IMG/VR virus record: IMGVR_UViG_3300045988_083295
Coordinates: 1,409 to 65,408 of that record
Direction: 5' to 3' (one strand)
Source of the DNA: a virus
DNA: 64,000 nt
Shown here: positions 1 to 64,000 of the stretch, in pieces
Layout of the letters: each line of letters starts with the position of its first letter
How positions within the stretch are numbered: the stretch's first letter is position 1
Translations under genes and position numbers: made by a program
Notes under the pieces: model-generated
Database searches by the model: none
Told to the model about the DNA's origin: nothing
What the model saw: only the letters and a program-made list of their open reading frames with translations

Positions 1-11
1 TCACCGATGGC

Positions 12-3000
12 GTGCTTCGCACAGTCAAAAATGGTGACGATGTGATGAATCGGGTTAATAGGCAAGTTGCCAGAGCTACACGCCCCAATCAGCAGAAGGT
101 TAATCTTGGCTTCAACAACAAGCATAGTCTGTTGGGTGGTGGTAGTCAGGTTCAGCATGAAGGCAAGAAGTTCGATGCAGCCAAAGGTGACTTCGTTGAC
201 CAATATTCAACGGAGGCCGGTAACGTGTATGACAACACGTATGAAGCCGATGCCGAACAGTACAATATCAACCGCAACAAGAGGGATGCGGATACTCTTG
301 ATATGGTGGCCGACATAGAGAGACAGATTCGCGAGCAGGAGGAATTGCTGGAGAAGACAAGGAAGGCCTCTCGCGATGTCAAAGCACCAGACAATCTGTG
401 GGATGCGCTCCGTTACACCATGTCTCATGCTGATGGTTCCCGTCTTGATCAAGAAGATATTGACGAGGAAGCCATTAAGGCCAATATCACAAACCTCCAG
501 AATAGGCGATCGCTCCTGCTACATGGTACTTCAATAGGTCAGAAGGTAGGCAAGTCCATTGGCGACCAACTTGCAGAGGTCAATAAGATGATCAACGCGA
601 ATCTTGATGATTATTACAAGAATCATCCTGACGGTGGTCCTAAAATTCATGACCTTGAATATAACGAGATTTGGTCCATTCCTTCCAATCCTTATCTGGA
701 TGTGGCTAAGAGGTCTCTTGAGGATGCCCAAGAGATGTTCAATGAGGCTGGAAAGTCTGTAGGCGAGAGTGGATTGACGGGGTTCGGTAAAGGAGTAATA
801 AGAGGCTTCGGCAGTAAGTTGTTCGACGCACGTACATGGGACATGGGCTACACCGACCTGAAGGGAGGGCTGTCTCTTGCAGAGGTCTTAAAAAAGGCCG
901 ATGAAGGCAAACCACTTACGGTTGAACAGCAGAAGATGCTCGATGCCAAGGCTACGGAATTGGCATGTGCGGCCTACTTCAGTGGGGCGTTAGGGCGTGG
1001 ATATAAGGCAGGACAAGTGACGGCTGAATCTATTCCCTTCATGCTTGAATTTATGCTCAATCCGCTGTCGGGCACTGGCAGATCAGCGCAAGCCATGCTG
1101 ACGAGATATGCCCTTAAGCGATTCGGTCGTAAGGCCACCATGGAGCTGGGTGAAGATGCGGCCAAGAAGATTCTCTATGGCGATATCAGGCAGCTCACCA
1201 AATCTGTCTTCGACAAGGGTCTTAGCAAGGGTGCAAGAAGGCTTGCAGCGAAGACTCTTGCAGGCAAGGCGAGTGCTCGCATTGCAGGTGATATAACTGG
1301 TGCCGCTGGCATGACGTTCACCACTGGGCAAGGCCGTGTGGCTGCCGATATGCTCAACCGCGCGACTGGCCAAGTGAAGTTTGGCGTAGACACAGACGGC
1401 AAAGTAAAATATACAGGTCACGATGCTCCTGAAGAGAGTAGCCTTCTTACGGCTTACGGTAAGGCGTTCGGTTCGCAATTCAGTGAGAATTACTCGGAGT
1501 TCATGGGTCCCTATATCTCCTATGTTGGAGGCATGTTCGCCAATGGCCTGAAGAAGATAGGAGGAAAGTACTTGTTCGATGGTCTTTCTTCCTTGCGCAA
1601 TCGCTCTGCGGCAGCGGTTATGAAGCTTCCGTTCGCCCCTATGGTGTCTGACTTCATTCGTGAAGCAACCAAGTCTGATTGGGCGAAGGTTATAAAGGGC
1701 ATGCAGAAGCGTGCCCACTGGGACGGCACAGCAGAGGAATATCTTGAGGAGGTTGCTGGCAATATGCTTAATGCCATCCTCGTAGGGGACAACGATTTTT
1801 CAACCGAGGAGGGACGTGGTGTGTTCAACCTGAGCGATAACATTGATACCTTCCTTGGTGTCGGCCTGATGTCGGGTGCGATGTCGGTTTCCTCTGCGGC
1901 TGGCTATCGCACACCGGCCTATCGTGCTCGCAAGATGGTTGAGAATGCTGATGCTAGGGGTGAGAAACTTATGGGCGGCAGTCTGTGGGGGAAGTTCAGA
2001 TCTTCCTTCGATGCGGCTCAGAGCGAGCAGGACAAGCAGGTGATTCTTACTTCATTGCTTCAGAATAGTAGCCTTACAAACGAAGGGCGTAGGGCTGCGC
2101 TGCAATATGCAATCGGTAAACAATTCCAGCAAGCTGTGGCTGACGGCACCTTCCGCGAGATGGAGGAAGATGCTGAGAAGGGCAATGAAGTTGAGCGTGC
2201 TTGCCGTGCCGAATATGCAGAAGGGCAGAATATTGATTCTGTGGAGGAGATGCGTGATGCCAAGACGAGGTATAACGTGTTGCTCCGTGAAGCTCTTGCC
2301 GTTGAACCTAACGCTGAGATATATTCTGACCCTCAGTTTTACGAGCAGTCCAATCCGAATGCTACGCCTGAACAGAAGGCCGCTATGCGTGCTTATGCTG
2401 AAGCCAAGGCTCAATATGAGGGTGTGGCCGACCGAATGAAGACGGACATGGCCGATCAACAGCAGAAGGCCAACGAGCAGGTCGATAGGTTCAAGAATCA
2501 GACTGACGGATTGATCACTAGGGTCAGATTGAGGGGCAGCGATGCGGAGTTCTACGTGACCAGCGGCCACATATCCCTGAACAATGACGGAACGATAAAT
2601 GATGCAGCCACTAGCAGTAACCTTACTATCGTTGATGGTGAGGGAAATGAGCGATTCATCTCACGTGGTGATGTCGTTGATGTGCTCGCGCAGAACACCC
2701 CGGAGGAGACCCTTGAGCAGCTTAACGATATTATCATGAATGAAGCCAAGGCGAAGGCCGATCTCATTGACGGCAAATTGTCCTTCCGTGCTGGCGATAC
2801 GTTTACCATCCTCAACAACGAAGGTCAGGAACAGAAGGTGACCATTGCGCAAGACCCGTCAACGATGGCCATGTCTGCCGTCATTGAGGGTGAGCAAGCC
2901 GCTGTACCTCTTACGGAGGATTCCATGGCCAAGTTGCAGCAGATGTCTGATGCTTATCAGGAGTCTCGATTCGGCAAGTATAGGCAAGAACAGCTGGATG

Positions 3001-6000
3001 CTGTTGCCAATGCTGAGAACGAGGCCACGCAAGAGGGTACTGCTCCTGCTTCACCTACTGCCGCACAAGAGGAGACCGGTGAGCCTACCGAAGCCCGTTC
3101 ATATGGCTATGGAGAGAGCGTAAGCTACGTGGATGGCGAAGGCCATACGCAGGAGGGTGTTGTCCATGGGAAGACTCCTGAAGGAACGTATGAGGTTGAG
3201 TTCGACAATCCTCCTTCAGGCAAGAATGTCGTGGATGAATATACGCAAGAGGAACTTGATGCACTTGTCCAGCCTATTCCTGCCGGACAAACGGAAGAGG
3301 CAATCCCCGAGCCTACCGCATTGGAGCGTGTACCCATCAACGAGGAGACCGGTGAACCTATGTTCGAGAAGGCTGACAGCGAGACTGCCCTTGATGCCCT
3401 CAATGAAGTTACCGGAGGAAACGAAGACAATACTACCGCCATCGTGAGAGCGCAAGTGGAACAGGCGACCAAGGCGCTTGAAGCGTTGAAGAAGAAGAAA
3501 CCCAGCAAGAAAGCTCCTTCGCTGAAGGGTTCTCCACTGGCGATGGTAAAGGCGCAGCAGGAAGCAGAGGCCAACTACAACACTGCGATGGAAGAGTATA
3601 ACGCCCAAGTAGCCGCTGCAGAAGAGAATTTGAACGCTTGGTCGCGTATCAACTCCCTTATGAATGACAGAAAGCGTGCTATCCGTGAGCAGCAGGAGGC
3701 AGAGCGCAAGGCTCGCGAGGAAGAGCTACATGCCGAAGCCGTTGCACGCCTGGAGGAAGACAAGCGCATTGCCGCTGAGAAGGCAGCCGAGCAGGAAGCA
3801 GTAGGAACCCATGCCGTGAACCCGAAGATAAAGGCCAAGTGGGACGGAGCTACCAAGGTTGAGGGCAATCCTAACGCTATCACCCTTGCAGACGGTTCTA
3901 CAATCCGTGGTCACTACGTCCTCACTGAGGCAGGAGCAGCCACCGCCAGCCATGACGTGAACAACGCTTACGAGCCTACTGAAGGTTTCCCTGTCGACGA
4001 GAATGGTGAGAGCGTGAATGACCGCGACTACAAGCGTGACAGAGATGCGCAGCGCATTGTCAGGGATATGGCAGACAGCTACGACGGCAGAGCGTTGCAG
4101 TCTCCGGTCATTGTCAGCAAGGACGGTGTTGTGCTTTCGGGCAATAACCGCACCATGTCGGGCGAGATTGCAGCAAGGCAAGGTACAGACAAGGCGTATG
4201 TGGCCCACTTGCGCGAGTTTGGGGCCATGTTCGGTTTCACTCCCGAGCAGATTGACGGTATGCAGCATCCGCGCGTAGTCTTCGTTCCTGATGAGGAACT
4301 GCCATACGATGCCAATACGTTTGCACGCTTCAATGCCGAACAGCAGAAGAAGCAGAGCAAGCCGGAGCATGCCGTGAAACTTGGCAAGATTGTTCCTGAC
4401 AATGTGTTCACAAGCATTGTGGGTGACATCAGCCGCTTTGATCGCATGTCGGACTACTATGCCGACGGCAAGGCCGCAGCTTCAGCCATTAGCCAGTTGT
4501 TGGATGCTGGTGTTATCAATGAGATGCAGTTGCCGGAGCTTCGCACTGGCAATGCTTTGTCAGCTGCCGGCAAGGAACTTATCGAGAATACGCTTATAGG
4601 CAAGGTCTTCCAGACTTCGCCAGATGCCGTGCGTCAGATAATCAGCACACCGACATTGCGTCAGTCAGTAGTAATGGGCTTGAACGAGATTGCGAATAAC
4701 CGCACGCTCGCCAAGAGCGGCTACGACCTCAGCAAGGAGTTGGCAGCAGCCGTTGACCTTGTGAGCCGTGCCAAGGCAGAGGCTCCGGAAATCTATAAGG
4801 AAGGCATGCCTGTATCGCCTTACGGCAGACAGCAGGGGCTGTTTGATGACGAATACGGAGATAGCCGTGTGACCGATGGCGTGACGTTGCTCCTTGCGGA
4901 CCTGCTTAACAGCGGAAAACCGAGCGACCTGCGCAAGGTTCTCTCAACATACAATCACGAGGCAGCATCCCCTGCCGCAGGTCTGATGGACATGTTCAGC
5001 GGAGACGTGCCCTCTAAGGAAGACGTATTGAATAACGTATTAAATCATTTCAGGAATGCAACACCAAAAGAACAACAAGCAATCGTTGATGCAGCCATTG
5101 CAGAACGAAAGCGTAGAGCCGAAGCAGCAGAGCCAGGAGGAGGAAGCCAAGGAGGTGAACAAACTGAGAATGCTGTTAGGGGCAGTGAAGAAACATCAGC
5201 CGAGAACCTTGGAGGAAATCAGGCAGATGGTATTCAGGAAAAACTAACGGAAGAAGAGGCCGATGCAATGCTTGACAGAATGAAAAGCATCGCTGACCCT
5301 ATGCCTGAGGTTGAACTAACTCCTGAGAACTGGATGAATACCTTTGGGTTGAGTAATAAGATAGACACGCCTATTGGAGAAGTAAAAATGGGAGAATCAC
5401 AATATGCCAAGCTGATGGAGAAGAAACGCTCCAAGGAATTTGGTATGGTTGTTGGTACCATTACAGATCCTGATGTTGTGTTTATAGAGCCAAGTTCAGC
5501 AAAAGACGGACAGGTTACAGAGCGAGCTTATTCTTACGTATTTGTAAAGACATTCAAAAAGGAAGATGAGAACGTAAGATATTACTCTTCTGTAACGGTG
5601 TCTATTGACGGTATGGAAATATCTGTAAGCAGCCATTATATAAACAGCAATAAGGCCAAAAAAAAATTGCTGGAGTTGAACCGCAGATATACAAAAACTG
5701 CATTAATCTCCAACAGCTCTGATGGGCGCTTAGCTGAACAGCAGGATGCTGTGCCGGACCTCCTTCCTACGCAAGAGAATAATGCAGTTTCTGACCTTCC
5801 TTTTCCTAAGGATGGTGTTTCTGTAGGCGAAGATACAGCAAATTCTACAGAGTTGCAAGGAAATGGTAAGGAAAGTTCGCATAAAGGTTTTGTACCCGAT
5901 GAAAAGGTAATAGAAGAAAACGTGCAAAGGTCTGAAAGAGCGTTAGGATTACCAAGTTCTGTTAAACGTGAAAAGACAGAAGTAAAGGTTTCAGACAATG

Positions 6001-9000
6001 GTAAGGTGATGGTCATTAAGACTGACTATTCTGCAAACGGAAGCAAAGCAAGTGTGATAACCTTGTTAGCTGAAAATGATGGACAATTGGATTGGGCAGC
6101 TCAATCATTTGTTGATGGCAAACCTACTTCGGAATTAAAGTATGATTATACGTTGTCGTATGACGATATGATGGAGATGTTTGACGATAATGATGCTATA
6201 CGTCAAGACATTAATCCATTGAAACAGATAGCCCGAAATGCAGGCATAGACATTGATGCCTTACTCAATGGAAAGGAACATGGAACAAAAGTTTCAATAG
6301 AAGCGAGCAGAGAGAAAACTTCTGAAAACGAAGGTGAAAAAACCCTTTCAGCCCAGATTGAAGATGCTTCAGCCGATGTGAACACCGAACCCACCGAGGC
6401 ACAGAAGGAAGCTGGCAACTACAAGAAGGGGCATGTGCATGTCGGTTCGTTCGACATTACCATTGAACAGCCGCAAGGAAGTGTGCGCAAAGGCACGGAT
6501 GCCAATGGCAAGCAATGGGAAAGCAAGATGCACAACACCTATGGATACTTCCGAGGTACAGAAGGCGTGGATGGAGATCACATTGATGTGTTCCTCTCCA
6601 ATGACATTGACGGTTGGAACAGACAAACAGTGTTTGTTGTTGACCAGTACAACCCTGATGGCAGCTTTGACGAGCACAAGGTTATGCTTGGCTTCAATAA
6701 TGCAGAAGAGGCCAAGAGGGATTATCTTGCCAACTATGAGAAGGGCTGGGAAAATGGCCGTAGGATTGACGTGTCCGCTGTGAACCTTGCAGATTTCGAG
6801 AAGTGGATAGCGAGCAGCCACCGCAAGACCAAGCCATTCAGTGAATATTCATCGGTGAAGAAGGAAGGCTCTTCCTCATCAGAAACCAAGCAGTCAAAGT
6901 CCACTGCTGAGGAGAAGCCTTTCAACGCGGTCATTGAGATGCTCCGCAAGAAATTCCCTGATGCCAGCATGGAAGCACTCACGGCTGCTGACAGGCTTTT
7001 GCGTGAACAGGCATTGCCCGGTGAGCGACAGAAGGCCATTGAGGCTGTAGCGAAGGCTCTTGGCCTCAAGGTCGAATGGCGCGACACGATGGAAAAGGAA
7101 AATGGTACGTTCAATCCGAAGACCCGCACCATCACCATTGCACGCGACTCCGAGCATGCCCTTGCCAACACGTTCGGGCATGAGGTGACGCATGCCGTGC
7201 GCAAACTCTCTGAAGCCGACTACAAGAACCTGAAGGATGCCGTAAGAAGACTGTATCCCTCCGAGAAGGAATACAATGAGGCTGTGCAGGCTTATGGCGA
7301 AGTGTACACCGACTTGGACTTTGATGCTCTGGAAGAGGAACTTATTGCCGACAACATTGGTTTCATGATTGGAGGCAGGAACGACATGACGCAGGAACTT
7401 GCCTCACGCATGAACCATCGCGTTCTGTGGGCTATCCATGACGCAATGAATAAGGTGAGGAATGCCCTTGCGAAGGTTCTGCACATTGACTCCAAGAAGA
7501 ACGGACTCTTGGAGGCTATTGATAGTGCCAGAGCTACTATCCGCGAAACGATGGCGAACGCCCAGCGTATTGCGAAGGAGAAGGGACAAGGACTTTCAAA
7601 CGAATCGGATTCCACAAAGCAGTCTCTTCGCACGCAGGACACCACCATACGCGATGCCCTTGTCGAGCGTATGCGCTTGTCGGGCATGGATGTGATCACT
7701 GATGAGACCGGACAGAGGGTGCTGGATATGGCGAATGGAAGGGATACGCGGTTTGAAGCAGCTCGCCACAAGAGCGAAGCAGCACGTAGACGTGACGAAA
7801 TGCTCCGCGCAATAGACCAAGCTAAAGCTTTTATTTCAGGCAAGACTGAGCAGCAGACTCGAGCAGAACGCCGTGAAAGAGAGCGGAAATTCAGAGAAGA
7901 GACCAAAGTTTTGTATGACAGAGTTTTGGCAGGAAATTTTGATTCCGTAACTTTGCAGCTGTTAGACGATTTCATCAACAAAGTAACTCCTAATAATTAT
8001 TATGGAAGACCTCTTTCTAAACGACTTTCAGAGAGAACACTACGAAAAGTGTATGAAAGAGAACGAACGAGTAGCGTCGATGCACTTTTCAGCAGAATAT
8101 CTGAGAGCGCAGTCCCAGCGGATGAACGAACTCGTCCAGAAGCAAAAAGAAGAATTGAGGAGAAAAAGAAAGAACTCCTCAAAGGCTGGGCAATAGCCAC
8201 TGGTAATTGGCACACAGCTGTATCTGATTTTACAGATGACACCAAGCCAATTGGCAGTGGTAAGGATTCTGTTGTATATCACAGCAAGGACGGCAAAAGC
8301 GTAATCAAGGTTTCCAAGGGAAAGGAAAGTGCAAGAAAATTCCGTCCCGACATGGACAATGTTGCTCTCTTCAACACTGTATTCCCTGCAAGCAAATACG
8401 AAATCATAGGCTATGGCGAAATTGACGGCAAGTTCGTTCGCTTTCTTCGTCAGCCAATTGTGGACTTCACCGACAGCACTCCGTTGTCGGTGGAGGAACG
8501 TGTTGCCTATATGGAACGCCTTGGCTTTAGGCCGATGAACGATGAAAAGACTGCTTTCACAAATGGAGAGATAGTTGCTTCGGATATCCAAGGCAATAAT
8601 ATAGTGAAAGATAGAGATGGGAATATCCGTGTGATTGATGCGGATATGCGTTTCCACACTAAAGAGTTTGGTGGAAAATATTCCTATCCAGCAGTTGAGA
8701 CGGATACTGAAACAGCGCCTAACATTCGTGAGCAGCGCGTCTACCATGGTAATGGTGCTAATGATGTCCGTTTCTTCCGCACTGCAAATGGCAAGGCTTA
8801 CGGCTTTACTGTTGGCGGCAAGATTTACATTGACCCAAGGATTGCGACAAGCGAGACCCCGGTGCATGAGTATGCCCATTTGTGGGCAACAGCCTTGAAG
8901 AGTGCGAATGCCAAGGAATGGCAGAACGTGGTAGGGCTGATGAAGGGCACGAAGGTTTGGGATGAGGTGAAGGCTCTTTATCCCGAATTGAAATCAGATG

Positions 9001-12000
9001 ACGAAATCGCTGATGAGGTGCTTGCCACTTATTCAGGCAGACGTGGTGCTGAACGCTTGCGTGAGGAGCAGCGTAGAATTGCCAAGGGAAATGGCAGTGT
9101 GTTCGAGAAGGCTGAAGCTATCAGTGCTTTGGAACGCGTGAAGCAGGCTCTGAAGAGATTCTGGAAGGGCGTTGCTGATTTCCTGCATATTCACTATACG
9201 AGTGCGGAAGAGGTTGCCGACCGCGTGATGAAGGATTTGCTGGATGGGGTTGATCCGCGTAAGTTTGGTGATGGTGGTAAGTCTCTTGATGCCTACAACA
9301 AAATTCGCAAGCATTTCATCGGTGAGCAGGGTGCGGAGCGTGCCGACCATGCTGAAGAGGTGACAACTCGCATTGACAACCTGAACGTTGCTCGCGAGAT
9401 GGAAGATGCCAAGAAAGATGCCAAGGCTATCAAGATGGCTACCGGTTGGGAACGTGGTGCTGACGGCAAGTGGCGGTATGAGATACCCGACTTGAAGTAT
9501 TTTGGCAAGGGTGATGCTGGTTACAAAAAGGCACGTGGAAAGCAACCTTGGAGCAAGGAACTTGATGGCTTGTCAGACAAGATATTTGATGGTGAAGAAC
9601 TTTCGGAATCAGAATACCGACGTTTTGATGAACTTGCACAAAAGGAAGATGATTTCAAGACAGACTATCTGAATAGAGAAAAACCGCACCTTGCTGATTG
9701 GGTGGAGAATGACGAGTTGTTCAAGGCTTATCCCGACTTGAAGCGTGTGAATGTTGTGTTTACTGACCAACTGCCTACAAATGTGGGTGGCAGTTACAAT
9801 GAGCGTGAGCATACTATTGTTGTCAATACGAATTATGTGGGAGACATAGATTCCGTATTGGCTCATGAGGTTCAGCATGCTATTCAGAAGATTGAGGGTT
9901 TTGCGAGGGGCGGTAATCCAGAATCTATACAAGAACGGTTTAAGGCTGCTAAAAAGGAATGGCGTGCGCGTGCTTGGGCTGATGAATTGCGTTACAAGGC
10001 AGATGAAATGGGCGAACATTACAATCAAGCAGCAGTGGAAAAAGCCTTGATTGATGAGTATAAGGAGATGGGCATGGATGATGATGAATGGATGCCTGAC
10101 AAAGAAACTCGCATGAAGGGCTTTAATTACTTTGCAAGGGGTTATGCAGACAGAAGCATGGATGCTGATATTAAGAATTTCAGGTTGGCTGAATCCACTC
10201 GTGCAGACTTTAATCCTTATATGGAATACACTAAACTTGGTGGTGAAGTAGAAAGCCGTAACGTTGAGAAGCGCATGAAAATGTCCCCAGAGGAGCGAAG
10301 AGCAAGTCTTGCCGCAGAGACAGAGGATGTTTCCAGGGAAGACCAGATATTCTTGTTTGGCGAGGACGGTACTAGCATGAAGACCTCATCTGATTTGAAC
10401 GAAATGTTTGGCAATCGTTGGCTTGACGAGCAGACGAACGATGATGGCCGTCATACCACTCAGGTGAAGAGCACCATCAACTCTTACAAGAAGTTTGGGG
10501 ATTGGGTGAAGCGCGACTCCAATGGCCGTGACGTGGACGTGCTTGATGCGAGCAGTGGATTGGGGCTTGGTACGGCATGGATGAGGGACAATGGGTTCAA
10601 GGTTGATGACGTTGAGCCGTTCCCATCAGACAGTCGTGAAGCACCTACGTTCAGCAGCTATGATGAGATAGACAAGAAGTATGACTATATCATCAGCAAT
10701 GCGGTTCTCAATGTGATCCCTGACGATTGGCGTGCCAATGTGCTTCATCAGATGGCCGACAAACTCAAGGATGGCGGCAAGCTGGTGATTAATGTGCGTG
10801 GAGCGGAGGGTATCCGTAAACAAGGCATTGAGGGCAAGACTCGCACCACACTTGATGATGCTTCCGAGATTCTTGTCCATCGTCCTGACGGCAGCATTAA
10901 ATCCTATCAGAAGGGCTTCACGAAGAGCGAACTGAAGGAATGGTGCGAAAAGGAATTGGGCGAAGGTTATTCGGTTGAAATAGCGAATAACAAGAATGCT
11001 GGCGGTAGCTATGACACTGCGGTTGTGGTGACTAAAAATAACGAAAGCGACATTGAGACTATCAATACGAAATTCAATGAGGAATTGCAGCAGCAGATAG
11101 ACGGCACATTGCCAGAAGGTCACATCTATAAGATGGGCAAGCCTGGGCGCATATTGCTCTCTACTGGCGTACCAAATCTTCCCATACAGATGAATGCGAA
11201 AAGACTCCAAGTCAAGGCTACATTATTTGACCATGATTTTGACCTATCGGAAGTGAAAGATTTAGTGAGAGTCTTGCAGCACCCATTGGCAGTTTTTGCC
11301 TATGGTGACAAGTCGAAGGCGCAGAACATCATTGTTCCGCTGCAAAAAGATGGTAAGAACTTTATCGTTGGACTTTCACTCAATCCCACTGTTGGCGGTC
11401 GCAAGTTGGAAATAAACAGCATAAGAAACGTCTTTCCGAAAGACAATTCAGAATGGCTCAATTGGATAAATCAAGACAAGGCCTTGTATATAGACAAAGA
11501 AAAAATCCAAACCCTCATAGACCAACAGCGAACCAATCTCGCTGACGTGGCCTACTTGGATTTGGACTCTGTTGCAAATGTAATGGAAAATTTTGAAAAT
11601 CCAAAGGTTTCTGACGAAAATGTTGCAGATGGCGGCATTATGTTCCGCAATGGTGGGGCTGCGGATGCTGAAAAGCAGTCTCGCAGAGGAACGCCCAATC
11701 TCTACCCAGACCATATTGCACAAGCTATCTATGAGCAGTCTGTGAGCGGTTTCAAGTTTGACTTGGATGAAGCATGGCATGACTCCTTGCTCAGTGTGAA
11801 ACGTCTTCAGGAGGCCATATCCGAGACTCGCGGTGTGCCTATCAGGGACTTCGAGAACGTCTATTGGCATGCCGTTACCCTCAGCAGTGTGAATGCGGCT
11901 GAGATGGAGCAGTTGATGAATCTTCGTATCCAGCCGTTCATTGAGGCGGTTCAGGATATATGCAAGAAGCATGACCTGACTCAGGAAGACATTGAGGTGT

Positions 12001-14966
12001 ATCTCAACTGCAAGCATGGCTTGGAACGTAACGAAGCGATGGCTCGCAAGTTTGCCGAGGCCAAGGCCGAAGAGGAATTTGAGGCTGAACTCAAGAAAGC
12101 CCAGAAGACTGCAACAGCCAATCCTAACGACCAAGCTGCCCAGCTGGCTCTTTTGGATGTGCAGCTGCGCATGAATGACAGAAAGCACGAACTCTATCTC
12201 AAGAACCGCGAGAAGGATTACTCAGGTCTTACGGATATTTTCGACCCGAAGGATAAGGTCACTGGAGACAGACTGGATCTCACCGTTTCGGAATTGGAAG
12301 ATAAGGCAAAGAAGTGTGTTGATGATTTCGAGGCTAAAGTAGGTGTAGCGGAAGTGACCAAGCTGTGGGACAACATTCATGAACTCAACAACTACTCACT
12401 TCGCAAGTCCTATCTCAGTGGTCTTATCAGCAAGAATCAGTACGACAGCGTGAAACAGATGTACCAGTGGTATGTGCCTCTGCGAGGCTTCAACGAAGAG
12501 GTTGCTGGCGATGTGTACACGTATGTGACAAGAGGCGAGACGAGGACTCAGCAGCTTCTGAAGGAGGCCAAGGGACGTACTTCACGTGCTGGAGATATTC
12601 TTGCCACCATGATGAATATGGCCAATTCTGCCGTGAACCAGGGAAACCGAAATCTCATGAAGCAGAAGATCCTCAATCTCGCGCTTAACGCCAAGAGTCC
12701 TCTGTTGTCTGTGAGCAGTACATGGTATCAGACGGATGCCAACGGATTTGACGTACCCATTGAGCCGCCCATCAACGACCAGATGACTCCTTCAGAGCAG
12801 AAGGATGCCATCGAACAGTGGGAGGATACGATGGAGATGCTGGCCAAGCAGGGCAAGGTTCATCGCATGAGCGACAATCTCAGATTGAATCTCCGCACCC
12901 AGAAATGGCAGGCAGATGAGCATTGTATCCGCGTGCAGCGTGGCGGCAAGGAATATTGCGTATGGGTGAATGGTAATCCACGTGCAGCTCAAGCACTCAA
13001 TGACAGACTTGGGAATCAGGTCACCAAACCGTACAAGGCAACTGAGACTATTCTGGACAAGGCCGAAGACCTCTTCACGGATGGCTTCATAAAGATATTC
13101 AGATATATGGCTCAGAGCGTGACAAGCCTTAACCCCGAATTCGTCATCAGCAACTTCCAGCGAGACCTCGCTTCCGCTTCGCTCATCAGCACGGGCAAGT
13201 ATGGTGCAGGTTACACGAAGGACTTCCTTGTCAACGTGAAACGACTTGGCGTGCTCACAGGAACTATGTCTCACAAGAAGGAATACCGCAACGCAGCAGG
13301 TATCTATACGCTCTACAGCAAGTATAAGTCAGGAAACCTTGACAACAACAACGAGATGGAGCGTTACTTTGCCGAATTCATGGCGAACGGAGGCGAGACC
13401 GGCTACACGCAGTCGCTCAGTATTAAGGACTACCAGTCCCGTATCCAATCAGCACTTGGAGACAAAGGCTTTGTGAAATGGTCAAAGAATGCTGGCCATG
13501 CCGTTGCTGATTTCGTTGAGATGGCCAATAGGGGTGTGGAGAACACCTGCCGATTCGCAGCATACATGACAAGCCGTCAACACGGCAAGAGTGTGCTGCA
13601 ATCCATCGTTGATGCGAAGGAAGCGAGTACGAATTTCAATCTCCATGGCGCAGGAGGATTCGGTAACGCTTGGCTGAGGAAGAGCATTATCTTCATCAAT
13701 CCTGCCGTGCAGAGTATTGTGCAGTATTGCCAACTGACGGCCAAGCACCCGAAGGCCATGCTTTCCATGCTTGGCGGTACCATCGGCCTTGGTGCAGCTA
13801 TGGCATTTGCTTGCGCCAGTATGGTCGCACCGGGTGGCGGTGATCCTGACAGTAATTACTGGGATCTGTCTGATTACGTCCGACACAATTACATTGTGAT
13901 ACCTAGCGGTAATGGGAATTGGACACGTATTGCACTCCCTCCCGAAATCAGAGCCGTGTATGGCCTTGGCGTCATCGCGATGGAGGCCGCGATGGGACGG
14001 ATGAATCATAGCAGCATTCCTGCGGCTATCGGTGATCAGCTTATGCAGTTCTCCCCCGTTGCCTTCCTTGATCCACGCAACTTCTTCAACAGAAGCGACA
14101 GCGATCACCCTGTCGGCAAGACCTTGTTCAGGGCATTTATACCTACGCTCCTTTCACCTCTTGCAGATGCATACGTATTTGACGAGGATTTCATGGGGAG
14201 ACAGATTACGGGCAAGAATGACTTCAATGATGACAAGCCAGAGTTTCAGCGGACAAGCTATGATACCCTTCCGCAGTTGGTATCCTTCTCAAGGTGGCTC
14301 AACAATATCAGTGGCGGCAACGACTACAAGAAGGGCTGGATCAATGTCAATCCATCGTCAGCAGGTTATGTGGCTTCCCAATATATCGGTGGTCCCTTGC
14401 AGTTCTTCACGAAGATAGGCAAGACGGTTGCCATGATTACCTATGAGGACTTGCGCGATATGCGCAATGTGCCGTTCCTGAGCCGATTCATGACATCCAC
14501 AGACAATGACTATGGCCGCAATCAGGTAAGCAATGCAGAATTCAAGTATTGGTCTGCCATTGCAGATGATGTCAGAACTCAAATCAGAGGATTCGAGAAG
14601 GAGATTGAATCTGGCGATACAAAGAATCTTGATGACTACAAGAAACTCGTCAGCAGTAAGGAATACGAGATGTATCAGATGATTGACTATATGGATTGGC
14701 TGAAGGATATCAGGGAACTCAACCAGAAACGCAAGGAAGAGACTACGCAGGATGCCCAGAAGCAGGTTACGCTTGAGATTTATGAGGTTCGTCGCAAGAT
14801 GGCCGAATGTCTCAACAAGGCTGAAGAGATGGGTGTTTATCTGGAGATGGGTCAACTCAACCTTGAATTGGCCAATGCCAAGACCACGGAAGAGAGGGCT
14901 GCCATACAAGCCAAGATCAACGAGAAACGCAAAGAGAATCTAAAGAAAATCGGAGCGATTGAATGA
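12..14966 (+). CDS. Giant polyvalent (multi-effector) virion-type protein, >=4,984 aa, 5' end possibly outside window
   Basis: Single uninterrupted ORF. There is no in-frame stop between nt 3 and the GTG at 12, so the true start may lie upstream. It contains ParB-like, InPase-like, three HExxH, kinase-like, SAM-MTase, MuF_C-like and PLxRFG-like motifs (sub-features below). TGA stop at 14964-14966 is followed by a terminator. Confidence 0.9.
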   Translation: MLRTVKNGDDVMNRVNRQVARATRPNQQKVNLGFNNKHSLLGGGSQVQHEGKKFDAAKGDFVDQYSTEAGNVYDNTYEADAEQYNINRNKRDADTLDMVADIERQIREQEELLEKTRKASRDVKAPDNLWDALRYTMSHADGSRLDQEDIDEEAIKANITNLQNRRSLLLHGTSIGQKVGKSIGDQLAEVNKMINANLDDYYKNHPDGGPKIHDLEYNEIWSIPSNPYLDVAKRSLEDAQEMFNEAGKSVGESGLTGFGKGVIRGFGSKLFDARTWDMGYTDLKGGLSLAEVLKKADEGKPLTVEQQKMLDAKATELACAAYFSGALGRGYKAGQVTAESIPFMLEFMLNPLSGTGRSAQAMLTRYALKRFGRKATMELGEDAAKKILYGDIRQLTKSVFDKGLSKGARRLAAKTLAGKASARIAGDITGAAGMTFTTGQGRVAADMLNRATGQVKFGVDTDGKVKYTGHDAPEESSLLTAYGKAFGSQFSENYSEFMGPYISYVGGMFANGLKKIGGKYLFDGLSSLRNRSAAAVMKLPFAPMVSDFIREATKSDWAKVIKGMQKRAHWDGTAEEYLEEVAGNMLNAILVGDNDFSTEEGRGVFNLSDNIDTFLGVGLMSGAMSVSSAAGYRTPAYRARKMVENADARGEKLMGGSLWGKFRSSFDAAQSEQDKQVILTSLLQNSSLTNEGRRAALQYAIGKQFQQAVADGTFREMEEDAEKGNEVERACRAEYAEGQNIDSVEEMRDAKTRYNVLLREALAVEPNAEIYSDPQFYEQSNPNATPEQKAAMRAYAEAKAQYEGVADRMKTDMADQQQKANEQVDRFKNQTDGLITRVRLRGSDAEFYVTSGHISLNNDGTINDAATSSNLTIVDGEGNERFISRGDVVDVLAQNTPEETLEQLNDIIMNEAKAKADLIDGKLSFRAGDTFTILNNEGQEQKVTIAQDPSTMAMSAVIEGEQAAVPLTEDSMAKLQQMSDAYQESRFGKYRQEQLDAVANAENEATQEGTAPASPTAAQEETGEPTEARSYGYGESVSYVDGEGHTQEGVVHGKTPEGTYEVEFDNPPSGKNVVDEYTQEELDALVQPIPAGQTEEAIPEPTALERVPINEETGEPMFEKADSETALDALNEVTGGNEDNTTAIVRAQVEQATKALEALKKKKPSKKAPSLKGSPLAMVKAQQEAEANYNTAMEEYNAQVAAAEENLNAWSRINSLMNDRKRAIREQQEAERKAREEELHAEAVARLEEDKRIAAEKAAEQEAVGTHAVNPKIKAKWDGATKVEGNPNAITLADGSTIRGHYVLTEAGAATASHDVNNAYEPTEGFPVDENGESVNDRDYKRDRDAQRIVRDMADSYDGRALQSPVIVSKDGVVLSGNNRTMSGEIAARQGTDKAYVAHLREFGAMFGFTPEQIDGMQHPRVVFVPDEELPYDANTFARFNAEQQKKQSKPEHAVKLGKIVPDNVFTSIVGDISRFDRMSDYYADGKAAASAISQLLDAGVINEMQLPELRTGNALSAAGKELIENTLIGKVFQTSPDAVRQIISTPTLRQSVVMGLNEIANNRTLAKSGYDLSKELAAAVDLVSRAKAEAPEIYKEGMPVSPYGRQQGLFDDEYGDSRVTDGVTLLLADLLNSGKPSDLRKVLSTYNHEAASPAAGLMDMFSGDVPSKEDVLNNVLNHFRNATPKEQQAIVDAAIAERKRRAEAAEPGGGSQGGEQTENAVRGSEETSAENLGGNQADGIQEKLTEEEADAMLDRMKSIADPMPEVELTPENWMNTFGLSNKIDTPIGEVKMGESQYAKLMEKKRSKEFGMVVGTITDPDVVFIEPSSAKDGQVTERAYSYVFVKTFKKEDENVRYYSSVTVSIDGMEISVSSHYINSNKAKKKLLELNRRYTKTALISNSSDGRLAEQQDAVPDLLPTQENNAVSDLPFPKDGVSVGEDTANSTELQGNGKESSHKGFVPDEKVIEENVQRSERALGLPSSVKREKTEVKVSDNGKVMVIKTDYSANGSKASVITLLAENDGQLDWAAQSFVDGKPTSELKYDYTLSYDDMMEMFDDNDAIRQDINPLKQIARNAGIDIDALLNGKEHGTKVSIEASREKTSENEGEKTLSAQIEDASADVNTEPTEAQKEAGNYKKGHVHVGSFDITIEQPQGSVRKGTDANGKQWESKMHNTYGYFRGTEGVDGDHIDVFLSNDIDGWNRQTVFVVDQYNPDGSFDEHKVMLGFNNAEEAKRDYLANYEKGWENGRRIDVSAVNLADFEKWIASSHRKTKPFSEYSSVKKEGSSSSETKQSKSTAEEKPFNAVIEMLRKKFPDASMEALTAADRLLREQALPGERQKAIEAVAKALGLKVEWRDTMEKENGTFNPKTRTITIARDSEHALANTFGHEVTHAVRKLSEADYKNLKDAVRRLYPSEKEYNEAVQAYGEVYTDLDFDALEEELIADNIGFMIGGRNDMTQELASRMNHRVLWAIHDAMNKVRNALAKVLHIDSKKNGLLEAIDSARATIRETMANAQRIAKEKGQGLSNESDSTKQSLRTQDTTIRDALVERMRLSGMDVITDETGQRVLDMANGRDTRFEAARHKSEAARRRDEMLRAIDQAKAFISGKTEQQTRAERRERERKFREETKVLYDRVLAGNFDSVTLQLLDDFINKVTPNNYYGRPLSKRLSERTLRKVYERERTSSVDALFSRISESAVPADERTRPEAKRRIEEKKKELLKGWAIATGNWHTAVSDFTDDTKPIGSGKDSVVYHSKDGKSVIKVSKGKESARKFRPDMDNVALFNTVFPASKYEIIGYGEIDGKFVRFLRQPIVDFTDSTPLSVEERVAYMERLGFRPMNDEKTAFTNGEIVASDIQGNNIVKDRDGNIRVIDADMRFHTKEFGGKYSYPAVETDTETAPNIREQRVYHGNGANDVRFFRTANGKAYGFTVGGKIYIDPRIATSETPVHEYAHLWATALKSANAKEWQNVVGLMKGTKVWDEVKALYPELKSDDEIADEVLATYSGRRGAERLREEQRRIAKGNGSVFEKAEAISALERVKQALKRFWKGVADFLHIHYTSAEEVADRVMKDLLDGVDPRKFGDGGKSLDAYNKIRKHFIGEQGAERADHAEEVTTRIDNLNVAREMEDAKKDAKAIKMATGWERGADGKWRYEIPDLKYFGKGDAGYKKARGKQPWSKELDGLSDKIFDGEELSESEYRRFDELAQKEDDFKTDYLNREKPHLADWVENDELFKAYPDLKRVNVVFTDQLPTNVGGSYNEREHTIVVNTNYVGDIDSVLAHEVQHAIQKIEGFARGGNPESIQERFKAAKKEWRARAWADELRYKADEMGEHYNQAAVEKALIDEYKEMGMDDDEWMPDKETRMKGFNYFARGYADRSMDADIKNFRLAESTRADFNPYMEYTKLGGEVESRNVEKRMKMSPEERRASLAAETEDVSREDQIFLFGEDGTSMKTSSDLNEMFGNRWLDEQTNDDGRHTTQVKSTINSYKKFGDWVKRDSNGRDVDVLDASSGLGLGTAWMRDNGFKVDDVEPFPSDSREAPTFSSYDEIDKKYDYIISNAVLNVIPDDWRANVLHQMADKLKDGGKLVINVRGAEGIRKQGIEGKTRTTLDDASEILVHRPDGSIKSYQKGFTKSELKEWCEKELGEGYSVEIANNKNAGGSYDTAVVVTKNNESDIETINTKFNEELQQQIDGTLPEGHIYKMGKPGRILLSTGVPNLPIQMNAKRLQVKATLFDHDFDLSEVKDLVRVLQHPLAVFAYGDKSKAQNIIVPLQKDGKNFIVGLSLNPTVGGRKLEINSIRNVFPKDNSEWLNWINQDKALYIDKEKIQTLIDQQRTNLADVAYLDLDSVANVMENFENPKVSDENVADGGIMFRNGGAADAEKQSRRGTPNLYPDHIAQAIYEQSVSGFKFDLDEAWHDSLLSVKRLQEAISETRGVPIRDFENVYWHAVTLSSVNAAEMEQLMNLRIQPFIEAVQDICKKHDLTQEDIEVYLNCKHGLERNEAMARKFAEAKAEEEFEAELKKAQKTATANPNDQAAQLALLDVQLRMNDRKHELYLKNREKDYSGLTDIFDPKDKVTGDRLDLTVSELEDKAKKCVDDFEAKVGVAEVTKLWDNIHELNNYSLRKSYLSGLISKNQYDSVKQMYQWYVPLRGFNEEVAGDVYTYVTRGETRTQQLLKEAKGRTSRAGDILATMMNMANSAVNQGNRNLMKQKILNLALNAKSPLLSVSSTWYQTDANGFDVPIEPPINDQMTPSEQKDAIEQWEDTMEMLAKQGKVHRMSDNLRLNLRTQKWQADEHCIRVQRGGKEYCVWVNGNPRAAQALNDRLGNQVTKPYKATETILDKAEDLFTDGFIKIFRYMAQSVTSLNPEFVISNFQRDLASASLISTGKYGAGYTKDFLVNVKRLGVLTGTMSHKKEYRNAAGIYTLYSKYKSGNLDNNNEMERYFAEFMANGGETGYTQSLSIKDYQSRIQSALGDKGFVKWSKNAGHAVADFVEMANRGVENTCRFAAYMTSRQHGKSVLQSIVDAKEASTNFNLHGAGGFGNAWLRKSIIFINPAVQSIVQYCQLTAKHPKAMLSMLGGTIGLGAAMAFACASMVAPGGGDPDSNYWDLSDYVRHNYIVIPSGNGNWTRIALPPEIRAVYGLGVIAMEAAMGRMNHSSIPAAIGDQLMQFSPVAFLDPRNFFNRSDSDHPVGKTLFRAFIPTLLSPLADAYVFDEDFMGRQITGKNDFNDDKPEFQRTSYDTLPQLVSFSRWLNNISGGNDYKKGWINVNPSSAGYVASQYIGGPLQFFTKIGKTVAMITYEDLRDMRNVPFLSRFMTSTDNDYGRNQVSNAEFKYWSAIADDVRTQIRGFEKEIESGDTKNLDDYKKLVSSKEYEMYQMIDYMDWLKDIRELNQKRKEETTQDAQKQVTLEIYEVRRKMAECLNKAEEMGVYLEMGQLNLELANAKTTEERAAIQAKINEKRKENLKKIGAIE
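3876..4215 (+). other. ParB/sulfiredoxin-like nuclease-fold module of the giant protein
   Basis: VIVSKDGVVLSGNNRTMSGEIA (nt 4107-4172) fits the ParB N-terminal DGxxxxxGxxR signature. Domain borders are approximate. Confidence 0.6.
6411..6809 (+). other. InPase-like (polyvalent-protein inorganic pyrophosphatase-like) module
   Basis: AGNYKKGHVHVGSFDITIEQPQGSVRKG...YGYFRGTEGVDGDHIDVFLS resembles, from memory, the InPase block described for polyvalent proteins. Confidence 0.55.
7056..7440 (+). other. Zincin metallopeptidase module 1 (MPTase-PolyVal/ArdC-like)
   Basis: HEVTH at nt 7179-7193, preceded by TRTITIARDSEHALANTFG, typical of polyvalent-protein zincins. Confidence 0.6.
8253..8648 (+). 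other. Protein-kinase-like fold module
   Basis: Glycine-rich loop plus Lys (GSGKDSVVYHSKDGKSVIKVSKG), then a catalytic-loop/DFG-like segment IQGNNIVKDRDGNIRVIDAD. Confidence 0.5.
8739..8900 (+). other. Zincin metallopeptidase module 2
   Basis: HEYAH at nt 8865-8879, preceded by GGKIYIDPRIATSETPV. Confidence 0.5.
9750..9915 (+). other. Zincin metallopeptidase module 3
   Basis: HEVQH at nt 9864-9878 in the context EREHTIVVNTNYVGDIDSVLAHEVQHAIQKIEGFARGGN. Confidence 0.5.
10440..11030 (+). other. Class I SAM-dependent methyltransferase module
   Basis: Motif I VLDASSGLGLG (nt 10539-10571), an acidic residue after beta-2 (FKVDDVEP), and a later YDYIISNAVLNVIP...GGKLVINV block. Confidence 0.6.
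11109..11510 (+). other. MuF_C-like / large-polyvalent-protein-associated module
   Basis: LPEGHIYKMGKPGRILLSTGVPNLPIQMNAKRL...HPLAVFAYGD...NFIVGLSLNP...EINSIRNVFPKD matches the conserved MuF C-terminal-type block as I remember it. Confidence 0.5.
12471..12494 (+). other. PLxRFG-like motif (YVPLRGFN)
   Basis: Motif seen in the translated sequence. Assignment to the PLxRFG domain family is from memory only. Confidence 0.35.
13690..13850 (+). other. Hydrophobic/transmembrane-like helices in the C-terminal part of the giant protein
   Basis: IIFINPAVQSIVQYCQL and LSMLGGTIGLGAAMAFACASMVAPGGG are long apolar, Gly/Ala-rich stretches. Confidence 0.5.
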
Positions 14967-14974
14967 CAAAGAAG

Positions 14975-15006
14975 AATCCCCTGCCTCATGGTGGGGGATT
15001 TTTTTG
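14975..15006 (+). terminator. Rho-independent terminator after the giant gene
   Basis: Stem AATCCCC (14975-14981) / GGGGATT (14994-15000), followed by TTTTT. Confidence 0.8.
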
Positions 15007-15012
15007 TTGCGT

Positions 15013-15058
15013 GAGGACGGAAATACGGCAACGCTATGGTTATCTACGCCTAACTTCG
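15013..15058 (+). promoter_or_regulatory. Late promoter copy: GAGGACGGAAATACG box plus -7-like TAACTTCG
   Basis: The 15-mer is identical to 19956-19970. GACGGAAATAC starts exactly 35 nt upstream of the -7-like box, as in the other two copies. Confidence 0.55.
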
Positions 15059-15062
15059 CGAC

Positions 15063-15647
15063 ATGGACAATAAAAACGAAGATACGAGCATATTGCGTAA
15101 TATCGCTTATGTGATGCAGATTATACTCTTCATAATCTGCATTGCTTACACATATCGCAACTATCGCCTTCATTCGGGTACGGATGATGTATCCTTACGT
15201 GTGGATACCCTATATGTTACGCGAACGGAACGAGTGGGTTCGCCAACAGTACGCGATAGTGTTGTGCTCAGATTCAAAACAATCCCTGTCGTGAACGAAG
15301 CGATGCGTCCAGACACAGCCATGACCGATACAGCCTCCGATGTTGTTGGAATAGAGGCTTCACGTGATAGCGTGAATATTCCCATCGTTCAGCACGTCTA
15401 TGCAGATACGCTGCACAATGGAATATCGTATCAGGCTTGGGTGAGCGGATACGATGCGAGTCTTGACTCCATCTGTATCAATTCGCGCACACAGACCCTT
15501 ACCAGGGAAATGCGCATACGCTCTCCCACTGATGAAGCTCATTCGAAGACAAGGAGATTCGGATTGGGCATTGTTGGCGGATGGGGAATAACACAGCATG
15601 GTTTCTCGCCATTCTTGGGGGTTGGCGTGACATATAGACTATATTGA
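15063..15647 (+). CDS. Hypothetical membrane-anchored protein
   Basis: ORF track. N-terminal hydrophobic helix IILFIICIAYTY. An alternative in-frame ATG at 15106 fits the promoter spacing better. Confidence 0.6.
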   Translation: MDNKNEDTSILRNIAYVMQIILFIICIAYTYRNYRLHSGTDDVSLRVDTLYVTRTERVGSPTVRDSVVLRFKTIPVVNEAMRPDTAMTDTASDVVGIEASRDSVNIPIVQHVYADTLHNGISYQAWVSGYDASLDSICINSRTQTLTREMRIRSPTDEAHSKTRRFGLGIVGGWGITQHGFSPFLGVGVTYRLY

Positions 15648-15649
15648 CA

Positions 15650-16147
15650 ATGGAATACAATTACAACTGTGATGTGACGGCTTTGATTGCCGATATCCGT
15701 AAGGAGGTTGAGGTTCGTGCTTCAGCCCTCACAGATGCTGATGGTGGAGCCTATCTGCGAATGAGTATCACGGAACGCACGTTGCCTCTCATTGTACAAT
15801 ATATCTCAGATGCGTTTGGCAAGGCTGTGGCCATGTGCAGCAAACGATACAATGTGAGTCTTGATGCAGATAACCCCGATGTCTCAATCGGTGTTACGCT
15901 GGATATCGCGAAGAATCACGATGATGAGACCTTGAAAGTCGCATTCAGGAATCTTCGGGATTACGCCATGTACACGGCTGTCGCAAGATGGTACGCCCAG
16001 ACTTCAACCGCTTCGGCAGATGTCGAGTTGTTCAACAGTAGAGCTGCCGAGAGTTATGCAGCATTCGCACGACTGCTCGCAAGGCGTACACCACCGACAA
16101 GGACGGTGCCTGAAACACTGGAAAGAGAGGCAACTAACTTTGAGTAA
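15650..16147 (+). CDS. Hypothetical late protein
   Basis: ORF track (TTG at 15644). First ATG at 15650, just after the upstream stop. Confidence 0.6.
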   Translation: MEYNYNCDVTALIADIRKEVEVRASALTDADGGAYLRMSITERTLPLIVQYISDAFGKAVAMCSKRYNVSLDADNPDVSIGVTLDIAKNHDDETLKVAFRNLRDYAMYTAVARWYAQTSTASADVELFNSRAAESYAAFARLLARRTPPTRTVPETLEREATNFE

Positions 16148-16156
16148 GGATACAAG

Positions 16157-16765
16157 ATGAAGCACACAATAGAGATTAGGTTGTACATGAGCGAGATGGC
16201 GTATGACGTGCAACGCATTCTTTACACCATCGGTGAGGGCATATCCGTCAGCAGTGATGTGCCCGAATCATCCACGCTCCTGCAGGATGACAGTGAAGAA
16301 CGCAAGCTAGGCATGCTTCGCTCGTTCACTTCCACATATGGAACGCTCAAGGCTGCACTGAGCGAATATCTCATTGAGGATGAACACCTCGCTGACAATG
16401 TGCTTATGGAACTGACCAAGCATCCCCAGTCTCTTACGCTGTATTTCTCTTACAAGGGTAAGCCCGTGGAAGACAAGAGTAAGATTGTTGACAATACATT
16501 GATTACGTTGCTCCGCGTGCCGTCCAACTTCAGGACTTCTGTGAAGGAACAGATCACCAAGTGCATGCACGACTGCATGGTGTCCAATGCCGTTGCGGAT
16601 GCATTGTCATTGACTCCATATGCAGAGTATGCCGCAAGCTATCTTCAGAGGGTGCAGGATGACATGCTGGGCATTGAGACGGCATTGCAGTTGCGCCAGC
16701 GTCCCACACGCGTACATGCCCCATCGGCAGACGAACCACACACCAACGATATGAGATATGAGTAA
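16157..16765 (+). CDS. Hypothetical late protein
   Basis: ORF track, ATG start, tightly packed in the late operon. Confidence 0.6.
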   Translation: MKHTIEIRLYMSEMAYDVQRILYTIGEGISVSSDVPESSTLLQDDSEERKLGMLRSFTSTYGTLKAALSEYLIEDEHLADNVLMELTKHPQSLTLYFSYKGKPVEDKSKIVDNTLITLLRVPSNFRTSVKEQITKCMHDCMVSNAVADALSLTPYAEYAASYLQRVQDDMLGIETALQLRQRPTRVHAPSADEPHTNDMRYE

Positions 16766-17387
16766 CGACAAAAACAAGACGGAAGCTATATACGGCAGAT
16801 ACGGATGGCTCATCGGACCATCAGACTTGGTTGAATGGATGGAGGCCAATGCTCTGAGGAAGATGAATCAGGACACACGGCATGTCACACTGCTTTTCAA
16901 GCGTGATGCGCTTGTCTACGATATCAGCAATGTGGCTTATGTCGAGGGTGATGTGATGAATCCTGCTGAGAAACGTGGCATGGGGGAACATGCAGGTCAT
17001 CAGACGCAGGATATTGCCGAGGATGGCAACATAGACCGCGTAACGCGCATGCTTGACCTTGCCCATGCATTGTGTGTGGAAATGCTCTATCCGTATACAC
17101 AGAGCCAGTGCAATGACGGAATGGAACTGACTGATGACTTCGGGGAGACCGCTTGCTACCGCATAGAGATGGATGTTCCATCCAAGTTCAGCCATACGAC
17201 CGCCATTCTTCTTGAGAAACTTATCCATGAATTCATGGTTGCACGCGTACTTTGCGACTGGCTGATGATCACCAAACCCGATGCAGCCCAATTATGGGCG
17301 GCTAGGGCAAGCGAAGTATTGGACAAGGCCAAGAGCGTGATGCGCGCTAGGTCAGGGATCCTGACACGCCCATTGCGCCCATTCTGA
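16758..17387 (+). CDS. Hypothetical late protein (position compatible with a small terminase subunit)
   Basis: Overlaps the upstream gene by 8 nt and lies immediately upstream of terL. No motif recognised. Confidence 0.55.
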   Translation: MSNDKNKTEAIYGRYGWLIGPSDLVEWMEANALRKMNQDTRHVTLLFKRDALVYDISNVAYVEGDVMNPAEKRGMGEHAGHQTQDIAEDGNIDRVTRMLDLAHALCVEMLYPYTQSQCNDGMELTDDFGETACYRIEMDVPSKFSHTTAILLEKLIHEFMVARVLCDWLMITKPDAAQLWAARASEVLDKAKSVMRARSGILTRPLRPF

Positions 17388-17394
17388 TTAGACT

Positions 17395-19515
17395 ATGAGC
17401 GAAGATGATATCATAAGAATCAACGAAGAACGTAACGCTCGCCTATTCGCCCCATTCAACCCGGTAACGGGAGAGGGCAGTATAGGCGAGCGTGTTCGTA
17501 TAGAGATAACTGACTTCCCGATTCGAGTGCAGTATATCCCCAAGCAGATGATGAGCAACAGCTATGTGCGTAGGCTTGTCAAGGCAGGAAGTGTCGTTGA
17601 ATTCTGCAAGAGATATCTGCATGACGAGGACGGAGGCAAGATAACACGACCCGACCCTTGTCAGATTGAATGCGTCATCAAGCAGATGACACGCATACGA
17701 TGCCGATTTGACTTTCCGTTCTGGGCGGTTGTTTACGTGATGATCAAGGTGAAGGGCGGTGGTGCAGACATACACTTTTCGCTGAATTACCCACAGCGCA
17801 AACTCATATCCACATTCGAGGCGATGCGCGTTGCAGGAATGCCCATCCGACTTATCCTGCTCAAGGCTCGTCAGTGGGGTGGCTCTACCGCTACACAGAT
17901 ATATATGTCTTGGTTGCAGCTTGTTCACCAAGTCGGCCTTAACTCTCTCATTGTCGGACATGTGAAGGATGCCTCCTATGAGGTAAAGGATATGTTCGAC
18001 CGCATGATCAACAGTTATCCAGCAGAGATGCTGCATGAACTCAACGAACAATATGATCCCGCAGAACGCAAGATTGAAGGTGTTGGCAACAGTGGCAATA
18101 TCACCAGAATCATCGCACGCAATTGTAAGATCAAGATTGGCTCATATGAGAAACCTGAATCAGCACGTGGCGGTGATTACAACTTGGTTCATTGCACGGA
18201 GGTCGGTCTGTGGGAGTCAACTGACAAGAAGACTGCCGCCAAGGTCGTTCGTTCGGCATGCGGCGGTATGGCCTACAAGCCATACACGATGATTGTGTAT
18301 GAGAGTACGGCTAACGGAACTGGCAACTTCTTCGAGAAGGAATACCATGATGCCAAGAAGAATGACTCCCAATACAAAGCTTTGTTTATTGCGTGGTTCG
18401 AGATTGAACTATATAGGCTTGAGGTTAAAAACAAACGTGCCTTTGCCGCAAGCCTTCTGAAGAACAAGAATAACGCCTACTCTCCCAGTGACCGAAGCGA
18501 GCCGGGAAGGTATCTGTGGTATCTGTGGGAATGCGGTGCTACACTTGAGGCCATCGCATGGTATATAGAGGAGCGCAAAAAATACTACGACCATGGGGAT
18601 ATGGCTTCGGAGTATCCTACTGATGACGATGAAGCATTCACCTATTCAGGCTGCAAGGTCTTCGACAAGATTCTTGTGGAGCAGCTTAGGGGAGGATGCC
18701 GTCCTCCGCGTTATGTCGGGGATGTGTATGGCAATTCGGATGGAGGCAAGAAAGCCTTGCTTGGTCTTCGATTCAAGGAAGATTCAACGGGCTTGCTATG
18801 CGTATGGGAGAAGCCAGAGATATTCACGGACATTCGTATTACCGACAGATATCTGGTTGTGGTTGATATCGGTGGCCGACATGCCAAGGCCGACTGGTCT
18901 GTCATTGTCGTCATTGACCGACTGCCCTTGATGGATGGTGGCCATCCCGAAGTCGTTGCACAATGGTATGGCCACATTGACATGGACTTGCTTGCATGGA
19001 AGGCGATGCAGATATCGTCATGGTATGATGATGCATTGCTTGTCATCGAATCGAATACGCTTGAAACGAAAGACAAGGAACGAATCGTGGAAGGGGACCA
19101 AAGTGAATTCATCCTGAATCAAGTCAAGTCCGTCTACCCGAATCTGTATGCACGCCAACAGAGCGAAGCGGACATACGTGAAGGTGCTCCAGTCAAGTAT
19201 GGCTTCCATACCAATGTGTCAACAAAGCCGATGATCATCAGTCATCTTATCAAGATGGTGCGCGAGAAGGGATGGGTTGAACGCGACGAGCAATGTCTTG
19301 ACGAGTTGCTTACCTACGAGTTGAAACCGAATGGGGCATATGGTGCCATAGCTGGCAAGCACGATGACTTGCTGATGACTCGCGCTATCGGGCTATGGAT
19401 AGCGTACAACATTAATGTGATGCCATTACCTCGTCAGGTTACTCTTCATCCCAATAACGATGGACTTAAAGGTGTCGCAAGCCATGTGAAGAATGTGACG
19501 GAGGCCGTCATGTAG
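17395..19515 (+). CDS. terL: Terminase large subunit
   Basis: 706 aa. Walker A-like LLKARQWGGSTAT (terminase K-x-R-Q-x-G-x-S/T signature). C-terminal nuclease-type acidic strand VVVDIGGRHAKADWSVIVVID. Confidence 0.85.
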   Translation: MSEDDIIRINEERNARLFAPFNPVTGEGSIGERVRIEITDFPIRVQYIPKQMMSNSYVRRLVKAGSVVEFCKRYLHDEDGGKITRPDPCQIECVIKQMTRIRCRFDFPFWAVVYVMIKVKGGGADIHFSLNYPQRKLISTFEAMRVAGMPIRLILLKARQWGGSTATQIYMSWLQLVHQVGLNSLIVGHVKDASYEVKDMFDRMINSYPAEMLHELNEQYDPAERKIEGVGNSGNITRIIARNCKIKIGSYEKPESARGGDYNLVHCTEVGLWESTDKKTAAKVVRSACGGMAYKPYTMIVYESTANGTGNFFEKEYHDAKKNDSQYKALFIAWFEIELYRLEVKNKRAFAASLLKNKNNAYSPSDRSEPGRYLWYLWECGATLEAIAWYIEERKKYYDHGDMASEYPTDDDEAFTYSGCKVFDKILVEQLRGGCRPPRYVGDVYGNSDGGKKALLGLRFKEDSTGLLCVWEKPEIFTDIRITDRYLVVVDIGGRHAKADWSVIVVIDRLPLMDGGHPEVVAQWYGHIDMDLLAWKAMQISSWYDDALLVIESNTLETKDKERIVEGDQSEFILNQVKSVYPNLYARQQSEADIREGAPVKYGFHTNVSTKPMIISHLIKMVREKGWVERDEQCLDELLTYELKPNGAYGAIAGKHDDLLMTRAIGLWIAYNINVMPLPRQVTLHPNNDGLKGVASHVKNVTEAVM

Positions 19516-19903
19516 TGCGTCTTACACGGTTGATGATGGACTTGGCTTGCGATGCAGACAGATAGAATCGTGGTGCAGGAGAATTGACCACGATGGATAC
19601 AAGCAGTTGTAGCGGTGCTTCGGGGTGGGAGATTCGCAATTCCTTGACACGAGCGAAGATCTCATCGTACATATCACGTTTCTCCCCGGTCGTGCAGATG
19701 TAACGCCCAGCCATCATTGTACGTATGACTGTTATGGCACGCTCCTCAGACACCCAGAACCGTGAGCACGGCATGGATACGACTTCAGAAAATACCTGAT
19801 TCATGATGATATGTTTAGTTGTGGCCATCACAACGCGAAACGCATGCAGCAACTCTCTCTCTCGCTCAGCTGCATAGGGAAAAATAGAACCTATGTGTTT
19901 CAT
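19508..19903 (-). CDS. Hypothetical protein, opposite strand inside the late region
   Basis: ORF track. Has its own TACCTTTG -7 box 25 nt upstream. Its 3' end overlaps the terL stop by 8 nt. Confidence 0.6.
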   Translation of the reverse strand: MKHIGSIFPYAAERERELLHAFRVVMATTKHIIMNQVFSEVVSMPCSRFWVSEERAITVIRTMMAGRYICTTGEKRDMYDEIFARVKELRISHPEAPLQLLVSIVVNSPAPRFYLSASQAKSIINRVRRTT

Positions 19904-19928
19904 GTGTAAGGGGAATATGATGTGGTTG

Positions 19929-19936
19929 CAAAGGTA
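19929..19936 (-). promoter_or_regulatory. Bacteroides-type -7 box (TACCTTTG on minus strand)
   Basis: Matches the TAnnTTTG consensus, 25 nt upstream of the ATG at 19903. Confidence 0.55.
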
Positions 19937-19955
19937 ATCAATATATACTACTCAA

Positions 19956-20001
19956 GAGGACGGAAATACGATTTTTATTCGGAAGCATGCCTTTATCTTT
20001 G
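19956..20001 (+). promoter_or_regulatory. Late promoter copy: GAGGACGGAAATACG box plus TATCTTTG -7 box
   Basis: GACGGAAATAC starts 35 nt upstream of TATCTTTG (19994-20001). ATG at 20024. Confidence 0.6.
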
Positions 20002-20023
20002 CGTAAAATAATGTGACATATAT

Positions 20024-20857
20024 ATGGACGAAAAGGACAAGAAAACGGAAGAGGCCGAGCATAAAGCCGAACAGCTTACGCCTGAGTTGCCTCCTGCCAA
20101 GGATACGGAAGGAGGGGAAGCACCTGCCGGTGCGCCTATGCCCTCCAAGCGTGATGCCTTGCGTGATAGGTTGAGGAAGAAATATCCCGACAAGAACTTT
20201 GACGATGACGAAGTGCTCGCAGGACAGATTAGCGATGACTACGATGCCACCGAGAAGGAACTTGGCGAATACCGCGAACATGAACGTCAGCTTGGAGATA
20301 TGCTCGATGCAGACCCTCGCAGTGCTGTCGTTCTTCAGGATCTGAAGAACGGCAAGAATATAGTCACCTCACTTGTGAATAAGTTCGGTATGGACTTCCT
20401 CGAATACATGGATGATCCTGAACACCAAGAGGAACTTGCCCAAGCACAGAAGGAATATCTCGAACGTGTGGCCAACGAGAAGAAACTCGAAGATGAATAC
20501 CAGAAGAATCTTGAATCTTCGCTGAATGCCATTGACAAGGCTCAGGAAGAGAACGGTTGGGATGACGATTTCGTCAACAACGGTTTCAAGAAGGTGTTCG
20601 ACATTGTCAACGATGCCATCAATGGCAAGATCTCACCCGAAACCATCCGACTCCTCAACGATGGTGACAGTCATGACGATGACGTGGCCAAGGCTGGCGA
20701 AGAGGGAGAGGTTCGTGGCCGCAACGCCAAAATCACCAATGCGCTCCGCAAGGGCAAAAAGGGCGATGGTACGCCCCACCTTGGCGGTGGCGCAGGTTCC
20801 AAGCCTCGCAAGGAAGGTGGCAGTTCCATCTTCGATATTGCGGCTGGAGCACGATAA
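20024..20857 (+). CDS. Scaffolding-like protein
   Basis: Highly acidic/charged, helical-looking 277-aa protein directly upstream of the capsid-like gene. Confidence 0.5.
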   Translation: MDEKDKKTEEAEHKAEQLTPELPPAKDTEGGEAPAGAPMPSKRDALRDRLRKKYPDKNFDDDEVLAGQISDDYDATEKELGEYREHERQLGDMLDADPRSAVVLQDLKNGKNIVTSLVNKFGMDFLEYMDDPEHQEELAQAQKEYLERVANEKKLEDEYQKNLESSLNAIDKAQEENGWDDDFVNNGFKKVFDIVNDAINGKISPETIRLLNDGDSHDDDVAKAGEEGEVRGRNAKITNALRKGKKGDGTPHLGGGAGSKPRKEGGSSIFDIAAGAR

Positions 20858-20896
20858 GAATATTATTAATCCAAATAAACAAGACATAAAAGAATT

Positions 20897-22420
20897 ATGG
20901 GAGAAGAAGTTAAAACTGTGGCAGACCCCACTATTGTCCCTTCCGAGGGTTCGGCTGGCGTGAAGAGCCAGATTAACGGTCAGGCCGTAACCGTCAGTGC
21001 AGGTGCAGAGGCCACTGGCGGCATTAACGCTGGTAACCTTTTTGATTCCGCTCTTGACAAAGACCTGTTCATGTTCAAGAGCGATGATACGCCTCTTATG
21101 CAGCTCATGCTCACGGCCAAGGCCGTTCAGGTGGACTCACCCGTAGTCCAGCACTACATGATTGACGAGCCGAAACATACCATCACTCAGCTTACCGAGA
21201 TTGAAGCCAACACGGGTGCAGACACCTTCGAACTCAATCTCAGTGCTGCTGACAAACGTATCCCGGCTGCATATGGCACTATCCTCGTCAAGGGTGTTGA
21301 TGGCTATGCCGCAGACGGCAAGACCAAGATGCCCGGTCAGGCTCTCATGCTGTTCGTGGTGAGCAACAACGACAACAAGCCCACGGTGATGGCTGTCAAC
21401 GGTCCCAAGACGGATGCTTCCGATGAATTCTGTACCGTTCCCCAGATACCTGCCGGTACGGAGATGGTTGTGCTCTCAAACGCATGTTACGAGACCCAGA
21501 AGCATGTTGACCCCGACATGGTTGTTCCGCAGCCTCAGACGCTCTATCTTCAGAAGCGCGTGATGAATCAGATCATCTCTGATTACTTCGACCATCAGAA
21601 GAAGCGTATCCCGTTCAACAACGCCATCATCGCAGAACAGATGCTCACGAACTTCAAGACTCGCAACAACCGCACACTGTGGGCTGGCCAGCAGGGCAAG
21701 TTCACCGTGATGGGCAAGAACGGTACTGGTCAGCAGACCGTCTACTGCACCAAGGGTGTACGCTGGCAGTTCAAGCGCGAGTTGCAGCATGAGGGTAAGT
21801 GGACTGTCGAGAAGCTCATTGCCCTTGCCAAGATGTTCTACACGGGCGAAGACGTACCTGCAACTGGTATCATCCTCGCTGGTAAGAACTTCCTGGAGAA
21901 TATCCAGTGTATCGACTACAGCAAGCACCCCGAGATCCAGATTACCACCAAGGTCAACCCCATAGGCTGGGAGGTGACGAACTTCCACACCGTATTCGGT
22001 GACTTGCAGATCAAGCGTGAACCGACTCTTGACAGACTCGGCTGGAGCAATTCCGCTGCCGTTCTTGGTATGGGTCGCTTGGTACACTACAAGTATACCA
22101 ATGAGCATGAATTCAACGAGAACGTTGAAGGTGAAGAAGCCAAGCGCAAGGGCTTGATCCTTTGGGACGGCCTTGCCCTGAAGGGTGCATGCCATATCTG
22201 GATTGACGGTGAGGGTGACAGCACAACCGGTGATGGTGTCAGCGCAATGACCATGAAGATGTGGGATAGCGAGGAAGCCCCTGCCAAGGACAAGATGGTG
22301 TACTACCTGATGAAGGACTGCCCCGGTATCGGAGCCAACGCCAAGAGCGGAACGATGTGGCAGTGGAACGGCACAAGCTGGGCACCCTACAACGGTGAGG
22401 TGATGAGCAAAAGTGCATAA
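20897..22420 (+). CDS. Major capsid protein candidate
   Basis: 507-aa ORF after the scaffold-like gene, followed by a strong hairpin. The call is position-based only. Confidence 0.55.
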   Translation: MGEEVKTVADPTIVPSEGSAGVKSQINGQAVTVSAGAEATGGINAGNLFDSALDKDLFMFKSDDTPLMQLMLTAKAVQVDSPVVQHYMIDEPKHTITQLTEIEANTGADTFELNLSAADKRIPAAYGTILVKGVDGYAADGKTKMPGQALMLFVVSNNDNKPTVMAVNGPKTDASDEFCTVPQIPAGTEMVVLSNACYETQKHVDPDMVVPQPQTLYLQKRVMNQIISDYFDHQKKRIPFNNAIIAEQMLTNFKTRNNRTLWAGQQGKFTVMGKNGTGQQTVYCTKGVRWQFKRELQHEGKWTVEKLIALAKMFYTGEDVPATGIILAGKNFLENIQCIDYSKHPEIQITTKVNPIGWEVTNFHTVFGDLQIKREPTLDRLGWSNSAAVLGMGRLVHYKYTNEHEFNENVEGEEAKRKGLILWDGLALKGACHIWIDGEGDSTTGDGVSAMTMKMWDSEEAPAKDKMVYYLMKDCPGIGANAKSGTMWQWNGTSWAPYNGEVMSKSA

Positions 22421-22431
22421 TGAATAACTCT

Positions 22432-22463
22432 AGCGGAGGCGATGTTCGGATTTCGCCTCCGCT
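22432..22463 (+). terminator. Strong hairpin after the capsid-like gene (terminator/attenuator-like, no U tract)
   Basis: 10-bp stem AGCGGAGGCG / CGCCTCCGCT with a 12-nt loop. Confidence 0.4.
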
Positions 22464-22489
22464 AATATAACTCCATAAACATACGCATA

Positions 22490-22978
22490 ATGGCTAAAAT
22501 TAAAGTGTATGGCGTGATGGGTCTCATCGAATGGAAGCCAGTCATCCACATTGGCCAAGCCACGTTCTGTCCTCTTTTTACGGGAGGCTCAGTCAGTGGA
22601 TTCGGTATTACCCCAGCAACATACAAGACATCAAACCCCGCAGAGCAGCATATCATCGAACACAGTTCGCACTTCAAGAGCGGACGAATCACTCTTCGTT
22701 ACACGCTTGACGCACCGACCCAGCAGGAGGAGGATGCGGAAGAGGTCGAAAATGACAGTGCAGCTCACCAAGACAAGGAATCAGTGGAACTGCCCCCTAA
22801 CCGCACCAAGAAGACAGAAGACCCTTCCATCAGCGAAGAGATGGAATTCGGCTCATTGAGTGACGCGCGTGCATGGCTGTTTGACACTTATGGCATCGAC
22901 AAGAGCAGCGTGATCACCAAGGCCGCAGTTGCGAAGGCTGCTCGCGCGAAGGGCGTTAAGGTTACGTTTACTGATTAA
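22490..22978 (+). CDS. Hypothetical late protein
   Basis: ORF track, ATG start, acidic central region. Confidence 0.6.
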   Translation: MAKIKVYGVMGLIEWKPVIHIGQATFCPLFTGGSVSGFGITPATYKTSNPAEQHIIEHSSHFKSGRITLRYTLDAPTQQEEDAEEVENDSAAHQDKESVELPPNRTKKTEDPSISEEMEFGSLSDARAWLFDTYGIDKSSVITKAAVAKAARAKGVKVTFTD

Positions 22979-22989
22979 GCGATACAAAC

Positions 22990-25002
22990 ATGGCGAACGC
23001 AAAGAAACTTCATTCCCTTAAGAACGTTCGAGTTGAAGACTCAATGGAAGAGAACGACATTGACAGCGTGGCCTACGCCAAGGCCCGAAGACCTGCCCGT
23101 GCCTATGACATCCTTCTCGAAGCGAAGACTTACTGGGACAACATGGACTTCTACCGAAAGGAGCGTGAACGTTGTAAGAACTACAACTTCGGCAAGCAAT
23201 GGGATGATATGATTGAGGTTGATGGCGTGCGCATGTCTGAAGAGAAGTACATTCACAGTATGGGCAATGTAGCCCTCAAGAACAACCTCATCAGACGCTT
23301 GGTTCGTAACGTGATCGGTGTCTATCGCTCGCAGGACAAGGAACCTACATGCATGGCACGTGACCGTGCCGAACAGAAGGAGGCCGAAACGCTCAGCACC
23401 ATCCTGCAATACAACATGCAGACCAACCGCATGAGTGAGATGTATGCTCGCACCATGGAGGAATTCCTCATCGGTGCTTTCATTGTCCACAAGAAGTGGT
23501 GGGGATGGAAGGATAGCCGTCAGGACTGTTGGACGGACAATGTCAATCCGAGAAGGTTCTTCATTGACACCAATGCCCGCGACATGAGAGGATGGGACGT
23601 GACGTGTGTTGGTGAGATTCACGATGTGACGTTTGGTGAACTTGCGTCCAATTTCGCCACTAATCCGCAGGATTATGAGCGACTGTCGCAGATATACCAT
23701 GCGGCTCATCAGATGAAGCCCAATGGCGTGATGTTCCGTAATACGTTCGGTATGCCTGACACGAAGAGTTTCGATTTCCTCTTCAGTGAGGATGAATCGC
23801 TGTGCAGGGTCATCGAAGTGTGGCGCAAGGAAACCAAGCCCCGTTACCGCTGTCACGACTGGAACACCGGCCAGATGTTCCGAATTGACGTGGAGGATTA
23901 CGCGGAAGTCGTGGAGGCGGAGAACAAGCGTAGGCTTGAGATGGGGCAGAGCGTCGGCATGGATGCTGATGACATTCCTCTCATTGAGGCGGAGTGGTAC
24001 GTTGACAACTACTGGTACTTCTACTATCTCAGCCCATTCGGCGATGTGCTTGGTGAAGGAGAGACACCTTACGCCCATGGCAGTCACCCTTACGTGTTCA
24101 AGGCTTATCCATTCATTGATGGCGAGATACATTCCTTCGTCTCTGATGTGATAGACCAACAGCGTTACACCAACCGACTCATCACCCTTTACGACTGGGT
24201 GATACGTGCAAGTGCCAAGGGTGTGCTTCTTGTGCCTGATGACTGTATCCCCGATGACGTTAGCCCAGAACAGTTTGCGGATTCGTGGACACGTGTGAAT
24301 GGTGTCGTGTTGTATAAGGCCAAGCCGGGCGTTCCTGCTCCTACTCAGGTTGCCCAGAATTCAACCAATGTCGGTATTGGTGACCTGCTCAATGTGCAGC
24401 TGAAGTTCTTCGAGGATATCAGTGGCGTGCATGGCGCGCTCCAAGGACGCAAGGGCGTAAGCGGTGAGAGTGGTGCTCTCTACGCCCAACAGACGCAGAA
24501 CGCAACGACCTCATTGCTAGACATTCTTGATTCGTTCTCTCAGTTCGAGATTGATGCTGCTTATAAGGATATCAAGAATATCCAGCAGTTCTACGATGCC
24601 AAGCGTGTTACCAATATCGCTGGAGACGATTCCAGGACGTTCAGTGCGGACCCTGAGAAGGTTCTACAGATTGAATGCGACATCAGCATTACGGAAAGTT
24701 CTACTTCACCAGCTTATAGGGACAATGCCAATCAGATGCTTCTCCAGTTCTGGCAGGCCAATCAGATTACGCTCAAGCAATTGCTTGAGGTAGGCAAATT
24801 CCCCTTCGCAGACGAGTTGCTTCAGAATATTGAAAGTCAGGAGCAACAGATGGCCAATGGTGAGCAGGTGCAAGGTATTGACCCGTCTGTGATGCAGCAA
24901 GCAGCCCAAGAGGGCAATCCGAGCACAGCAGACAGAATCTACGACCTTATCAGAAGCGGTGATAGCGGCAATGTTCAACAACCTAATCAGATGGCACAAT
25001 GA
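22990..25002 (+). CDS. Portal protein candidate
   Basis: 670 aa. N-terminal NYNFGKQWDD resembles the Y-x-G-x-QW motif common in portal/connector proteins. Q-rich C-terminus. Confidence 0.45.
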   Translation: MANAKKLHSLKNVRVEDSMEENDIDSVAYAKARRPARAYDILLEAKTYWDNMDFYRKERERCKNYNFGKQWDDMIEVDGVRMSEEKYIHSMGNVALKNNLIRRLVRNVIGVYRSQDKEPTCMARDRAEQKEAETLSTILQYNMQTNRMSEMYARTMEEFLIGAFIVHKKWWGWKDSRQDCWTDNVNPRRFFIDTNARDMRGWDVTCVGEIHDVTFGELASNFATNPQDYERLSQIYHAAHQMKPNGVMFRNTFGMPDTKSFDFLFSEDESLCRVIEVWRKETKPRYRCHDWNTGQMFRIDVEDYAEVVEAENKRRLEMGQSVGMDADDIPLIEAEWYVDNYWYFYYLSPFGDVLGEGETPYAHGSHPYVFKAYPFIDGEIHSFVSDVIDQQRYTNRLITLYDWVIRASAKGVLLVPDDCIPDDVSPEQFADSWTRVNGVVLYKAKPGVPAPTQVAQNSTNVGIGDLLNVQLKFFEDISGVHGALQGRKGVSGESGALYAQQTQNATTSLLDILDSFSQFEIDAAYKDIKNIQQFYDAKRVTNIAGDDSRTFSADPEKVLQIECDISITESSTSPAYRDNANQMLLQFWQANQITLKQLLEVGKFPFADELLQNIESQEQQMANGEQVQGIDPSVMQQAAQEGNPSTADRIYDLIRSGDSGNVQQPNQMAQ

Positions 25003-25694
25003 AGGCTTACAATATAATGGATATCAAGCGGAGGGTTCGCTCCATCATTGACCAGAATATGGAAGATGGTCAGCTGAGTGCCAATATGGATGTTGACACA
25101 CTTGAACTTGACGATGTGATTCAGGAGAACATTGTTCCCGGTATACGCATGGTTGAGATTGGAGCTGCATTCATGCTGCTTGGCAATGGCAAGGATTTCA
25201 GTGAGGGGTTGGTTGGCAAGCCTGATCCTAAAGTTGATGACTGCATGGTGTTCAAAATGCCGAAGGATTATCTGAGGCTGGTCTACTTCTGTATGTCTTC
25301 ATGGATGGTTGGCGTGAGCCGAACCATCAGTGTGCAAGACCCACGTTACGCCATGCAGAGAGGAACGGTCGGAATGGCCAGAGGTTGTGCAGAACGACCT
25401 GTCGTTGCTGAGGCATACAGCAAGGAAGGACTTACTCTTGAGGCGTATGGCTGCAACAGTGATGACACTGTGCTCGTTGCGCAGTATATTCCTGAGCCAG
25501 CTATCAATGAGTCTGACCAAGTTGAATTTCCCCACCGACTGGAAGAGGCTTCGCTCTATGCCATTGCAGCTCTTACTTGCACCTCATTCGGCGATGTTGG
25601 CCGTGCGCAGATATTCATGACTACAGCTCGCCAATTAGGCAGTATTCATATTGACAGTTCAGAAGTGGAACAGAATAATACGAGCGATCAATGA
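24999..25694 (+). CDS. Hypothetical virion protein
   Basis: ATGA overlap with the upstream gene. ORF track. Confidence 0.6.
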   Translation: MKAYNIMDIKRRVRSIIDQNMEDGQLSANMDVDTLELDDVIQENIVPGIRMVEIGAAFMLLGNGKDFSEGLVGKPDPKVDDCMVFKMPKDYLRLVYFCMSSWMVGVSRTISVQDPRYAMQRGTVGMARGCAERPVVAEAYSKEGLTLEAYGCNSDDTVLVAQYIPEPAINESDQVEFPHRLEEASLYAIAALTCTSFGDVGRAQIFMTTARQLGSIHIDSSEVEQNNTSDQ

Positions 25695-26431
25695 AGAAAG
25701 AATGGAAAGACATAGAAGGCTACAGGGTACGCATTGACGTAGGCAGTAGTCTTTCAGAAGCCATGTCGAGTAGCATGGAGGCGGCTGTCATCTGTTTCAC
25801 CACGGATGGACATATCGTGCTCAATGGTATCTCTTACATTGTCAGTACGACTGAGTTTGAATCTCTGAAGACTGACGTTGAATCATGGGGACAGATTATC
25901 AGCGACAATCAGCAGTCCATCCGCACACTTAGGGATGATGTTGATACGCTGAAGACCCAGATGGAGGATGCTATCAACTGCATTGGCGAATTGCAGGAAA
26001 ACGACAAGAAGCACGACAAGCGACTTGATGAGTTGGATGGCATTGCGGATGACCTCAGTCAGCGTGTGGTTGATCTTGAGACGTTCAGGGAAACTGCAAC
26101 TAACGATATTGACTTCCTCAAGAGACAAGACACAGCTCACTCGACCATTGAGAATGCGCATGCCGCGAGGATTGAATCCCTTGAGACTTCCTATCAATCT
26201 ATCCCATCAATCTACGCCACTAAGGAAAATCTATCCACAGTGGGCAAGATGGCGAACGAGGCACAGAAGAGTAGCCAGACCAACTCGAAATTTATCTTCG
26301 ATCACGAGGAGAGAATTTCAGCTTTGGAGAAGGGTGGTGGTGGAGGCTCTTCTGATTCTGCCCTTAAAGCTCGCGTAGCGGAACTTGAGGCTCAGATGGA
26401 TGCAATCAAGAAACTTCTCACGATGGTATAA
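25691..26431 (+). CDS. Coiled-coil fibre-like protein
   Basis: The N-terminus (IEGYRVRIDVGSS...TTDGHIVLNG) is paralogous to the N-terminus of the 30456 fibre. Long heptad-like region and a GGGGGSS linker. Confidence 0.6.
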   Translation: MKKEWKDIEGYRVRIDVGSSLSEAMSSSMEAAVICFTTDGHIVLNGISYIVSTTEFESLKTDVESWGQIISDNQQSIRTLRDDVDTLKTQMEDAINCIGELQENDKKHDKRLDELDGIADDLSQRVVDLETFRETATNDIDFLKRQDTAHSTIENAHAARIESLETSYQSIPSIYATKENLSTVGKMANEAQKSSQTNSKFIFDHEERISALEKGGGGGSSDSALKARVAELEAQMDAIKKLLTMV

Positions 26432-26493
26432 TGACTATCTAAAATAAGAATGTAGCTACATTTTACAAATAACAAACAAAAACAATTAATCAA

Positions 26494-27300
26494 ATGGCAA
26501 ATCTTAAAGACATTGCTGCGGGAACTATGATTGGCTTCAGTGCCAATAAGACCGAAGCTCAGGCCAAAGCAGATACTTCTACTAATCGTGTGGATATCTG
26601 TAAGACTAAGCAGCTCTACCTCAACGGTGAGAGAGTCGGCCTTAGTGACGCGGAAGCTGGATACCTCACCAAGAAGGTTCAGGAAGAGTATAACGCACGC
26701 ATGAGTGTGAGCGTATCTCTCAGTAATAATGTGCTTGAGAAGGGTGCGCAGAACACCGTTCTGATTAATGTCCACGTGAAGTGGGACGGTGCCTTTGTTG
26801 ACCCCGGCAAGAGCAATATCACCTGCAAGATTGGCGGAACGGTCATTGAACTCACTAAGAGTGGCAGCGCCTACACTGGCTCAACCACGCAAACCACTTC
26901 TTTCTCAGTCAGCGTTACTGCCACCTATAATGGTATCACCAAGACGGCATCTGCATCTGCTTCTGCATACTACAAGTTCTACGTTGGTCAGTCCACGGCA
27001 AGCAGCATCACATCTCTTCCTTCAAGCGGATTCACGGCTAAGGGTCCTCAGGCAAGTGCGGCTGGTACTTATCCGTTCACGTTCACAGCCGGTCAGTATG
27101 CATACTTTCTTCTTCCTGAAGGTGTGGCAAGAGGTAAGTTTACTTCAGCTGGTGCTGACGGCCTCTATCACGCTGTGGAAGGTGTATCGGACGTTCCGTT
27201 CATCAAACAGTCAACTGCGGCCTCAATCGGTGGTGTGTCCTATGATGTGTTCCGTCTCGCCAACGCGCAGGCTGCATCGTCTCATTCAATCACCATCTAA
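26494..27300 (+). CDS. Structural protein, S/T-rich beta-type (fibre/receptor-binding candidate)
   Basis: ORF track. The composition and its neighbours suggest a tail appendage. Confidence 0.55.
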   Translation: MANLKDIAAGTMIGFSANKTEAQAKADTSTNRVDICKTKQLYLNGERVGLSDAEAGYLTKKVQEEYNARMSVSVSLSNNVLEKGAQNTVLINVHVKWDGAFVDPGKSNITCKIGGTVIELTKSGSAYTGSTTQTTSFSVSVTATYNGITKTASASASAYYKFYVGQSTASSITSLPSSGFTAKGPQASAAGTYPFTFTAGQYAYFLLPEGVARGKFTSAGADGLYHAVEGVSDVPFIKQSTAASIGGVSYDVFRLANAQAASSHSITI

Positions 27301-27315
27301 AAAGCGTAGTAGACA

Positions 27316-29448
27316 ATGGCAACGATTTATTGTAGATTCGTTGGTGTCGTAACCGCAGATGGTTTTGCTTCTATAGGGAAGGCTGAGAAGGGTGATGTTT
27401 ACCAAGTCTCAGAACCCTTCTCTATTGGTGGCAAGAGATATGATTCGGGTTTCCACGTTGTCTGCGAACAATCCTTTTCATCGAAGATTACTCCAGATGA
27501 ATCACATTGGAAGGCATTCGATAGGGTAGAGGTTGAGCTTTACAGAGTCGGTGGTAAGTCTTACAACACGGCATGTTTCCCATTCCCGACCTATAAGGTT
27601 AGCGGAGCGAAGGGGTACATATTCACTGGAGGTACTTATCATGAAGTCCAACAGGTATCAAAAGACGCATTTGCGGCAAACGAGGGTATCTTTCTTGAGA
27701 GCGAAGAAGGGAATAGCAGTGCGACCTTTCTTGTCGGAGGCGATGGTGTGAATACCTCTCCGTCTTGGTGGAAGGGTAACACAGAGAGCATCAGTGTTTT
27801 GCCACAAGGCTCTATTCTTATTCTTGGCCCATCAACTACTTCCAATGACGTCGGATTCTTTATTCCAGCGGATGGTGTAACGACATTATACCCAAATCAT
27901 GCATATATTGTAACAAACAAAAATATGGCAGATAAAACTTATATTCAATTTACTGGCCGTCTGAAGGCCACAAGCCAAGAGGGTATCTTGGCCGAGGCTC
28001 AGCAGATTGCCATCTCAGGAAGTGATAACACTAATGTCAAGCAGTACATTGACAACAAGATCTCTTCCGTTAACAATAACATCAATTCTGTAGCAGGAAG
28101 CGTGTATCGCCCGAAGGGTAGCATAACCTTCGCAGGACTTAAGGCGTTGGCTTCGGCTACGGCAGGTGACGTGTACAATGTGACTGACGCATTCACGCTT
28201 GGTTCCAAGAGTTATCCTGCTGGTTCCAACGTTGCGTGCCTCAAGTCATTCTCTTCCGCTGTCACTCCCAGTGAGACCTACTGGGACGTGCTCGCTGGAT
28301 TCGTAGACCTCTCTCCGTATGCCAAGACTTCTGAGGTGAGCACCATCAAGGGTAACCTTGAGAAGTCCATCTCAGACAATGTGTCAACGCTCACTACGAA
28401 GGTCGGCACGGCTCAGACTACGGCCAATGCCGCGAAGTCGGCAGCTTCCACCAATGCAGGTGAAATCACCAAGATCAAGACTCGTGTATCTTCTTTGGAG
28501 GGTGTTGGCGCTCAGGCCAATGTCATCGAATCCGTGAAGGTCAATGGCTCGGCTCTTCCTATCTCTAACAAGAGTGTGAATGTTGACCTCAGTGCTTATA
28601 CCAAGACAACGGAACTCGACAACAGAATCAACTTGAAGAGTGAAAGCGGTGGCTATAAAAGCGTGTCAATCTTTGGTGGCGCGGTTAGGTTGTCTGTAGG
28701 AACAGATGTCAACCATCAACAGATTAACATTGGTGACGGAGTCGTTATCGGTACTAACGTAGAAATCCGTACTGGCGTAAAAATTAGTCTAGGCGGAAAC
28801 GGTAGACTTCAGCTCATTGGTAATACTGTTAAAGATATTGCCAATGTTGAAGACTTAGCCGGATACGTACAGAAGGTGTCAGGCAAGGGCTTGTCATCAA
28901 ACGACTATACGAGTGCTGAGAAGACCAAGCTTGCAGGTATCGCCTCTTCGGCTCAGGTGAACGTCATCGAATCTGTCAAAGTCAATGGTTCGGCATTGGC
29001 CGTTGCTAACAAGGCCGTGAACATTGACCTCTCTTCTTACGCCAAGGGTTCGGATGTCGACAGACTGAAGAAAATGACCAAGAAGTTTGTTGCTCTTCCG
29101 TTTACGTTCGGCATCGAAGTCGGAACTCCTACGTTTGAAAGTAGTTCGATTACTATCAATGGCGAGACCACGGTCTACTACAGCAAGGCTGGCAAGACTT
29201 TCTACGTGCAGTCTAACATGAAGAATTACAAAAGTTGGGCTAATTCTGCTGGTTTCCCGGGTAAAGTGGAGTATAACGATGAGAATATTCTCTTCCTTGA
29301 GACCACCACGAAAGGGTTGTACATGAAGACCGCAGATGGTCTTGTGCTCTGCAATCAGAGTATTGTCAGTGGTTATGCGACCACTTCTGCTCTGAAGGCC
29401 GCTGAGAATCGTATCACCGCACTTGAGAACCTTCTCAAGCTTGCATAA
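27316..29448 (+). CDS. Tail fibre protein with internal repeats
   Basis: 710 aa. Duplicated GDVY(Q/N)V...(S/A)..TP.E..W block (nt 27391 and 28165) and a duplicated NVIESVKVNGSAL...N(K)(S/A)VN(V/I)DLS block. Confidence 0.7.
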   Translation: MATIYCRFVGVVTADGFASIGKAEKGDVYQVSEPFSIGGKRYDSGFHVVCEQSFSSKITPDESHWKAFDRVEVELYRVGGKSYNTACFPFPTYKVSGAKGYIFTGGTYHEVQQVSKDAFAANEGIFLESEEGNSSATFLVGGDGVNTSPSWWKGNTESISVLPQGSILILGPSTTSNDVGFFIPADGVTTLYPNHAYIVTNKNMADKTYIQFTGRLKATSQEGILAEAQQIAISGSDNTNVKQYIDNKISSVNNNINSVAGSVYRPKGSITFAGLKALASATAGDVYNVTDAFTLGSKSYPAGSNVACLKSFSSAVTPSETYWDVLAGFVDLSPYAKTSEVSTIKGNLEKSISDNVSTLTTKVGTAQTTANAAKSAASTNAGEITKIKTRVSSLEGVGAQANVIESVKVNGSALPISNKSVNVDLSAYTKTTELDNRINLKSESGGYKSVSIFGGAVRLSVGTDVNHQQINIGDGVVIGTNVEIRTGVKISLGGNGRLQLIGNTVKDIANVEDLAGYVQKVSGKGLSSNDYTSAEKTKLAGIASSAQVNVIESVKVNGSALAVANKAVNIDLSSYAKGSDVDRLKKMTKKFVALPFTFGIEVGTPTFESSSITINGETTVYYSKAGKTFYVQSNMKNYKSWANSAGFPGKVEYNDENILFLETTTKGLYMKTADGLVLCNQSIVSGYATTSALKAAENRITALENLLKLA
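28519..29049 (+). repeat. Two ~90-nt intragenic repeat copies (28519-28608 and 28960-29049)
   Basis: Both encode NVIESVKVNGSAL(P/A)(I/V)(S/A)NK(S/A)VN(V/I)DLS(A/S)Y(T/A)K. Roughly three quarters of the nucleotides are identical by eye. Confidence 0.8.
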
Positions 29449-29454
29449 CCAATT

Positions 29455-29493
29455 GCAGCACCCTGCATCCCCTTGTGGGGTGCTGCCCTTTTC
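29455..29493 (+). terminator. Terminator after the tail fibre gene
   Basis: 9-bp stem GCAGCACCC / GGGTGCTGC, followed by CCTTTTC. Confidence 0.6.
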
Positions 29494-29513
29494 AAACAAA
29501 CAATAAACTACAC

Positions 29514-30410
29514 ATGAGAAAGACAAGGTGCTCCATCGTCATTACAGCATACAATGTTGACCGCTACATCAAGCAGTGCGTAGACAGCGCGCTGAATCAG
29601 ACAGAACCTTGCGAGGTTATCGTTGTGGCCGACTGTCCTACTGACAATACAAAGGATATTCTTGCTTCGTATGGCAAGAAAATCAAATTGGTGAATCACT
29701 TATGCAACCAAGGCGCCGGCCAATCACGTAGGGATGGCATCAGCCATGCTACGTCAGAGTTTGTTCTTCTTCTGGACGGAGATGATTACATTGACAGAGA
29801 CTTTGTAAAGCAATTGGTAGCCAAGGCTGACAAGACGGGTGCCGACATTGTCAGTGGCGGTATCCGCATATTGAACGAAGATGGTTCATGGAATGCGACC
29901 TCTTACGGAGAGTGCATCACGGAAGGCCGCGACAAGGTGACCAAATTCTGGGGCGAGAGAATTGTCTTCATGAATAACAAAATAATCAAAAGATCCCTTT
30001 ACGAAACCGTTCCCTACTGCAATAGGCGATACATTGAGGATACGCCCACGATAATTCCTATCATGTTCTATGCGAACAAGGTTGCTTACGTGGACAATAT
30101 CGGATACACGTATCGCATGAATCCCCAATCGCTCACCCACACTTCGAACCTCATGAAAGACTTGATCTACAAGGGGCTGTGTTGGCTTGATATGGTGGAT
30201 TTCTTTAACGAGCATGACAAGGGTATGTTCGAGGCCATTGATATCATTGGCTATCTCCGTAACATTATCGGTACGCTCAACAAGGTGCATATCACGGATA
30301 CAATGATTGTTCCCTACAAGAAACAATGGGATGAATTCATTCTTCGATTGATGAATTGCATTGAGATTACCAATGTGAATATTATTGATGGGGTAAAGGG
30401 GTGTAACTGA
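29514..30410 (+). CDS. Family 2 (GT-A) glycosyltransferase
   Basis: CSIVITAYNVDRYIKQCVDSALNQT N-terminal GT2 signature and a DxD (LLLDGDDYI). ATG at 29514 is preferred over the GTG at 29475, which lies in the terminator. Confidence 0.8.
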   Translation: MRKTRCSIVITAYNVDRYIKQCVDSALNQTEPCEVIVVADCPTDNTKDILASYGKKIKLVNHLCNQGAGQSRRDGISHATSEFVLLLDGDDYIDRDFVKQLVAKADKTGADIVSGGIRILNEDGSWNATSYGECITEGRDKVTKFWGERIVFMNNKIIKRSLYETVPYCNRRYIEDTPTIIPIMFYANKVAYVDNIGYTYRMNPQSLTHTSNLMKDLIYKGLCWLDMVDFFNEHDKGMFEAIDIIGYLRNIIGTLNKVHITDTMIVPYKKQWDEFILRLMNCIEITNVNIIDGVKGCN

Positions 30411-30455
30411 AATGTTGACCACTATGCCAATTAATGAATTAAAGTCAACAAACAT

Positions 30456-31379
30456 ATGGCAAACGTATCATGGAGCAGCCTTGAAGGGAACTTTTTTCGC
30501 ATAGATGTTGGCACAAGCAAGGCCAGCGCGCTTACCGTAACGGACAATACCATTCTGCATATCTGCACGGATGGCGCAATCGTGATGAATGGAGAGACCA
30601 TTGCCGAACGCAATGCAGACCTTTCTGGTTATATGCAGAAGTCGGGCGGTACGTTTACGGGTAACGTGAATGTTGGTTCTACTTCCACCAACCGAAATAT
30701 GTATGTTTATGGCCTAACGAGTTTGCAGGGGAATGTGACAATCGGTAACGCGACCACGAACAAGACTCTCAAGGTCTACGGCAAGGCCAGCACCACGAGT
30801 GATTTGACAGTTGGCGGTTCGTTGGCTGTCACCTCAGATAGGATCACCCTGAAGAACAATGGTTACTCAGTCTATCTGTATAAGCCCACAGACGAATACT
30901 TCTACCTCTTGATGTCCAACAAGAACGGATCGACATGGAACGACCTTCGACCGTTGACCATCAACATGACCAACGGATGGATGTCGCTTGCAAGTGGTGC
31001 GATGACATTGGTCAACAACGGCGATGTGAAAGTGGCCAATACCCTGACGGCAACCAAATTGGTTCAGACCAGCACCTCAGACCTTCGTGCCAAGGAAAAT
31101 CTCAATGCAGACTTTGACGCGTTGGCGAAGTTGCGCGAGTTGGGCGATGTGTATGAATTCGACTACAAGGCTGACGGCAAGCATAGCTATGGCCTTATTG
31201 CCCAGAATGTGGAACAGTCGGAGTTGAAGGATATGGTTGGCTATGTTGATAAGGATGATCCTGATTCGCTTCGGTATGTCAATTATCTTGACCCTAGAAT
31301 TACGGCACTTCTTATCAAGAGTGTCAGGCAGTTGCAGGATGAGGTGACCAAACTTCGTTCTGAGCGATTAAAAGAATGA
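30456..31379 (+). CDS. Tail fibre/spike with C-terminal S74 intramolecular chaperone domain
   Basis: SDLRAKENL...YEFDYKADGKHSYGLIAQNVEQ... matches the peptidase S74 auto-cleaving chaperone signature. Confidence 0.8.
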   Translation: MANVSWSSLEGNFFRIDVGTSKASALTVTDNTILHICTDGAIVMNGETIAERNADLSGYMQKSGGTFTGNVNVGSTSTNRNMYVYGLTSLQGNVTIGNATTNKTLKVYGKASTTSDLTVGGSLAVTSDRITLKNNGYSVYLYKPTDEYFYLLMSNKNGSTWNDLRPLTINMTNGWMSLASGAMTLVNNGDVKVANTLTATKLVQTSTSDLRAKENLNADFDALAKLRELGDVYEFDYKADGKHSYGLIAQNVEQSELKDMVGYVDKDDPDSLRYVNYLDPRITALLIKSVRQLQDEVTKLRSERLKE

Positions 31380-31383
31380 TACG

Positions 31384-31917
31384 ATGATTAATGTAACAAC
31401 AAGCGGTGGCAACATGGCTGTCAATGCAGGTGCGGCTGTTGGTGTTGGCGTGTTCTACGAGGAGATGTTGCAGGTGTTCTTTGACCTGCGATGGGCGGTG
31501 GCTTTCATCGGTATCCTTGTTCTCACGGATTTTTGGCTCGGTCTGACCGCCAGTGTTCGTGTACGTGGGGAGGACTTCCGCTTCAGTAGGGCATTGCGAA
31601 GAACAACAACCAAGTTCTTGGAGTATGTCTGCTACATCGTGTTCGGTGTATTGCTAGTCAAGGCTTGCATTGAGCCATTCGGTATTGGCAGTGATCTCAT
31701 GGGTGGCGCGATTGGCGCAAGCGTGGGCTTCATTGCTGAGTTTGACAGCATATATGGACACTTCTGTGACCTGCATGGAATCAAGAGGCGTATATCCCTG
31801 AAGCGCATCTTTGTGGCATGGCTCAAGCAGAAGAACGAAGGTGTCGGTGAGGCCGTAGAGCAGGCATTAAATGAATCTGAAAAAGAAGCAGGAAATGAAA
31901 CGAATAGCAACACATAA
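31384..31917 (+). CDS. Holin candidate
   Basis: 177 aa with three hydrophobic helices and a charged C-terminal tail. First gene of the lysis cassette. Confidence 0.5.
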   Translation: MINVTTSGGNMAVNAGAAVGVGVFYEEMLQVFFDLRWAVAFIGILVLTDFWLGLTASVRVRGEDFRFSRALRRTTTKFLEYVCYIVFGVLLVKACIEPFGIGSDLMGGAIGASVGFIAEFDSIYGHFCDLHGIKRRISLKRIFVAWLKQKNEGVGEAVEQALNESEKEAGNETNSNT

Positions 31918-32440
31918 CAGTGTGACGGGGGAGAAGGGCAAGGGATTGCTCTCCTTCCTTGTTGCTCCATTTTCCAAGTGTCAGAGCAAGACTTTGGAAG
32001 AGCAGTATGATGCAGGATGCCGATTCTTCGACATTCGTACATGGTTGCGACCTGATGGTATATGGGTGTGCGGCCATGGAATGTGGACGGCTAAGATTAC
32101 GCTATCCGATGTGCTGGATTTCTTCTTGAAGCATGAGGATGCCTATTTCAGTATTACCATTGAGAAGGGTGAACTGGATGAGTATGCCAACCAGCTGCTA
32201 TACGATTTCGGATTCATCAATGGATGTCATCTTCGATATCAACTGGCGTACATTGCGGTCAAGAAGCCTCAGTGGCGTATTGTGAAGAGCTTTTACGATA
32301 TGAATATCGCTGAGGGTTATAAGAATCTTGATGGAAGGTCTTGGCACACTTACCTTCCTATTCCTTGGCTATGGAAGAAGATCTACTACAACAAGCCGGT
32401 ATTCCTTAACAGCATATACGTGATGGTTGACTTCCTCTAA
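31895..32440 (+). CDS. PI-PLC X-domain-like phosphodiesterase
   Basis: ATHNS (His7), FFDIR (Arg48) and CGHG (His61), with the His-Arg-His order and spacing of bacterial PI-PLC catalytic residues. The start overlaps the holin 3' end. Confidence 0.55.
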   Translation: MKRIATHNSVTGEKGKGLLSFLVAPFSKCQSKTLEEQYDAGCRFFDIRTWLRPDGIWVCGHGMWTAKITLSDVLDFFLKHEDAYFSITIEKGELDEYANQLLYDFGFINGCHLRYQLAYIAVKKPQWRIVKSFYDMNIAEGYKNLDGRSWHTYLPIPWLWKKIYYNKPVFLNSIYVMVDFL

Positions 32441-32456
32441 TAATACTATATAACTT

Positions 32457-33026
32457 ATGGCAAACTTCAATACTTACGCCCAGTTTCTGCAATCGTGGGA
32501 AGGTGGGTATGTTAATGACAAGGATGACAGCGGTGGCGCAACGATGTGTGGTGTGACCATCGCTGCGTGGACTAGCTATTGCCGTCAGCATGGCATGCGC
32601 GCCACGACGCAGACTCTTCGCTCCATGACCAAGGAACAGTGGGGTGAGATCATGAAGAACGGATATTGGGATGCCGTGTGGGGTGACCATATCCACAGTC
32701 TGAGCATTGCTTCGATGATGGCCGATTGGGCCATCAATTCAGGACCCAAGAGGGTTGTCAAGTATGTTCAGCGGATTCTTCCCGGTATCTCTGTTGACGG
32801 GATCATGGGTCCGAAGACCTTGAACCGAATCAACGCGATGAAGCCTTCTGTGTTGTTTGCCGAGATTCGCAAGGCAAGGCTTAACTACTACGCCGGCCTT
32901 GCCGAGAAGGATGAGCGCAAGAAGAAATATCTGGAAGGATGGAACAATCGCGTGAATGCGATGCAGTTTGGTGTGCTTGTGTGCAACGACAAGAAGCACA
33001 CCAAGATTACTTGGAGCGAATCATAA
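32457..33026 (+). CDS. Endolysin, GH108 muramidase with PG_binding_3 domain
   Basis: WEGGYVNDKDDSGGATMCGVT (GH108 signature with catalytic Glu) and VDGIMGPKTLNRIN (peptidoglycan-binding motif). Confidence 0.85.
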   Translation: MANFNTYAQFLQSWEGGYVNDKDDSGGATMCGVTIAAWTSYCRQHGMRATTQTLRSMTKEQWGEIMKNGYWDAVWGDHIHSLSIASMMADWAINSGPKRVVKYVQRILPGISVDGIMGPKTLNRINAMKPSVLFAEIRKARLNYYAGLAEKDERKKKYLEGWNNRVNAMQFGVLVCNDKKHTKITWSES

Positions 33027-33047
33027 CATTACAATTGACGCAATAAT

Positions 33048-33371
33048 ATGGAAGGACGCAAGACCGGTGGACGCAAGAAAGGGACTCCCAACAAGCAGAA
33101 ACCTTCGCAACAGATTATACACGGCATACTCACTCAGACTGTAGGCGAATACTTCGAATCCGATGAATTTGCTGCGGATATGGCTCAGCTTGAACCAAAG
33201 GACAGACTGTTGGTGATGGAGCGTTTGGCGCAATATATTTTACCCAAGCAGCAAGCTCAGAAGGTGGAAATGAATGCCACGGCCAATGTCGCACCTTCCT
33301 TTGCTGCACAATTGCGTGATCTCGCTTCACAATATGAATCACCATCCACGACTGAGGATCAAAAGGAATAA
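33048..33371 (+). CDS. Hypothetical protein with basic N-terminus (GGRKKGTPNK)
   Basis: ORF track. AT-hook-like basic motif. Function unknown. Confidence 0.55.
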   Translation: MEGRKTGGRKKGTPNKQKPSQQIIHGILTQTVGEYFESDEFAADMAQLEPKDRLLVMERLAQYILPKQQAQKVEMNATANVAPSFAAQLRDLASQYESPSTTEDQKE

Positions 33372-36217
33372 TGGCTATGGAGCAATTGACGATACAATAT
33401 AAGGGTATGGCCTCGCAGCCGTCTGATTATTTGGTTGAGGACGGCAATCTGAATATGGCCGTCAATCTTGAGATGCGTGATGGAAGCTTGCATGCGGCTC
33501 GGGTTCCGCGAAATAAGTGGTTCCATTGCGATAAATTCACGCCTCGCTTCATCCACAATACGAGTGATGGAAGGGAGATAGTTCTCGGCATTGTCGAGGA
33601 GTATGAGGTTGTCAGCCATGACGGCGAAGGCAGTTCACACACTCAACGGACTGGCAAGTATACGATTGGCGCATGCGATATAACGGGTGACAGGGATACG
33701 TTTGAAGAACTGGAGATGGACGGCATGCCTTCAGCGGACGAGCCTAGTGACATTGGCAATTTCTGTGCCATTGGGAATCTGGTATCTCTGACGGTCAATG
33801 GGGTGCTGATGCATATGTCTTACAATGATTGGACTTACAATATTCTTGAGCATTCCATTCCGTTTATACCTCTTCATTTTGACACATTGAGGGTGGCCGA
33901 CAATCTTTCTACGGTTGATGGAGGCCGGGATTTGGATTCCGTTCTTCCTAATCGTATGGATTGTTTGCCGAAGAGTGGGGATCTACCCTATTTATTGCCC
34001 AATAAGTATAAGACGGAGAAGGAGATTATCGAATGGTACAAGACAACCGAGTCTTACCAGAAGATGTCTGACCAGTGTCTTGGAACGCATAATAAGGTAC
34101 GTGAACGACTTCTCAAGGACAATGTACTCATGTATCCAGTCATGCTGGTGTACGCCATCAAACTGTATGACGGAAGCTATGTTCAGAAGTCGAATCCAAT
34201 TCTGTTGTTCCCGGTGGCAAATAGTGTTGAATGCAAGGCCAACTTTCCGACAGATTTTCCGGGTTATGACAGCGGTGATGAGCAGATAAGCAAGCCAGAC
34301 AGTGAATTCAAATATCACTTCAAGGTTCGTGGCATGTTCTACGAGGCGTATAGGATTTGCATGACGTCGCTGACAGACGAGGCGAATGAGGCAATTAAAA
34401 AGATTCGCGAATCTTATGGAAGCATTGTTGAAGGAGTTGATTTCTTTTTGAGTGAAAATATATACACCATTAATCCTGACGAGATGGAAGTGGCCACCCA
34501 GAAACTTTTGATGCAGGATGGCTCAAGCTTCACCCCAAGGATTTTTGTTTCCCCTCAGTTCGAGACGAGAGACTTGTGGCAAGAGATTCCCAAGATTGGT
34601 AACTTCTATCTTGTCAAGTCGGTGAAGCTGGAAGAACTTCCGAAGCTATGCAAGGATGGCACATATCTTCTTGACAAGAGTCGAGACAATACTGACCTTA
34701 CCAATTACACCCAGAAAGAGAGCATAACCCTGACCAATGTCCAAGGGTATACGAATATGCATTGCGAGGGGCTGATGTCGTACAACTCAAGACTCATCGC
34801 CTACGGCATACGCAGCAGCATGCTTGACCTTAACGATATGGATGTGTATTGCCCAACAATATCCAATCCCAGCGGCGGCAAGGAATTGCCCAATGATTAT
34901 GCCAAGGCTCACTTGTATTCCCGAATATACAACAAGGTGCGCATTGTCGTGAAGCCTCCGTTTGAGAGGGAGATTGTTATTGGGTATGACAGCAATATGG
35001 AAAGGTTGTTCCCGATCCTATTCATGTATCCATCCCTATATTGCACTGATGCTTATCTCGGCATGCCTGATAACAAGTCATGCTTGCATAAGGAGATGAC
35101 GGCACACAAGCTTCTTGTTATGTCGTATATAATCACCAAGCCTACTAGGCCAGGGCAGCTCACCTTGTCAGACTGGAAGTTGTCCTTGGATGCCCTTCCC
35201 GATGTGAGCAAGGATAAGACTGTGGCCAACGAGAATCTGGTCAAGGCTTCCGATGTCAACAATCCATTTGTGTTCAGCGATGGCAATTCTACAACTTGTG
35301 GCAAGGGTAAGGTGAAGGTCGTTGCAGCTAACACGCAACCTATCAGCCAAGGTCAGTTTGGCCAATATCCTATCTTCGCTTTCTGCTCTGATGGCGTGTA
35401 TGCTATAGGCATAGGTGGCAATGGCACCATACAGAATTGCGTGCCGTACAGCACGGATGTCATTACTGATGCCGTCAGCTTGTGCAATGTTGGACGTGAT
35501 ATAGTATTCGTGAGCAGTTCGGGCGTTATGTCTATTGGGGATGAGGGACGCAAGATGTTGCTGTCCGCTGACAAGAATGCAACATATGTGTTCGACGACA
35601 ACAATCAGAATGGTGTAATTCGTGAGGTCATCAATAATCATTATCCTGCTATCACGATACCATCGATGGCCAACCTCTATAAGTACCTGACTGATGGTGC
35701 CCGAATCGCCTTCGACTATCAAAATCGAAGGTTGATTGTGTTCAATCCGCAATACACTTACAGCTATCTGATGGATCTTGATACGCAGCAGTGGACCGTA
35801 CTTACCCGGAAATTCGTTGATCATCTCAACCCGGTGGCGCAATGTCTGATGGTGGATGCCGACAATGAGACGGTCTATGACTATAGTACAGATGACGTTC
35901 AGCAAGAGATGGCTGCATGGCTGTCAACGCGCGCCATGAAGTTAGGCGCTCCAGACTATCACAAGACTATTCGCACTATGATTCAACGAGGGCAACTCCA
36001 CAGCCGTACTTCCGTAGGGCAATTGCTGTATGGCTCCAGGGATATGGTCAGCTGGTACCCAATCCGATCGAGCATAACCTCAGTGATGAGGGGCTTCGGA
36101 GGATCGGGCTACAAGTACTTTCGCGTTTTCGCATTCCTTCCGCAGATGACTCAGAAGGACAGCCTATATGGATGTAGCGTAGGTTTTGATATTAGGATGA
36201 CAAGCAGGATGCGTTAG
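33371..36217 (+). CDS. Large virion structural protein (tail/baseplate candidate)
   Basis: 948-aa ORF with TAATG start-stop overlap. No motif recognised. Confidence 0.6.
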   Translation: MAMEQLTIQYKGMASQPSDYLVEDGNLNMAVNLEMRDGSLHAARVPRNKWFHCDKFTPRFIHNTSDGREIVLGIVEEYEVVSHDGEGSSHTQRTGKYTIGACDITGDRDTFEELEMDGMPSADEPSDIGNFCAIGNLVSLTVNGVLMHMSYNDWTYNILEHSIPFIPLHFDTLRVADNLSTVDGGRDLDSVLPNRMDCLPKSGDLPYLLPNKYKTEKEIIEWYKTTESYQKMSDQCLGTHNKVRERLLKDNVLMYPVMLVYAIKLYDGSYVQKSNPILLFPVANSVECKANFPTDFPGYDSGDEQISKPDSEFKYHFKVRGMFYEAYRICMTSLTDEANEAIKKIRESYGSIVEGVDFFLSENIYTINPDEMEVATQKLLMQDGSSFTPRIFVSPQFETRDLWQEIPKIGNFYLVKSVKLEELPKLCKDGTYLLDKSRDNTDLTNYTQKESITLTNVQGYTNMHCEGLMSYNSRLIAYGIRSSMLDLNDMDVYCPTISNPSGGKELPNDYAKAHLYSRIYNKVRIVVKPPFEREIVIGYDSNMERLFPILFMYPSLYCTDAYLGMPDNKSCLHKEMTAHKLLVMSYIITKPTRPGQLTLSDWKLSLDALPDVSKDKTVANENLVKASDVNNPFVFSDGNSTTCGKGKVKVVAANTQPISQGQFGQYPIFAFCSDGVYAIGIGGNGTIQNCVPYSTDVITDAVSLCNVGRDIVFVSSSGVMSIGDEGRKMLLSADKNATYVFDDNNQNGVIREVINNHYPAITIPSMANLYKYLTDGARIAFDYQNRRLIVFNPQYTYSYLMDLDTQQWTVLTRKFVDHLNPVAQCLMVDADNETVYDYSTDDVQQEMAAWLSTRAMKLGAPDYHKTIRTMIQRGQLHSRTSVGQLLYGSRDMVSWYPIRSSITSVMRGFGGSGYKYFRVFAFLPQMTQKDSLYGCSVGFDIRMTSRMR

Positions 36218-36301
36218 AACGCATGACGGGGGGTAATAAAAAAACGTCCCCAACACTTTAAAGAAATGAAGGCTCAACTACATTCTTAACTACACATGTT
36301 T

Positions 36302-36365
36302 GCACAAGCACAGCGTGTCGGGGACGGGGATTGTCCTTAATTCTGCTGTGCTTGTGCGTTTTTTA
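36302..36365 (+). terminator. Strong terminator with 13-bp stem
   Basis: GCACAAGCACAGC / GCTGTGCTTGTGC with a 30-nt structured loop, then GTTTTTT. It is nested in an outer 9-bp stem, CTCAACTAC (36273) / GTAGTTGAG (36376). Confidence 0.75.
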
Positions 36366-36411
36366 TGTGCGTAGCGTAGTTGAGTCAAGGGCAAAGGTAA
36401 GAAAGAATCTT

Positions 36412-36419
36412 TAAATTTG
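36412..36419 (+). promoter_or_regulatory. -7 box TAAATTTG
   Basis: Matches TAnnTTTG but lies only 6 nt before the ATG at 36426, so the transcript would be leaderless or this is a chance match. Confidence 0.3.
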
Positions 36420-36425
36420 CCAACT

Positions 36426-36731
36426 ATGAGAGTGAAAAGAACCAAGGATATGTTGTATAACATATTTTGCAAGGCTGTGGAAGCCACATTGGAGGCAAGC
36501 GGACTGACGTTTGACAAGCTTGCAACCTCTAGAGATGAGAAGAGCGTTACGGCCAGAGTCGTTCTTATTGATGTGCTTATGACTGCCGGGATGAGTGAAT
36601 CGATGATTGTGGAGTTGAGTGGCATGAGCCAACAACGCGTTAACCGTCTCAAGAACTCTGCTCGCTATAGACTCAAGGGGTTGCTTGGCAAGATGATGCG
36701 CAAGGAAGTTGGTGATGCCTTGGCCGTATAA
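36426..36731 (+). CDS. Small HTH-like protein (possible regulator)
   Basis: ARVVLIDVLMTAGMSESMIVELSGMSQQRVNRL looks like a helix-turn-helix of the DnaA-C/sigma region 4 type. Confidence 0.45.
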   Translation: MRVKRTKDMLYNIFCKAVEATLEASGLTFDKLATSRDEKSVTARVVLIDVLMTAGMSESMIVELSGMSQQRVNRLKNSARYRLKGLLGKMMRKEVGDALAV

Positions 36732-36832
36732 TACAAGCAATTAACACATATCACATATTGTATACACTTTGTTGTTCCCGATTTTTGCGGTGTCAAGCAA
36801 TGGTGCCTGACACGACTTAAAACCATACAACT

Positions 36833-37657
36833 ATGGAAGGAATTGAAAAAGTTATCTGTTGCGACAGAGGTTCCAATGATGCATTGGCCTACGCAGCAAT
36901 GGCCAACAAGCAAGATCCGATGGCCATGATGGCCGCAATGAATGGCGGCATGAACTCTTGGAACAACAGTCCTTGGATGTACCTTATCTTCCTTGCACTC
37001 TTCGGTGGCAATGGATTCGGCTTCGGCAATAGGGGTGGACTTCAGAATGCAGAGATTCAGAATCAGATTGCTTCCCTCCGTTCACAGATGGCCGACAACC
37101 ACAATGCCGACCTGATGATGTCTGCAATCAAGGGGAATAACGATGCTCTTACCACGTTGGGTGCCAACCTTAATTGCGACTTCAACCAGTTGCAGCAGGG
37201 TGTGTGCGCCATACGTTCAGCCATTGAGCAGGTGGGCGGTCAGGTAGGCTTCAGTGCAGAACGCGTGATCAATGCAGTAGAGAAGGGTGATGCCAATGTC
37301 ATTCAGGCCATTCAGAACTGTTGCTGCCAGACCCAGCAGAACATCATCCGCATGGGATACGAGAATCAGCTTGGCCAGAAGGATATCGTGAACGGTATGC
37401 AGCAAGGATTCTCCTATACAAACACGGGAATGGAACGTGGATTCTCCAATGTCGGATTCCAGATGTCACAGATGGCATGTGACCTGAAAACCAACGCCAA
37501 TGCCAACACGCAGAGAATCGTTGACGTGTTGAACCAGCATTGGAACTCCGACCTGCAGCAGCGTTACAACGATGCCAGGCTTGAGCTTTCACAGCAGAGG
37601 CAGAATGCTGCACTCATCGCTGCACTTGGCACGAAGACCACGACTGCTACCACTTAA
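36833..37657 (+). CDS. Membrane-anchored Q/N-rich protein
   Basis: TM helix WMYLIFLALFGG, then a Gly-rich stretch and a long Q/N-rich helical part with a CCC motif. Confidence 0.6.
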   Translation: MEGIEKVICCDRGSNDALAYAAMANKQDPMAMMAAMNGGMNSWNNSPWMYLIFLALFGGNGFGFGNRGGLQNAEIQNQIASLRSQMADNHNADLMMSAIKGNNDALTTLGANLNCDFNQLQQGVCAIRSAIEQVGGQVGFSAERVINAVEKGDANVIQAIQNCCCQTQQNIIRMGYENQLGQKDIVNGMQQGFSYTNTGMERGFSNVGFQMSQMACDLKTNANANTQRIVDVLNQHWNSDLQQRYNDARLELSQQRQNAALIAALGTKTTTATT

Positions 37658-37675
37658 TGTTGGTGCGAAGATTTG

Positions 37676-37708
37676 AATGTTGGACGCAATATAGTTTGCG
37701 TCCAACAT
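37676..37708 (+). terminator. 14-bp perfect hairpin (terminator/processing-site-like, no U tract)
   Basis: AATGTTGGACGCAA / TTGCGTCCAACATT with a 5-nt loop. Confidence 0.45.
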
Positions 37709-37736
37709 TATATTAACAACGCTAAAGATATACATT

Positions 37737-38225
37737 ATGCTATTCAAGGATATGAAGCAAGGTTACACTGTTTACTTCCTTGACAAGGAGTCAGTGAGAG
37801 GCTATCAAGGTAAGGTCGTCAGTGTGGCCGTACCTCGATACGATGCGCCTATCTTCGGCCAGCAATCGCAGCCTAGTGGTATGGTCGTGGACGTAACGAT
37901 CGAGGCAGAAGGAGCGACAAGGACGTACACCATACCTGAATCTTCGTCCGTTGCCTATGCAGGCACGTTGGTTATCTCTACGGATAGAGATGGTGTGGTG
38001 CGTGAAGCAGAATCAATCAAGGCCGCAGCTCAGGATGCTCTATCCAAGGTTGAGCATTATCGTGATGCCGTGGACAAGTGTGATGCTCTTCTGGAAGAAT
38101 GGAATCCTGCACTTGCCGAGAAGCGAGAACAAGAGAGGCGCATTGGCGGCATAGAGAATGAAGTGAAGAACCTCGGCACGTTGGTGCGTGAATTTATCAG
38201 CAACTTTAACAAGAGTCAATCATGA
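37737..38225 (+). CDS. Hypothetical protein
   Basis: ORF track, ATG start. Confidence 0.6.
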   Translation: MLFKDMKQGYTVYFLDKESVRGYQGKVVSVAVPRYDAPIFGQQSQPSGMVVDVTIEAEGATRTYTIPESSSVAYAGTLVISTDRDGVVREAESIKAAAQDALSKVEHYRDAVDKCDALLEEWNPALAEKREQERRIGGIENEVKNLGTLVREFISNFNKSQS

Positions 38226-38584
38226 GACAATACTATATATACAAGCCGGGCGAGCATGCCAATCGTCATGTTCGGCATTATGACCATGATGTAGCCGTGC
38301 AGATAGTTGATGATATCAGCTATACTGACAGACAAGGAATGAAGCACCAAGGTGCTCATTGGACTTCTGAAGAATGCCAGCAATATGCTTCAAGCATGGG
38401 ATTGTCATTCCCTGCTGGGACTACCGAATGGGACGTGTATGTGGCGTTCAATTCATTCTACGCTGACACCAACAAGGTTCTGAGCGATACGGATATCATC
38501 CGCGCAGCTCATTCGTTTTACTTTGCTGACGAGGATGCTCCAGATATGAAGCTGCAACATTACATGCTTGCCATGCACGATTAG
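38222..38584 (+). CDS. Hypothetical protein (last gene of the late block)
   Basis: ORF track, 4-nt overlap with the upstream gene. Confidence 0.6.
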   Translation: MRQYYIYKPGEHANRHVRHYDHDVAVQIVDDISYTDRQGMKHQGAHWTSEECQQYASSMGLSFPAGTTEWDVYVAFNSFYADTNKVLSDTDIIRAAHSFYFADEDAPDMKLQHYMLAMHD

Positions 38585-38614
38585 AATTATAAACTCAAGT
38601 TTTCTGATTTAGAA

Positions 38615-38696
38615 TACGTGCATAAAAAAACTCCCAACACTGTTGTGTCGGGAGTCTAAGCCCATGATGGGGCTTGGCGTTAAATAATAGTACTAG
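38615..38696 (-). repeat. Copy A of an ~80-bp structured 3' module (inverted partner at 62948-63026)
   Basis: The reverse complement aligns with 62948-63026 at roughly 85-90% identity by eye. It comprises TAGTACTATTATTTAACG, a small hairpin, a terminator hairpin and a T run. Confidence 0.85.
38624..38654 (-). terminator. Rho-independent terminator of hicAB (minus strand)
   Basis: On the minus strand: CTCCCGACA / TGTTGGGAG stem, followed by TTTTTTT. Confidence 0.8.
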
Positions 38697-38699
38697 GTG

Positions 38700-39119
38700 C
38701 TATCTTATAATGGATAGATATTCACCAATATGGCGAATACCTTCTAATATTCGAATATGTTGTTTCTCTCTTGGCTTTTTCAATCCAGTTGCGTAGTGGT
38801 TGAGCAAAGCCGGATTGATACCAGTTACCCTAGATATAGCTATCAGGGTTGTATATTTCTCAGCCTTGCGAATCAGAGCGGCAGTGCTTAATGTTTCAAC
38901 GAAAGCATAATCACCATCCACCAACCATTTAGGCAAGTGTTCGCCATCTTCCAATAATCCTTCCACATGAGAGGATATGGCCTCACGTAGATTAGAGATA
39001 AGCTCTTCATAAGTCCTGCCAGTAGCAATGACCATACCGCACAAACGATCATCCTCTGTGACGGCAGAGAAGTTCTTATCACACCAATCTATAATAATCT
39101 TGATATTCTCCATTTTCAT
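38700..39119 (-). CDS. hicB: HicB-family antitoxin
   Basis: N-terminal HicB-fold segment (FSAVTEDDRLCGMVIATGRTYEELISNLREAISSHVE) plus a C-terminal HTH-like part. Lies directly downstream of hicA. Confidence 0.8.
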   Translation of the reverse strand: MKMENIKIIIDWCDKNFSAVTEDDRLCGMVIATGRTYEELISNLREAISSHVEGLLEDGEHLPKWLVDGDYAFVETLSTAALIRKAEKYTTLIAISRVTGINPALLNHYATGLKKPREKQHIRILEGIRHIGEYLSIIR

Positions 39120-39161
39120 TAAGGGTTAAAGATATGGGCGCAAACACACCCATATCTTAGT

Positions 39162-39362
39162 TTACTTGTTCCAACCAGCTTGTTTCCAAATGCTGTGGGT
39201 TAGTTCTTCTCCCAAGGTATCGCTTAATTTGCCGTTAACGGTTACGCGACCCTTCTTCGTCTCATGCTTGAACTGACGATGTGATGTCCCTGTTCTTTTG
39301 CATAGATACCAGCCATCGTCTAACAACAGCTTGATAATTTCTTTTACCTTGTATTTTCTCAC
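39162..39362 (-). CDS. hicA: HicA-family mRNA interferase toxin
   Basis: 66 aa. KEIIKLLLDDGWYLCKRTGTSHRQFKHETKKGRVTV is the classic HicA signature. GTG start. Confidence 0.85.
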   Translation of the reverse strand: MRKYKVKEIIKLLLDDGWYLCKRTGTSHRQFKHETKKGRVTVNGKLSDTLGEELTHSIWKQAGWNK

Positions 39363-39387
39363 ATAGCGAAACTATTATTTAACGCTG

Positions 39388-39395
39388 CAAAGGTA
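39388..39395 (-). promoter_or_regulatory. -7 box TACCTTTG for hicAB
   Basis: TAnnTTTG match 25 nt upstream of the hicA start. Confidence 0.55.
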
Positions 39396-39511
39396 AGTAT
39401 TTATTTACTTCCAACCAAGAAAATATTCATAAAAGTATTGAAATATTTACCATATAAGATAATGGACGTAATAAGGGTGCTTGAATCCTTGCGGACGTTG
39501 TTTTAAATTCG

Positions 39512-39519
39512 TATCTTTG
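39512..39519 (+). promoter_or_regulatory. -7 box TATCTTTG, divergent from the hicAB promoter
   Basis: TAnnTTTG match. The shared TTTGCAGCG forms a 10-bp inverted repeat with the hicAB promoter region. Confidence 0.45.
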
Positions 39520-39525
39520 CAGCGT

Positions 39526-39626
39526 TTGTTGGTTCGGCATTCTCATCACGTTGAACAACATATTCTTCGTTTCCTTCCGCGTAAGCAGAGGGGGAATCCC
39601 ACGCCTTGTCAGCGTGGGGTTTTTTG
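39526..39626 (+). ncRNA. Candidate ~100-nt small RNA, convergent with the integrase 3' end
   Basis: A promoter-like box and an intrinsic terminator bracket a ~100-nt stretch containing no ATG. Confidence 0.35.
39598..39626 (+). terminator. Rho-independent terminator
   Basis: CCCACGC / GCGTGGG stem, followed by GTTTTTTG. It abuts the integrase stop codon. Confidence 0.75.
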
Positions 39627-39629
39627 TTT

Positions 39630-40838
39630 CTAATAACTACCCTCGCCAAATACATATTCTATCAGAGTCTTGTTGGCTTCATTGATCGCTGAGTAATCTT
39701 TCTTGACGTAAAGATTCGTTACCCTCATGGACTCGTCTATGTGGCACAACATGTCGTTGACTATATATATAGGTATCCTCACGTCATTGACCGAGATGGT
39801 GGCCATCGAATGGCGAGCAGAGTAAAATTGCAATCTGTCCACACCGATTTCCTCCCCAACCTTCTTCAAGCCGTAACTTAGGGCATCGTTGAAGGTTTTG
39901 GATGTTGAATAACGGTCAGCGAAGTTCAATACATTCTCTCCGTCAGACTTGCTCAAGTACTCATCCAGTATAGGCTTGATGATAGCAGGAACGTGAACGA
40001 CCATCTTTGCGCCATCACTTCTTCTGTCGCGTGTTTTCGTCCGGTAATAGGTGATGGTCTTGCCGTCATAGTCGGTGAGATTGTATAGGTCTATGGCGTT
40101 AATGCCCATCAGACAAAACGATATAAGGAAACAGTCGCGTGCCTGGTCGAACAGACCTTTGTCTCCATGTCGGGGAAGGTTCATGATTCTTCGGATCACG
40201 TCAACTTCTACTGCACGCTTTTCGGCCACATTCTGTTTAGGCAGTTTGAAGCCCGACAAGGACTCCTTGATTCGGATCACGTTGTTGTCGTAGTCGTTGT
40301 AATAGTTCCTCGCATCGTTGAATATCTTGACAATGGCGTTGGTATATAGAGATTTAGCACGTTTCTTGTCACCGAGATATTTGACGTAGTCGTTCATACG
40401 TGAGACGGTTATTTCGTTCATGAGAATCTTTCTGCCTCCGTGGAAGCGGATAAACGAACGGACAGCCGACCGATAATTGAGTATGCCCTTCTTACTCTCA
40501 TTCTCAGAGAGCCATCTGGAACAATAGTCGGTGAAGTATATGCCAGTAGACTCATCCTTCATCTTCAATCGTTCTACGATTCTATCGAATGGTATGTCGT
40601 TTAACTCCAGCATAAGCGTGTTGAGTTTCCTTCTATACTCTCTGATAAGGTCGTCGCCTCTGTCTAGAATCTGCTGGTTCTTAATCTTGAATGAGGCAGT
40701 TAGGTCTTTCTTCATCTGCGCGATCATAGTAGTCGGCAGATAAGTGACATGCTTGCCATGTGTGTAGCGAACGTACACAGTAAAAGTACCGTCCGCTCTC
40801 ATTCTGTCCTTGCGGACGAGCAATTTAAAATTGTCCAT
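39630..40838 (-). CDS. int: Tyrosine site-specific integrase (Bacteroidota phage-integrase type)
   Basis: 402 aa. YYRTKTRDR (box I Arg), YSARHSMAT (H-x-x-R region), MLCH and a C-terminal Tyr in NLYVKKDY. N-terminal arm-binding/SAM-like region. Confidence 0.85.
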   Translation of the reverse strand: MDNFKLLVRKDRMRADGTFTVYVRYTHGKHVTYLPTTMIAQMKKDLTASFKIKNQQILDRGDDLIREYRRKLNTLMLELNDIPFDRIVERLKMKDESTGIYFTDYCSRWLSENESKKGILNYRSAVRSFIRFHGGRKILMNEITVSRMNDYVKYLGDKKRAKSLYTNAIVKIFNDARNYYNDYDNNVIRIKESLSGFKLPKQNVAEKRAVEVDVIRRIMNLPRHGDKGLFDQARDCFLISFCLMGINAIDLYNLTDYDGKTITYYRTKTRDRRSDGAKMVVHVPAIIKPILDEYLSKSDGENVLNFADRYSTSKTFNDALSYGLKKVGEEIGVDRLQFYSARHSMATISVNDVRIPIYIVNDMLCHIDESMRVTNLYVKKDYSAINEANKTLIEYVFGEGSY

Positions 40839-40856
40839 AATTCTTCGTTTTGAGTG

Positions 40857-41183
40857 TTTGGAAAACTATTGGAAAAATTTGTGGCAAACCTTTGTTGGTT
40901 ACTTGTGGTATATTTCGTCTACAAGTTTCCCTCATTCGTTTTTTAGCGTTACAGAAATGTATAGCTAAACGCTTGATTATCAGCTTGAGTACCAGCTTTA
41001 TCTCTGAGAATCAACCTTTATTTTTTATGTAGTTCAGCAGGGGGGGAGAACCCTAGGCTATCAGATTGCGATGCTATCGTTATCTATACATAAGCCGTTG
41101 ATAATCAGCCTTGTTTGTTTGGTTTACCTGTAAATTGGAAAAATAGTGGAAAAATTTGGGTTGAATGCTTGTGGATTTTTAGT
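40857..41183. promoter_or_regulatory. Candidate attP / integrase arm-site region
   Basis: Two ~50-bp direct repeats (40866-40917 and 41131-41183) each carry (T/G)TGGAAAA(A/C)T twice plus CTTGTGG. An inner direct repeat TTGAT(T/A)ATCAGC lies at 40973 and 41098. Confidence 0.4.
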
Positions 41184-41247
41184 CTAACATCTATGCCTTG
41201 TTGACGATGATTCCCATAATGGTTGCGTGTGCAAGGTTCGCGTTAGT

Positions 41248-41928
41248 TTAGAAGTCGGAATCTTCTTGAATAAAATCGGCTATTGGATCGTATGATAAAA
41301 TCAAGTACAATCGCTCAACATTGTCTTTCCCTTTTGCTCGCGTGAGTGTTATGTCACCGTACATAGTTACGCCATTTTCCTCCTCGCCTATGAATTCATA
41401 GCATTTATAGCCTAAACTGTTCTTATATCCAAATATCTGATATTTATTCTCAAGTTTATTCTTTAGATACTCTCTGCTACGCTTCATCGGTTCCGCTTCA
41501 CTTACAGGCTTCCATTTCTGAAATTCCGCTCTATAAAATCTCGCAACACCATCAACCCATTGAAAATACAAAGTACCACAGTCAAATGAAAAATCGCCCA
41601 TTTCAAAATTGAACAATGTGAGATTTCCGCTATCTTCAGACAATTGATAGCCGTAACGCTCTCGTAGCGCATTCTTTGCATTTGAATAACTCTCACCAAC
41701 TTTTATCCCAAGCACAGATTGGGCAAATGTCGAAACTGCAAAAGCAGTCATCATTACTGTCAACAATAGAAATCTTTTCATTTTCTCCCCTGGTTTACTA
41801 CGACGTACATTGCCTATATAATTTGACAACGTAGCTCTTTCAGTACCTATAGCCTTAGCAAAAGCTGCTTTATCACCATTAAAGCGTTCATTTACAAGCA
41901 TTTCAATACGGTCATTAATTGTTTCCAT
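41248..41928 (-). CDS. XRE-type HTH fused to a TM/signal segment and an extracytoplasmic domain
   Basis: N-terminal HTH (DKAAFAKAIGTERATLSNYIGN), followed in frame by MKRFLLLTVMMTAFAVSTFAQ and a ~155-aa domain. Confidence 0.6.
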   Translation of the reverse strand: METINDRIEMLVNERFNGDKAAFAKAIGTERATLSNYIGNVRRSKPGEKMKRFLLLTVMMTAFAVSTFAQSVLGIKVGESYSNAKNALRERYGYQLSEDSGNLTLFNFEMGDFSFDCGTLYFQWVDGVARFYRAEFQKWKPVSEAEPMKRSREYLKNKLENKYQIFGYKNSLGYKCYEFIGEEENGVTMYGDITLTRAKGKDNVERLYLILSYDPIADFIQEDSDF

Positions 41929-42008
41929 ATCTTATTTTTTAATTCGTTAATTCTATCTTTTAAATCATCTTTAGTCACCCACCTTGCGATGGGTGACTAA
42001 TTGTATCA

Positions 42009-42794
42009 CTATATGCACGTTCGGATCAATCCCATTACCCGATACAGTCTGATGACATCGTACTTGGGTACGTGGAAGGAGACGTAACGTGATTGGTTGT
42101 TCGTACTTTGACATTCGTATTCGTTGCCCCTGTCTATCAGAATTCTAATGAACAATCCGTGGTTCTTTGTATCCATCGCGTATATGTTACCGTTGAGGAT
42201 ATAAGTGTCTTTGGACAGCGCGCTGATGGCAACCTTGTCCCCTACCTTGAAGTCTGGGAGCATCGACTCATCTTGCACTTCCATGTACATCTGATATTCA
42301 GAGAATCCCGAAAAATAGGGTATCAATTCAACTCCTACTTGCTTCTTGTTTACTATTGACTCATACACATCTGTGTTTGTTTTTTTATAGAGGTTCATGG
42401 GGATGAGAGGCCGCACCTTGCTTCCTGCATCCTCAATCTCCATAGGTTCAATTCGCCTCTCTGCATAATTATTATGATTGACATTCGTGGCGAACATGGT
42501 TGCGCCGGGCGAATATAAGTTGCGTTGTTCCACGCTCGCCCCAACCGCAGGTATCTTCACCTGCCTCTCTTGTTGTGGACAAAGCATTTCTCCTTCGCCA
42601 GTTATTACCCAATTCATGTTTAGCTGCGGGTTAGCTGCTTCTATTTTGGATAATGTTTTCTTCGTTATATTCTGTTTTCCTTTTAGCATTCGTGCAAAAT
42701 TAGCCGGATCTACACCTGCATTTTTGGCGAATGCGTTTACACTACTTTCTATCGTATAGATGTACTTAATGAGGTTATCTGCTATACTAGACAT
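42009..42794 (-). CDS. CI/LexA-like repressor (HTH plus S24 peptidase domain)
   Basis: N-terminal HTH (VNAFAKNAGVDPANFARMLKGKQNI). The C-terminal QDESMLPDFKVGDKVAI resembles the S24 G-D-S-M catalytic Ser motif. Confidence 0.75.
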   Translation of the reverse strand: MSSIADNLIKYIYTIESSVNAFAKNAGVDPANFARMLKGKQNITKKTLSKIEAANPQLNMNWVITGEGEMLCPQQERQVKIPAVGASVEQRNLYSPGATMFATNVNHNNYAERRIEPMEIEDAGSKVRPLIPMNLYKKTNTDVYESIVNKKQVGVELIPYFSGFSEYQMYMEVQDESMLPDFKVGDKVAISALSKDTYILNGNIYAMDTKNHGLFIRILIDRGNEYECQSTNNQSRYVSFHVPKYDVIRLYRVMGLIRTCI

Positions 42795-42828
42795 AACAAA
42801 TCAGTTTAATATAGGTTAATAGTCAAAT

Positions 42829-42861
42829 TACACGTGTAGAAAGTTTGGTTTTACACGTGTA
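42829..42861. promoter_or_regulatory. Two copies of the perfect palindrome TACACGTGTA (operator candidates)
   Basis: 42829-42838 and 42852-42861, 23 bp centre to centre, upstream of the repressor gene. Confidence 0.55.
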
Positions 42862-42867
42862 TTGCCA

Positions 42868-42903
42868 TACTTTTGCATCAGAAATCAATCGGACATTGTC
42901 CGA
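42868..42903 (+). promoter_or_regulatory. Promoter/operator unit: TACTTTTG -7 box plus palindrome TCGGACATTGTCCGA
   Basis: The 25-bp stretch GAAATCAATCGGACATTGTCCGAAA is identical to 44585-44609, with the same 13-nt spacing from the -7 box. Confidence 0.6.
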
Positions 42904-42997
42904 AACTAACTCACCCGTTAGGTTCAGAAGTTTTCTTCAGTTCTTCGGCAACGGCCTTTACGAGTGATTCAACCGAGAGTTGTCCGCTCAAGGTTGT

Positions 42998-43022
42998 AAA
43001 AAACAAAGGTACGAAAACCTTT
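42998..43022 (-). terminator. Weak terminator of the minus-strand immunity operon
   Basis: On the minus strand: AAAGGT-TTTCGT-ACCTTT, followed by GTTTTTT. Confidence 0.4.
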
Positions 43023-43110
43023 GGGAAGTTACACGTTTCACACGCTAAAAATATGGTGAAGAATCGTTTCCGAAGATACGTGACGAGTTTCTCTGTTGAG
43101 GCTAGTCACT

Positions 43111-43581
43111 TCAGTGGGAGTTATCAGAGGTCTTATTCTTCTTATCGACTCTGCTTGCCATCACCAAAAGGCATACCAGAAAGAAAAGTAGAGCAATACC
43201 TGCAATGCAACGCGCGAGAACTGGTGCGTTGTCAGCAAGAATTGCAGAACCTAGGAAGCCAGATAAAGTCGAATACACAATCAGTAGATATCGCATTTTC
43301 GCCTCTTCTGTTTGTCGTTTATCTTCTTTCTGGTGTCTTGATTGGTGCTCTGCTCGCCTTGTATATCCTCCTTCCTTGAGAAAGGATTCTGCTAGTGGTG
43401 TGGCTTCTGCGTGAAGCACATCTCTAGAAGGAAAGTCTATACTGTCGATTTTGACATAGCCGTCATTGGCAAGTATGCGAATCAGGTCGGAATTGGCAGC
43501 AAAGGTGTCTTCCATAATCCATCTGCGGAGATATATTTCCCTTAGGGCATTGTCTTTTTGTTCAGGTGTAAATTGGTTCAT
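43111..43581 (-). CDS. Small C-terminally membrane-anchored protein
   Basis: Soluble N-terminal domain (ILANDGYVKID...), a charged linker and two hydrophobic helices. Confidence 0.6.
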   Translation of the reverse strand: MNQFTPEQKDNALREIYLRRWIMEDTFAANSDLIRILANDGYVKIDSIDFPSRDVLHAEATPLAESFLKEGGYTRRAEHQSRHQKEDKRQTEEAKMRYLLIVYSTLSGFLGSAILADNAPVLARCIAGIALLFFLVCLLVMASRVDKKNKTSDNSH

Positions 43582-43868
43582 TGATTAAAAATTAGGAAGT
43601 AACATGAAGAAGAGATTATTCGTATCGGTGTTAAAGCCTTACTTCGCCAAGATCGTTCTTGAAGATGGAAGTATGCGAACGCCTACTCCATGGGAGATGG
43701 CTAAGGGGGTATGTATCATCTATTCCCAGTATCTCCTCGACTTCTGGGCTTGCGTTAAAATGTGGTGGACATGTTCCATCAAGGCTCGCTTCAGGAAAGA
43801 TGGCTCCTGCGAGATGCCTTCCTCTGCTCGCGATGTCCAACTGCTTAAAAGACGTGAGAGTATGCGAA

Positions 43869-44210
43869 TTATGCTATTGATGCAACAAGTGACATTAGTG
43901 ACACAAGCAGTGTCAGCACTGCTGCTATCGCTGTCATCGTTTGTCTTATGCATTCTATGCGTTTCCGTTTAAGTTCGGTGAAGCCTCCACAACAGAAGTG
44001 TCGGTATCCAGTGTGAGTGATTCGGATTGAGGGTTGTTGTTCAGTTCCTCCATTGGAGTAGAAGACAAATCCTTCTTCAATGAGGTAGTTCAACTCTGGG
44101 GCTATTTCTTGAATTTGCTCACTATCGCTGATTGAGTTGTTGATGATTCGGCCAAGAATGTCATCAAGATGCTCAGCATTAAATTCGGGTTTCTTTCTCA
44201 TACACTTCAT
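43869..44210 (-). CDS. Small C-terminally membrane-anchored protein
   Basis: Same architecture as 43111-43581 (LIEEGFVFY..., a basic linker, then TM AIAAVLTLLVSLMSLVASIA). Confidence 0.6.
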   Translation of the reverse strand: MKCMRKKPEFNAEHLDDILGRIINNSISDSEQIQEIAPELNYLIEEGFVFYSNGGTEQQPSIRITHTGYRHFCCGGFTELKRKRIECIRQTMTAIAAVLTLLVSLMSLVASIA

Positions 44211-44500
44211 ACCTTCCGCTTCTTGTGGACTTCATCGAACAATTTGAAGACGAGTTCTTCAATGTGGCTTGGCTGGCAGGTCGTTGGCATATCCTTCTTG
44301 AGCATTGGTCCTTCTCCCGAGAGGAGCCAATCTCCTGAGATTCCTTCGCACTTCGTGTAGATTAACTCTGCATCGAATGTCTCGCGAGATGCCCATGTAC
44401 TCACAGTTTGAGGCGACACTTCAAGCAACTTCGCAAATTGCGCTTTATTACCATCGGTAAAATGCTGAATAAGAGATAGTAACATTTCCTTCTTGTTCAT
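44207..44500 (-). CDS. CI-type HTH regulator (short)
   Basis: GNKAQFAKLLEVSPQTVSTWASRE is an HTH. The GDWLLSGEGPM tail is typical of Bacteroidota phage CI-repressor-like HTH proteins. Confidence 0.7.
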   Translation of the reverse strand: MNKKEMLLSLIQHFTDGNKAQFAKLLEVSPQTVSTWASRETFDAELIYTKCEGISGDWLLSGEGPMLKKDMPTTCQPSHIEELVFKLFDEVHKKRKV

Positions 44501-44523
44501 AATGCGTATAATTGATTAAAGAT

Positions 44524-44544
44524 TTGAGGATAAATAATCCTCAA
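44524..44544. promoter_or_regulatory. 21-bp palindrome TTGAGGA-TAAATAA-TCCTCAA between divergent promoters
   Basis: Perfect 7-bp arms, located between the minus-strand HTH gene start and the rightward early promoter. Confidence 0.45.
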
Positions 44545-44572
44545 AAAGTTTGGGTGATACACACATTTTGCG

Positions 44573-44608
44573 TACATTTGCACCCGAAATCAATCGGACA
44601 TTGTCCGA
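44573..44608 (+). promoter_or_regulatory. Rightward early promoter/operator: TACATTTG plus TCGGACATTGTCCGA
   Basis: TAnnTTTG box, a TTTG about 20 nt upstream, and an operator palindrome identical to 42889-42903. Confidence 0.65.
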
Positions 44609-44643
44609 AATCATTTGAGACAACAAATATACGAAAAAAAATA

Positions 44644-44850
44644 ATGGCATACAAAAAACAGAGACTCGAAATTGTAGTTCCGTATGGAAATATTACGAAG
44701 CTCGCAAAGTCCTTCGGTATTAGACGTGAGACGGTATCCTTCGCGCTCCGCTTCTGCTCTTCATCCCAGTTGGCTGAGAACATCCGCGAGAGAGCCATCA
44801 AGGAGTATGGCGGCAAAATGCAGACAATCACACTGAGTCCTGCCGAATAG
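44644..44850 (+). CDS. Cro-like small HTH protein
   Basis: 68 aa. ITKLAKSFGIRRETVSFALRF is HTH-like. First gene after the early promoter. ATG 44644 lies in frame within track ORF 44512. Confidence 0.55.
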   Translation: MAYKKQRLEIVVPYGNITKLAKSFGIRRETVSFALRFCSSSQLAENIRERAIKEYGGKMQTITLSPAE

Positions 44851-44880
44851 ACAGAGACTCCAACAAACACAAAGAAGAAT

Positions 44881-45180
44881 ATGACAATATCAGCAATACA
44901 GCAGCTCATGCAGGAGTCCTTCCAAGTGGGCTACATGCAGGCCATGAAGACTTTCGAGCCTTCGTCCTGCGACATTCGAGAGACAGAGGTCAATTCCTGG
45001 TTATTGGCTATCGGTGTCAGCCGGGACGCATGGAATCGATTGAAGAAGACGGGATTGGTTCAGGCGTTCCGCAAGGGGAACGGCACAAACTCTCCTCTCT
45101 ACTACAGCAAACTTGACATCAAGAAAGCCCTCATCACGAAAGACCTCTGCAAGTGGTACACGGATGGGTTAATAGGATAA
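44881..45180 (+). CDS. Hypothetical protein, excisionase/HTH_17-like
   Basis: IRETEVNSWLLAIGVSRDAWNRLKKTGLVQAFRKG...YYSKLDIKKAL resembles MerR/excisionase-type HTH proteins. Confidence 0.4.
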   Translation: MTISAIQQLMQESFQVGYMQAMKTFEPSSCDIRETEVNSWLLAIGVSRDAWNRLKKTGLVQAFRKGNGTNSPLYYSKLDIKKALITKDLCKWYTDGLIG

Positions 45181-45212
45181 CACGTTTCAACAACTTAAAA
45201 AAACTCGGAAGT

Positions 45213-45323
45213 ATGAGAAAGTCAAATGCTAATTCTGAATTGCTGGAAGGAATTAAGGTCGTTGTGATGGGGGTGCTCATTATGGTGGTTGGTATCACGA
45301 TGATCTGGCTCGCCAGCGTGTAG
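45213..45323 (+). CDS. 36-aa single-TM peptide (below the ORF-track cutoff)
   Basis: MRKSNANSELLEGIKVVVMGVLIMVVGITMIWLASV, translated by hand. Lies immediately upstream of tRNA-like element 1. Confidence 0.3.
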   Translation: MRKSNANSELLEGIKVVVMGVLIMVVGITMIWLASV

Positions 45324-45341
45324 GCCTCCTCCATGGATACC

Positions 45342-45453
45342 GGATGTGGATATGCAGCCTAACGGTTACGGCTGTGAAGTTAGATGATTGCTTCGTTTCG
45401 ATTGTTTGAATTTCGTGTGAATTACATGAGGGTTCGACTCCCTCCCACATCCC
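45342..45453 (+). ncRNA. tRNA-like element 1 (112 nt, non-canonical)
   Basis: 8-bp acceptor GGATGTGG/CCACATCC, T-arm GAGGG-TTCGACT-CCCTC and a D-like hairpin GCAGCC-TAACGGTTAC-GGCTGT. No convincing anticodon arm. Confidence 0.5.
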
Positions 45454-45534
45454 TTGACACTAGCACAGTGATTTTTTTCTTAAATTAACTTTAATCGCAA
45501 GTAGACTTGCGGTTCGTGAGAATAGCAAGTCTTA

Positions 45535-45614
45535 TCGGGACAGTTGGTCAGGGTTGTTTGGGTAGCTCTTTAAGCCTTGTGGCAACTGGTGCGGTTCGAC
45601 TCCGCGAGTCCCGA
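45535..45614 (+). ncRNA. tRNA-like element 2 (80 nt, non-canonical)
   Basis: Acceptor TCGGGAC/GTCCCGA and T-arm TGCGG-TTCGACT-CCGCG. CAGTTG (45541) pairs with CAACTG (45583) in place of a D-arm. Confidence 0.5.
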
Positions 45615-45706
45615 CACCGTAATGGTTAAATGGATTGGCAACGTGGGTGTGTTAGCCCCTACGCATGATTGATTTTAAGTTGATGTTGCCCCCAAGCGAG
45701 GGGGAC

Positions 45707-45780
45707 GGGACTTTAGCTCAGACGGTCAGAGCAGCTGACTCATAATCAGAAGGTCGCGAGTTCAAGCCTCGCAGGTCCCA
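45707..45780 (+). tRNA. tRNA-Met (or Ile-lysidine type), anticodon CAT
   Basis: Hand-folded 74-nt cloverleaf: GGGACTT/AGGTCCC acceptor, GCTC/GAGC D-stem, loop CTCATAA (CAT at 45741-45743), T-arm GCGAG-TTCAAGC-CTCGC. Confidence 0.85.
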
Positions 45781-45836
45781 CCGCTTTTGGAGTTCTTGTT
45801 AAGGTGTTTTTGTGGCAGCCCGGAAAGACGGGCACG

Positions 45837-45908
45837 GACTGAATAGCTCAACGGACAGAGCATCCCCCTCCTAAGGGGAAGATGAGGGTTCGATTCCCCC
45901 TTCAGTCA
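45837..45908 (+). tRNA. tRNA-Arg, anticodon CCT
   Basis: Hand-folded 72-nt cloverleaf: GACTGAA/TTCAGTC acceptor, TCCCC-CTCCTAA-GGGGA anticodon arm (CCT at 45870-45872), T-arm with one A-C mismatch. Confidence 0.75.
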
Positions 45909-45951
45909 CTATGAGATTTTCAACATTACTAATCGAATAAGACGAAGAATC

Positions 45952-46983
45952 ATGAACAATTCTGAAAGTAACCTTATGGAAGTCGTTCCTGCTGAGGTAC
46001 AGATCATCAAAGCCAAGCAGGACGCGGAATTTGCCATGACCACCGCAGGTCAGATGTTGCGGTCGTTCGAGGCCACGCAACGCATCGCGAAGATGTATGC
46101 CACCAGTTCACTTATACCGGCTTCTCTCAAGGGTGACCCGAACAAGGAGTTCGGCACCCCCGAACAGAAGGTTCAGGCCGCTATGCAGAAGACTTACGCC
46201 AACTGCACGATTGCATTGAACATGGCACAGCGCATGAACGCTGACCCCCTCATGGTCATGCAGAATCTTTACATTGTTCACGGCCAGCCTTCCTTTTCCT
46301 CCAAGTTTCTTATTGCTTGCATCAACAAGTGTGGCCGCTATGCTCCGCTGCGCTACGAGTTCAAGGGCGAGCAAGGCACGGACGATTACGGGTGTCGCGC
46401 TTACACTTATGAGACCTCGGACGTGAAGCACAAGGAACCCATCTACGGCACTTGGGTCACAATGGGAATGGCCAAGAAGGAAGGTTGGACAACGAAGAAC
46501 GGCAGCAAGTGGCTGACCATGCCCGACCAAATGCTCATCTATCGCGCAGCCGCCTTCTTCCAGCGCAGTAACTGCCCTGAAATCAGTATGGGCTTGAGTA
46601 CTTCCGAAGAACTTCAGGACATGGGCGAACAACCCGTATATGTTGAGGAAGTGAAGGACAACGACTTGAGTTCCCTCGCTATGAAGCGCATGAAGAGACC
46701 TGCTGCCATCGCTCAAGCCGAGGCTGGAACCGCCGGCATTCGGCTTCACAAAGATCAAGCTGCCATCGCTCAAGCCGAGGCCACAACTGTAGATGGAAGA
46801 AAAGATCCAGCTGAAGCTGAAGAGGCTGAAGGTGCTCCTGCACCGCAAGGCAATCCCTTCGAGCAAGCCGAAGAAGTCAATGAACAGGCCGCAGAAGTCA
46901 ATGAACAGGCCGCAGCTAAAGAACAGTCCGAAGCAACGCAGCAGAATGCGGCCAATCAGAATAACCGCCCTTCTCTTCTCTAG
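45952..46983 (+). CDS. Single-strand annealing protein, RecT/Red-beta-like
   Basis: The conserved-looking core ADPLMVMQNLYIVHGQPSFSSKFLIACI resembles RecT-family proteins. Paired with a YqaJ exonuclease. The repetitive acidic tail has AAIAQAEA x2 and EVNEQAA x2. Confidence 0.6.
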   Translation: MNNSESNLMEVVPAEVQIIKAKQDAEFAMTTAGQMLRSFEATQRIAKMYATSSLIPASLKGDPNKEFGTPEQKVQAAMQKTYANCTIALNMAQRMNADPLMVMQNLYIVHGQPSFSSKFLIACINKCGRYAPLRYEFKGEQGTDDYGCRAYTYETSDVKHKEPIYGTWVTMGMAKKEGWTTKNGSKWLTMPDQMLIYRAAAFFQRSNCPEISMGLSTSEELQDMGEQPVYVEEVKDNDLSSLAMKRMKRPAAIAQAEAGTAGIRLHKDQAAIAQAEATTVDGRKDPAEAEEAEGAPAPQGNPFEQAEEVNEQAAEVNEQAAAKEQSEATQQNAANQNNRPSLL

Positions 46984-46986
46984 CCT

Positions 46987-47736
46987 ATGAACGCAGAATA
47001 CGGTCAGGAACAGAATACGTTAGGTTGGTACCGCGCAAGAATCGGACAGATAACGGGTAGCGCGGTCGGCAACCTGATGGGTGAAGGTCGAGGTGGAAAC
47101 TGGTCTGCTACGGCAGTCAGCTATATGCAGCAACTCGCCTTCGAGCGGACGATGGATGAGGAGATTCTCAACAATGATGAACTGTTCGCCCAGTATGTCG
47201 GCATCACTGAGGTAAAGTCCAAGATTCTTGAATGGGGACACAAGATGGAGGGTCCTGCGGCAGACCTGTTTGCCGCGATGTTCCTTCAGATCTATGAACC
47301 CAATGCCAAGTGCAACGAGGAGATTGTCCTTGAAGAGCCGCCATCGGTCAAGCATCCCACACTTGAACACTTCGCGAGTTCGCCAGACAGAATGTTTGCC
47401 AACCCGGTCACGGGGGAGAGTTGCTGCATCGAGATCAAGAGTCCGCAAGGCAAGGCGTTCGCCAAGTATGCCAGCATCATTCTTCTTCCCACGGAGGCCA
47501 TGAGGCTTGAAGCCTTGAAGAAGGCTGAACCCAACTATTATTGGCAGCTCTTCTCACACATGATGGTTACGGGTACAACTACTTGCTATTGGGTTGTCTA
47601 CAATCCATTCAACAAGGTGCCTCTGTTCAGCATGGAAGTCCATTGGGACGATGAGATTGTTCAGAAGATCGAGACGCGCGTGAAGGAGGCCAACAAATAC
47701 ATTGACGCATTGGCGCGCAATATGATTGGCCTATGA
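46987..47736 (+). CDS. YqaJ/lambda-exonuclease-like PD-(D/E)XK recombination exonuclease
   Basis: WYRARIGQITGSAVGNLMG (YqaJ N-terminal signature) and SSPDRMF...CCIEIKSPQ (D...E-x-K motif). Confidence 0.8.
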   Translation: MNAEYGQEQNTLGWYRARIGQITGSAVGNLMGEGRGGNWSATAVSYMQQLAFERTMDEEILNNDELFAQYVGITEVKSKILEWGHKMEGPAADLFAAMFLQIYEPNAKCNEEIVLEEPPSVKHPTLEHFASSPDRMFANPVTGESCCIEIKSPQGKAFAKYASIILLPTEAMRLEALKKAEPNYYWQLFSHMMVTGTTTCYWVVYNPFNKVPLFSMEVHWDDEIVQKIETRVKEANKYIDALARNMIGL

Positions 47737-48248
47737 CACGCAAGGAGATTCTGGAACAATTCTGGGTGACGGCATTCAAGGGTCTGTCAAAGGTGATTCC
47801 CTTCGAAAAGGTGTGTGCCAAGGCATTGCTGGACGAGAGGATTACAACAGAGACAGCCATTCATTACCTGAGCGGTTCGGGCGAGCAGCACGTGAGCAAT
47901 CTCAAGGAATTGCAGACGGAAGAAGGACGCAAGACCTACCGCGATACACTTGATTTTCGCTGTGCGGCCTATGTGGACTCCAAAGTCCTGTTTGCCAAGA
48001 ATCTACCCAACAACAAACAACAAGAAGAAACAATGAGCGAGAACAACAACAACGGCACGCAGGAAGAGAAGATGGAACGCACGTTCCTGGTGCAGTGCTC
48101 GAAGGAGCAGCTGATTGCCTTGGGCAACTGGATGTACGACAACGGCATCTTCTTCTGCAAGTGCAGTGACAAGATCAATGCGGAGGCTCACCGCTTCACC
48201 TTTCCCGAAGAGGAAGCCAAAGAAGCTGATGGAACTGTACGCCCTTAG
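47733..48248 (+). CDS. Hypothetical early protein
   Basis: ORF track, ATGA overlap with the upstream gene. Confidence 0.6.
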   Translation: MTRKEILEQFWVTAFKGLSKVIPFEKVCAKALLDERITTETAIHYLSGSGEQHVSNLKELQTEEGRKTYRDTLDFRCAAYVDSKVLFAKNLPNNKQQEETMSENNNNGTQEEKMERTFLVQCSKEQLIALGNWMYDNGIFFCKCSDKINAEAHRFTFPEEEAKEADGTVRP

Positions 48249-48666
48249 AGACGGATGTTCACTGCTCCCATGCTACGACGATGACGCAGACAAGCTGCGA
48301 AGCCTCTCAGCCGATCGGCCGGTCTTCATCACCATTCACGAAGCAAGGAGCATCCGAATGCACAGACGATACTTCGCACTTGTCAACACCGCATGGGGGT
48401 GCATGGCAGAAGAAGAGCGAAGGCTGTTCAGAGACAACCTCGACTGCTTCAGGCGAAGCCTTACATTGCTCGCAGGATTCACCGACCCCGTCTACAACGC
48501 AAGGACAGGAGAATGGAATGAAGTGCCCCGAAGCATCTCCTTCGAAAACATGGGAGAGCATGAGTTCCGACAACTCTACGAGGCAACCATCAGAGTCATC
48601 TTCGACAGACTCATCCCCGATGCCGAGCGAAGGGATACGTTCCTACTCGCATTGCACGATTTCTGA
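48229..48666 (+). CDS. Hypothetical early protein
   Basis: ATG at 48229, in frame within track ORF 48115-48666. The sequence upstream of it overlaps the previous gene. Confidence 0.55.
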   Translation: MELYALRDGCSLLPCYDDDADKLRSLSADRPVFITIHEARSIRMHRRYFALVNTAWGCMAEEERRLFRDNLDCFRRSLTLLAGFTDPVYNARTGEWNEVPRSISFENMGEHEFRQLYEATIRVIFDRLIPDAERRDTFLLALHDF

Positions 48667-48670
48667 GGTC

Positions 48671-48913
48671 TTGCCGAAGAGTCTTGTGGCAGAATGTGCT
48701 AGGTTGTTCGCAAGCGCGATGAGCATCGTATTCCGCGATGACTTCGGCAAGAATCCGATTCACAAGGTTGTCGGTATGCTGGCCAGAGCCGAGCGCATTC
48801 TTGACGAGCATCAGCATGAGACCACGACCTACGCCAACCAGCTTCGGCTTATCCGCCAAATCAAGACCAAGGTGGAGGCCAAGATGAAGAAGGCCAACAT
48901 TGAACAATTCTAA
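48671..48913 (+). CDS. Hypothetical small protein (start uncertain: TTG 48671 or ATG 48719)
   Basis: 3' part of track ORF 48281-48913 that is not overlapped by the previous gene. Confidence 0.35.
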   Translation: MPKSLVAECARLFASAMSIVFRDDFGKNPIHKVVGMLARAERILDEHQHETTTYANQLRLIRQIKTKVEAKMKKANIEQF

Positions 48914-48937
48914 AAACGCTATATAGTTTAACTCCCT

Positions 48938-49010
48938 GGTGGCGCGCCTTCGGGTGGCATAGCGATGTCGCACTTTTTGTAGGCGTTTTTGGGTGCGCCA
49001 CCTCTTTTTT
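48938..49010 (+). terminator. Structured terminator
   Basis: Outer stem GGTGGCGC / GCGCCACC encloses a TTCG-tetraloop hairpin and is followed by TCTTTTTT. Confidence 0.55.
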
Positions 49011-49035
49011 AAAAACAAAATAAAAAACGAAGATT

Positions 49036-49449
49036 ATGATTTACGAAGCAAGTGTTGCTTACAAGAAGCAGAATGAGAATGGCCTTGAAGTTTCCGTTAA
49101 GGAAGTATTCCTCGTACAGGCCATCAGCTTTGCCGAAGCCGAACAGAAGGCCATGGCATTAGGGGGACATCTGACCACGTCTGACTTCGATATTACGGCT
49201 ATCAAGGAGAGTGCCGTTGCTGACGTGATCCATAACGGAGAAGACGGCAAGTTCTTCAAGGTGACGTTCAACTTCATCACCACTGACCAGAATGGTCACG
49301 ACAAGAAGACCAAGAGGTTCATCTACGCTGAATCACTGGACCTTGATGACGCGAAGCAGCTCTTTACGGATTCACAGAAGAATTCCATGTTGGACTACGA
49401 GGTTGTCGGAGTCCAAGAAACCAAAATCACGGAGTACATTATCGATTAA
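49036..49449 (+). CDS. DUF4494-like protein
   Basis: The N-terminus YEASVAYKKQNENGLEVSVKEVFLVQAISFAEAEQKA resembles the Bacteroidota DUF4494 pattern from memory. Confidence 0.45.
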   Translation: MIYEASVAYKKQNENGLEVSVKEVFLVQAISFAEAEQKAMALGGHLTTSDFDITAIKESAVADVIHNGEDGKFFKVTFNFITTDQNGHDKKTKRFIYAESLDLDDAKQLFTDSQKNSMLDYEVVGVQETKITEYIID

Positions 49450-49462
49450 CATCAAACAGATT

Positions 49463-49732
49463 ATGAAATCGAAGAAAAGCATTGTTCTGGAAGCCGCAAG
49501 GGCGAACGGAACGAAAATCAATGAGGCAACCAACCTGACGAACACCTTCATAGGATTGATTGCAGCCGCGCTCAAGGATGGCGAGTCCGTAAGAATCAAC
49601 GGCCTTGGCACATTCAGTATCCTTGAACGCAAGGAACATACGGCACGCAACCCCAAGACGGGTGAAGCCATTGTGGTTCCTACGCGTAAGGTCATCAAGT
49701 TCGTTGCATGTCAAGACTTGAAGAACTTATAG
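49463..49732 (+). CDS. HU/IHF-family DNA-binding protein
   Basis: GLGTFSILERKEHTARNPKTGEAIVVPTRKVIKF is the HU beta-arm signature (R-N-P-x-T-G). Confidence 0.85.
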   Translation: MKSKKSIVLEAARANGTKINEATNLTNTFIGLIAAALKDGESVRINGLGTFSILERKEHTARNPKTGEAIVVPTRKVIKFVACQDLKNL

Positions 49733-50124
49733 CAGCTGAACGGCAGAAGCACCACACCAGGGTGAGACATGGCGATGAGGAGCACAGAATCCAAGTCGCA
49801 TGTGTCAACTGGTTCCGCATTCAGTACCCGAGCCTCAGGCTACGGTTGTTCGCAGTGCCCAACGGAGGCAAGCGAGATGTTGTTACCGCCGGGAAGTTGA
49901 AAGCGGAAGGTGCTCTGCCGGGAGTTGCCGACCTGATTCTCCTGAAGCCTAACTCGCAATATGGTGCCCTACTCATCGAGATGAAGACGGAGAAGGGCAG
50001 ACAGAGCGAGAGCCAGAGGGTATGGGAGACCGACCTCTGCAGGTCGGATGAATACAAGTATGTGGTATGCCACGGAACGGAAGACTTCATCAAGGAGGTC
50101 ACGGATTATCTGAGGGATACCTAA
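49708..50124 (+). CDS. VRR-NUC domain nuclease
   Basis: ALPGVADLILLKPNSQYGALLIEMKTEKGRQSESQRVW fits the PD-(D/E)XK VRR-NUC motif (D...E-x-K...Q). Confidence 0.75.
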   Translation: MSRLEELIAAERQKHHTRVRHGDEEHRIQVACVNWFRIQYPSLRLRLFAVPNGGKRDVVTAGKLKAEGALPGVADLILLKPNSQYGALLIEMKTEKGRQSESQRVWETDLCRSDEYKYVVCHGTEDFIKEVTDYLRDT

Positions 50125-50134
50125 CAAGGACAAT

Positions 50135-50962
50135 ATGGCAAAGAAACTGAAACAATATTACTTCCAGCACGATGCCTTTGCCCGAGAAGACCCAAAAATC
50201 GTCAGCCTACGCATTAGGCACGGATCAGCGGGGTATGGAGTATACTTCATGCTATTGGAATATCTATTCTCGCAAGAGGATTACGTGAGCGAAACTACCT
50301 ATAACACCATAGGCTACAACCTTCATGAATCCGCGAGTCTAGTTAAGTCAGTCGTTGAGGACTTCGGCTTGTTCACCTTATCAGAGGATGGTAAGTGGTT
50401 TCATTCGGAGTCTTTCAGCCGTAGGATGGCTTCAATAGGTTCCACCGCAAGCAGTCGCTCAGAAGCAGCGCGGAAGGCCGCGCTTGCAAGATGGGGGACA
50501 GCCCCCGATGCGTCCGCACTGAAAAATGATGCGTCACGCATGCGTCACGCATGCAAAAACGATGCGGAACGCATGCGTCACGCATACGAAAACGATGCCA
50601 ATAATATAAGAGAAGAAGATATTAAGAGAGAGACGCGTGCGTGTGCGTGTACGTGCGAGGATTTCCAAGCTGAACTTTTGAGGCAAGGCGAATTCTGGGA
50701 AACGGCAAGTATGCGTTTCCATTTCGACATTGATAAGCTCAAATCTTATGTTATTCCATTCGGGCAAGAATTGGTGTGCAAGGGCATAAGGCATGACAGC
50801 TTCAGTCGGTACAGACAGCACTTCTTCGACTGGCTGAGGATTCAACTGGAAAAAATCAACAATGACAACAAATCAAAACAACAACGGAAGGTTGAATCTT
50901 CCAAGCGTGGACGGGCTGAAAGCGATGCTGTTACAGCGGAAGATTTCGCGCGAGGGTTTTAA
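50135..50962 (+). CDS. DUF4373 (Lin1244/Lin1753-like) replication-initiation-type protein
   Basis: The N-terminal YYFQHDAFAREDPKIVSLRIRHGSAGYGVYFMLLEYL matches this phage replication-module family from memory. Contains internal iterons. Confidence 0.6.
   Translation: MAKKLKQYYFQHDAFAREDPKIVSLRIRHGSAGYGVYFMLLEYLFSQEDYVSETTYNTIGYNLHESASLVKSVVEDFGLFTLSEDGKWFHSESFSRRMASIGSTASSRSEAARKAALARWGTAPDASALKNDASRMRHACKNDAERMRHAYENDANNIREEDIKRETRACACTCEDFQAELLRQGEFWETASMRFHFDIDKLKSYVIPFGQELVCKGIRHDSFSRYRQHFFDWLRIQLEKINNDNKSKQQRKVESSKRGRAESDAVTAEDFARGF
50506..50600 (+). repeat. Iteron-like array: five copies of ATGCG(T/G)(C/A)(C/A)CGC(A), including a 33-bp tandem unit x2.4
   Basis: GATGCGTCCGCA, ATGCGTCACGC x3 and ATGCGGAACGC, followed by an AT-rich stretch (50600-50630) and then ACGCGTGCGTGTGCGTGTACGTGCG. 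Confidence 0.75.
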
Positions 50963-51551
50963 CGTTCCGATTCACCCGGAAGATTTTTATAAAATTTTCG
51001 TTGCAGCCTATAATGCAGAAGTCGAATATCGCGGAAGTCGGGCTGTGCTGGATGACGAGAACGGCGCGAAATACATCCTATGGGATATCAGCAAGATGAT
51101 GACAACGACCGCGAGAAAGAAGAACGGCCTGATGCTCAACGGCCTCTACGGCAACGGCAAGACAACAACGGTGTATGCCCTCAAGGCTACGCTGAACTTC
51201 CTTCGTGACAAGGGTTACGTTGACGGAGACAGGCTGGGCGTGAGGATCATTGATGCCAAGCAGCTCGCCATTCTGGCACCCAACCCGAATGCCATGACGG
51301 ATCTAGCGAAGACCGAATGTGCCTTATGCATTGAGGATATGGGGCGTGAGGCCAGCGAGGTGATGAGCTACGGAAACATCCTGAATCCCGTGGCAGACAT
51401 CGTTGAACAGCGTTATGCCGACCAGCTGTTCACCATCATCACGACCAATCTGACTCCCGAACAGATCAAGGAGCGTTACGGTGGCCGTGTTGCAGACCGA
51501 TTCCGCGAGATGCTGGAAGTGATAACCTTCAGGCATGCGTCGTATCGGTGA
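50862..51551 (+). CDS. DnaC/IstB-like AAA+ helicase loader
   Basis: Walker A GLYGNGKTT and Walker B LCIEDMG. Overlaps the 3' end of the initiator-type gene. Confidence 0.7.
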   Translation: MTTNQNNNGRLNLPSVDGLKAMLLQRKISREGFNVPIHPEDFYKIFVAAYNAEVEYRGSRAVLDDENGAKYILWDISKMMTTTARKKNGLMLNGLYGNGKTTTVYALKATLNFLRDKGYVDGDRLGVRIIDAKQLAILAPNPNAMTDLAKTECALCIEDMGREASEVMSYGNILNPVADIVEQRYADQLFTIITTNLTPEQIKERYGGRVADRFREMLEVITFRHASYR

Positions 51552-51587
51552 CAAGAAGAGAACCAACAACAACAAACGAAAAAGGAT

Positions 51588-51785
51588 ATGATGACGATAT
51601 ACGTTGACGTGATGACATATGACATGGATAGATTCATCTGCACGGAGAAGGTTGAGATTGACCCTGCGTTCTACAAGCTGGATGAGGTATGCAGGGAGGT
51701 TGTGAGACGGCACCCGACCCTCAAGGGCAGAGATGACATCGTCTTCATCCCCGAATTCAACAAACCAAAACCTATCAGACGATGA
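51588..51785 (+). CDS. Hypothetical small protein
   Basis: ORF track. Confidence 0.5.
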   Translation: MMTIYVDVMTYDMDRFICTEKVEIDPAFYKLDEVCREVVRRHPTLKGRDDIVFIPEFNKPKPIRR

Positions 51786-52342
51786 AGAATATCAGCAAGG
51801 AAGATCTTGAGGGAAGGCTTGCGGCACGGTGTGAATTTTTCTCTCTCGTCCAGCGGATGCGATTCCTGCAACGCAAGTTCTACGAAGAGAAGCGATGTAC
51901 AGGGAATGAGAGTCGAGAACTCTACGCGATACTCGACAGAGTGGATGCCATTATCGAACGTGGCGTGACTGCGCTCAAGAAGGCTGGATTGGTTGAGGAT
52001 GACCCAGACAAGAGGTGGAACGGTGGGTATGGGAATCTATCCTACTGTCAAAAACCCCCGAGGATTTCATATAATGCCCGTAGAGGCGTTAAAATCCCGA
52101 AGAGGATGGATTTCTTTCTGAGGGTGATGGAGCTTCGTAAATGGCAAATCAGAATCTCAACAACGGGGCAGACTTCCGTATGCCTTACTCCTCTGTTCGG
52201 GCTGTGCGAACTTGTTGACAGGCACATCGCCCAGGGCGAACTACACGACCAACTTGAAACGCTGTCCGAAGAGACGGTGATCTACCCCGACTACTCCTAC
52301 AAGGAAGAACAAGAAACAACAACAGAAGAATATGAAGAATGA
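51782..52342 (+). CDS. Hypothetical protein with internal duplication
   Basis: FFSLVQRMRFLQ...LDRVDAIIERG and FFLRVMELRKWQ...LVDRHIAQGE are two similar halves. Confidence 0.55.
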   Translation: MKNISKEDLEGRLAARCEFFSLVQRMRFLQRKFYEEKRCTGNESRELYAILDRVDAIIERGVTALKKAGLVEDDPDKRWNGGYGNLSYCQKPPRISYNARRGVKIPKRMDFFLRVMELRKWQIRISTTGQTSVCLTPLFGLCELVDRHIAQGELHDQLETLSEETVIYPDYSYKEEQETTTEEYEE

Positions 52343-53066
52343 ACTTGAACTGAAGATCGACAAACTTGCCGAATGCAGTAAGGAGCTGGGAATAGCACCG
52401 GTTGAACTGCTCATGACTATCTACATGGAGCTTTGCCTTGGATACGCCTTTGAGGCTACGGGTCAACTGATGCGTGTACCCTACTTCCAGAAGCACCGAG
52501 GCAAGAAGCTATACAACATGGCTCACCGCCTGATGATTGAGAGTGATGACCGAATCTGCCGATTCATCGGTGACAAGGATCGGCTGGACTTCATCAACAA
52601 GGTGTGTGACGATTACACGGAGCATATCCGCGAGAGCATTACGCGATACCGCGAGACCATCAACAAGATCCTGCTTCGCGGAGATTACCCCTACGTGAAT
52701 GCGTATGTGGCGATGGTGACGGCCTCTTCGGTGATTCACCTTGCCAACGACATGGAGCAGGATTCACTCATCGGAGTGATCAAATCCATCTCGTTCGTCA
52801 ATGACGGTGGTGTTATGAAGGTGTTCAAGGGCTACAGCGACTACGTGCAGCACTGCCAGTCCATGAGCGTCAGGAAGTTGCGCGATGCGTTCCTCCAGAT
52901 TGAGAAGGAATTCGATACGGTCAGGGAATTGCAGGACAGCCGGGTGACGTTCACACCGACCGACCGCAAGGTTATCGAGAACATATCAAGAGAGGTGGTC
53001 GGGAGATTCTATCAGATCGGAATGCTCGTTGACTCCATCGAGAAGCACTCCCGTAAGGTGGTATAA
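52332..53066 (+). CDS. Hypothetical protein
   Basis: ORF track. Confidence 0.6.
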   Translation: MKNELELKIDKLAECSKELGIAPVELLMTIYMELCLGYAFEATGQLMRVPYFQKHRGKKLYNMAHRLMIESDDRICRFIGDKDRLDFINKVCDDYTEHIRESITRYRETINKILLRGDYPYVNAYVAMVTASSVIHLANDMEQDSLIGVIKSISFVNDGGVMKVFKGYSDYVQHCQSMSVRKLRDAFLQIEKEFDTVRELQDSRVTFTPTDRKVIENISREVVGRFYQIGMLVDSIEKHSRKVV

Positions 53067-53096
53067 CTAACAACAATATTAACCAATCAACCTACA

Positions 53097-53306
53097 ATGA
53101 CTATGGACATCATCAAGAAACCCATCGTTAAGCACGACATCGACTTGTGCTGCGAGTGTGCAGCATTCTGCCACGAAGACAAGGGTAACCGCCCCTTCTG
53201 CAAGATGAAGCAGAAGTTCCTGCTGAGCGCGTTCACCCAAGCATGCGACAATCCGCAATATCCTGCGGATCTGAGGAAGAAAAAATACCGCAACCAAAAG
53301 AAGTAG
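53097..53306 (+). CDS. Small Cys-rich (zinc-binding-like) protein
   Basis: CCECAAFCHEDKGNRPFCK and a later C. Confidence 0.5.
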   Translation: MTMDIIKKPIVKHDIDLCCECAAFCHEDKGNRPFCKMKQKFLLSAFTQACDNPQYPADLRKKKYRNQKK

Positions 53307-53309
53307 ACT

Positions 53310-53858
53310 ATGGGAGACTATGTAACCAAGGTGATTCCGTTCACCATGGAGCTGGCCGAGATGATTCTCCGAGGCGAGGCCAAGAATTGCGAAGTGCAGA
53401 CGCGCGAAGGACTCAAGGCCAGACTCCTTGCAACCGACATCAAGGACGTTAGGACGGTTGCAGCTGCCGTGACTAATGTTGCAGGAATGGAGGCTGTTGA
53501 CACGTTCTACCGGGACGGCACTTTCTATGAAGATTCCAAATATTCCGACTAAGACCTTGTGATTCGAGTCAGAACATTCTATCGGGATTACAAGAACTTC
53601 AGACCGACCATGTATCAGGCTTGCCTTGTGCGAGACGTATGTGGATGGTGCGAGTCGGTATGTGTTGGATGGCAAGGTAACGATCCCGACCTAACCCCGG
53701 TATGGTTAAGCTGTAAAGCGAGGATTGCAAGCAAGTTCGAGGCTATCCCCATGACGGCCAACACCATCGGGATTCTAGGTAAGGATATCTCCTACGAAGA
53801 ATATGTTAATGAACAGATGAGGGATATACCTCTTAATAAACTGATTGAGAATGACTAA
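53310..53858 (+). pseudogene. Paralogue of 60400-60897 interrupted by one in-frame TAA (53550-53552)
   Basis: ORFs 53310-53552 and 53559-53858 are in the same frame. Joined, they align along the whole 165-aa paralogue, including DLVIRVRTFYRDYKNFRPTMYQACL against DLHIVVNSRFKDYSNFTPSLFQSCL across the stop. Confidence 0.6.
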
Positions 53859-54399
53859 GAATGATAGATGGAAGACCTTACGTAAGATGGTCGCACTAGA
53901 TTGGAAGCTCATTAAATATGGCTGCGGTAGGTTCATCCCTGAAACAGGCATCGCAACCCTATCGTTGATTCTGTTGATATGCGCTGTTGTCGGTGCGTTC
54001 AATGGGTTCGGAGAATTGGCAGCTGGATGCTCTTTCGTGGCGGTTGCATTGCTTTTCGCGCTGGCATTCTCGATCTATAGCGCAAGCAAGGTTTTTGCTG
54101 ATAGAGAATTGTTAAACATTCATGCAAGGAAAATGTTGTCGGAGAAATGGAGCACCGATTTGGACGACATTAAGATGGGTAGTGAGGATGGTGCAATATA
54201 CATTGTGGTCATCACCCACGTCGGCTATGTATTCCAAGTGAATACGTATGACACCAGATTCGACAACCAAGCCGAAGAAATGCGCTCATCGCTCGACTTT
54301 TTTCGGAAATATCGCAACGCAAAGATTCATTACATCAAGGCTATTGACCTTTTAAAACTATCACTCGATGCTGAAGAGATTCGTCACGAACTTGAATAA
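53851..54399 (+). CDS. Membrane protein (2 TM)
   Basis: ATG at 53851. Helices IATLSLILLICAVVGAF and CSFVAVALLFALAFSIY. Confidence 0.55.
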   Translation: MTKNDRWKTLRKMVALDWKLIKYGCGRFIPETGIATLSLILLICAVVGAFNGFGELAAGCSFVAVALLFALAFSIYSASKVFADRELLNIHARKMLSEKWSTDLDDIKMGSEDGAIYIVVITHVGYVFQVNTYDTRFDNQAEEMRSSLDFFRKYRNAKIHYIKAIDLLKLSLDAEEIRHELE

Positions 54400-54610
54400 G
54401 GACTTCCGCGTTAAGCGCAGAAGACATCTGGCCTACGATATGTGGGACAAGGCTAGCCTGCCCGACATAGAATACTTCTACGACTACGCGTTGCAATATC
54501 AGATTCTGCCGTTCATCTGGATAACTATTCAGATATTCTACGATGACGAAGAATGGGTTGCCAAGGCGCAAGCGGAAGAGGCTCTTTATTACCTGACAAT
54601 TAATGATTGA
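54368..54610 (+). CDS. Hypothetical small protein
   Basis: ORF track. Has a 32-nt overlap with the upstream gene. Confidence 0.35.
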   Translation: MLKRFVTNLNKDFRVKRRRHLAYDMWDKASLPDIEYFYDYALQYQILPFIWITIQIFYDDEEWVAKAQAEEALYYLTIND

Positions 54611-54872
54611 AACGACAATGAAAAAAGTTGAAACAATGGCATGGATGGCCACAAGCAAGATCGGTGTGGTCAACATATTCCTGAAGGAGCCTAAAATGAC
54701 TCCCTATGGTGATTACTTCGGTGAAGGCATGGTGGCCACAATTGGAACAGTCGGAGCTGGTAAGTTCCCTAACCACCACGCCTTCATACTCACCGATGGA
54801 ATTGATTTCCCGAAGGAAGGCAATAAGGTTAGAGTGAAGATAACATTCGAAGTCGTAGATGAGCAAGAATGA
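54603..54872 (+). CDS. Hypothetical small protein
   Basis: ORF track. Confidence 0.5.
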   Translation: MIETTMKKVETMAWMATSKIGVVNIFLKEPKMTPYGDYFGEGMVATIGTVGAGKFPNHHAFILTDGIDFPKEGNKVRVKITFEVVDEQE

Positions 54873-55176
54873 GAAACCTTACCCGTTGACCAGACCTTTC
54901 CTTGATACGGCTGTAGGGGATGATGGGAGGCTGATACTGCACGTCAGGCAAGCCACCAATAAGGGGTATGCCGTGTGCGTATCGGGTGGGGTATTCGACC
55001 CCTCTTATCCCTCATCCGTCTACAGACGATCAAGAACTAAGGATGACGGCAACATCGCTTCGGCCATTATGGCCAACGAGAGCCTATGCACGTTCATTGA
55101 ATATGAAGAGAAGGTATATTTTATTAACTTTGCTTTCTATTACAATCGAAAAATCAACAGCAAACACAAACAATGA
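54859..55176 (+). CDS. Hypothetical small protein
   Basis: ORF track. Confidence 0.5.
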   Translation: MSKNEKPYPLTRPFLDTAVGDDGRLILHVRQATNKGYAVCVSGGVFDPSYPSSVYRRSRTKDDGNIASAIMANESLCTFIEYEEKVYFINFAFYYNRKINSKHKQ

Positions 55177-55188
55177 TAAACATTATTT

Positions 55189-56139
55189 ATGGCGAAAGCG
55201 AAACCTTTCATCAAGTGGGTTGGAGGTAAGGGTCAACTCCTGGAACAACTAGATGCACAACTCCCAGCTGACTTTGACAGTTGGGACAATATAACGTACA
55301 TTGAGTCGTTTGTGGGTGGTGGTGCAATGCTCTTTTATTTGCTCCAACGCTACCCTAACATCCAACATGCAATAATCAATGATATCAATCCAGACCTCAC
55401 TACGTGCTATAAGACAGTAAGAGATAACCCGAAGCAACTGATTGAATCATTGAGAGATATAGAGAATACTTATCTAGCTCTTCAAACCGAGGAGGCAAGA
55501 AAGGATTTCTTTTTGGCTACTCGCGAACGATACAACGAAAAGAATCTAGACTCCATCGAGAATACTACCAAGTTTTTTTTCTTAAACAAAACTTGCTTCA
55601 ACGGATTATACCGTGTCAACAAGAAGGGATTGTTTAATGTCCCCTTTGGCAAATATGCCAATCCTACTATCTGCGATTCTGAGACGATTCTCAAAGACAG
55701 CGAACTTCTCCAACGAGTAGAAATACTTAACGGTGATTTTGAGAAAACTTTTGACTACGCTAATGGTGATACGCTTTTCTACTTTGACCCTCCTTATCGT
55801 CCGCTGAGCGATACGTCCAGCTTTAATGATTACGCAAAAGAAGCATTCAACGATGACGCTCAGATTCGATTGAAAGCGTACTGCGACAGAATTCATCAAG
55901 CTGGTTTCAAGTTCATGCTAAGCAACTCGGACTGCAAGGGCAAGAATGAAGAAGACAACTTCTTTGATGTTCTTTATTCTTCTTATCAAATTGAAAGAGT
56001 CTGGGCTTCACGTAGCATCAACTCAAACCCCAACAAACGTGGCAAATTAACAGAGATTCTTGTGCATAATTACCAAAACACAAAAGCAACCTCTTACCAC
56101 AATGATTTTGGACCATTATTCTCACCGAGCAATATGTGA
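55189..56139 (+). CDS. dam: Dam-type N6-adenine DNA methyltransferase (GATC class, DpnM/MboIA-like)
   Basis: KPFIKWVGGKGQLL, FVGGGAMLF (FxGxG) and FYFDPPY (DPPY) motifs in the D12-class order. Confidence 0.85.
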   Translation: MAKAKPFIKWVGGKGQLLEQLDAQLPADFDSWDNITYIESFVGGGAMLFYLLQRYPNIQHAIINDINPDLTTCYKTVRDNPKQLIESLRDIENTYLALQTEEARKDFFLATRERYNEKNLDSIENTTKFFFLNKTCFNGLYRVNKKGLFNVPFGKYANPTICDSETILKDSELLQRVEILNGDFEKTFDYANGDTLFYFDPPYRPLSDTSSFNDYAKEAFNDDAQIRLKAYCDRIHQAGFKFMLSNSDCKGKNEEDNFFDVLYSSYQIERVWASRSINSNPNKRGKLTEILVHNYQNTKATSYHNDFGPLFSPSNM

Positions 56140-56170
56140 GATCTCACACAAACTGCAAATAAATAATCTT

Positions 56171-56329
56171 ATGCAACAATTCGACACATTCATGTCTCAA
56201 CTTCAAGAGACCAATCAAACTCTTGATTTCTTCTGTGATTTCGACAAAATCTCACAGAATGTAGATGACATCAAGTTAAGCCTTTGCATGCTTAATATAC
56301 TCATTGAATATACAGAAGAAACAACATGA
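56171..56329 (+). pseudogene. Vestigial N-terminal fragment of a DpnII/MboI-type GATC restriction endonuclease
   Basis: MQQFDTFMSQLQETNQTLDFFCDFDKISQNVDDIKLSLCMLNILI parallels the R.DpnII N-terminus as I remember it (FDEWLSTM...YYTDFPKVYKNVSSIKVALNIMNSLI), then stops after 52 codons. Confidence 0.45.
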
Positions 56330-56925
56330 AGAAATATGTAATAAAGTATGCTGATGGAAGCGACCAGCATGAGATGCTGGCCATCCACGAGACAAAAGAG
56401 TCTGCTGTCAGAGGGTTGATTGAATACATCAAGCTATTTGACAACCCACGTTCTCCTTTTGACTTCAAAATTGAAGAAGTCGAATGTGATATAAGTGAGT
56501 GTATTGACTCATTTGATAATGCAATGAAATATCTTGGCCTCGAAAGAAATGATGACTTTATCATAGCTCGTGATATTTTATCACAAAACTCTCTTGAGTT
56601 AGGAAAGGTCAAAAAACTTGTTTCGTGTGTCAACCCCAAGCACATTGAAGCGTTGATTGCCTTGAACAAGTTGTTCACCATCGCTGAAGCATGGAACAAG
56701 GAAGATGGATTTGTACCCGATTTCTCTGATCTGAAACAAGACAAGTGGTATCCCTGGTTCAAGTACGACAATGATGCTACGGGGTTCGTGTACGCGGGTA
56801 CGGCTTACACGCCTACGACTGCGTATGCGCCTTTCGGTTCTCGACTTTGTTTTAAATCGTCCGAGCGCGCCGTGCAATTCGGAAAGCAATTCGCTGACCT
56901 TTACAATTCAGTCTTTCTTTCATAG
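56326..56925 (+). CDS. Hypothetical protein (paralogue family with 57748-58233)
   Basis: Both end in ...G(S/F)R(L/F)(C/R)F(K/N)S(S/E)E(R/A)A..(F/A)(G/A).QF.DL(Y/F). ATGA overlap with the upstream fragment. Confidence 0.6.
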   Translation: MKKYVIKYADGSDQHEMLAIHETKESAVRGLIEYIKLFDNPRSPFDFKIEEVECDISECIDSFDNAMKYLGLERNDDFIIARDILSQNSLELGKVKKLVSCVNPKHIEALIALNKLFTIAEAWNKEDGFVPDFSDLKQDKWYPWFKYDNDATGFVYAGTAYTPTTAYAPFGSRLCFKSSERAVQFGKQFADLYNSVFLS

Positions 56926-56952
56926 AAGATTCGATTGATTATATAAAAGAGA

Positions 56953-57240
56953 ATGACAACAAGAAAAATGGAAATAGAAGAATCAAACATCAGAAGATGG
57001 GCCGAGGAATTCGACTATATAAGGAAGTTCGTCAATGCGTCTCCATCATGCTGGAGATGGTGCGAGCCAACCCAGCAAATCCTGAAAATCCTGCCGCCTG
57101 TGGTGGATGACTATTATCTCTGTACATTCATAGTCAAGGGATACAACCGCGACAAGCCGATAATGATCACCGGGTACTACAAAAGACCCCGATGGAGCGA
57201 TTTTTTCTGCCTCTCGGTAAGTCGTGCTGTTGCGACCTGA
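56953..57240 (+). CDS. Hypothetical small protein
   Basis: ORF track. Confidence 0.5.
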   Translation: MTTRKMEIEESNIRRWAEEFDYIRKFVNASPSCWRWCEPTQQILKILPPVVDDYYLCTFIVKGYNRDKPIMITGYYKRPRWSDFFCLSVSRAVAT

Positions 57241-57407
57241 TTGACAGCAAACGCATAGAAGCGCGTTTCCTTCAGATGGCAAAAGACATCAAAGGTACAT
57301 CCCATCTGAGAGCCAGTAAAAAACTTGCCCAAGCATTCCTCGACAACGTGTATACGTCAGGATCAGACAACCAGTCAAGCCCTTCGGGCACAAAGAAAGA
57401 TTAAAAC

Positions 57408-57761
57408 ATGAAAGTGCAAGAACAACACTGGAAGGACTTCGATAGATACCTTCTTATCAACGACCACGTCGATGCAAGTGTACGTGTCAGTATAAGGAGA
57501 AGCGAGCCGGACACTGCCATCATTGACTCTTTATGGGTCTCAGAGAGAGATCGCGGAAATGGGGACGGGGGATTCCTCCTTGAGACGGCAGAAATGCTTG
57601 CCAAATCCAAAGGGTGTAAGTATGTGGCATTAGCGTATGATGAAACGTTCTCCCCGACATGGGTCTTGGATTGGTACAAGCGTATCGGCTACAAGCCATA
57701 CAAGGTTAATTCAATTGGGTGGATTTTACTCAAGAAAGAAATACAAAATGGAAGCAAATAA
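57408..57761 (+). CDS. GNAT-family N-acetyltransferase
   Basis: IDSLWVSERDRGNGDGGFLLETAEMLAKSKG fits GNAT motif A (R-x-x-G-x-G). Confidence 0.6.
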   Translation: MKVQEQHWKDFDRYLLINDHVDASVRVSIRRSEPDTAIIDSLWVSERDRGNGDGGFLLETAEMLAKSKGCKYVALAYDETFSPTWVLDWYKRIGYKPYKVNSIGWILLKKEIQNGSK

Positions 57762-58233
57762 AAAAACATTCGATTTCCACGAAATCAAGACATTTGAAGA
57801 TGCTTGCCAACGTTTGGGGATTGCTCCTTTCCCTTGTGTCTATCCCGAAAAAGGAAATAAAGAATCAATCTTGCAAGCAGATGCACTTTGCAAACTGATT
57901 GTCATCCAAAAGGCTATCAACAATGGCAAGTGGTGCGACAAATACGGATGGTGTTATTACCCATACTGGATTCTCCGTCCTAACGGGGAAAAGGAGAGCA
58001 TGAGTGAGTATGAGAAGCAGAGAATGGGAATTAAACCACTCCTCTCCTGTGCTTTTGAGGCCATTCCGGAGAATTCGGGTGTTCGCAGTTCGTGTGTGGG
58101 TAGTCATGGTGCGATGACGAGTACTGATTATGGTTTCCCATTCCGCTTTAACAGCGAGGAAGCAGCACTATATGCAGCCCAGCAGTTTGAGGATTTGTTC
58201 TTTAAATTCTACGGAATCAAAGTTAAAGAGTGA
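57748..58233 (+). CDS. Hypothetical protein (paralogue family with 56326-56925)
   Basis: ATG 57748 in frame within track ORF 57637. Shares the C-terminal pattern with 56326-56925. Confidence 0.6.
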   Translation: MEANKKTFDFHEIKTFEDACQRLGIAPFPCVYPEKGNKESILQADALCKLIVIQKAINNGKWCDKYGWCYYPYWILRPNGEKESMSEYEKQRMGIKPLLSCAFEAIPENSGVRSSCVGSHGAMTSTDYGFPFRFNSEEAALYAAQQFEDLFFKFYGIKVKE

Positions 58234-58293
58234 AACTTGGACGATGTTTTTTCTGGCCTTTGGAAGAATTTAGTAACCAAACAAAAAACAAAA

Positions 58294-58497
58294 ATGAAAA
58301 TATCCAAATGGAAAATCACAGCCTTTATCGGGTGGATTGTAGCAACGCTCATCGTTGTCAGCACCACCATGAGAGGCATAAGTAAGGCCGACACGGCAAC
58401 CAACCTCATCAGTGCAGCTGCACTGTTGGCATGGGTGCTGCTATCTCTTGCAACCAATTGTTTCACTTTTATAAATAACAAAAATGAGAAAAATTAA
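58294..58497 (+). CDS. Small 2-TM membrane protein
   Basis: ATG 58294. Helices ITAFIGWIVATLIVVST and LISAAALLAWVLLSLA. Overlaps the start of the SPFH gene. Confidence 0.5.
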   Translation: MKISKWKITAFIGWIVATLIVVSTTMRGISKADTATNLISAAALLAWVLLSLATNCFTFINNKNEKN

Positions 58498-59266
58498 AAT
58501 CTTGAGTTTGTCGTTCCTGCTTCTTGCAGGATTGAGCCTGACATCTTGCAGCGAGCGTATTGACGCTGGTTCGGAAGGCATTCTTGTAAACCTTTATGGC
58601 TCTGACAAGGGCGTTGATGATGTGAGCCTCGTCACTGGTCGTGTATGGTACAATCCCTTCACAGAAGAGGTCTATGAGTATCCGACCTTCGTCCAGACCA
58701 TCGACTACCCGGCATTCACCATCAATGCCAAGGATGGCTCGGAGTTCACCGTTGACCCTACGGTTTCCCTGAAGATGATTGACGGCAACGCACCGCAGGT
58801 CTTCAAGAAGTATCGCAAGGACTTGGGCGACATCATCAACGGAACGCTCTTCAACTACGTCAAGGACGCTTTCCGAATCCAGCTCAACAAGTACACCACT
58901 GACCAGATTGTCAGCAACCGTGATATTGTTGAGCGTGCGATTGAGGCGCAGCTGAGCGAGGCGCTTGCCAAGGAGCATTTTCACCTTGAGCAGCTGACAT
59001 CCGGATTGAAATATCCCAAGTCGATTGCGGATGCTGTGAACCAGAAGAACAAAGCCATTCAGGAAGCACAGCGTGCGCTGAACGAGGTCGAAGTCAAGAA
59101 GGCTGAAGCGGAGAAAATGCTCGTACAGGCTCGCGCAGAGCGAGAGGCAAATGAGCTGAAATCCGCATCACTTACTCCAGCGATCCTCAAGAAGATGTGG
59201 ATTGAGAGATGGGACGGCAAGCTCCCCGTCTACGGGAACGTTCCGCAGATCATGTTGGCGAAGTAA
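58484..59266 (+). CDS. SPFH/band-7 (prohibitin-like) lipoprotein
   Basis: Lipobox signal peptide LLLAGLSLTSC. SPFH-type body followed by an Ala/Glu-rich coiled coil (IQEAQRALNEVEVKKAEAEKMLVQARAEREANEL). Confidence 0.7.
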   Translation: MRKIKILSLSFLLLAGLSLTSCSERIDAGSEGILVNLYGSDKGVDDVSLVTGRVWYNPFTEEVYEYPTFVQTIDYPAFTINAKDGSEFTVDPTVSLKMIDGNAPQVFKKYRKDLGDIINGTLFNYVKDAFRIQLNKYTTDQIVSNRDIVERAIEAQLSEALAKEHFHLEQLTSGLKYPKSIADAVNQKNKAIQEAQRALNEVEVKKAEAEKMLVQARAEREANELKSASLTPAILKKMWIERWDGKLPVYGNVPQIMLAK

Positions 59267-59279
59267 CATTCCATGTATG

Positions 59280-59311
59280 CCTATCCTTAACCATTAGTAG
59301 TTAAGGATAGG
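59280..59311 (+). terminator. 12-bp perfect hairpin after the SPFH gene (no U tract)
   Basis: CCTATCCTTAAC / GTTAAGGATAGG with an 8-nt loop. Confidence 0.45.
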
Positions 59312-59370
59312 TATCATTCCAGACTCTGCACGAAAAGCGGAAACAGCTTAAAAAAACAAATCGAACAATT

Positions 59371-60069
59371 ATGAATGAGAACATTAACCTCGTGGAGATT
59401 CTCCGCGATTACCCTAGGAATATGATTTTTTACAGCCCCGTTTATGGGGATGTAATGTTCGTCGGAATCAAGAAGAGAGGCACCGTAAATACTATAATCG
59501 TGAGGCAGTTCGGTAAAAACCATGTCAACACGTTTACAGAGGATGGCCGTATTTTGTCTATTCCAGACACAGAATGTGCGTTATTCCCCTCAAAAGAATT
59601 GCGCGACTGGAGTAAATTCTGGAAGAATGGGGATATCCTGATCAAGGATGATACGCCTGACAAGATCTACAGATTCGACGGTTATCTGGACAAGACCTAC
59701 ATGAACTTCAGAGCTTTATCACTTAAGACCGATGGCGAATGTTCAACCTTAACCGTAAAGGGTGTTGCACCATTCAAGCTGGCCTCAGAGGACTATATCA
59801 TGGGGTTCTTTGCCAAACTGCACGAGGTGCCTGGTGAAGTGATAGATGTTGAGTGCGTGCCTAACGACCGAGAAGATGAACCGAGACAGCATTTCAAACC
59901 GTATGCCAAGGTGGTTGTTCGCTATGACGACTGGCAATATTGGGTGTGCGGATTGTTCAGTCACATATCTCCAGAAGGTGAATATGTCTGCGTTAACGGG
60001 ATCTACTACAAGCAATGTCTCCCCTATGAAGGTAATGAGCACTTGGTTGGAACGACTAATAACCCCTAG
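59371..60069 (+). CDS. Hypothetical protein
   Basis: ORF track. The C-terminal F-K-P-Y-x-K-V-V-V-R-Y-D-D-W module is related to the C-termini of 60400 and 53559. Confidence 0.6.
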   Translation: MNENINLVEILRDYPRNMIFYSPVYGDVMFVGIKKRGTVNTIIVRQFGKNHVNTFTEDGRILSIPDTECALFPSKELRDWSKFWKNGDILIKDDTPDKIYRFDGYLDKTYMNFRALSLKTDGECSTLTVKGVAPFKLASEDYIMGFFAKLHEVPGEVIDVECVPNDREDEPRQHFKPYAKVVVRYDDWQYWVCGLFSHISPEGEYVCVNGIYYKQCLPYEGNEHLVGTTNNP

Positions 60070-60070
60070 C

Positions 60071-60415
60071 ATGAGCAGAAGAGTTATTTACTTCGGCACA
60101 GAGGGGTGTGGCCGCGCAGGACACTACCCCCTTGGAATCAACTGTGAATTGTCTCGTGAGGAATATGAGCAGGTATTCAATGTTGACAAACTCTCTCCAG
60201 ATGGCTTCTTCCGATTCGATGAGTTCCTTGGGTATGGTGTTCCCTTCTCCCCCGATGACATGCGAGGAGGGTGTAAGACGATTGTCCTTGTTGAGAATGG
60301 CACTGAAGACGAGATCATCTACTGCATCAACAATAATGAATTTCTCAATAGGCAGTTCAACAGAGTAAAAGAAATGTACAATTTAAAAATTCCATTCCTA
60401 TGCGTAAAAACTTAA
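60071..60415 (+). CDS. Hypothetical protein
   Basis: ATG 60071 in frame within track ORF 59846, which overlaps the previous gene. Confidence 0.55.
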   Translation: MSRRVIYFGTEGCGRAGHYPLGINCELSREEYEQVFNVDKLSPDGFFRFDEFLGYGVPFSPDDMRGGCKTIVLVENGTEDEIIYCINNNEFLNRQFNRVKEMYNLKIPFLCVKT

Positions 60416-60897
60416 TAAAGATTATTCCATTTGACCTTAAAAAGGCAAAGAGGATTATGAATGGGGAGATGAAGGGGGTGATAACGGATGGGCTTGGACG
60501 TAAAGCTCGCATTGTCGCTACAGACGTTGCAGGAGAGCAGCCAATTCTAGCGTTAGTTGATTATTTCGATAGGGAAGAGACACCGCAGCTATACAATATA
60601 GACGGAACCCTCCCCAGTGACAGAGGAAAAGATCTTCATATTGTTGTCAATTCAAGATTCAAGGATTACTCAAACTTCACCCCTTCTCTCTTCCAATCCT
60701 GCTTGGCTCGGGAAGGTAAAGGTTATGTATGGAAGGTGTGCGTCTTCTTGGGGAAGACCACATATGGGAGTATGACTTTCCTCATGAGCGACAACGAGGA
60801 ACACGAATTCCCCGAATACCTTCCGCTATCCAAGGACACCTACGGCCTTATTGATTCAACAAGCTCCTACAATGATTATATTAGCGAATTGATTTAA
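60400..60897 (+). CDS. Hypothetical protein, intact paralogue of the split gene at 53310-53858
   Basis: ORF track. Alignment described under 53310-53858. Confidence 0.6.
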   Translation: MRKNLIKIIPFDLKKAKRIMNGEMKGVITDGLGRKARIVATDVAGEQPILALVDYFDREETPQLYNIDGTLPSDRGKDLHIVVNSRFKDYSNFTPSLFQSCLAREGKGYVWKVCVFLGKTTYGSMTFLMSDNEEHEFPEYLPLSKDTYGLIDSTSSYNDYISELI

Positions 60898-60908
60898 AAA
60901 CGAAGAAA

Positions 60909-61268
60909 ATGACTAAAGAAGAAACAAAAAAACTTATTGCCGTCATGCAAGCCTATGTTGATGGCAAGGAGATTGAGTTCTACGATGTGAATGACGAAAA
61001 ATGGGTGACCACAGAAACCCCTTTATGGAGCCCTAATATTAGATACAGAGTTCGACCTATGCATAAGTATAGACCCTTCGAATCATCAGAGGAATGCTGG
61101 AACGAGATGCTCAAACATGAACCTTTCGGTTGGATTAAGGATCATGACGGTATCTATTTCCAAATCCAAAGTACAGATGGTAGCGAAGGTCGGTTTGAAC
61201 GTAGCTTCAAACGATACACCTTCGTTGACGGCAAGCCCCTCGGAGTAATCGAAGAAGAATCAAAATAA
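60909..61268 (+). CDS. Hypothetical small protein
   Basis: ORF track. Confidence 0.55.
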   Translation: MTKEETKKLIAVMQAYVDGKEIEFYDVNDEKWVTTETPLWSPNIRYRVRPMHKYRPFESSEECWNEMLKHEPFGWIKDHDGIYFQIQSTDGSEGRFERSFKRYTFVDGKPLGVIEEESK

Positions 61269-61275
61269 CAGACAC

Positions 61276-61422
61276 ATGTTAGATATTAGCAGAGACCCCT
61301 ACAGCTACACCGAGAAGGACTTTCCCCTTCCCGTGCCCGACAAGCAGCTCACTCCGAAGCAATTCGGGCAATTGCGTGACAACATGTCACGCTTTAAGCG
61401 AAACAAAGGGAAAAGGAAATAA
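61276..61422 (+). CDS. 48-aa basic peptide (below the ORF-track cutoff)
   Basis: Hand translation MLDISRDPYSYTEKDFPLPVPDKQLTPKQFGQLRDNMSRFKRNKGKRK. Fills the gap between neighbouring genes. Confidence 0.3.
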   Translation: MLDISRDPYSYTEKDFPLPVPDKQLTPKQFGQLRDNMSRFKRNKGKRK

Positions 61423-61427
61423 AGTAT

Positions 61428-61661
61428 ATGTGGTTAAAAGAAAGCAATAGACCTAAACACTTTGTTTACGCCATCCCGGCAGCATTTGTAGGAACTATCC
61501 TATTTGCTGCCGGGCTGGCAGTGGGCATGGAGTTCAAGGATAAGCAGTATGGTGGTGACTTCGACTGGCTCGACATCGCTGCAACGATTATTGGTGGACT
61601 TGTCGGACAGATATTGCAAGTGATGGCGATTTGGTCCATCCATTTTCTATTCTTAGAGTAA
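61428..61661 (+). CDS. Small membrane protein (2 TM)
   Basis: ORF track. Helices AIPAAFVGTILFAAGLAVG and IAATIIGGLVGQILQVMAIW. Confidence 0.55.
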   Translation: MWLKESNRPKHFVYAIPAAFVGTILFAAGLAVGMEFKDKQYGGDFDWLDIAATIIGGLVGQILQVMAIWSIHFLFLE

Positions 61662-61699
61662 TGGCGTATGATACCCGAAGACAGTTGTACTGATAGAAT

Positions 61700-61870
61700 A
61701 TGTTGAACGGTAAACTACAACCCGAACCTTGCACCAAGTGTGCGAAGTTCATGACACCACAATGTGACTACGGTTACAGCAATGGTGCGTCTCACCCTTG
61801 TCAAGGGTGGGGACAGAAAGCTAAAAAGTATTACGAACCAATTAAACGCAAGAAGAATGAGCGAGAATAA
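61700..61870 (+). CDS. 56-aa Cys-rich peptide (below the ORF-track cutoff)
   Basis: Hand translation MLNGKLQPEPCTKCAKFMTPQCDYGYSNGASHPCQGWGQKAKKYYEPIKRKKNERE. Confidence 0.3.
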   Translation: MLNGKLQPEPCTKCAKFMTPQCDYGYSNGASHPCQGWGQKAKKYYEPIKRKKNERE

Positions 61871-62381
61871 CATTCAAACCAACGAAACAAAATCAAAGAT
61901 TAAGATTATCGGAGTATATCCGCAGACCAAAAAACATCTGTATGAGGTATATGCTACGCCTATCAAGTTCAAGAAGCTGCACCCCGATGCCGTTACGCCT
62001 ACACACGCCTACTTCGGTGATGCAGGGTTCGACCTGACAGCTGTAGGAAAGAAGATTGACAGAACCAACCGATGCATTATCTACAACATCGGCATTGCCG
62101 TTGAGATTCCACTCGGCTATGCCATGTTTATCTTCCCACGCTCGTCAGCATACAAGCATGATGCTCTTATGGCGAACTGTGTGGGCGTAATCGATTCGGG
62201 GTATCGTGGGGATATTCACGTTATGTTCAAGGGGCTTGACGCTAACTATAACGTTGGAGATCGTATCGCTCAGGCCGTCATCTTGAAGGTTGACCCATTC
62301 TATTTTAAGGAAGCGGATGAGTTGTATGTCGGCTCTCGCGGTGAGAATGGTCTTGGTAGCAGCGGAGTAAAAAACAACTAA
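61857..62381 (+). CDS. dut: dUTP diphosphatase (trimeric dUTPase)
   Basis: DAGFDLTAV, IFPRSS and GVIDSGYRGDI motifs. ATG 61857 is preferred to the upstream alternative start of track ORF 61764. Confidence 0.85.
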   Translation: MSENNIQTNETKSKIKIIGVYPQTKKHLYEVYATPIKFKKLHPDAVTPTHAYFGDAGFDLTAVGKKIDRTNRCIIYNIGIAVEIPLGYAMFIFPRSSAYKHDALMANCVGVIDSGYRGDIHVMFKGLDANYNVGDRIAQAVILKVDPFYFKEADELYVGSRGENGLGSSGVKNN

Positions 62382-62394
62382 CATTTAAAAGAAT

Positions 62395-62787
62395 ATGGAT
62401 AAATACATTCTGAAGATGACTGTCCTCGCTGAGGGCATGTCGATGGAAGAAGCACAAGAGAAGGGCTATCTCAACAGAATAGATGCCGAGAAGATGCTCA
62501 GCAAGGGAGGTATCATGACGGGTGCACTCGTTCGGTACGAGAATGGATATCAGTCGTGGATGCCAGAAGATGTGTTCAATTCGTGTAGAAAGAAGAACAG
62601 CACCTTCCTAGAACGTCTCGTTGCCGAACGTGACGAACTTGTTGAGAAGATGGAGAAGTTGACCCTCTTCCTCAAGTCAGACATCTTTATGAATATGAAC
62701 GATTACTCACGTGATCTCCTGATGGAGCAGTACCGCATTATGACTAACTATGTGGACTGCCTTAATCGTAGGATTAAGGGGCACTGA
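62395..62787 (+). CDS. Hypothetical protein
   Basis: ORF track. Confidence 0.6.
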   Translation: MDKYILKMTVLAEGMSMEEAQEKGYLNRIDAEKMLSKGGIMTGALVRYENGYQSWMPEDVFNSCRKKNSTFLERLVAERDELVEKMEKLTLFLKSDIFMNMNDYSRDLLMEQYRIMTNYVDCLNRRIKGH

Positions 62788-62947
62788 TTGCACTGAATCT
62801 TAATCCTTGGAACTGAAGATGTTAAAGGCGAATGTCTACAAGTAGATTCATATAAGGAGAGTTTGCACCTTGTCATTCTATGCGGTGGTTCTCTTGGGTG
62901 GAAGCGCAGGAATGCTTACCTTTGCGCTGTTACCATCTCCGTAACAC

Positions 62948-63026
62948 ATAGTACTATTATTTAACGACCGACCCATCTAGGGTCTTCGACTCCCGACACA
63001 ACAGTGTTGGGAGTTTTTTATGCCCG
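62948..63026 (+). repeat. Copy B of the ~80-bp structured 3' module (inverted partner at 38615-38696)
   Basis: TAGTACTATTATTTAACG, the GACCC/GGGTC hairpin and the terminator hairpin. There are two compensatory base-pair changes relative to copy A. Confidence 0.85.
62990..63019 (+). terminator. Rho-independent terminator closing the early region
   Basis: CTCCCGACA / TGTTGGGAG stem, followed by TTTTTT. Confidence 0.8.
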
Positions 63027-63029
63027 TAT

Positions 63030-63075
63030 GGAGACGAAAATACACAGATGGAGTGTGTGCTACCTAATATCTTTG
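63030..63075 (+). promoter_or_regulatory. Late promoter copy: GGAGACGAAAATAC box plus TATCTTTG -7 box
   Basis: GACGAAAATAC starts 35 nt upstream of TATCTTTG (63068-63075). ATG at 63097. Confidence 0.55.
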
Positions 63076-63096
63076 CCATTAAAAATATATTGACAT

Positions 63097-63864
63097 ATGA
63101 TTGGAGCAATTGTAGGTGCGGCAACTGGGTTGGCCAGTTCTATATATGGAGGCATTGCCTCGGCTAGAGCCGCGAGAAAGCAAAAAAATGAGATAGCACG
63201 ACAGAAGGAGGCTAATAAGGCTTGGTATGAGAGGCGCTACAATGAGGATGCCACGCAGAGGAGCGATGCCCAGCGACTCCTTACGAAGACGCGTGAGGCG
63301 TATGAGAAGCGCAATCGTGAGGCTGCGGCAACTCAGGCCGTTGTGGGTGGTAGCGATGAATCTGTTGCGGCTACCAGAGAAGCCAATGCGAAGGGACTCG
63401 CTGATACGGCAAGCCAAATCAATGCGGCAAGCGAGGCTCGCAAGGATTCAGTTGAAGAATCCTATCGCAACCAAGACCAGCAGTTGGCCGGGCAGTTATC
63501 TGCCCTTGAGGCTCAGCGTTCGGCTAACATTGCCAATGCCACAAGTCAAGCCGTTGGTGCGGCTGCTCAGCTGGGTAGCGCAATCGATGGCTCGGTTGAA
63601 GACAGAAGAGCCAAGAAGGAAGAAGCGGCCAAGGCGGCACAGGCACAAGCTGCGGCTGAAGCCAAGACTTCGGGTGCGGCTCTCAACGCTCAGGTGGTGC
63701 AACAACAGCAACCGCAACAGTGGCTCTCTCCATTGGAGCCTACTCAGGCGGCCGAACCTATCAAGCTGAATGAATTTCATGGGGATAATAAGAAGAAACC
63801 TGACAACTGGATGGATATGTCTATCTTCGATAATGCTAAGAGAGCGCAGAATGCGACTTTTTAA
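63097..63864 (+). CDS. Gly-zipper N-terminal helix plus coiled-coil protein (internal virion/ejection-protein candidate)
   Basis: MIGAIVGAATGLASSIYGGIASA, followed by a long charged A/Q/E-rich region. First gene after the late promoter. Confidence 0.6.
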   Translation: MIGAIVGAATGLASSIYGGIASARAARKQKNEIARQKEANKAWYERRYNEDATQRSDAQRLLTKTREAYEKRNREAAATQAVVGGSDESVAATREANAKGLADTASQINAASEARKDSVEESYRNQDQQLAGQLSALEAQRSANIANATSQAVGAAAQLGSAIDGSVEDRRAKKEEAAKAAQAQAAAEAKTSGAALNAQVVQQQQPQQWLSPLEPTQAAEPIKLNEFHGDNKKKPDNWMDMSIFDNAKRAQNATF

Positions 63865-63867
63865 ACT

Positions 63868-64000
63868 ATGGGAAGTACATTTGACTATATAACGGGGAAG
63901 GACAAGAAGCAGACCCCTACGGCACAGCCAGCGCAACAGCCTACTCAGGTGGCACAGCCAGCGCAACAGCCTACTCAGGTGGCACAGCCAGCGCAACAGC
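63868..64000 (+). CDS. 5' part of an ORF with PAQQPTQVAQ repeats, continuing beyond the window
   Basis: ATG at 63868. Hand translation MGSTFDYITGKDKKQTPTAQPAQQPTQVAQPAQQPTQVAQPAQQ, still open at the window end. Confidence 0.5.
   Translation, partial: MGSTFDYITGKDKKQTPTAQPAQQPTQVAQPAQQPTQVAQPAQQ
63922..64000 (+). repeat. Perfect 30-bp tandem repeat (2.6 copies visible, truncated by the window end)
   Basis: GCACAGCCAGCGCAACAGCCTACTCAGGTG repeats at 63922, 63952 and 63982, in frame. Confidence 0.9.

Follow-up and report, generated by a model that had tools for sequence, protein, structure and literature searches.

The 64,000-nt window analysed here (positions 1,409 to 65,408 of IMG/VR virus record IMGVR_UViG_3300045988_083295) carries on its + strand the gene of a giant polyvalent protein (3..14966), of which 4,987 codons and the TGA lie inside the window. 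Judged from its sequence, this protein is a phage-type polyvalent protein sensu Iyer et al. 2017 (PMC5512222), that is, one chain, usually of > 2,000 aa, with several (2–15) unrelated effector domains. The best explanation, to which we give a probability of about 80%, is that it is a polyvalent protein of ~5,100 aa with constant ends and an effector middle, which would be packaged in the virion and ejected. An earlier note, made from the letters alone, had already proposed a polyvalent-protein architecture, and the signature domains were indeed found: InPase, DdrB-ParB, MuF_C of the PBECR type, Kinase-PolyVal, zincin metallopeptidases (MPTases) and LPD14, LPD23 and LPD38, with PBECR2 below threshold. 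Ten Pfam families reached the gathering cut-offs or E ≤ 1e-5 in this long chain, plus weaker ones. Among these domains, InPase, DdrB-ParB, PBECR2 and LPD38 are confined to phage-type polyvalent proteins, and the Kinase-PolyVal family occurs mainly in Bacteroidetes and Verrucomicrobia (pro)phages (PMC5512222). Furthermore, the neighbours are packaging and late genes and not a type IV secretion system (T4SS): terL (17395–19515) and the portal gene (22990–25002; Pfam P22_portal, E 6e-40) both lie downstream, and no conjugation family matched around the giant gene. A conjugative-element polyvalent protein was rejected for this lack of T4SS context. Compared with the catalogue of Iyer et al. 2017 (PMC5512222), the protein shows no categorical difference and is one further architecture among many.

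The frame is stop-free from window base 3 to the TGA at 14964–14966, which bears out the earlier reading of a frame at 12–14966 still open at the left edge; position 12 merely has the first start-like codon of the window, a GTG, and the ORF runs past the edge. A run of 4,987 stop-free codons has a chance probability of ~(61/64)^4987, or ~e^-239. Extending the gene leftwards to its true start, as the earlier note had advised, was possible through two near-identical relatives. One of them, L032, is an independent assembly from another sample with nucleotide identities of 99.8% over window 1–9484 and 99.2% over 11671–24966; its orthologous ORF of 5,052 aa is intact and begins 108 codons before window base 3. 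In the other, P0001, the start lies 122 codons upstream of the same base. The full protein should therefore measure ~5,095–5,109 aa, and the gene makes up about one quarter of the phage genome. The missing first ~108–122 codons lie past the left edge, which by circular continuity carries on from the right end of the window; 1.45 kb of sequence are absent between bases 64000 and 1. In addition, the N-terminus of the protein is conserved in P0001 and P0003.

Profile searches against Pfam and PHROGs, which the earlier note had recommended, supported the families it had named and added LPD14, LPD23, LPD38 and the sub-threshold PBECR2. All features below are on the + strand. The conserved N-terminal module (690..1922) includes LPD14 at 1659–1901 (Pfam, E 1e-15), has 27 invariant columns among 12 homologues and was found in 79 of the 141 best relatives. 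An AlphaFold2 (AF2) model of the N-terminal 800 aa (12 sequences) was poor, with a pLDDT of 45, and was kept out of the fold search. The central part begins with ddrB-ParB (3891..4271; PF18763, E 3e-7, 31.0 bits against a gathering cut-off of 27.6), which encloses a ParB/Srx-like motif previously read by eye at 4107–4172 and recurs in 29 of the 141 best relatives. A weak PBECR2-like predicted RNase follows (5361..5660; PF18810, E 2.7e-4, 21.6 bits, below the cut-off of 27.1; phrog_13543, E 3e-7) and is present in 24 of these 141. Next comes InPase (type I pyrophosphatase-like; 6396..6809; PF18823, E 8e-54), which carries a DGDHID acidic motif and was found in 92 of the 141. Its PDB match is 9b41_L, the C-terminal domain of the Pa193 portal (E 1.4e-24); in this solved portal the InPase domain sits at the interior-facing C-terminus. 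A PDB sequence search with the whole giant protein matched only this InPase domain of a portal.

Further along are a Kinase-PolyVal protein kinase (8160..8657; PF18762, E 3e-33), whose GSGKDS loop, DIQGNN and IDAD motifs were read from the translation, and LPD23 (9360..9494; PF18838, E 4e-12). A class I SAM-dependent methyltransferase (10521..10808; Methyltransf_23, E 1.5e-9) contains the motif I VLDASSGLGLG at 10539; this segment occurs in 8 of the 141 best relatives, found no relative in a PDB sequence search and has no visible DPPY-like motif. The last cargo domain is MuF_C, a PBECR-type predicted RNase (11229..11510; PF18819, E 7e-19), which lies in a swappable segment. The InPase-like, kinase-like, methyltransferase and MuF_C-like blocks picked out in the earlier note thus all belong to recognised families. 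In the Pfam searches no helicase family matched any tile of the giant protein at E ≤ 0.1. Nor did they reveal a peptidoglycan hydrolase domain, although many ejection proteins of podoviruses have one, a point against the packaged-and-ejected reading.

Three HExxH motifs were observed where 0.09 would be expected from composition. These had been taken as three zincins, and profile matches now support two of them. Zincin 1 (6954..7217; HEVTH 7179–7193) matched phrog_87 metalloprotease (E 2.5e-5) and, weakly, DUF6782 and SprT-like; zincin 3 (9711..10010; HEVQH 9864–9878) matched SprT-like (E 1.3e-5, 25.4 bits against a cut-off of 25.6), phrog_87 (E 5.4e-6) and phrog_13543 (E 3.7e-13). The putative zincin 2 (8685..9062; HEYAH 8865–8879) stands at motif level, with no profile match in Pfam or PHROGs. 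Its segment of ~125 aa recurs in 41 of the 141 best relatives, and the context of the motif, a beta-strand and then HExxH, resembles that of zincins 1 and 3. Zincins 1 and 3 matched each other with a pairwise E of 5e-5, which no other zincin pair reached, and BLASTP of the giant protein against itself revealed no internal repeats. By these sequence comparisons, the three zincins are not recent duplicates.

The remainder of the protein is a conserved C-terminal module (11671..14963), predicted to be all-alpha, which matched phrog_14770 (E 5e-93) and contains LPD38 at 13848–14474 (E 4e-29). Across 44 sequences it has 45 invariant columns. The YVPLRGF motif noticed earlier (12471–12491) is invariant in this module, and the apolar helices suspected near 13.7–13.85 kb correspond to the sole strongly hydrophobic 19-mer of the protein (13770–13826). 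The AF2 model of the module (pLDDT 71, pTM 0.64) gave no Foldseek match in the PDB at E ≤ 0.001, and a PDB search with the module profile found nothing, so that no known fold can be assigned. The same model gave 84 matches in BFVD (TM 0.45–0.65), including proteins of Ralstonia phage Alix and E. coli phage PTXU04. By tblastn the module was matched in 327 phage genomes, and a profile search collected 14,643 cluster representatives; in all 150 of the 150 best representatives it ends at the C-terminus or within ~180 aa of it.

This module links the protein to proteins of known virions. It is homologous to BcepIL02 gp70, 933W L0134, the GP4-like proteins of Ralstonia phages and BS-TP4 gp3, and together with LPD38 it also ends the giant virion proteins of Bcep22/JC1, 933W/phi24B, Ralstonia GP4-like phages and BS-TP4. 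The protein accordingly has the terminal LPD38 module of ~1,000 aa that marks a group of giant virion or ejection proteins (Bcep22 gp75, JC1 gp69, phi24B gp47 and PTXU04 gp25). Members of this group belong to short-tailed phages that have a P22/933W-type portal and lack a tape measure. JC1 gp69 was found to be virion-associated by mass spectrometry, with 51 unique peptides (2022 paper). The phi24B gp47 protein is abundant in virions, is invisible in cryo-EM and was proposed to be an ejection protein. The PTXU04 polyvalent protein is needed for plaque formation (CRISPRi-ART). It is probably the BFVD entry A0A482MT02_2, whose C-terminal half matches our module model; the identification is based on a length match, the two BFVD pieces of 1,099 aa adding up to the 2,198 aa of the polyvalent protein. 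The requirement of this homologue for plaques argues for a core and not an accessory function. We propose that the C-terminal module is the part of the giant protein responsible for virion incorporation and ejection. The idea of an ejection protein, raised in the earlier note, accords with the proposals made for phi24B gp47 and with the virion association of JC1 gp69, and fits the current literature because homologues of the module occur in virions and in proposed ejection proteins.

In the proposed mechanism, the protein would work in three parts: the conserved N-terminal module of ~1,300 aa including LPD14; a variable cargo of ~2,500 aa with ddrB-ParB, the weak PBECR2-like segment, InPase, kinase, SAM methyltransferase, MuF_C and three interspersed zincins; and the conserved all-alpha C-terminal module of ~1,100 aa with LPD38. 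It would be made together with the products of the neighbouring virion genes and packaged in the capsid of a P22-portal-type virion, which we infer to be short-tailed, and would be expelled through the portal and tail before or with the DNA. A chain of 5,100 aa must be unfolded or cleaved to pass through the portal channel. The C-terminal module, perhaps with the N-terminal one, would provide encapsidation and ejection. It may also add to a trans-envelope conduit, a role that is conjectural because the module is without a solved structural relative and has just one moderately hydrophobic helix. During the first minutes of infection, the central enzymes would target nucleic acids, nucleotides and proteins of the host, so as to blunt defences and take over the cell. 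The zincins would cleave the polyprotein into working units; interspersed MPTases have been proposed as autoprocessing devices (Iyer et al. 2017; PMC5512222).

The closest described counterpart is gp3 (PQ571277, 5,391 aa) of BS-TP4, an isolated temperate Bacteroides gut phage (Gut Microbes 2025; PMC12694917). As in the window, it is a giant single ORF in the same gene order with packaging genes adjacent. The identities are 25% in the N-terminal module, 65% in InPase and 30% in the C-terminal module with LPD38; the two portals have 61% identity, homology extends to the capsid proteins, and the ~390-aa gene upstream of gp3 is homologous to the upstream gene of the window. In contrast, the central cargo of gp3 includes a Strawberry-notch-type helicase (AAA_34/Helicase_C_4), and no Pfam match was obtained at E ≤ 0.001 for kinase, Methyltransf_23, MuF_C or LPD23. 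The protein is annotated as hypothetical, and no discussion of the gene was found in the passages retrieved from PMC12694917.

Other counterparts share the C-terminal module. BcepIL02 gp70 (4,667 aa, GenBank record) and JC1 gp69 (4,515 aa) have a homologous LPD38 module with 23% identity, and the similarity is confined to it. The giant genes of these Bcep22-like phages likewise fill a large share (~22%) of a ~60-kb temperate podovirus genome and have smaller virion-associated proteins encoded upstream. The phages differ in their Proteobacteria hosts, in their cargo modules and in gene position, since their giant gene closes the morphogenesis block and is followed by the lysis genes, whereas the window gene stands upstream of terL. 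The phi24B gp47 and 933W L0134 proteins (2,811 aa; LPD5, LPD1, LPD38 and MuF-C) of Stx-converting podoviruses have a homologous C-terminal module (24–25% identity over ~690 aa, E ~1e-28) and MuF_C, but are about half the size, with fewer enzyme modules and other N-terminal LPDs.

Phage P1 is a myovirus. Its DarB and DdrB proteins are conceptually alike in being packaged in the head and injected with the DNA, as is proposed for the window protein; DdrB also shares the ddrB-type ParB domain, and zincin-linked processing has been proposed for it. DarB unites a DNA methyltransferase and a DExH/SNF2-type helicase in one chain. The giant protein is without a DarB-type helicase, and its methyltransferase is a small domain of Methyltransf_23 type that need not be a DNA N6A methylase. 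No DarA or Hdf partners were identified. We rejected orthology with P1 DarB because no helicase matched at E ≤ 0.1, whereas BS-TP4 gp3 and a relative in our set, L001, match AAA_34/Helicase_C_4. An MuF or SPP1 gp7 minor head protein was also rejected, as MuF_C was found with no match to the portal-binding Phage_Mu_F, and so was a tape measure protein (TMP), as no TMP family in Pfam or PHROGs matched the giant protein or its neighbours. The T7 gp14/gp15/gp16 and P22 gp7/gp20/gp16 proteins are encoded by adjacent genes of small, medium and large size and are capsid-internal proteins that leave via the portal. The resemblance to them is a functional analogy only: the window protein is 4–8 times larger and carries enzyme cargo, and the PDB searches showed no sequence or fold similarity.

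Homologues of the protein are annotated as ‘DarB-like antirestriction’, and Iyer et al. (PMC5512222) interpreted polyvalent proteins as counter-defence effectors. The protein could accordingly be accessory anti-defence cargo, carried in the head but dispensable for assembly and DNA delivery and of consequence only on defended hosts. The central cargo is highly variable among near-identical phages, as would be expected of arms-race genes. We nevertheless consider this reading unlikely. The helicase that defines P1 DarB has no counterpart among the families matched here, although BS-TP4 gp3 and L001 have one; the C-terminal module (~1,100 aa), unlike arms-race domains, shows strong conservation from phylum to phylum and stands at the end in every case; PTXU04 needs its probable homologue to form plaques on a laboratory host; and the authors of the phi24B study favour an ejection role. 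A product that is made late and never packaged, a cytoplasmic polyprotein acting in the producing cell, whose cleavage would release enzymes that serve host takeover or superinfection exclusion, appears less probable still. Such enzymes could in principle work late, and the gene is located where the replication/early block meets the packaging genes. Against this, purified virions were shown to contain three proteins homologous to it, the neighbourhood is structural (the giant gene adjoins the portal gene in BS-TP4 and genes of virion-associated proteins in BcepIL02), and InPase, ddrB-ParB and LPD38 have been described as virion-linked (PMC5512222).

The least credible alternative, which we regard as very nearly dismissed, is that the single giant ORF is an artefact of a chimeric or mis-assembled gene join or a decaying pseudogene. 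Damaged copies do exist: in the close relative L002 an 8-bp deletion splits the gene into 847 aa and a remainder, L005 begins with a transposase beside the last 1,056 codons (cut by the transposase or by the contig end), and arrays of gene fragments are present in a host chromosome. The first two cases show that the intact form is not always retained, at least in assemblies. Yet the window frame has no stop over its whole length, the independent assembly L032 repeats it intact at near-identity, the isolated and sequenced phage BS-TP4 has a homologue of similar size, intact relatives of 5,000–6,900 aa are many, and the conserved modules stand at both ends as in these relatives. The L002 assembly also has a junction, from either an inversion or a chimeric assembly, at which the reverse complement of window 15712–14936 is joined to 63033 onward; an inverted repeat that might explain it was searched for, and none was found.

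The size and module combination had been called exceptional in the earlier note, and neither description held. The best 141 of the 14,643 representatives of the C-terminal module have a median length of 4,563 aa; 56 of them reach 5,000 aa or more, and the longest measures 6,927 aa. The BS-TP4 protein exceeds 5,000 aa, and those of Burkholderia podoviruses reach 4,500–4,700 aa. As for the combination, P0225 has 16 of the 17 test segments outside the C-terminal module, and P0209 has 15 of 17 (30–65% identity). The protein thus belongs to a large and already described family of virion-packaged polyvalent/ejection proteins. Its kind, its domains, its giant size and the virion presence of its class have all been described previously, and knowledge of the class is unchanged. 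What the window offers is a clean and intact representative, from a Bacteroidales phage of the gut, of a class of very large proteins that is still poorly understood; in many podovirus genomes of ~60 kb this class takes up between one fifth and one quarter of the length. Relatives were recovered via protein-level searches only: megablast of the giant gene and late region against 50,697 phage records found nothing, and scans with back-translated peptides of the N-terminal 400 aa turned up a single distant contig in IMG/VR and nothing in GTDB genomes.

The giant protein has constant ends and a variable middle. Between the near-identical flanks of L032 and the window, 11037–11670, which includes MuF_C, is replaced with no nucleotide match, and 9485–10235 has diverged; in BS-TP4 gp3 and L001, the Strawberry-notch-type helicase stands in place of the kinase and methyltransferase. 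A 99%-identical relative thus makes the layout plain, with two constant end modules and a swappable enzymatic middle. Near-identical phages differ from one another in that whole modules have been replaced, with recurring junctions such as window 11671, where the C-terminal module starts. A ~14-kb island, located at a single fixed locus in the chromosome of an uncultured Bacteroidales host, is composed solely of same-orientation fragments of the giant gene, 90–98% identical to the window at the nucleotide level and each ending in a truncated C-terminal module; its content differs between two samples. It is conceivable, though we would not expect it, that the central cargo consists of recombination-driven switchable cassettes and that the island is an orphan library exchanging effector modules with resident or infecting phages. 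By analogy, such an island may be likened to the orphan toxin modules of Rhs/CDI systems or to silent pilin cassettes. If true, cassette exchange would be a new route by which phages diversify an injected anti-defence arsenal. Alternatively, the host might retain giant-gene fragments for its own benefit.

The surrounding genes are those of a temperate phage, as had been supposed: an integrase, a CI-like repressor, terL, the P22-type portal, a capsid-protein homologue, a tail fibre and an endolysin. The claim that no tape-measure or sheath gene is visible also stood, since no PHROG match to TMP, sheath or tube families was obtained in the late genes scanned, several of whose proteins are without annotation. 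The described position upstream of terL and before a terminator was likewise confirmed, with an intrinsic terminator-like hairpin and T-run at 14984..15006 (+), 18 nt past the stop codon. On the other side, across the circular junction, the gene order in L032 and L002 is 230/255 aa, then 322/397 aa, then the giant gene. The 255-aa gene (63097..63864, +), two genes upstream of the giant gene, had no family match; it is a candidate small partner protein, by analogy with the virion-associated gp67 and gp68 encoded upstream of JC1 gp69. The gene directly upstream of the giant gene is represented in the window by its 5' end (63869..64000, +), encodes 322–397 aa in relatives and begins with a 30-nt tandem repeat. 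Its L002 homologue overlaps the giant-gene start by 4 nt and is homologous to BS-TP4 gp2 (E 4e-13).

The frame of the giant gene contains no stop codon from base 3 of the window to the TGA at 14964-14966 (plus strand), which gives 4,987 sense codons; the chance of a stop-free run this long is about (61/64)^4987. This confirms the observation in the earlier note that the frame extends beyond the left window edge, and the GTG at position 12 is therefore not the start codon. An intact orthologue of 5,052 aa (P0225) is encoded by an independent metagenome contig, L032 (ENA ERZ28614601 scaffold_322, 103.8 kb), with nucleotide identity to the window of 99.8% over 1-9484 and 99.2% over 11671-24966. 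P0225 starts 108 codons 5' of window base 3, and P0001, a relative on contig L002, starts 122 codons 5' of it, with related N-terminal sequence also present in the relative P0003; these starts place the full giant protein at approximately 5,095-5,109 aa. Furthermore, the L032 DNA matching the right end of the window (to base 64000) sits 1,448 nt upstream of the match to window base 1, indicating that the ~65.4-kb phage genome is circularly permuted in the window, with the cut inside the giant gene. The gene spans ~15.3 kb, or ~23% of the genome. Cysteine is very scarce in its product (12 residues), and no internal sequence repeats were found in it.

Such an ORF could be an assembly artefact or a pseudogene, and broken versions do occur in relatives. 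In L002 (93% identical), an 8-bp deletion (AGATGCTG) at 5344-5365, corresponding to window 2168-2175, shifts the frame, so that gene callers give an N-terminal protein of 847 aa, with another ORF called downstream of it; the break may be genuine or may stem from a sequencing error. In L005 (96% identical), the final 1,056 codons of the giant gene are immediately preceded by a DDE transposase gene (39-1493), whose position at the contig start points to either an IS insertion into the giant gene or an assembly break. However, the independent intact orthologue P0225 and the giant homologue (gp3) carried by BS-TP4, an isolated temperate Bacteroides phage, exclude an artefact or pseudogene for practical purposes. 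The giant gene is real, well formed and was correctly named in the earlier note. We also observed that, around L002 1-861, the DUF6808 gene and the final 30 nt of the giant gene (window 14936-15712) stand in reverse complement and, after ~85 unrelated nt, continue into sequence that precedes the giant gene (window 63033 onward). This junction would fit either inversion of the ~17-kb segment with the giant gene or a chimera created in assembly; no inverted repeat was found at the two corresponding sites in the window.

A Pfam scan of the giant protein in ten overlapping 650-aa tiles matched LPD14 (1659-1901, E = 1e-15), ddrB-ParB (3891-4271, 3e-7), InPase (6396-6809, 8e-54), Kinase-PolyVal (8160-8657, 3e-33), LPD23 (9360-9494, 4e-12), an SprT-like zincin surrounding HEVQH (9711-9887, 1.3e-5), Methyltransf_23 (10521-10808, 1.5e-9), MuF_C (11229-11510, 7e-19) and LPD38 (13848-14474, 4e-29), with PBECR2 (5361-5660, 2.7e-4) below the cut-off. 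Helicase, lysozyme and transglycosylase families had no match in these tiles. The translation carries DGDHID in the InPase, GSGKDS, DIQGNN and IDAD in the kinase, VLDASSGLGLG in the methyltransferase and SGNNR in the ParB domain, all putative active-site motifs. Three HExxH motifs were observed against 0.09 expected from composition. HEVTH (7179) falls within weak DUF6782/SprT-like matches and a PHROG metalloprotease match; HEYAH (8865) had no profile match and sits in a beta-strand-then-HExxH context like that of the other two motifs. The module list proposed earlier from the sequence was thus essentially right, although it missed three LPDs and was over-confident about the HEYAH zincin. Point by point, the protein fits the definition of a phage-type polyvalent protein (Iyer et al. 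2017, PMC5512222), and the Kinase-PolyVal family occurs mainly in Bacteroidetes and Verrucomicrobia (pro)phages (Iyer et al. 2017, PMC5512222). It is poorly described as "DarB-like", since it lacks the DarB-type helicase.

The last ~1,100 aa form a single conserved unit, the C-module (window 11671-14963). An alignment of 44 sequences has 45 invariant columns, including the YVPLRG motif already pointed out. The AF2 model is nearly all-helical (pLDDT 71, pTM 0.64); neither sequence nor fold searches found a PDB counterpart, and 84 matches were found among predicted viral structures, almost always as the terminal piece of very large proteins, among them proteins from Ralstonia phage Alix and from E. 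coli phage PTXU04. By tblastn, the C-module was detected in 327 sequenced phages, among them Bacteroides phages BS-TP4 (gp3, 5,391 aa), BKO1-TP3 and BF1-TP2, Ralstonia GP4-like phages, Burkholderia phage BcepIL02 (gp70, 4,667 aa, annotated "DarB-like"), 933W and many Stx phages, and Vibrio phages. A C-module profile retrieved 14,643 cluster representatives (50% identity) at E <= 1e-3 and 6,271 at E <= 1e-30. The 141 best new representatives have a median length of 4,563 aa and a maximum of 6,927 aa; 56 reach at least 5,000 aa and 14 at least 6,000 aa. Moreover, P0225 is essentially the same protein, and the relative P0209 (5,293 aa, 30-65% identity) has 15 of the 17 test segments outside the C-module. 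These relatives refute the idea that the size and module combination are exceptional: the giant protein adds a new member to a very large family that is already known, and is typical of it in size and architecture.

To compare module content, the window segments were searched among the same 141 representatives. The N-module (window 690-1922, including LPD14) was present in 79, InPase in 92, MuF_C in 54, the HEYAH segment in 41, ParB in 29, the kinase in 14, the methyltransferase in 8 and the HEVTH segment in 3. BS-TP4 gp3 aligns with the giant protein over the N-module (25% identity), InPase (65%) and C-module (30%), the remainder being unaligned; where the window has its kinase, zincins and methyltransferase, gp3 and L001, an IMG/VR relative, have a Strawberry-notch-type helicase. 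Even in the 99%-identical L032, window 11037-11670 (MuF_C) is swapped for unrelated sequence (L032 21287-21863), and window 9485-10235 is strongly diverged (L032 19807-20485). A fragment boundary in a host island also falls at the 11671 junction. L003 and L004/L006, contigs from different samples, represent the same chromosomal locus of an uncultured Bacteroidales host (matching MAG HGM05072 at 100% identity across a GH84-type gene), flanked by a GH20/GH84 gene on one side and MFS/RNase Y/ZapA genes on the other. The ~14-kb island (L006 ~7,200-22,100, equivalent to L004; L003 ~9,200-17,377) consists solely of same-orientation giant-gene fragments, 90-98% identical in nucleotides to window 6312-7659, 8764-10437 and 11572-13108. 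Its modules, some duplicated internally, are PBECR1, MuF_C, a zincin with a C5 DNA methylase that the window lacks, InPase and LPD23, and every ORF ends in a truncated C-module. The two samples differ in what the island contains, and neither an integrase nor tRNA or structural genes were found there. The island may be prophage debris or a reservoir of orphan cassettes; exchange of cassettes between phage and island seems unlikely.

Experimental data exist for several homologues. JC1 gp69 is 4,515 aa long, accounts for 22% of its genome and was found associated with virions through 51 unique peptides (PMC9144972). phi24B gp47, which contains LPD5, LPD1, LPD38 and MuF-C, is abundant in virions with no cryo-EM density, and its authors proposed that it is an ejection protein carried in the capsid that forms a conduit across the periplasm (bioRxiv 10.64898/2026.04.10.717836). 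In a CRISPRi-ART screen, plating required the PTXU04 polyvalent protein (PMC11879866), which is probably the BFVD match of our C-module model, as the lengths agree (two 1,099-aa BFVD pieces vs 2,198 aa). An InPase-type domain also forms the C-terminus of the Pseudomonas phage Pa193 portal (gp19, 765 aa; PDB 9b41 chain L, residues 637-763); the published model covers residues 94-528 only, so this capsid-interior domain is absent from the structure, and the passages retrieved do not discuss it. The best-supported mechanism is packaging in the capsid and ejection with the DNA, in agreement with the earlier suggestion that the protein may double as an ejection protein. For the window phage we infer packaging, ejection, processing and the enzyme targets: the conserved C-module, perhaps with the N-module, would supply incorporation and ejection, and the middle enzymes, once released by the zincins, would act early in the host. 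A non-packaged cytoplasmic polyprotein is contradicted by the proteomics of three homologues. The middle of the protein could be purely accessory anti-defence cargo, but such a role is hard to reconcile with the deeply conserved C-module and the PTXU04 phenotype.

Downstream of the giant gene lie a terminator-like hairpin (14984-15006), the DUF6808 gene and, in tandem after it, three small paralogues (167, 202 and 209 aa; phrog_19255; together 15063-17387), terL (17395-19515), a capsid-protein homologue (20897-22420), a P22-type portal (22990-25002), and a tail fibre and endolysin. No small terminase was recognised, and tape-measure, sheath and tube families had no match in any late gene scanned. 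The integrase (39630-40838) and CI-like repressor (42009-42794) are on the opposite strand; beyond the repressor, RecT, exonuclease, replication, DNA methylase and dUTPase genes lead back to the giant gene, with two tRNA genes (Met-CAT and Arg-CCT, 45707-45909) directly upstream of RecT/exonuclease. Accessory genes encode a DNA methyltransferase (phrog_56, 55189-56139), a GNAT acetyltransferase (57408-57761), an SPFH/Band 7 protein (58484-59266), a crAss001_48-related protein (PF21825, 62395-62787) and, amid the tail genes, a family 2 glycosyltransferase (29475-30410). The phage is temperate and probably short-tailed. Its nearest isolate is BS-TP4 (portals 61% identical), and relatives of the giant protein carry the labels Alistipes, Muribaculaceae, Phocaeicola and Parabacteroides; together with the integrase and repressor, these support the earlier assignment to a temperate Bacteroidota phage. 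The gene directly upstream of the giant gene encodes 322-397 aa in relatives and is homologous to BS-TP4 gp2; a small-medium-giant gene series before or alongside the packaging genes is shared with Burkholderia phages. The 5' end of this upstream gene carries a 30-nt tandem repeat (GGCACAGCCAGCGCAACAGCCTACTCAGGT) at 63928-64000, coding for a Q/P/A-rich repeat; in the L002 homologue, another Q-rich stretch takes its place.

Follow-up and report, generated by a model that had tools for sequence, protein, structure and literature searches.

[quoted passage not shown] The phage is probably of a gut Bacteroidota type. The only matches to its capsid-like protein come from three Bacteroides phages, at about 25% identity. 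Membership in Crassvirales was considered and dropped: although a crAss001_48-like gene and a gene for a giant polyvalent protein are present, the portal is P22-like and the capsid-like protein has just these Bacteroides phage matches. A megablast search of GenBank phages with 20 kb around the PLC gene yielded no near-identical genome.

Table 1. Coordinates of the genes and PLC sequence elements in the window.
Feature	Position	Strand	Description
DUF6808 protein	15063..15647	+	N-terminal TM segment, Gly/aromatic C-terminus; Pfam DUF6808, E 8e-24
GT2 glycosyltransferase	29475-30410	+	Upstream context
Tail fibre with Peptidase_S74 chaperone domain	30456-31379	+	Upstream context
Holin-like membrane protein	31384..31917	+	177 aa; at least two predicted TM segments (hydropathy); distant Phage_holin_4_1 relative
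Mini PI-PLC gene	31895..32440	+	181 aa; predicted stand-alone phosphodiesterase without signal peptide
His7 codon	31913..31915	+	Predicted general base (B. cereus His32); invariant in 45 sequences; hhalign
Asp46-Ile47-Arg48 codons	32030..32038	+	Asp46 and Arg48 correspond to B. cereus Asp67 and Arg69; HMMER and hhalign
His61 codon	32075..32077	+	Predicted general acid (B. cereus His82); invariant; HMMER and hhalign
Signature block W150-H-T-Y-L-P-I-P-W-L-W-K-K162	32342..32380	+	Aromatic/basic, family-wide
Asp179 codon	32429..32431	+	Motif VMVDFL; candidate equivalent of Asp274 (B. cereus VIQDYI); invariant
Endolysin, GH108 and PG_binding_3	32457..33026	+	Pfam E 3e-21 and 1.4e-15; PHROG 315 'endolysin', E 3e-44

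The holin-like, PLC and endolysin ORFs are all encoded on the same strand, and the order of the glycosyltransferase, the tail fibre and the cassette is the same in the related lineages L007–L009. As the first-pass annotation stated, the PLC ORF overlaps the 3′ end of the holin-like gene; the overlap is 23 nt, and the His7 codon overlaps the holin stop codon (TAA, 31915–31917). Close adjacency of the PLC and GH108 genes was also reported correctly, with a spacer of 16 nt instead of 17 nt. The upstream gene is assigned as a holin on the strength of Phage_holin_4_1 matches that are weak but recur in 11 of 12 homologues (best E 7e-4); the copy in the window matches neither this family nor any entry of NCBIfam or PHROGs. 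Similar genes adjoin the PLC gene in L029, L073 and L040; an hhalign comparison with the L029 holin was not significant. With a Phage_holin_4_1-type gene upstream and the endolysin downstream, the proposed location of the PLC inside the lysis cassette stands. Neither a signal nor an SAR sequence was found in the GH108 endolysin. Since the counts of predicted promoters and terminators at 27–38 kb equalled those in shuffled sequence, with a sigma-70 model unsuited to Bacteroidota, no separate transcription unit can be defined.

The start of the PLC gene was placed at 31895 because the family alignment favours it over an alternative in-frame ATG at 31871, which would give a 189-aa product. The N-terminus of the protein is MKRIATHNS; there is no signal peptide, the catalytic His being located already at residue 7. 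In most family members the start codon lies 4–7 residues ahead of this His, and a signal peptide was found in none of them.

The PI-PLC-like fold and catalytic residues suggested by the first-pass annotation are supported by several lines of evidence. Pfam PI-PLC-X (PF00388) matches residues 26–76 of the PLC with 27.9 bits, above the gathering cut-off of 23.1 (E 2.1e-6), and a precomputed match to it is present in only part of the homologues. A profile built from 45 family sequences matched the PI-PLC structures of S. aureus, Listeria and B. cereus in the PDB (E 4e-7 to 5e-5), the PDB matches being confined to PI-PLCs. Using hhalign, the PLC was aligned to B. cereus PI-PLC with a probability of 93.6% (E 2e-7), H7, N8, D46, R48, H61 and E90 being paired with H32, D33, D67, R69, H82 and E117, respectively; the RFFDIR stretch of the PLC lines up with RFFDIR in S. 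aureus Plc and with RIFDIR in the B. cereus enzyme. The family alignment has 22 invariant columns among the 45 sequences, including the catalytic set and D179. Because the Pfam match above cut-off, the profile matches to the PDB, the hhalign result and the invariant residues agree, the resemblance to PI-PLC is not due to chance. A chance ORF or a pseudo-enzyme was ruled out, given these invariant columns with the whole catalytic set and the more than 500 homologous clusters at E ≤ 1e-10. NCBIfam gave no match to the PLC, PHROGs gave just one weak match of unknown function, and no GDPD family of Pfam or NCBIfam was matched.

The AF2 model of the PLC has a pLDDT of 90 and a pTM of 0.86. Bacterial PI-PLCs were the top Foldseek matches with a probability of 1.0, the Bacillus PI-PLC mutant structures 2or2 and 3ea1 among the matches; GDPDs formed a second tier below them (E 2e-3 or worse), and GDPD-containing phage tail proteins, among them the phi812 central spike (9eul), were also returned. 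The TMq values against PI-PLC structures are 0.5–0.56, with low-rmsd alignments of about 117–146 columns and high rmsd on the long ones; good superposition is limited to some 120 residues. Bacterial PI-PLC folds into a distorted (beta/alpha)8 barrel with a length of about 300 residues, of which the 181-aa PLC would be a cut-down version. As far as sequence and model can tell, the gene product is a half-sized yet intact-looking PI-PLC-like enzyme.

The catalytic motifs had been read correctly, with His7 in ATHNS, Arg48 in FFDIR and His61 in CGHG, and a step of 13 residues separates Arg48 from His61, as it does Arg69 from His82 in the B. cereus enzyme. Neither Asp46 nor Arg48 varies among the 45 aligned homologues. 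By its aligned position, Arg48 marks the metal-independent bacterial type of PI-PLC; it would sit where metal-dependent enzymes bind the cation. In B. cereus PI-PLC, Asp274 partners His32, and inositol is bound by Lys115, Arg163 and Asp198. In the PLC, Asp179 comes after the last predicted strand of the AF2 model (E175–178), and K123 and D146 show no or almost no variation across the 45 sequences. A global hhalign alignment of the C-terminal half with B. cereus PI-PLC was forced and unreliable, and the pairing of D179 with Asp274 is absent from the sequence alignments. Because this half resists alignment, we infer, rather than align, the equivalence of D179 to Asp274, K123 to Arg163 and D146 to Asp198.

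The signature block contains four residues invariant in the 45 sequences (W150, P155, P157 and W158) and five conserved in at least 90% of them (H151, I156, L159, W160 and K162). It is proposed to be a membrane-interface or substrate-binding element because its placement just ahead of the last strand resembles that of two features of Bacillus PI-PLC, the Trp242 rim loop and the Tyr strip.

Judged by sequence comparison, the PLC is a member of an undescribed family of stand-alone mini PI-PLCs of about 180 aa. This family comprises 553 clusters at E ≤ 1e-10, mostly from gut phage contigs; homologue clusters numbered 324 in one database and 2127 in another. The top 150 representatives consist of a bare catalytic domain of 175–195 aa, with no fibre, adaptor or trimerisation segment. 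A protein search found the gene only in the uncultured phages cr85_1 and cr118_1, where it is annotated as 'hypothetical'. Some distant members are encoded on contigs binned to Clostridia; to our knowledge, Clostridia are not known to synthesise inositol lipids. L052 and L053, contigs of 'Mogibacterium' and Bacteroidaceae MAGs, are probably phage contigs placed in bins and give no evidence on the host. No description of a PI-PLC-type phage lysis enzyme was found in the papers searched.

Linkage to lysis genes was counted in 31 diverged PLC lineages, with 70% identity as the clustering level. In seven of them the PLC gene directly adjoins an endolysin gene, and an endolysin lies within three genes in nine and within five genes in 12; the indicative binomial P for the seven adjacencies is 2e-6 to 2e-4. 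Five endolysin families are involved: GH108, Amidase_3 and GH24 adjoin the PLC gene, and Amidase_2 and M15_3 lie within five genes. The gene order holin–PLC–GH108 is found in the window, L011, L007–L009 and L052; holin–PLC–Amidase_3–u-spanin-like in L029; PLC–Amidase_3 in L041; Amidase_3–PLC, with GT2 just upstream of the pair, in L071 and L072; and PLC–holin–x–GH24–DUF6808 in L073. Looser arrangements are PLC...holin–Amidase_3 (L040), PLC...M15_3 (L028) and PLC–2TM...Amidase_2 (L027). The expected synteny with lysis genes in relatives thus holds in part: it recurs across lineages whose PLCs are 35–59% identical to one another, but it is not universal, as about 19 of the 31 have no recognised endolysin within five genes. 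The PLC gene is part of early-type replication or recombination modules in L070 and L075, and it lies beside a giant polyvalent protein in L069 and beside a tRNA array in the cr85_1 group. In four phages with TAG-to-Gln recoding, the PLC gene contains 2–6 in-frame TAGs, as do the neighbouring tail-fibre and endolysin genes; recoding of this kind is a mark of genes for late structural and lysis proteins (PMC10136315).

The first-pass annotation saw no spanin-like pair in the cassette and suggested that the PLC could act as the outer-membrane disruptor. A stand-in role for a missing spanin is not supported in this form, since u-spanin-like or DUF6808 genes share the cassette with the PLC in relatives, and the window itself encodes a DUF6808 protein. 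In L029, a u-spanin-like gene with a lipobox and a C-terminal TM segment comes right after the endolysin, and in L054 a u-spanin-like gene lies directly upstream of the PLC; because of this co-occurrence, the PLC is not a spanin substitute in these phages. Homologues of DUF6808 directly follow the endolysin in L007 and L008 (GH108) and in L073 (GH24). The window's own DUF6808 protein, whose gene lies outside the cassette, is a candidate for a lysis partner that spans the envelope. Like spanins (lambda Rz/Rz1; T1 gp11 u-spanin), the PLC has a cassette position and a proposed outer-membrane step. The end result of spanin action is membrane fusion or rupture (PMC6139136), possibly shared with the PLC. 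Spanins, however, are periplasm-spanning fusogens, whereas the PLC is a predicted enzyme in which no TM segment, lipobox or coiled coil was found.

The preferred reading, tentative and at slightly under an even chance, is that the PLC is a holin-released accessory lysis enzyme cleaving the phosphoinositol lipids (phosphatidylinositol and inositol phosphoceramide) of Bacteroidota envelopes. Its compartment, timing, substrate and effect on lysis would then be as follows. The PLC gene would be transcribed together with the late lysis genes, and the protein would be made in the cytoplasm as a compact metal-independent phosphodiesterase of the bacterial PI-PLC type. Since neither the PLC nor the adjacent endolysin has a signal peptide, its release would need the holin, and access to the envelope would be gained only once the inner membrane is opened. 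Catalysis would rely on a His/His acid–base pair and Arg, the hydroxyl next to the phosphate attacking to form a cyclic phosphate. In this way, phosphoinositol head groups would be stripped off phosphatidylinositol and inositol phosphoceramide. The outer membrane would be weakened, or membrane fusion and rupture favoured, because the diacylglycerol or ceramide left over forms no stable bilayers. The PLC would act alongside spanin-like proteins, not instead of them. Points against this reading are the C-terminal half that resists alignment, the limited structural superposition, the many lineages without a recognised endolysin nearby and the distant members binned to Clostridia. It is doubtful, though conceivable, that mini PI-PLCs as a whole represent a new class of phage lysis proteins, namely holin-released phosphodiesterases whose products, ceramide and diacylglycerol, drive outer-membrane rupture or fusion of the inner and outer membranes.

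Cargo genes commonly insert in lysis cassettes and at tail-fibre ends, so adjacency alone does not establish function. The PLC may instead be a cargo or host-remodelling enzyme that works on inositol lipids or other lipid-linked sugar-phosphates within the cell during infection or lysogeny, an explanation considered unlikely. The outcome would be a change in the composition of the capsule or surface, serving, for example, to exclude superinfecting phages, to destroy receptors or decoy vesicles, or to bring about lysogenic conversion. The PLC gene tends to sit in the variable region ending the tail-fibre/lysis module, and its context varies, including replication modules; a GtrB-like GT2 glycosyltransferase repeatedly co-occurs with it (window, L007–L009, L071 and L072), and the carrier L073 is temperate, with an integrase. 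Lacking a signal peptide, the PLC could be active in the cytoplasm as soon as it is made, and the spanin-like genes of the same cassettes mean that a dedicated outer-membrane disruptor may already exist. In B. thetaiotaomicron, expression of capsule loci shifts on loss of inositol synthesis (PMC9246714). A cargo role is harder to reconcile with the direct endolysin adjacency, which involves three families, several orders and deeply diverged lineages and exceeds simple expectation, with the wedging of the window PLC between holin and endolysin in overlapping or near-abutting ORFs, and with the fact that in recoded phages the PLC gene is recoded in the manner of late genes.

It is improbable that the PLC is a virion or tail-fibre enzyme cleaving a phosphodiester-linked polymer or lipid of the host surface at entry, in analogy to the GDPD domains on Gram-positive phage tails. 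In L003, L010, L027, L040, L053 and L044, the PLC gene comes immediately after a very large tail-fibre-like gene or overlaps its end, and Foldseek returned the tail GDPD proteins mentioned above; these matches are weak (E ≥ 1e-2), however, the PLC gene lies away from tail genes in many lineages, and the representatives are devoid of fibre-type segments. It is very improbable that the PLC is a soluble phosphodiesterase with a non-lipid substrate (such as a signalling nucleotide or another cyclic or polyol phosphate) and an anti-defence or metabolic role: in the recombination module of L070 the PLC overlaps a metallo-beta-lactamase-fold gene with a faint match to Anti-Pycsar Apyc1, and the family occurs in early-type modules of some phages, but the Apyc1 match is far under threshold (19 bits vs 50), all sequence and fold matches of the PLC are lipid or glycerophosphodiester enzymes, conservation is strongest, apart from the active site, in a Trp/Pro/Lys-rich motif of a kind seen at membrane interfaces, and we know of no nucleotide-acting enzyme of the PI-PLC fold.

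Among known systems, the PLC shares its superfamily and the order and spacing of catalytic residues with the bacterial PI-PLCs of PF00388 (B. cereus/thuringiensis PI-PLC, S. aureus Plc and L. monocytogenes PlcA), which cleave phosphatidylinositol or GPI to diacylglycerol and inositol 1,2-cyclic phosphate. Those enzymes are secreted virulence factors of about 300 aa, whereas the PLC is phage-encoded, linked to lysis genes and about 60% of their size, and it lacks a signal peptide; the signature SWHTYLPIPWLWKK replaces their membrane-binding elements, namely helix B, the rim loop and the Tyr strip. Multi-domain PI-PLC-X proteins of Prevotellaceae and Muribaculaceae (L057–L068), which belong to the presumed host phylum, are about 30–34% identical to the PLC over its N-terminal 90–100 residues, including the catalytic motifs. 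They are chromosomally encoded, whereas the PLC is phage-borne, and they have 385–1696 aa, Big_2, ricin-lectin or FG-GAP domains and signal- or lipoprotein-like N-termini. GDPD domains, including those of Gram-positive phage tails, where they cut teichoic acids, have the PLC-like phosphodiesterase superfold in common with the phage protein; tail GDPDs are fused to tail proteins, whereas the PLC stands alone and has Arg48 at the cation position.

The mycobacteriophage mycolyl-arabinogalactan esterase LysB, to which the PLC had been likened, follows the same logic as the model proposed here, being a soluble lipid-directed enzyme encoded in a cassette beside endolysin and holin. LysB adds a further lysis step directed at the outer lipid layer, and efficient lysis requires it (PMC5707550). 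It is an alpha/beta-hydrolase carboxylesterase with a Ser nucleophile (GXSXG), unrelated in fold and chemistry to the PLC, a predicted TIM-barrel-type phosphodiesterase, all matches of which are of the PI-PLC/GDPD type. The function of LysB at the mycomembrane has been demonstrated, whereas that of the PLC at the Bacteroidota outer membrane is inferred.

Among the Gram-negative bacteria of the human gut, Bacteroidota dominate, and little is known of how their phages pass the outer membrane. In a survey of 677 phages, 91 had no spanin, including Bacteroides phage B124-14, and the question of an alternative route was raised (PMC6139136). Bacteroidota are also unusual among bacteria in that they make inositol phospholipids and sphingolipids, in which outer-membrane material is rich (PMC9246714, PMC8791184). 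A widespread family of phage proteins with an intact-looking PI-PLC active site, repeatedly found in lysis cassettes, links the question of Bacteroidota lysis with these inositol lipids. If the PLC remodels host lipids during infection instead, it would represent a new kind of phage auxiliary function. If the lysis role is correct, a lipid-head-group phosphodiesterase would join the phage lysis proteins next to the LysB esterases, and the last step of lysis would be an enzymatic one adapted to the unusual lipids that gut Bacteroidota possess, offering a handle on how phages without a recognisable spanin escape from these hosts. In that case, the very small PI-PLC scaffold might also serve as a tool or an antibacterial adjunct against Bacteroidota.

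The gene for the PI-PLC-like phosphodiesterase (PLC) of the window is the middle one of three tightly packed ORFs, all on the + strand. The TAA stop codon of the upstream ORF (31915–31917) overlaps the PLC His7 codon, so the two ORFs have 23 nt in common; a 16-nt spacer separates the PLC ORF from the endolysin ATG. A PLC start at the in-frame ATG 31871 would lengthen the protein by eight residues; nearly all homologues start 4–7 residues ahead of the His, which counts against it. The motifs ATHNS (His7), FFDIR (Asp46, Arg48) and CGHG (His61) are found precisely as described in the first-pass annotation, which had also placed the gene between a holin and an endolysin; this embedding is borne out. 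The endolysin matches Pfam GH108 and PG_binding_3 (E 3e-21 and 1.4e-15) and PHROG ‘endolysin’ (E 3e-44). The window copy of the upstream protein itself has no family match; 11 of 12 homologues have weak Phage_holin_4_1 matches (best E 7e-4), and equivalent cassettes in three PLC-carrying loci (L029, L073 and L040) contain stronger ones (E 1e-4 to 1.4e-3), at or slightly under the Pfam cut-off. As these matches are weak but consistent among homologues and equivalent cassettes, the label ‘holin’ is reasonable, though not proven.

Coordinates of features in the window and in loci carrying PLC relatives (L-handles; coordinates are those of each locus)
Locus	Feature	Position	Remarks
Window	Giant polyvalent protein	12–14966 (+)	At least 4984 aa; open at 5′ end
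Window	DUF6808	15063–15647 (+)	Pfam E 8e-24; directly after polyvalent gene
Window	GtrB-like GT2	29475–30410 (+)	
Window	Holin-like ORF	31384–31917 (+)	177 aa; at least two hydrophobic segments
Window	PLC	31895–32440 (+)	181 aa; N-terminus MKRIATHNS
Window	Endolysin	32457–33026 (+)	189 aa; GH108 and PG_binding_3
Window	tRNAs	45707–45909 (+)	Met (CAT), Arg (CCT)
Window	Three-TM protein	61428–61661 (+)	77 aa; next to dUTPase
L001	HELGH protein of most abundant lineage	1083–1484	
L002 (cr118_1)	Three-TM protein relative	2969–3211	Directly upstream of PLC
L003	PLC, recoded	6001–6528	
L003	DUF7841	11607–12008	
L007	GtrB-like GT2	2300–3214	
L007	DUF6808	6648–7127	
L010	PLC, recoded	5001–5525	
L028	PLC, recoded	5998–6522	
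L028	DUF7841	7143–7544	
L029	u-spanin-like protein	7461–8036	191 aa; right after endolysin
L040	Three-TM protein relative	6537–6782	Directly after PLC
L041	PLC, recoded	5995–6582	
L054	u-spanin-like protein	5528–5953	141 aa; immediately upstream of PLC
L054	DUF7841	8824–9297	
L064	Chromosomal PI-PLC-X	3552–4709	
L068	Chromosomal PI-PLC-X	5887–8730	
L070	Metallo-beta-lactamase fold	8525–9241	Overlaps PLC gene end
L071	GtrB-like GT2	6291–7178	
L072	GtrB-like GT2	3870–4757	
L073	DUF6808	7594–8178	

The PI-PLC observation is real and the fold call correct. The protein matches Pfam PI-PLC-X at 27.9 bits (E 2.1e-6; gathering cut-off 23.1). Against PDB, the single sequence gave weak matches, to PI-PLCs only, and a 45-sequence family profile retrieved S. 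aureus Plc (E 4e-7), Listeria PlcA (1e-6) and B. cereus PI-PLC (5e-5), with practically no match outside PI-PLCs. An hhalign comparison with B. cereus PI-PLC (probability 93.6%, E 2e-7; reference checked as identical to the 1PTD/1GYM sequence) paired H7, N8, D46, R48, H61 and E90 with His32, Asp33, Asp67, Arg69, His82 and Glu117, respectively. No variation occurs among the 45 sequences at H7, D46, R48, H61, E90, K123, W150, W158 and D179. AlphaFold2, run on the family alignment, produced a confident compact alpha/beta model (pLDDT 90.1, pTM 0.86), for which every top PDB fold match was a PI-PLC from bacteria (E 3e-4, probability 1.0, TMq about 0.55), with GDPDs as a second tier; low-rmsd superposition spans only about 120–145 columns. 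The best viral fold match is an uncharacterised cr128_1 protein. A PI-PLC-type active site is apparently intact, and the invariant Arg, where eukaryotic PLCs and GDPDs have a cation, points to the bacterial, metal-independent mechanism, which requires a hydroxyl adjacent to the phosphodiester, as in inositol phosphates. Sequence methods gave no alignment of the C-terminal half with B. cereus PI-PLC; D179 (VMVDFL, past the last strand) is a candidate equivalent of Asp274 (VIQDYI), and the roles of the Trp242 rim loop and of the Tyr strip may be taken by the invariant SWHTYLPIPWLWKK block.

The family comprises 324 homologue clusters in one database; a profile search of 1.84 billion representatives returned 2127 proteins at E<=1e-3, 553 at E<=1e-10 and 131 at E<=1e-30. 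The best 150 representatives are practically all stand-alone proteins of about 170–200 aa, and in the sources searched no member has a name more specific than ‘hypothetical protein’. Only two GenBank phage records carry the gene, those of the uncultured crAss-like phages cr85_1 and cr118_1, both as ‘hypothetical’. Full-length matches in bacterial genomes lie mostly on phage-like contigs inside MAG bins; the matches on Prevotellaceae and Muribaculaceae chromosomes are to long PI-PLC-X proteins of several domains, which have the N-terminal half alone in common with the phage enzymes. Such genes in Prevotellaceae, Muribaculaceae and Porphyromonadaceae (L057–L068) encode 385–1696 aa proteins fused to Big_2, ricin-lectin or FG-GAP domains. 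Judged from these sequences, the three families encode inositol-lipid-type phosphodiesterases of their own, from which the phage mini-enzymes may derive. With the catalytic His already at residue 5–8, the short PLC proteins all lack a signal peptide.

For the neighbourhood comparison, 41 PLC loci were taken from viral contigs, ORFs were called in all loci (TAG read as Gln for four recoded phages), lysis genes were flagged by Pfam and iterative searches, and the PLC proteins were clustered at 70% identity into 31 lineages. The order holin–PLC–GH108 is found in the window, L011, L007–L009 and L052; other orders are holin–PLC–Amidase_3–u-spanin-like (L029), PLC–Amidase_3 (L041), small ORFs–Amidase_3–PLC (L071, L072) and tail fibre–PLC–holin–47 aa–GH24 lysozyme–DUF6808 (L073, temperate). 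Looser arrangements are PLC–3TM protein...holin–Amidase_3 (L040), PLC...M15_3 (L028), PLC–2TM protein...Amidase_2 (L027) and 3TM protein–PLC...DUF5675 (cr118_1). The synteny with lysis genes expected from the first reading was thus found in part: an endolysin directly adjoins the PLC gene in 7 of the 31 lineages and lies within three genes in nine and within five in 12, and some lineages have other contexts. Assuming one endolysin per 50–100 genes, the binomial tail for seven adjacencies is 2e-4 to 2e-6, a figure that is indicative only because the lineages have common ancestry and endolysin detection is partial. The lysis-linked PLCs are mutually only 35–59% identical and interleaved with PLCs from non-lysis contexts, so the linkage was kept or re-formed across endolysin families and gene orders.

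Three contexts point the other way. In cr85_1-like phages, the PLC gene lies next to a tRNA array and precedes the gene for a 133-aa membrane protein with an HExxH motif; L069-type phages have the order Band_7–PLC–217–344–giant polyvalent protein; in L070 and L075, the gene lies amid RecT, NinB and RusA genes. The lineage of L001 and the cr85_1-like loci L005, L006, L020, L023–L026, L039 and L045 is the most abundant (clusters with 471 and 964 members); here the end of the PLC gene invariably overlaps by 4 nt the gene for a 133–140-aa protein with one TM segment, a HELGH zincin-like motif and no family match. The metallo-beta-lactamase-fold protein of L070, in the RecT/RusA module, has a faint Anti-Pycsar Apyc1 match. 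DUF7841 genes recur a few kb from PLC, also in L070, L071, L073 and L075; one gene separates DUF7841 from the M15_3 endolysin in L028, and in L003 it is just upstream of an endolysin of this type. In several diverged phages, a GtrB-like GT2 glycosyltransferase gene lies within the region of the tail fibres, shortly before the lysis/PLC cassette, which hints at phage-directed modification of surface glycans.

The PLC genes of the four recoded phages contain 2–6 in-frame TAGs each; these fall at the family-invariant Gln30 in all four and Gln37 in three, confirming the recoding. Nearby tail-fibre and endolysin genes are similarly recoded, and such recoding has been reported as a mark of late genes for structure and lysis (PMC10136315).

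The window cassette holds no spanin pair, as had been noted at first; the 107-aa ORF 3′ of the endolysin, conserved in L009 and L011, is without TM segment or lipobox. The proposal that the enzyme substitutes for spanins is weakened by its relatives. Proteins of the L029 and L054 cassettes have a lipobox (LCSC and VCSC, respectively; both Bacteroidota-type phages) and a C-terminal TM segment, the topology of the T1 gp11 u-spanin (PMC6139136), and faint Rz-like matches at most in Pfam and PHROGs. DUF6808 proteins, with an N-terminal TM segment and a Gly/aromatic C-terminus of conserved pattern GGxGIT..G..P(F/Y)(L/I)G(V/F)G(V/I).(Y/W).L, are encoded directly after the endolysin in the unrelated cassettes of L007/L008 (GH108) and L073 (GH24), and may represent a lysis protein of Bacteroidota phages that spans the envelope and has so far escaped recognition. 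Since u-spanin-like and DUF6808 genes occur in relatives, and DUF6808 in the window, the mini PI-PLC seems to assist other envelope-disrupting proteins rather than replace them. The 77-aa three-TM protein of the window, encoded 29 kb from the cassette, is 58% identical to its cr118_1 relative and may be another protein of the holin or antiholin kind.

The carrier is a Bacteroidota-type phage with a P22-like portal, a crAss001_48-like gene and a capsid-type protein whose relatives are Bacteroides phages only; given this portal and capsid-type protein, placement in Crassvirales was not adopted. Its polyvalent protein combines InPase, Kinase-PolyVal, MuF_C, LPD14/23/38, methyltransferase, SprT-like and ddrB-ParB domains; in L069, a 5474-aa counterpart is encoded three genes 3′ of PLC.

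The reading favoured here, still tentatively, is that the mini PI-PLC is a holin-released accessory lysis enzyme acting on PI and inositol phosphoceramide; it has no export signal, and late and lysis linkage recurs in many lineages. The enzyme would build up in the cytoplasm alongside the endolysin, exit via holin lesions and turn PI into diacylglycerol and inositol phosphoceramide into ceramide; with these charged head groups gone, the outer membrane might be destabilised or fusion favoured. Diacylglycerol made by PLC promotes fusion of vesicles. Inositol lipids occur widely among host-associated Bacteroidetes, a Prevotella-type pathway included (PMC9246714), and inositol phosphoceramide ranks with the most abundant sphingolipids of B. 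thetaiotaomicron outer-membrane vesicles (PMC8791184). Set against this late and lysis linkage, the main rival, a cargo gene that remodels the host envelope and is merely placed in the variable tail-fibre/lysis end, seems rather unlikely, even with a repeated GT2 neighbour, early-module contexts and one temperate carrier in its favour. Less likely than either are a virion-borne enzyme for entry, which is improbable, and a phosphodiesterase for a non-lipid substrate or anti-defence, slightly more so. A lysis role is plausible, neither universal nor demonstrated, and its support is now stronger than a first reading of the bare sequence could have given.

In the literature searched, PI-PLC-like proteins are described neither for phage lysis nor for crAss-like or Bacteroides phages, and nothing relevant on crAss lysis genes came up. 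The superfamily of the mini PI-PLC enzyme is known; its subfamily, a minimal one, is new. LysB, a soluble lipid-directed lysis-cassette enzyme, can be required for efficient lysis (PMC5707550); as a component of the lysis cassette, the mini PI-PLC would be a new variant of the same idea, differing from LysB in chemistry and in the type of host envelope.

Follow-up and report, generated by a model that had tools for sequence, protein, structure and literature searches.

The window, by which we mean the whole 64,000-nucleotide stretch of viral DNA analysed here, contains a cluster of four RNA genes that all lie on one strand, between a lysogeny switch and the gene of a RecT-like annealing protein. 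The switch, upstream of the cluster, is marked by a CI-like repressor with HTH and Peptidase_S24 domains (42009..42794, minus strand; Pfam and PHROGs), and the cluster sits in the early operon, which lies downstream of this repressor and is transcribed divergently from it. The phage is temperate and has an integrase (39630-40838; Pfam and PHROGs). From 5' to 3', the cluster consists of E1, a 112-nt anticodon-less tRNA-like RNA gene (45342..45453, plus strand), E2, an 81-nt Y-shaped tRNA-like RNA gene without a D-arm (45535..45615, plus strand), and two ordinary tRNA genes called by ARAGORN, namely a tRNA-Met/Ile2-type gene with the anticodon CAT (45707..45782, plus strand; 66.9 bits with the Rfam tRNA model) and a tRNA-Arg gene with the anticodon CCT (45837..45909, plus strand; 66.3 bits). 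The first protein gene on its 3' side encodes the RecT-like protein (45952-46983, plus strand), followed by that of a YqaJ exonuclease (46987-47736, plus strand), both identified by PHROGs and Pfam.

Directly upstream of E1 lies a 36-codon ORF with a single transmembrane segment (45213..45323, plus strand), already noticed in the preliminary description of the sequence; it is real, being called as a 36-aa gene in relatives (L031-L040). Each element of the cluster is preceded by a hairpin a few nucleotides on its 5' side, including the leader hairpin LH with the loop GGUUCGUGAGAAUA (45503..45532, plus strand), which ends 2 nt upstream of E2, and GC hairpins just upstream of tRNA-Met (45689-45704) and tRNA-Arg (45818-45833). 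The hairpin and run of seven T residues that had been pointed out 3' of E1 (45459-45479) do exist, but they are specific to this window and receive no terminator call in a terminator scan. A promoter and terminator scan gave no calls in 45300-45950 either, with a sigma-70 consensus that is inapplicable to Bacteroidota. The phage also encodes a polyvalent protein of at least 4984 aa, in line with its investment in counter-defence, and this is a point in favour of the decoy reading of the cluster preferred below.

The description of E1 rests on its sequence, its minimum free energy (MFE) fold, a family model termed R1 and its variability within the clade. Its acceptor helix, GGATGTGG / CCACATCC (45342-45349 / 45445-45452), can be read either as 8 bp or as 7 bp plus a G-1:C73 pair, and stacks directly onto the T-arm GAGGG-TTCGACT-CCCTC (45428-45444), with a C as the last base of the gene (45453). 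An AUAU linker (45350-45353) connects the acceptor to a D-like arm, GCAGCC-TAACGGTTAC-GGCTGT (45354-45375), which is followed by a G.U-rich long arm (45376-45414) and a variable segment (45415-45427). Both sequence inspection and the MFE fold confirmed that E1 has no 5-bp stem with a 7-nt anticodon loop, as originally suspected; in place of the anticodon arm, the MFE structure contains a 15-pair G.U-rich arm with an 8-nt loop. The fold has a z-score of -4.2, and none of 200 shuffled sequences folds equally well. The eighth acceptor pair, G-1:C73, is what chiefly identifies tRNA-His; given this pair, the E1 of this window might be histidylated, which would be a clade-specific twist.

E2, supported by sequence, MFE fold and clade variability, combines the acceptor TCGGGAC / GTCCCGA (45535-45541 / 45608-45614) with the T-arm TGCGG-TTCGACT-CCGCG (45590-45606). 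A bulged A (45607), overlooked in the preliminary description, separates the T-stem from the acceptor, and the discriminator is a C (45615). Its long arm (45542-45587) opens with the D-loop-like sequence AGUUGGUCAG, is closed at its base by pairing of AGUUG with CAACU (45542-45546 / 45583-45587), and is joined to the T-arm by a GG junction (45588-45589). The MFE z-score of E2 is -1.9. All helices previously proposed for the two elements are present in the sequence, and in both elements the acceptor is stacked on a 5-bp T-stem with a UUCRANY loop, as in a canonical tRNA. The string GGTTCGANTCC occurs three times in the window, against 0.13 expected. Matches to the combined pattern TAACGGTTAC...GGTTCGANTCC are mostly unrelated tRNA-like genes with inserts and were rejected as homologues.

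Searches against known RNA classes left both elements unassigned. ARAGORN (by default and with introns allowed) and Rfam at its gathering thresholds reported tRNA-Met and tRNA-Arg only, in line with the original view of two odd elements beside two normal tRNAs, and neither tool folded E1 or E2 as a cloverleaf. The Rfam tRNA model (RF00005) gave no match on E1 or E2 even at E<=10, and no match at E<=1 on the E1-like genes of five other loci (L173, L042, L086, L041 and L038). At E<=10, only the T-arm of E1 was matched, and E2 obtained 18.1 bits with the tRNA-Sec model (RF01852), whose gathering threshold is 47. The models of tRNA-Sec, tmRNA, Y RNA and plant-virus tRNA-like structures (TLS) all stayed under the Rfam threshold.

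These results bear on the proposal that E1 and E2 are unusual decoding tRNAs, whether tRNA-Sec-like with an 8/5 arrangement, allo-tRNA-like, intron-containing or, in the case of E2, an ochre suppressor with TTA as its anticodon. E1 indeed shares the 8/5 acceptor/T arrangement and a 6-bp D-stem with bacterial tRNA-Sec, the E2 apex contains UUUAA, and ARAGORN at a 90% threshold with free introns can be forced to return Arg(tcg) and Leu(taa). However, these forced cloverleaves have mismatched stems and destroy a D hairpin that covaries, the tRNA and tRNA-Sec models of Rfam fail, and neither element has a canonical anticodon stem (5 bp with a 7-nt loop, U33 and R37). The apex of E2 does read TTA without a flanking anticodon stem, as first described; it is variable within the clade (A39G), and no sign of TAA recoding was found, so the suggested ochre suppressor is not borne out. 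As to the phage gene thought to carry an in-frame TAA, the candidate stops that were found are all junctions of adjoining reading frames, none tied to a gene with an internal TAA. Family members, described below, have no anticodon arm, and their inserts are too small and too varied for group I introns. The decoding reading is thus close to refuted and deserves hardly any weight, and the idea of very divergent 8/5-type tRNAs has become very unlikely.

Relatives were obtained by exact-protein look-ups in ENA and Logan assemblies. Across 15 distinct relatives, 7.1% of the columns are variable in E1 and 8.6% in E2, compared to 4% in the true tRNAs, 10-56% in the spacers and 19-24% in the flanking coding sequence. 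E1 and E2 are therefore similarly conserved, both somewhat more variable than the true tRNAs, and are under purifying selection within the clade. Every stem substitution in E1 within the clade preserves pairing, as do all five in E2; the support for the helices of E2 is only modest, since it consists of five transitions that exchange Watson-Crick and wobble pairs. The arms are G.U-rich, the minus strand folds more poorly, and the signal is RNA-level and strand-specific. Elements acting as DNA, such as att-site remnants of tRNA genes, an origin or protein-binding inverted repeats, could have been suspected in a temperate phage with an integrase, as integrases often target tRNA genes, and LH is an inverted repeat around a conserved core near replication genes. 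Nevertheless, this interpretation is scarcely tenable: the acceptor is complete with its two strands, unlike att sites, in which only the 3' part of a tRNA gene is found; the many G.U pairs become A.C mismatches on the opposite strand, which folds worse; and the integrase lies 4.5 kb away from the elements.

Beyond the clade, E1 belongs to a widespread family of RNAs from temperate gut Bacteroidales phages, within which it is divergent. About 150 matches to this E1-like family were found in IMG/VR gut phage contigs and genome bins, the latter mostly labelled Prevotella, Alloprevotella, Alistipes or Bacteroidales. There is no matching model in Rfam 15, and a literature search by sequence strings and topic found no description, so the family is apparently unnamed. 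In its consensus, a 7-8 bp acceptor is followed by the linker AUAG and by a D-arm of 5-6 bp whose 11-nt loop reads UAAWCGGAUAG; the variable loop is ACAUUA, and the T-arm is canonical, with the loop UUCGACU. Compared to this consensus, E1 has the linker AUAU, a 6-bp D-stem, the 10-nt loop UAACGGUUAC and ...UUACAU; it keeps the architecture, three of the four linker bases and AACGG.UA, but is clearly divergent. The model R1, built from 26 members with the present clade excluded, matched E1 over its full length (model positions 1-89) with 38.4 bits and an E-value of 8.5e-8. As a canonical tRNA-Cys, the best-scoring canonical tRNA, reaches 41.7 bits with R1 (among loci selected by the search pattern), the 38 bits of E1 alone are no proof of membership, and synteny and architecture are needed in addition.

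The structure of the family is supported by covariation. In an alignment of 31 sequences with the middle region removed, 96.2% of the cells are paired and 16 of the 17 pairs show compensatory changes, with a covariation score of 0.871 versus 0.175 in shuffles, a value reached by none of 500 shuffles; slid controls are only 40-51% paired. RNAalifold independently recovered the three helices of the family, and among 72 distinct model-aligned sequences 98.2% of the cells are paired. All five pairs of the D-stem, which was not used for selecting members, covary. Selection thus maintains the tRNA-body structure of the E1-like family, and the covariation expected of genuine RNA genes is met by conserved, covarying paired positions in related phages. 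The preliminary description had seen an aberrant core in both elements and had taken them for acceptor/T minihelix mimics rather than decoding tRNAs. The view of mimics that do not decode stands and has gained strength, but for E1 the aberrant core and the bare minihelix do not stand: its D-arm, with GG in the loop, is conserved and covaries, and its variable loop is conserved too, so that E1 is a tRNA body in which something else takes the place of the anticodon arm.

E2 does not belong to this family, as it scores only 13 bits with R1 (E = 0.59). A motif scan for E2 returned the same clade only, and no homologue was found beyond it; outside the clade, a model of E2 (R2) gave generic T-arm/acceptor matches only, at E>=0.02. 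Y-shaped neighbours of E1-like genes in three other loci (L038, L041 and L042) were considered as homologues of E2, but homology is not demonstrable. E2 is a clade-specific variant of the same idea, i.e. an acceptor and a T-arm combined with one long arm.

In the E1-like family, the middle region at the position of the anticodon arm measures between 19 and 170 nt, and in several members it lacks a hairpin. The family can do without an anticodon arm, and the replacement of this arm by anything from a 19-nt stretch with few base pairs or none to a 170-nt insert makes codon reading impossible. No acceptor identity pair is conserved across the family, and a common charging enzyme was rejected on this ground. 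About one in five of the T-loops has a C instead of the universal U55, which together with the lack of conserved identity pairs argues against ribosomal use.

The inserts have features of their own. Their sequences are specific to subfamilies and conserved within them, with recurring sub-hairpins such as those with the loops GCUGGAUAGC and ACAGACGCUGGAUAGC; tandem arrays of two to three copies are common, and in one locus (L173) the tandem copies carry differing inserts. Minimal members of 76-78 nt have almost no insert, sometimes an unstructured one, and are still conserved. The conservation within subfamilies hints that, in long members, the function may reside in the variable module and not in the tRNA body. 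E1 and E2 could accordingly be pictured as natural tRNA scaffolds, in which the body is a chassis for processing and stability and the inserted module is the functional part, for example an antisense sRNA, a protein-binding aptamer or a sponge; here the modules would be the 39-nt G.U-rich arm of E1 and the long arm of E2 with its apex. The subfamily-specific inserts and the differing inserts of the tandem copies suit this picture, and the architecture is like that of the engineered tRNA scaffold that Ponchon and Dardel reportedly used in 2007 to express recombinant RNA. In the minimal members, however, the body alone appears sufficient, no target complementarity or partner has been identified, and the E1 arm has weak pairing and is close to invariant in a narrow clade only. 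As a general account, we regard the scaffold function as rather unlikely.

The genomic context of the family is also conserved. Typical members occupy the same spot as E1, just upstream of RecT orthologues that share 54-76% identity (L038, L041, L042, L214 and L218). In 38 of 70 loci with an E1-like gene, a CI-like repressor homologue is found upstream on either strand, and a RecT/YqaJ pair lies downstream in 18 loci. E1 meets this position, i.e. a temperate-phage early operon, after the CI-like repressor and before the recombination and replication genes. No consistent partner protein was found near E1-like genes beyond the CI-like repressor and varied replication/recombination genes. In a BLAST search against GenBank phages, an 801-nt region matched tRNA-Met-like segments only, and a typical family member matched nothing, which leaves that collection without any annotated relative. 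RecT relatives of about 50% identity in IMG/VR have no tRNA or tRNA-like cluster, and protein-guided searching there is therefore of little use.

Some features recall ordinary tRNA genes. The family body resembles the tRNA-Cys type in its AAACGG D-loop, CAUUA variable loop and UUCGACU T-loop, consistent with tRNA-Cys topping the canonical tRNAs under R1, and two loci (L143 and L133) appear to hold intermediates with a CAU anticodon loop. Such features, together with the confinement of E2 to one clade, would be expected of decaying pseudo-tRNAs, namely functionless duplicates of phage tRNA genes whose anticodon arm has been lost. But decay does not account for the strong compensatory covariation among about 70 distinct sequences from phage contigs and mostly Bacteroidales bins, for a within-clade variability far below that of the spacers, for synteny kept down to 54% RecT identity, or for a related locus (L038) that keeps both non-canonical elements in the absence of the canonical tRNAs. 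The pseudo-tRNA explanation is already largely refuted for E1, and we consider it very improbable overall.

The leader hairpin LH forms a second conserved motif. It has an 8-bp stem, AGACTTGC / GCAAGTCT, around a conserved 14-nt loop, GGTTCGTGAGAATA, and 58 occurrences (26 distinct) were found among the fetched loci, where it usually lies 3-12 nt 5' of an E1-like gene. The occurrences were chosen by the loop alone, without the stem as a criterion. Nevertheless, the stem is 91.7% paired, with compensatory changes in seven of its eight pairs and a covariation score of 0.937 versus 0.286 in shuffles. The loop, with the consensus GGUYCGYGA..RAUA, joins a T-loop-like and a D-loop-like sequence, and Rfam gives no match to LH.

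Comparison with known systems revealed likenesses, none of which amounts to an identification. E1 and two E1-like genes (L041 and L042ii) share with tRNA-Sec and allo-tRNAs an 8-bp acceptor, a 5-bp T-stem and a 5-6 bp D-stem, and the Y-shaped neighbour in L041 can be drawn as 9/3; irregular 8/5, 8/4 and 9/3 tRNAs occur in phage tRNA clusters (PMC5389517). Compared to tRNA-Sec, E1 has a D-loop of 10 nt instead of 4 nt, lacks the UCA anticodon arm and does not match RF01852. Moreover, tRNA-Sec and allo-tRNAs decode with an anticodon arm and a long variable arm, neither of which is conserved in the E1-like family. The Y shape of E2 recalls the tRNA-like domain of tmRNA, which also combines an acceptor and a T-arm with a D-loop analogue lacking a D-stem and with a long helix. 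A tmRNA, by contrast, is roughly 300-400 nt long, with a tag reading frame, pseudoknots and a G3:U70 pair for alanylation, whereas the third acceptor pair is G-C in E2 (81 nt, without an ORF) and A-U in E1 (112 nt). The tmRNA mode of ARAGORN found none, and the Rfam tmRNA model (RF00023) matched only the 17-nt T-arm of E1.

The T4 species 1 and 2 RNAs (rnaC and rnaD), which are stable and small at 139 and 119 nt, come from a phage tRNA cluster in which their genes adjoin tRNA-Arg. T4 rnaC has a textbook T-arm, CCGGG-UUCGAAU-CCCGG, a short terminal helix and large extra arms that replace the cloverleaf, but it scores 19.2 bits with R1, like ordinary T4 tRNAs at 18-22 bits, shows no sequence homology, and lacks both the AUAG / CGGAUAG / ACAUUA core and a full 7-bp acceptor; in rnaD no T-arm was seen. 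T4 is a virulent coliphage, whereas the E1-like family occurs in temperate Bacteroidales phages, and the likeness to rnaC is one of kind only. To our knowledge, the function of the T4 RNAs is still unknown after about 50 years. Bacterial Y RNAs of the YrlA type are likewise non-decoding, carry a module that mimics the D-arm, T-arm and acceptor of tRNA, and are in some cases phage-encoded. In M. smegmatis, the tRNA-like module of YrlA has a 7-bp acceptor; RNase P cleaves this RNA, which also acquires CCA (PMC4201824), a precedent for the processing that is inferred here for E1 and E2. However, most YrlA RNAs have an acceptor-like stem without a free CCA end, and the defining features of the class are a Ro60/Rsr-binding helix (GNCGAAN0-1G) and rsr as a neighbouring gene, neither of which was found here. 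Unlike in a Y RNA, the terminal helices of E1 and E2 do not continue into the flanking sequence, and Rfam gave no match; no TROVE/Ro60 domain was detected by Pfam in some 30 proteins encoded to the left and right of the cluster, a set that does not include every ORF of the window.

A comparative-genomics catalogue of the IMG/VR phages includes candidates that are putatively tRNA-like, and ARAGORN tRNA-Cys calls overlap two of them, DNAVirus_215 and DNAVirus_8881 (Fremin et al. 2023, PMC10690425), a parallel to the E1 family body, which is closest to tRNA-Cys. These candidates may or may not coincide with the E1-like family; the paper describes no anticodon-less family, genomic context or leader hairpin.

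A well-established precedent for a role as processing signals is given by the t-elements of plant mitochondria, acceptor/T-arm mimics within longer transcripts that are cut by RNase P and RNase Z and create RNA ends (PMC1920247); MALAT1 mascRNA is a similar tRNA-like processing signal in a longer transcript. E1 and E2 possess the structural prerequisite of such processing, a 7-bp acceptor with a T-arm, from which cleavage can only be inferred. They might thus serve as cis-acting punctuation, their folds being nothing but RNase P / RNase Z signals that define the mRNA ends of the upstream small ORFs and recT or free LH, while the excised RNAs have no function. This would agree with their position between protein genes of one operon, on the same strand and without promoter or terminator calls in between, with the expectation that D-arm-less minihelices of the E2 type would be enough for RNase P, and with the hairpins on their 5' sides, such that cleavage would yield hairpin-ended RNAs. 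Yet the real tRNAs of the cluster already supply cleavage sites, processing does not need a nearly invariant D-loop, AUAG linker and ACAUUA variable loop, and neither tandem arrays of two to three copies nor large subfamily-conserved inserts would be expected. Furthermore, t-elements and mascRNA are organellar or eukaryotic and have no conserved D-arm core, no such phage family has been described, and, unlike in those systems, the excised element is here the most conserved part. Punctuation alone therefore seems unlikely to us, although it keeps some weight.

Altogether, our analysis establishes E1 and E2 as real, conserved genes for tRNA-shaped RNAs that are unable to read codons. As to what they do, the reading we favour, with chances that we judge to be about evenly balanced, is that they are non-decoding RNAs, matured by tRNA enzymes, that act in trans as mimics of the tRNA body, possibly as decoys, the role that we prefer. 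We infer that E1 and E2 are co-transcribed in the early rightward operon. Since both offer the acceptor/T-arm stack, to which E1 adds a D/T elbow, they would be cut out in the manner of tRNAs by RNase P, 3'-end processing and the CCA-adding enzyme. The products, of about 112 and 81 nt plus CCA, would be stable and build up, and might occupy in trans a protein that recognises the shape of tRNA rather than the anticodon. Our preferred, still untested candidate for this protein is a nuclease or modifier with which the host attacks tRNAs to fend off phages; E1 and E2 would then be decoys made as soon as infection or induction begins. Processing, stability and action in trans are all inferred, without expression or end-mapping data, and no tRNA-directed defence system has been linked to RNAs of the E1/E2 type. 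Two further points speak against this reading: without an anticodon loop the RNAs would be useless against anticodon-reading nucleases, and with two real tRNAs in the cluster they could be merely extra processing sites. Computation cannot separate the roles of processing signal and decoy.

In a broader and tentative proposal, which we think has a minor chance of holding in all its parts, the anticodon-less tRNA body and LH form a dedicated two-part RNA system of temperate gut Bacteroidales phages. The tRNA bodies, often in tandem arrays and sometimes with inserted modules, would be made early, matured by host tRNA enzymes, and neutralise tRNA-directed immunity or stress sensing by mimicking the tRNA body or elbow, while long members may in addition act as natural tRNA scaffolds for the delivery of other RNA modules. 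Such a system is described in none of the reference libraries and papers that we searched.

We know of only a handful of non-decoding tRNA mimics, namely tmRNA, Y RNAs, the T4 species 1 and 2 RNAs and the viral 3' tRNA-like structures. The present analysis adds a large, covariation-supported family, all matches of which are missed by standard annotation, and a second conserved hairpin motif tied to it; the models R1 and LH could become part of annotation pipelines. The family lends itself, as a natural experiment, to asking how much of a tRNA RNase P, the CCA-adding enzyme, modification enzymes or tRNA-targeting defences require for recognition. The cultured species Prevotellamassilia timonensis, whose strain Marseille-P2831 has two E1-like copies in NZ_LT629841.1, could be suitable for experiments. 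If the decoy idea is true, these RNAs would represent an RNA-only anti-defence strategy; if the scaffold idea is true, nature would have anticipated the engineered tRNA scaffold. Given its place at the lysogeny switch of phages that abound in the human gut, the E1-like family likely matters for their infection or induction.

E1, a tRNA-like RNA without an anticodon arm (45342-45453), is closed by an 8-bp terminal helix (GGATGTGG/CCACATCC), followed by the 4-nt linker ATAT, a D-like hairpin GCAGCC-TAACGGTTAC-GGCTGT, a 39-nt G.U-rich long arm, a further 13-nt segment and a textbook T-arm (GAGGG-TTCGACT-CCCTC) placed directly against the 3' acceptor strand. E2, a Y-shaped tRNA-like element without a D-arm (45535-45615), consists of a 7-bp acceptor (TCGGGAC/GTCCCGA), a single long arm starting with the pairing AGUUG:CAACU, and a T-arm (TGCGG-TTCGACT-CCGCG) separated from the acceptor by a single bulged A. 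These features, read from the sequence, were recovered in the minimum free energy (MFE) folds, with a z-score of -4.2 for E1, which no shuffle equalled, and -1.9 for E2; the reverse strand of each element folded more poorly than the forward one. The 64-kb window contains three copies of the T-loop word GGTTCGANTCC, where 0.13 would be expected. The preliminary description of 45342-45615 matches the sequence exactly, and its main reading, acceptor/T mimics rather than decoding tRNAs, is upheld as a supported interpretation of a confirmed observation. The weak hairpin and T7 run that it placed after E1 are indeed present (45459-45479), but they are specific to the window, the spacer of the relatives being longer, different and devoid of a T run, and they failed the terminator scan.

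In the RNA cluster, ARAGORN called only tRNA-Met(CAT) (45707-45782) and tRNA-Arg(CCT) (45837-45909), and still called neither E1 nor E2 when introns were permitted. A search of Rfam 15 at gathering thresholds returned the same two tRNAs and neither element. Relaxing it to E<=10, E2 reached 18 bits against tRNA-Sec (gathering threshold 47), and the sole match in E1 was the 17-nt T-arm. ARAGORN cloverleaves could be forced on E1 and E2 only by setting the threshold to 90% and allowing arbitrary introns; they were rejected, as their stems are mismatched and they disrupt the D-like hairpin, which covaries in the family described below.

Related loci revealed that E1 has numerous counterparts. In locus L038, whose RecT is 71% identical, the corresponding position holds a pair of uncalled tRNA-like elements, and canonical tRNAs are absent; in this lineage it is the non-canonical genes of the cluster that have persisted better. 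The two (2196-2285 and 2372-2458) comprise one Y-shaped and one E1-like element, in reversed order relative to the window. Moreover, E1-type elements lie directly upstream of RecT in L041, L042, L214/L216 and L218 (RecT 54-76% identical). The common plan comprises a 7-8 bp acceptor, AUAG, a 5-bp stem with the loop UAAWCGGAUAG, a variable middle, ACAUUA, a T-arm with the loop UUCGACU or UCCGACU, and the 3' acceptor strand. A pattern derived from the variable-loop/T-arm junction alone, CATTAGN{2,3}GGTYCGACTCC, matched 101 loci in IMG/VR and 69 in GTDB genomes; only 11 of 174 matches overlapped an ARAGORN tRNA, five of them tRNA-Cys.

For covariation analysis, the middle was removed from 31 diverse sequences. 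Of the cells in the three helices, 96.2% are paired, and both sides have changed in 16 of 17 pairs. The covariation score was 0.871 compared to 0.175 for shuffled alignments (0/500 reached it), and slid controls paired at merely 40-51%. Although the set had been chosen partly by acceptor and T-stem pairing, the D-stem was never a criterion, and it nevertheless covaries in five of five pairs. RNAalifold, run independently, gave the same structure. A covariance model, R1, built from 26 full-length members with the window's clade (the window and the close relatives carrying both elements) left out, yielded 117 matches in 100 viral loci (E<=1e-4) and 43 in 99 other loci (E<=1e-3), a few of the latter being canonical tRNA-Cys and tRNA-Sec; two or three copies per locus are frequent. 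In an alignment of 72 distinct sequences to the model, pairing extends to 98.2% of cells, with compensatory changes at 16 of 17 pairs.

When the three helices are imposed as constraints, the length of the middle region varies from 19 to 170 nt. Long members carry structured, subfamily-specific inserts there, in keeping with one main rival reading, in which these genes are natural tRNA scaffolds and the insert is the cargo; several short members show no stable pairing in this region. The anticodon arm is dispensable in the family. In addition, the acceptor has no conserved pair, the discriminator is mostly A, and about one fifth of the T-loops have C at the universal U55 position. The lack of a conserved acceptor pair and the C at U55 speak against a decoding role and against a single synthetase shared by the family.

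R1 scored E1 at 38.4 bits over its full length (E = 8.5e-8), compared to 19 for the window's tRNA-Arg and 13 for E2. This score is not decisive alone, because a canonical tRNA-Cys in the pattern-selected loci reaches 41.7 bits. Membership is further supported by synteny with typical members, by the shared AUA linker, extended D-stem, AACGG.UA loop and absent anticodon arm, and by the 8/5 stacking also found in L041 and L042ii; on these combined grounds we classify E1 as a putative divergent member. The likeness to tRNA-Cys suggests that the family descended from a phage tRNA with that body type. Two 73-nt genes (L143, 10248-10320; L133, 2105-2177) combine the family body (AAACGG D-loop, CAUUAG, UUCGACU) with a proper anticodon arm of loop UUCAUAA (CAU), and score 41-44 bits with R1; ARAGORN made no call on the L143 gene, the only one of the two checked. 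They may be intermediates between true tRNAs and the anticodon-less family. The eighth acceptor pair of E1 is G-1:C73, the main identity mark of tRNA-His, a curiosity limited to the window's clade that is worth testing.

No homologue of E2 was detectable beyond its clade; it is like, in kind only, the Y-shaped, D-arm-less companions of E1-like genes in L038, L041 and L042. The L041 companion (91-159) also lacks an anticodon arm, and a 9 bp + 3 bp division of its acceptor/T stack is possible (CAGGAAGCC...GGG-TTCGACT-CCC-GGCTTCCTG), resembling 9/3 allo-tRNAs. Just 5' of E2 sits a leader hairpin (45503-45532) with the loop GGTTCGTGAGAATA, composed of a T-loop-like half (GGUYCG) and a D-loop-like half (GGAUA/GAAUA). 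The loop occurs 58 times (26 distinct) in the fetched loci, mostly 3-12 nt 5' of an E1-like gene. Among these occurrences, picked by the loop without use of the stem, 91.7% of stem cells are paired and seven of eight pairs are compensatory, with a covariation of 0.937 versus 0.286 shuffled; the hairpin has no match in Rfam. GC-rich hairpins also precede tRNA-Met (CCCCC-AAGCGA-GGGGG, 45689-45704) and tRNA-Arg (GCCCG-GAAAGA-CGGGC, 45818-45833), stopping 2-3 nt short of them, and hairpins with similar loops (GAAAGAC, AAACAGAC, GAGAGACAG, ACAGACGCUGGAUAGC) lie 5' of E1-like genes in other phages. A 5' leader hairpin seems to accompany each tRNA or tRNA-like gene of these clusters.

Eighteen close-relative loci (RecT 83-100% identical, 15 distinct sequences) carry both E1 and E2. 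Variable columns amount to 7.1% in E1 and 8.6% in E2 among the 15, compared to 3.9-4.1% in tRNA-Met and tRNA-Arg, 10-56% in spacers and 19-24% in flanking coding sequence. Every clade substitution in the predicted stems keeps pairing, in E1 (U>C facing G, G>A facing U, G.U>G-C in the D-stem) as in E2 (A39G, C42U, U43C, U20C, U56C). As all are transitions between Watson-Crick and wobble pairs, the evidence for the E2 helices is supportive but only modest. The spacer between E2 and tRNA-Met (45616-45706) is 13% variable, compared to 45-56% in both spacers around E1, and may hold a further RNA element.

The window is a temperate phage. Two genes on the minus strand, for a tyrosine integrase of Bacteroidota type (39630-40838) and for a CI-like HTH/S24 repressor (42009-42794), serve lysogeny. 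After these lysogeny genes come rightward small ORFs, including a 99-aa ORF and a 36-aa TM ORF, then E1, the leader hairpin, E2, tRNA-Met and tRNA-Arg, and downstream RecT, YqaJ exonuclease, DUF4494, HU, VRR-NUC and a Lin1244_N protein. Structural genes lie in the left half, along with an ORF of at least 4984 aa (12-14966, plus strand, continuing past the left end of the window) for a polyvalent protein with InPase, Kinase-PolyVal, MuF_C, LPD14/23/38, ddrB-ParB, SprT-like and methyltransferase domains; polyvalent-type proteins are thought to be injected for counter-defence. An identical 15-bp palindrome (TCGGACAATGTCCGA, then TTGATTTC) occurs just past the repressor gene start (42889-42903) and ~1.7 kb rightward amid the small ORFs (44594-44608), and the pair could be repressor operators or bidirectional terminators. 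The protein at 62395-62787 has a crAss001_48-related domain, yet the phage has an integrase and a CI-type repressor. The relatives originate from metagenomes of the human gut, e.g. Hadza samples.

Of 70 loci with E1-like genes, 38 have a CI-like repressor no more than 3 kb upstream, and 22 have canonical tRNAs within 600 nt. RecT/YqaJ (18 loci), a 315-aa family (17) and DUF4494-like genes (15) are found downstream, and no single partner protein stands out. Hosts in the genome records are mostly Prevotella, Alloprevotella, Prevotellamassilia, Alistipes, Bacteroidaceae and Bacteroidales; the few matches in otherwise labelled bins may reflect mis-binning. Three loci have, within 600 nt of their E1-like genes, an ARAGORN tRNA with the amber-reading anticodon CTA (labelled Pyl), which hints that some carriers employ TAG recoding. 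Unrelated phage contigs L023 (346-463, 1931-2058, 2180-2291), L025 (6007-6130, 6612-6726) and L028 (1131-1248, 2106-2229, 2338-2455) contain uncalled tRNA-like genes whose acceptor, D-arm and T-arm are normal but whose anticodon region is expanded by an insert of 40-50 nt with the shared motif CAGCAAT(T)A(C/A)-A/C-rich. They may form a class of their own, of phage tRNAs that are interrupted or non-canonical.

Altogether, E1 and E2 are conserved and structured at the RNA level, keep a tRNA body without an anticodon arm, and are located in the early operon; the readings as pseudogenes, as decoding tRNAs or as DNA-level elements can largely be ruled out. We propose that RNase P and 3' processing would excise them, followed by CCA addition, for which M. 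smegmatis YrlA, with its 7-bp acceptor, is a precedent (PMC4201824), and that they would accumulate as stable RNAs mimicking the tRNA body in trans. The other main rival takes them for t-element-type processing signals that act purely in cis (PMC1920247); the defining features of t-elements, as of YrlA, tmRNA and tRNA-Sec/allo-tRNA, are unmet wherever testable. We favour, as an untested reading, a decoy role against a host defence or sensor directed at tRNA, because the genes are early and often tandem and the phage has other counter-defence hardware. The nearest analogues are the T4 species 1 and 2 RNAs, which sit in the T4 tRNA cluster, species 1 having a T-arm and large extra arms; neither is homologous to the E1 family. 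Literature searches, including sequence strings, found the family nowhere described; it may be listed, uncharacterised, in a catalogue of candidate structured viral RNAs from 2023. E1-like elements belong to a known kind, the non-decoding tRNA mimics, and are widespread and overlooked by standard annotation.
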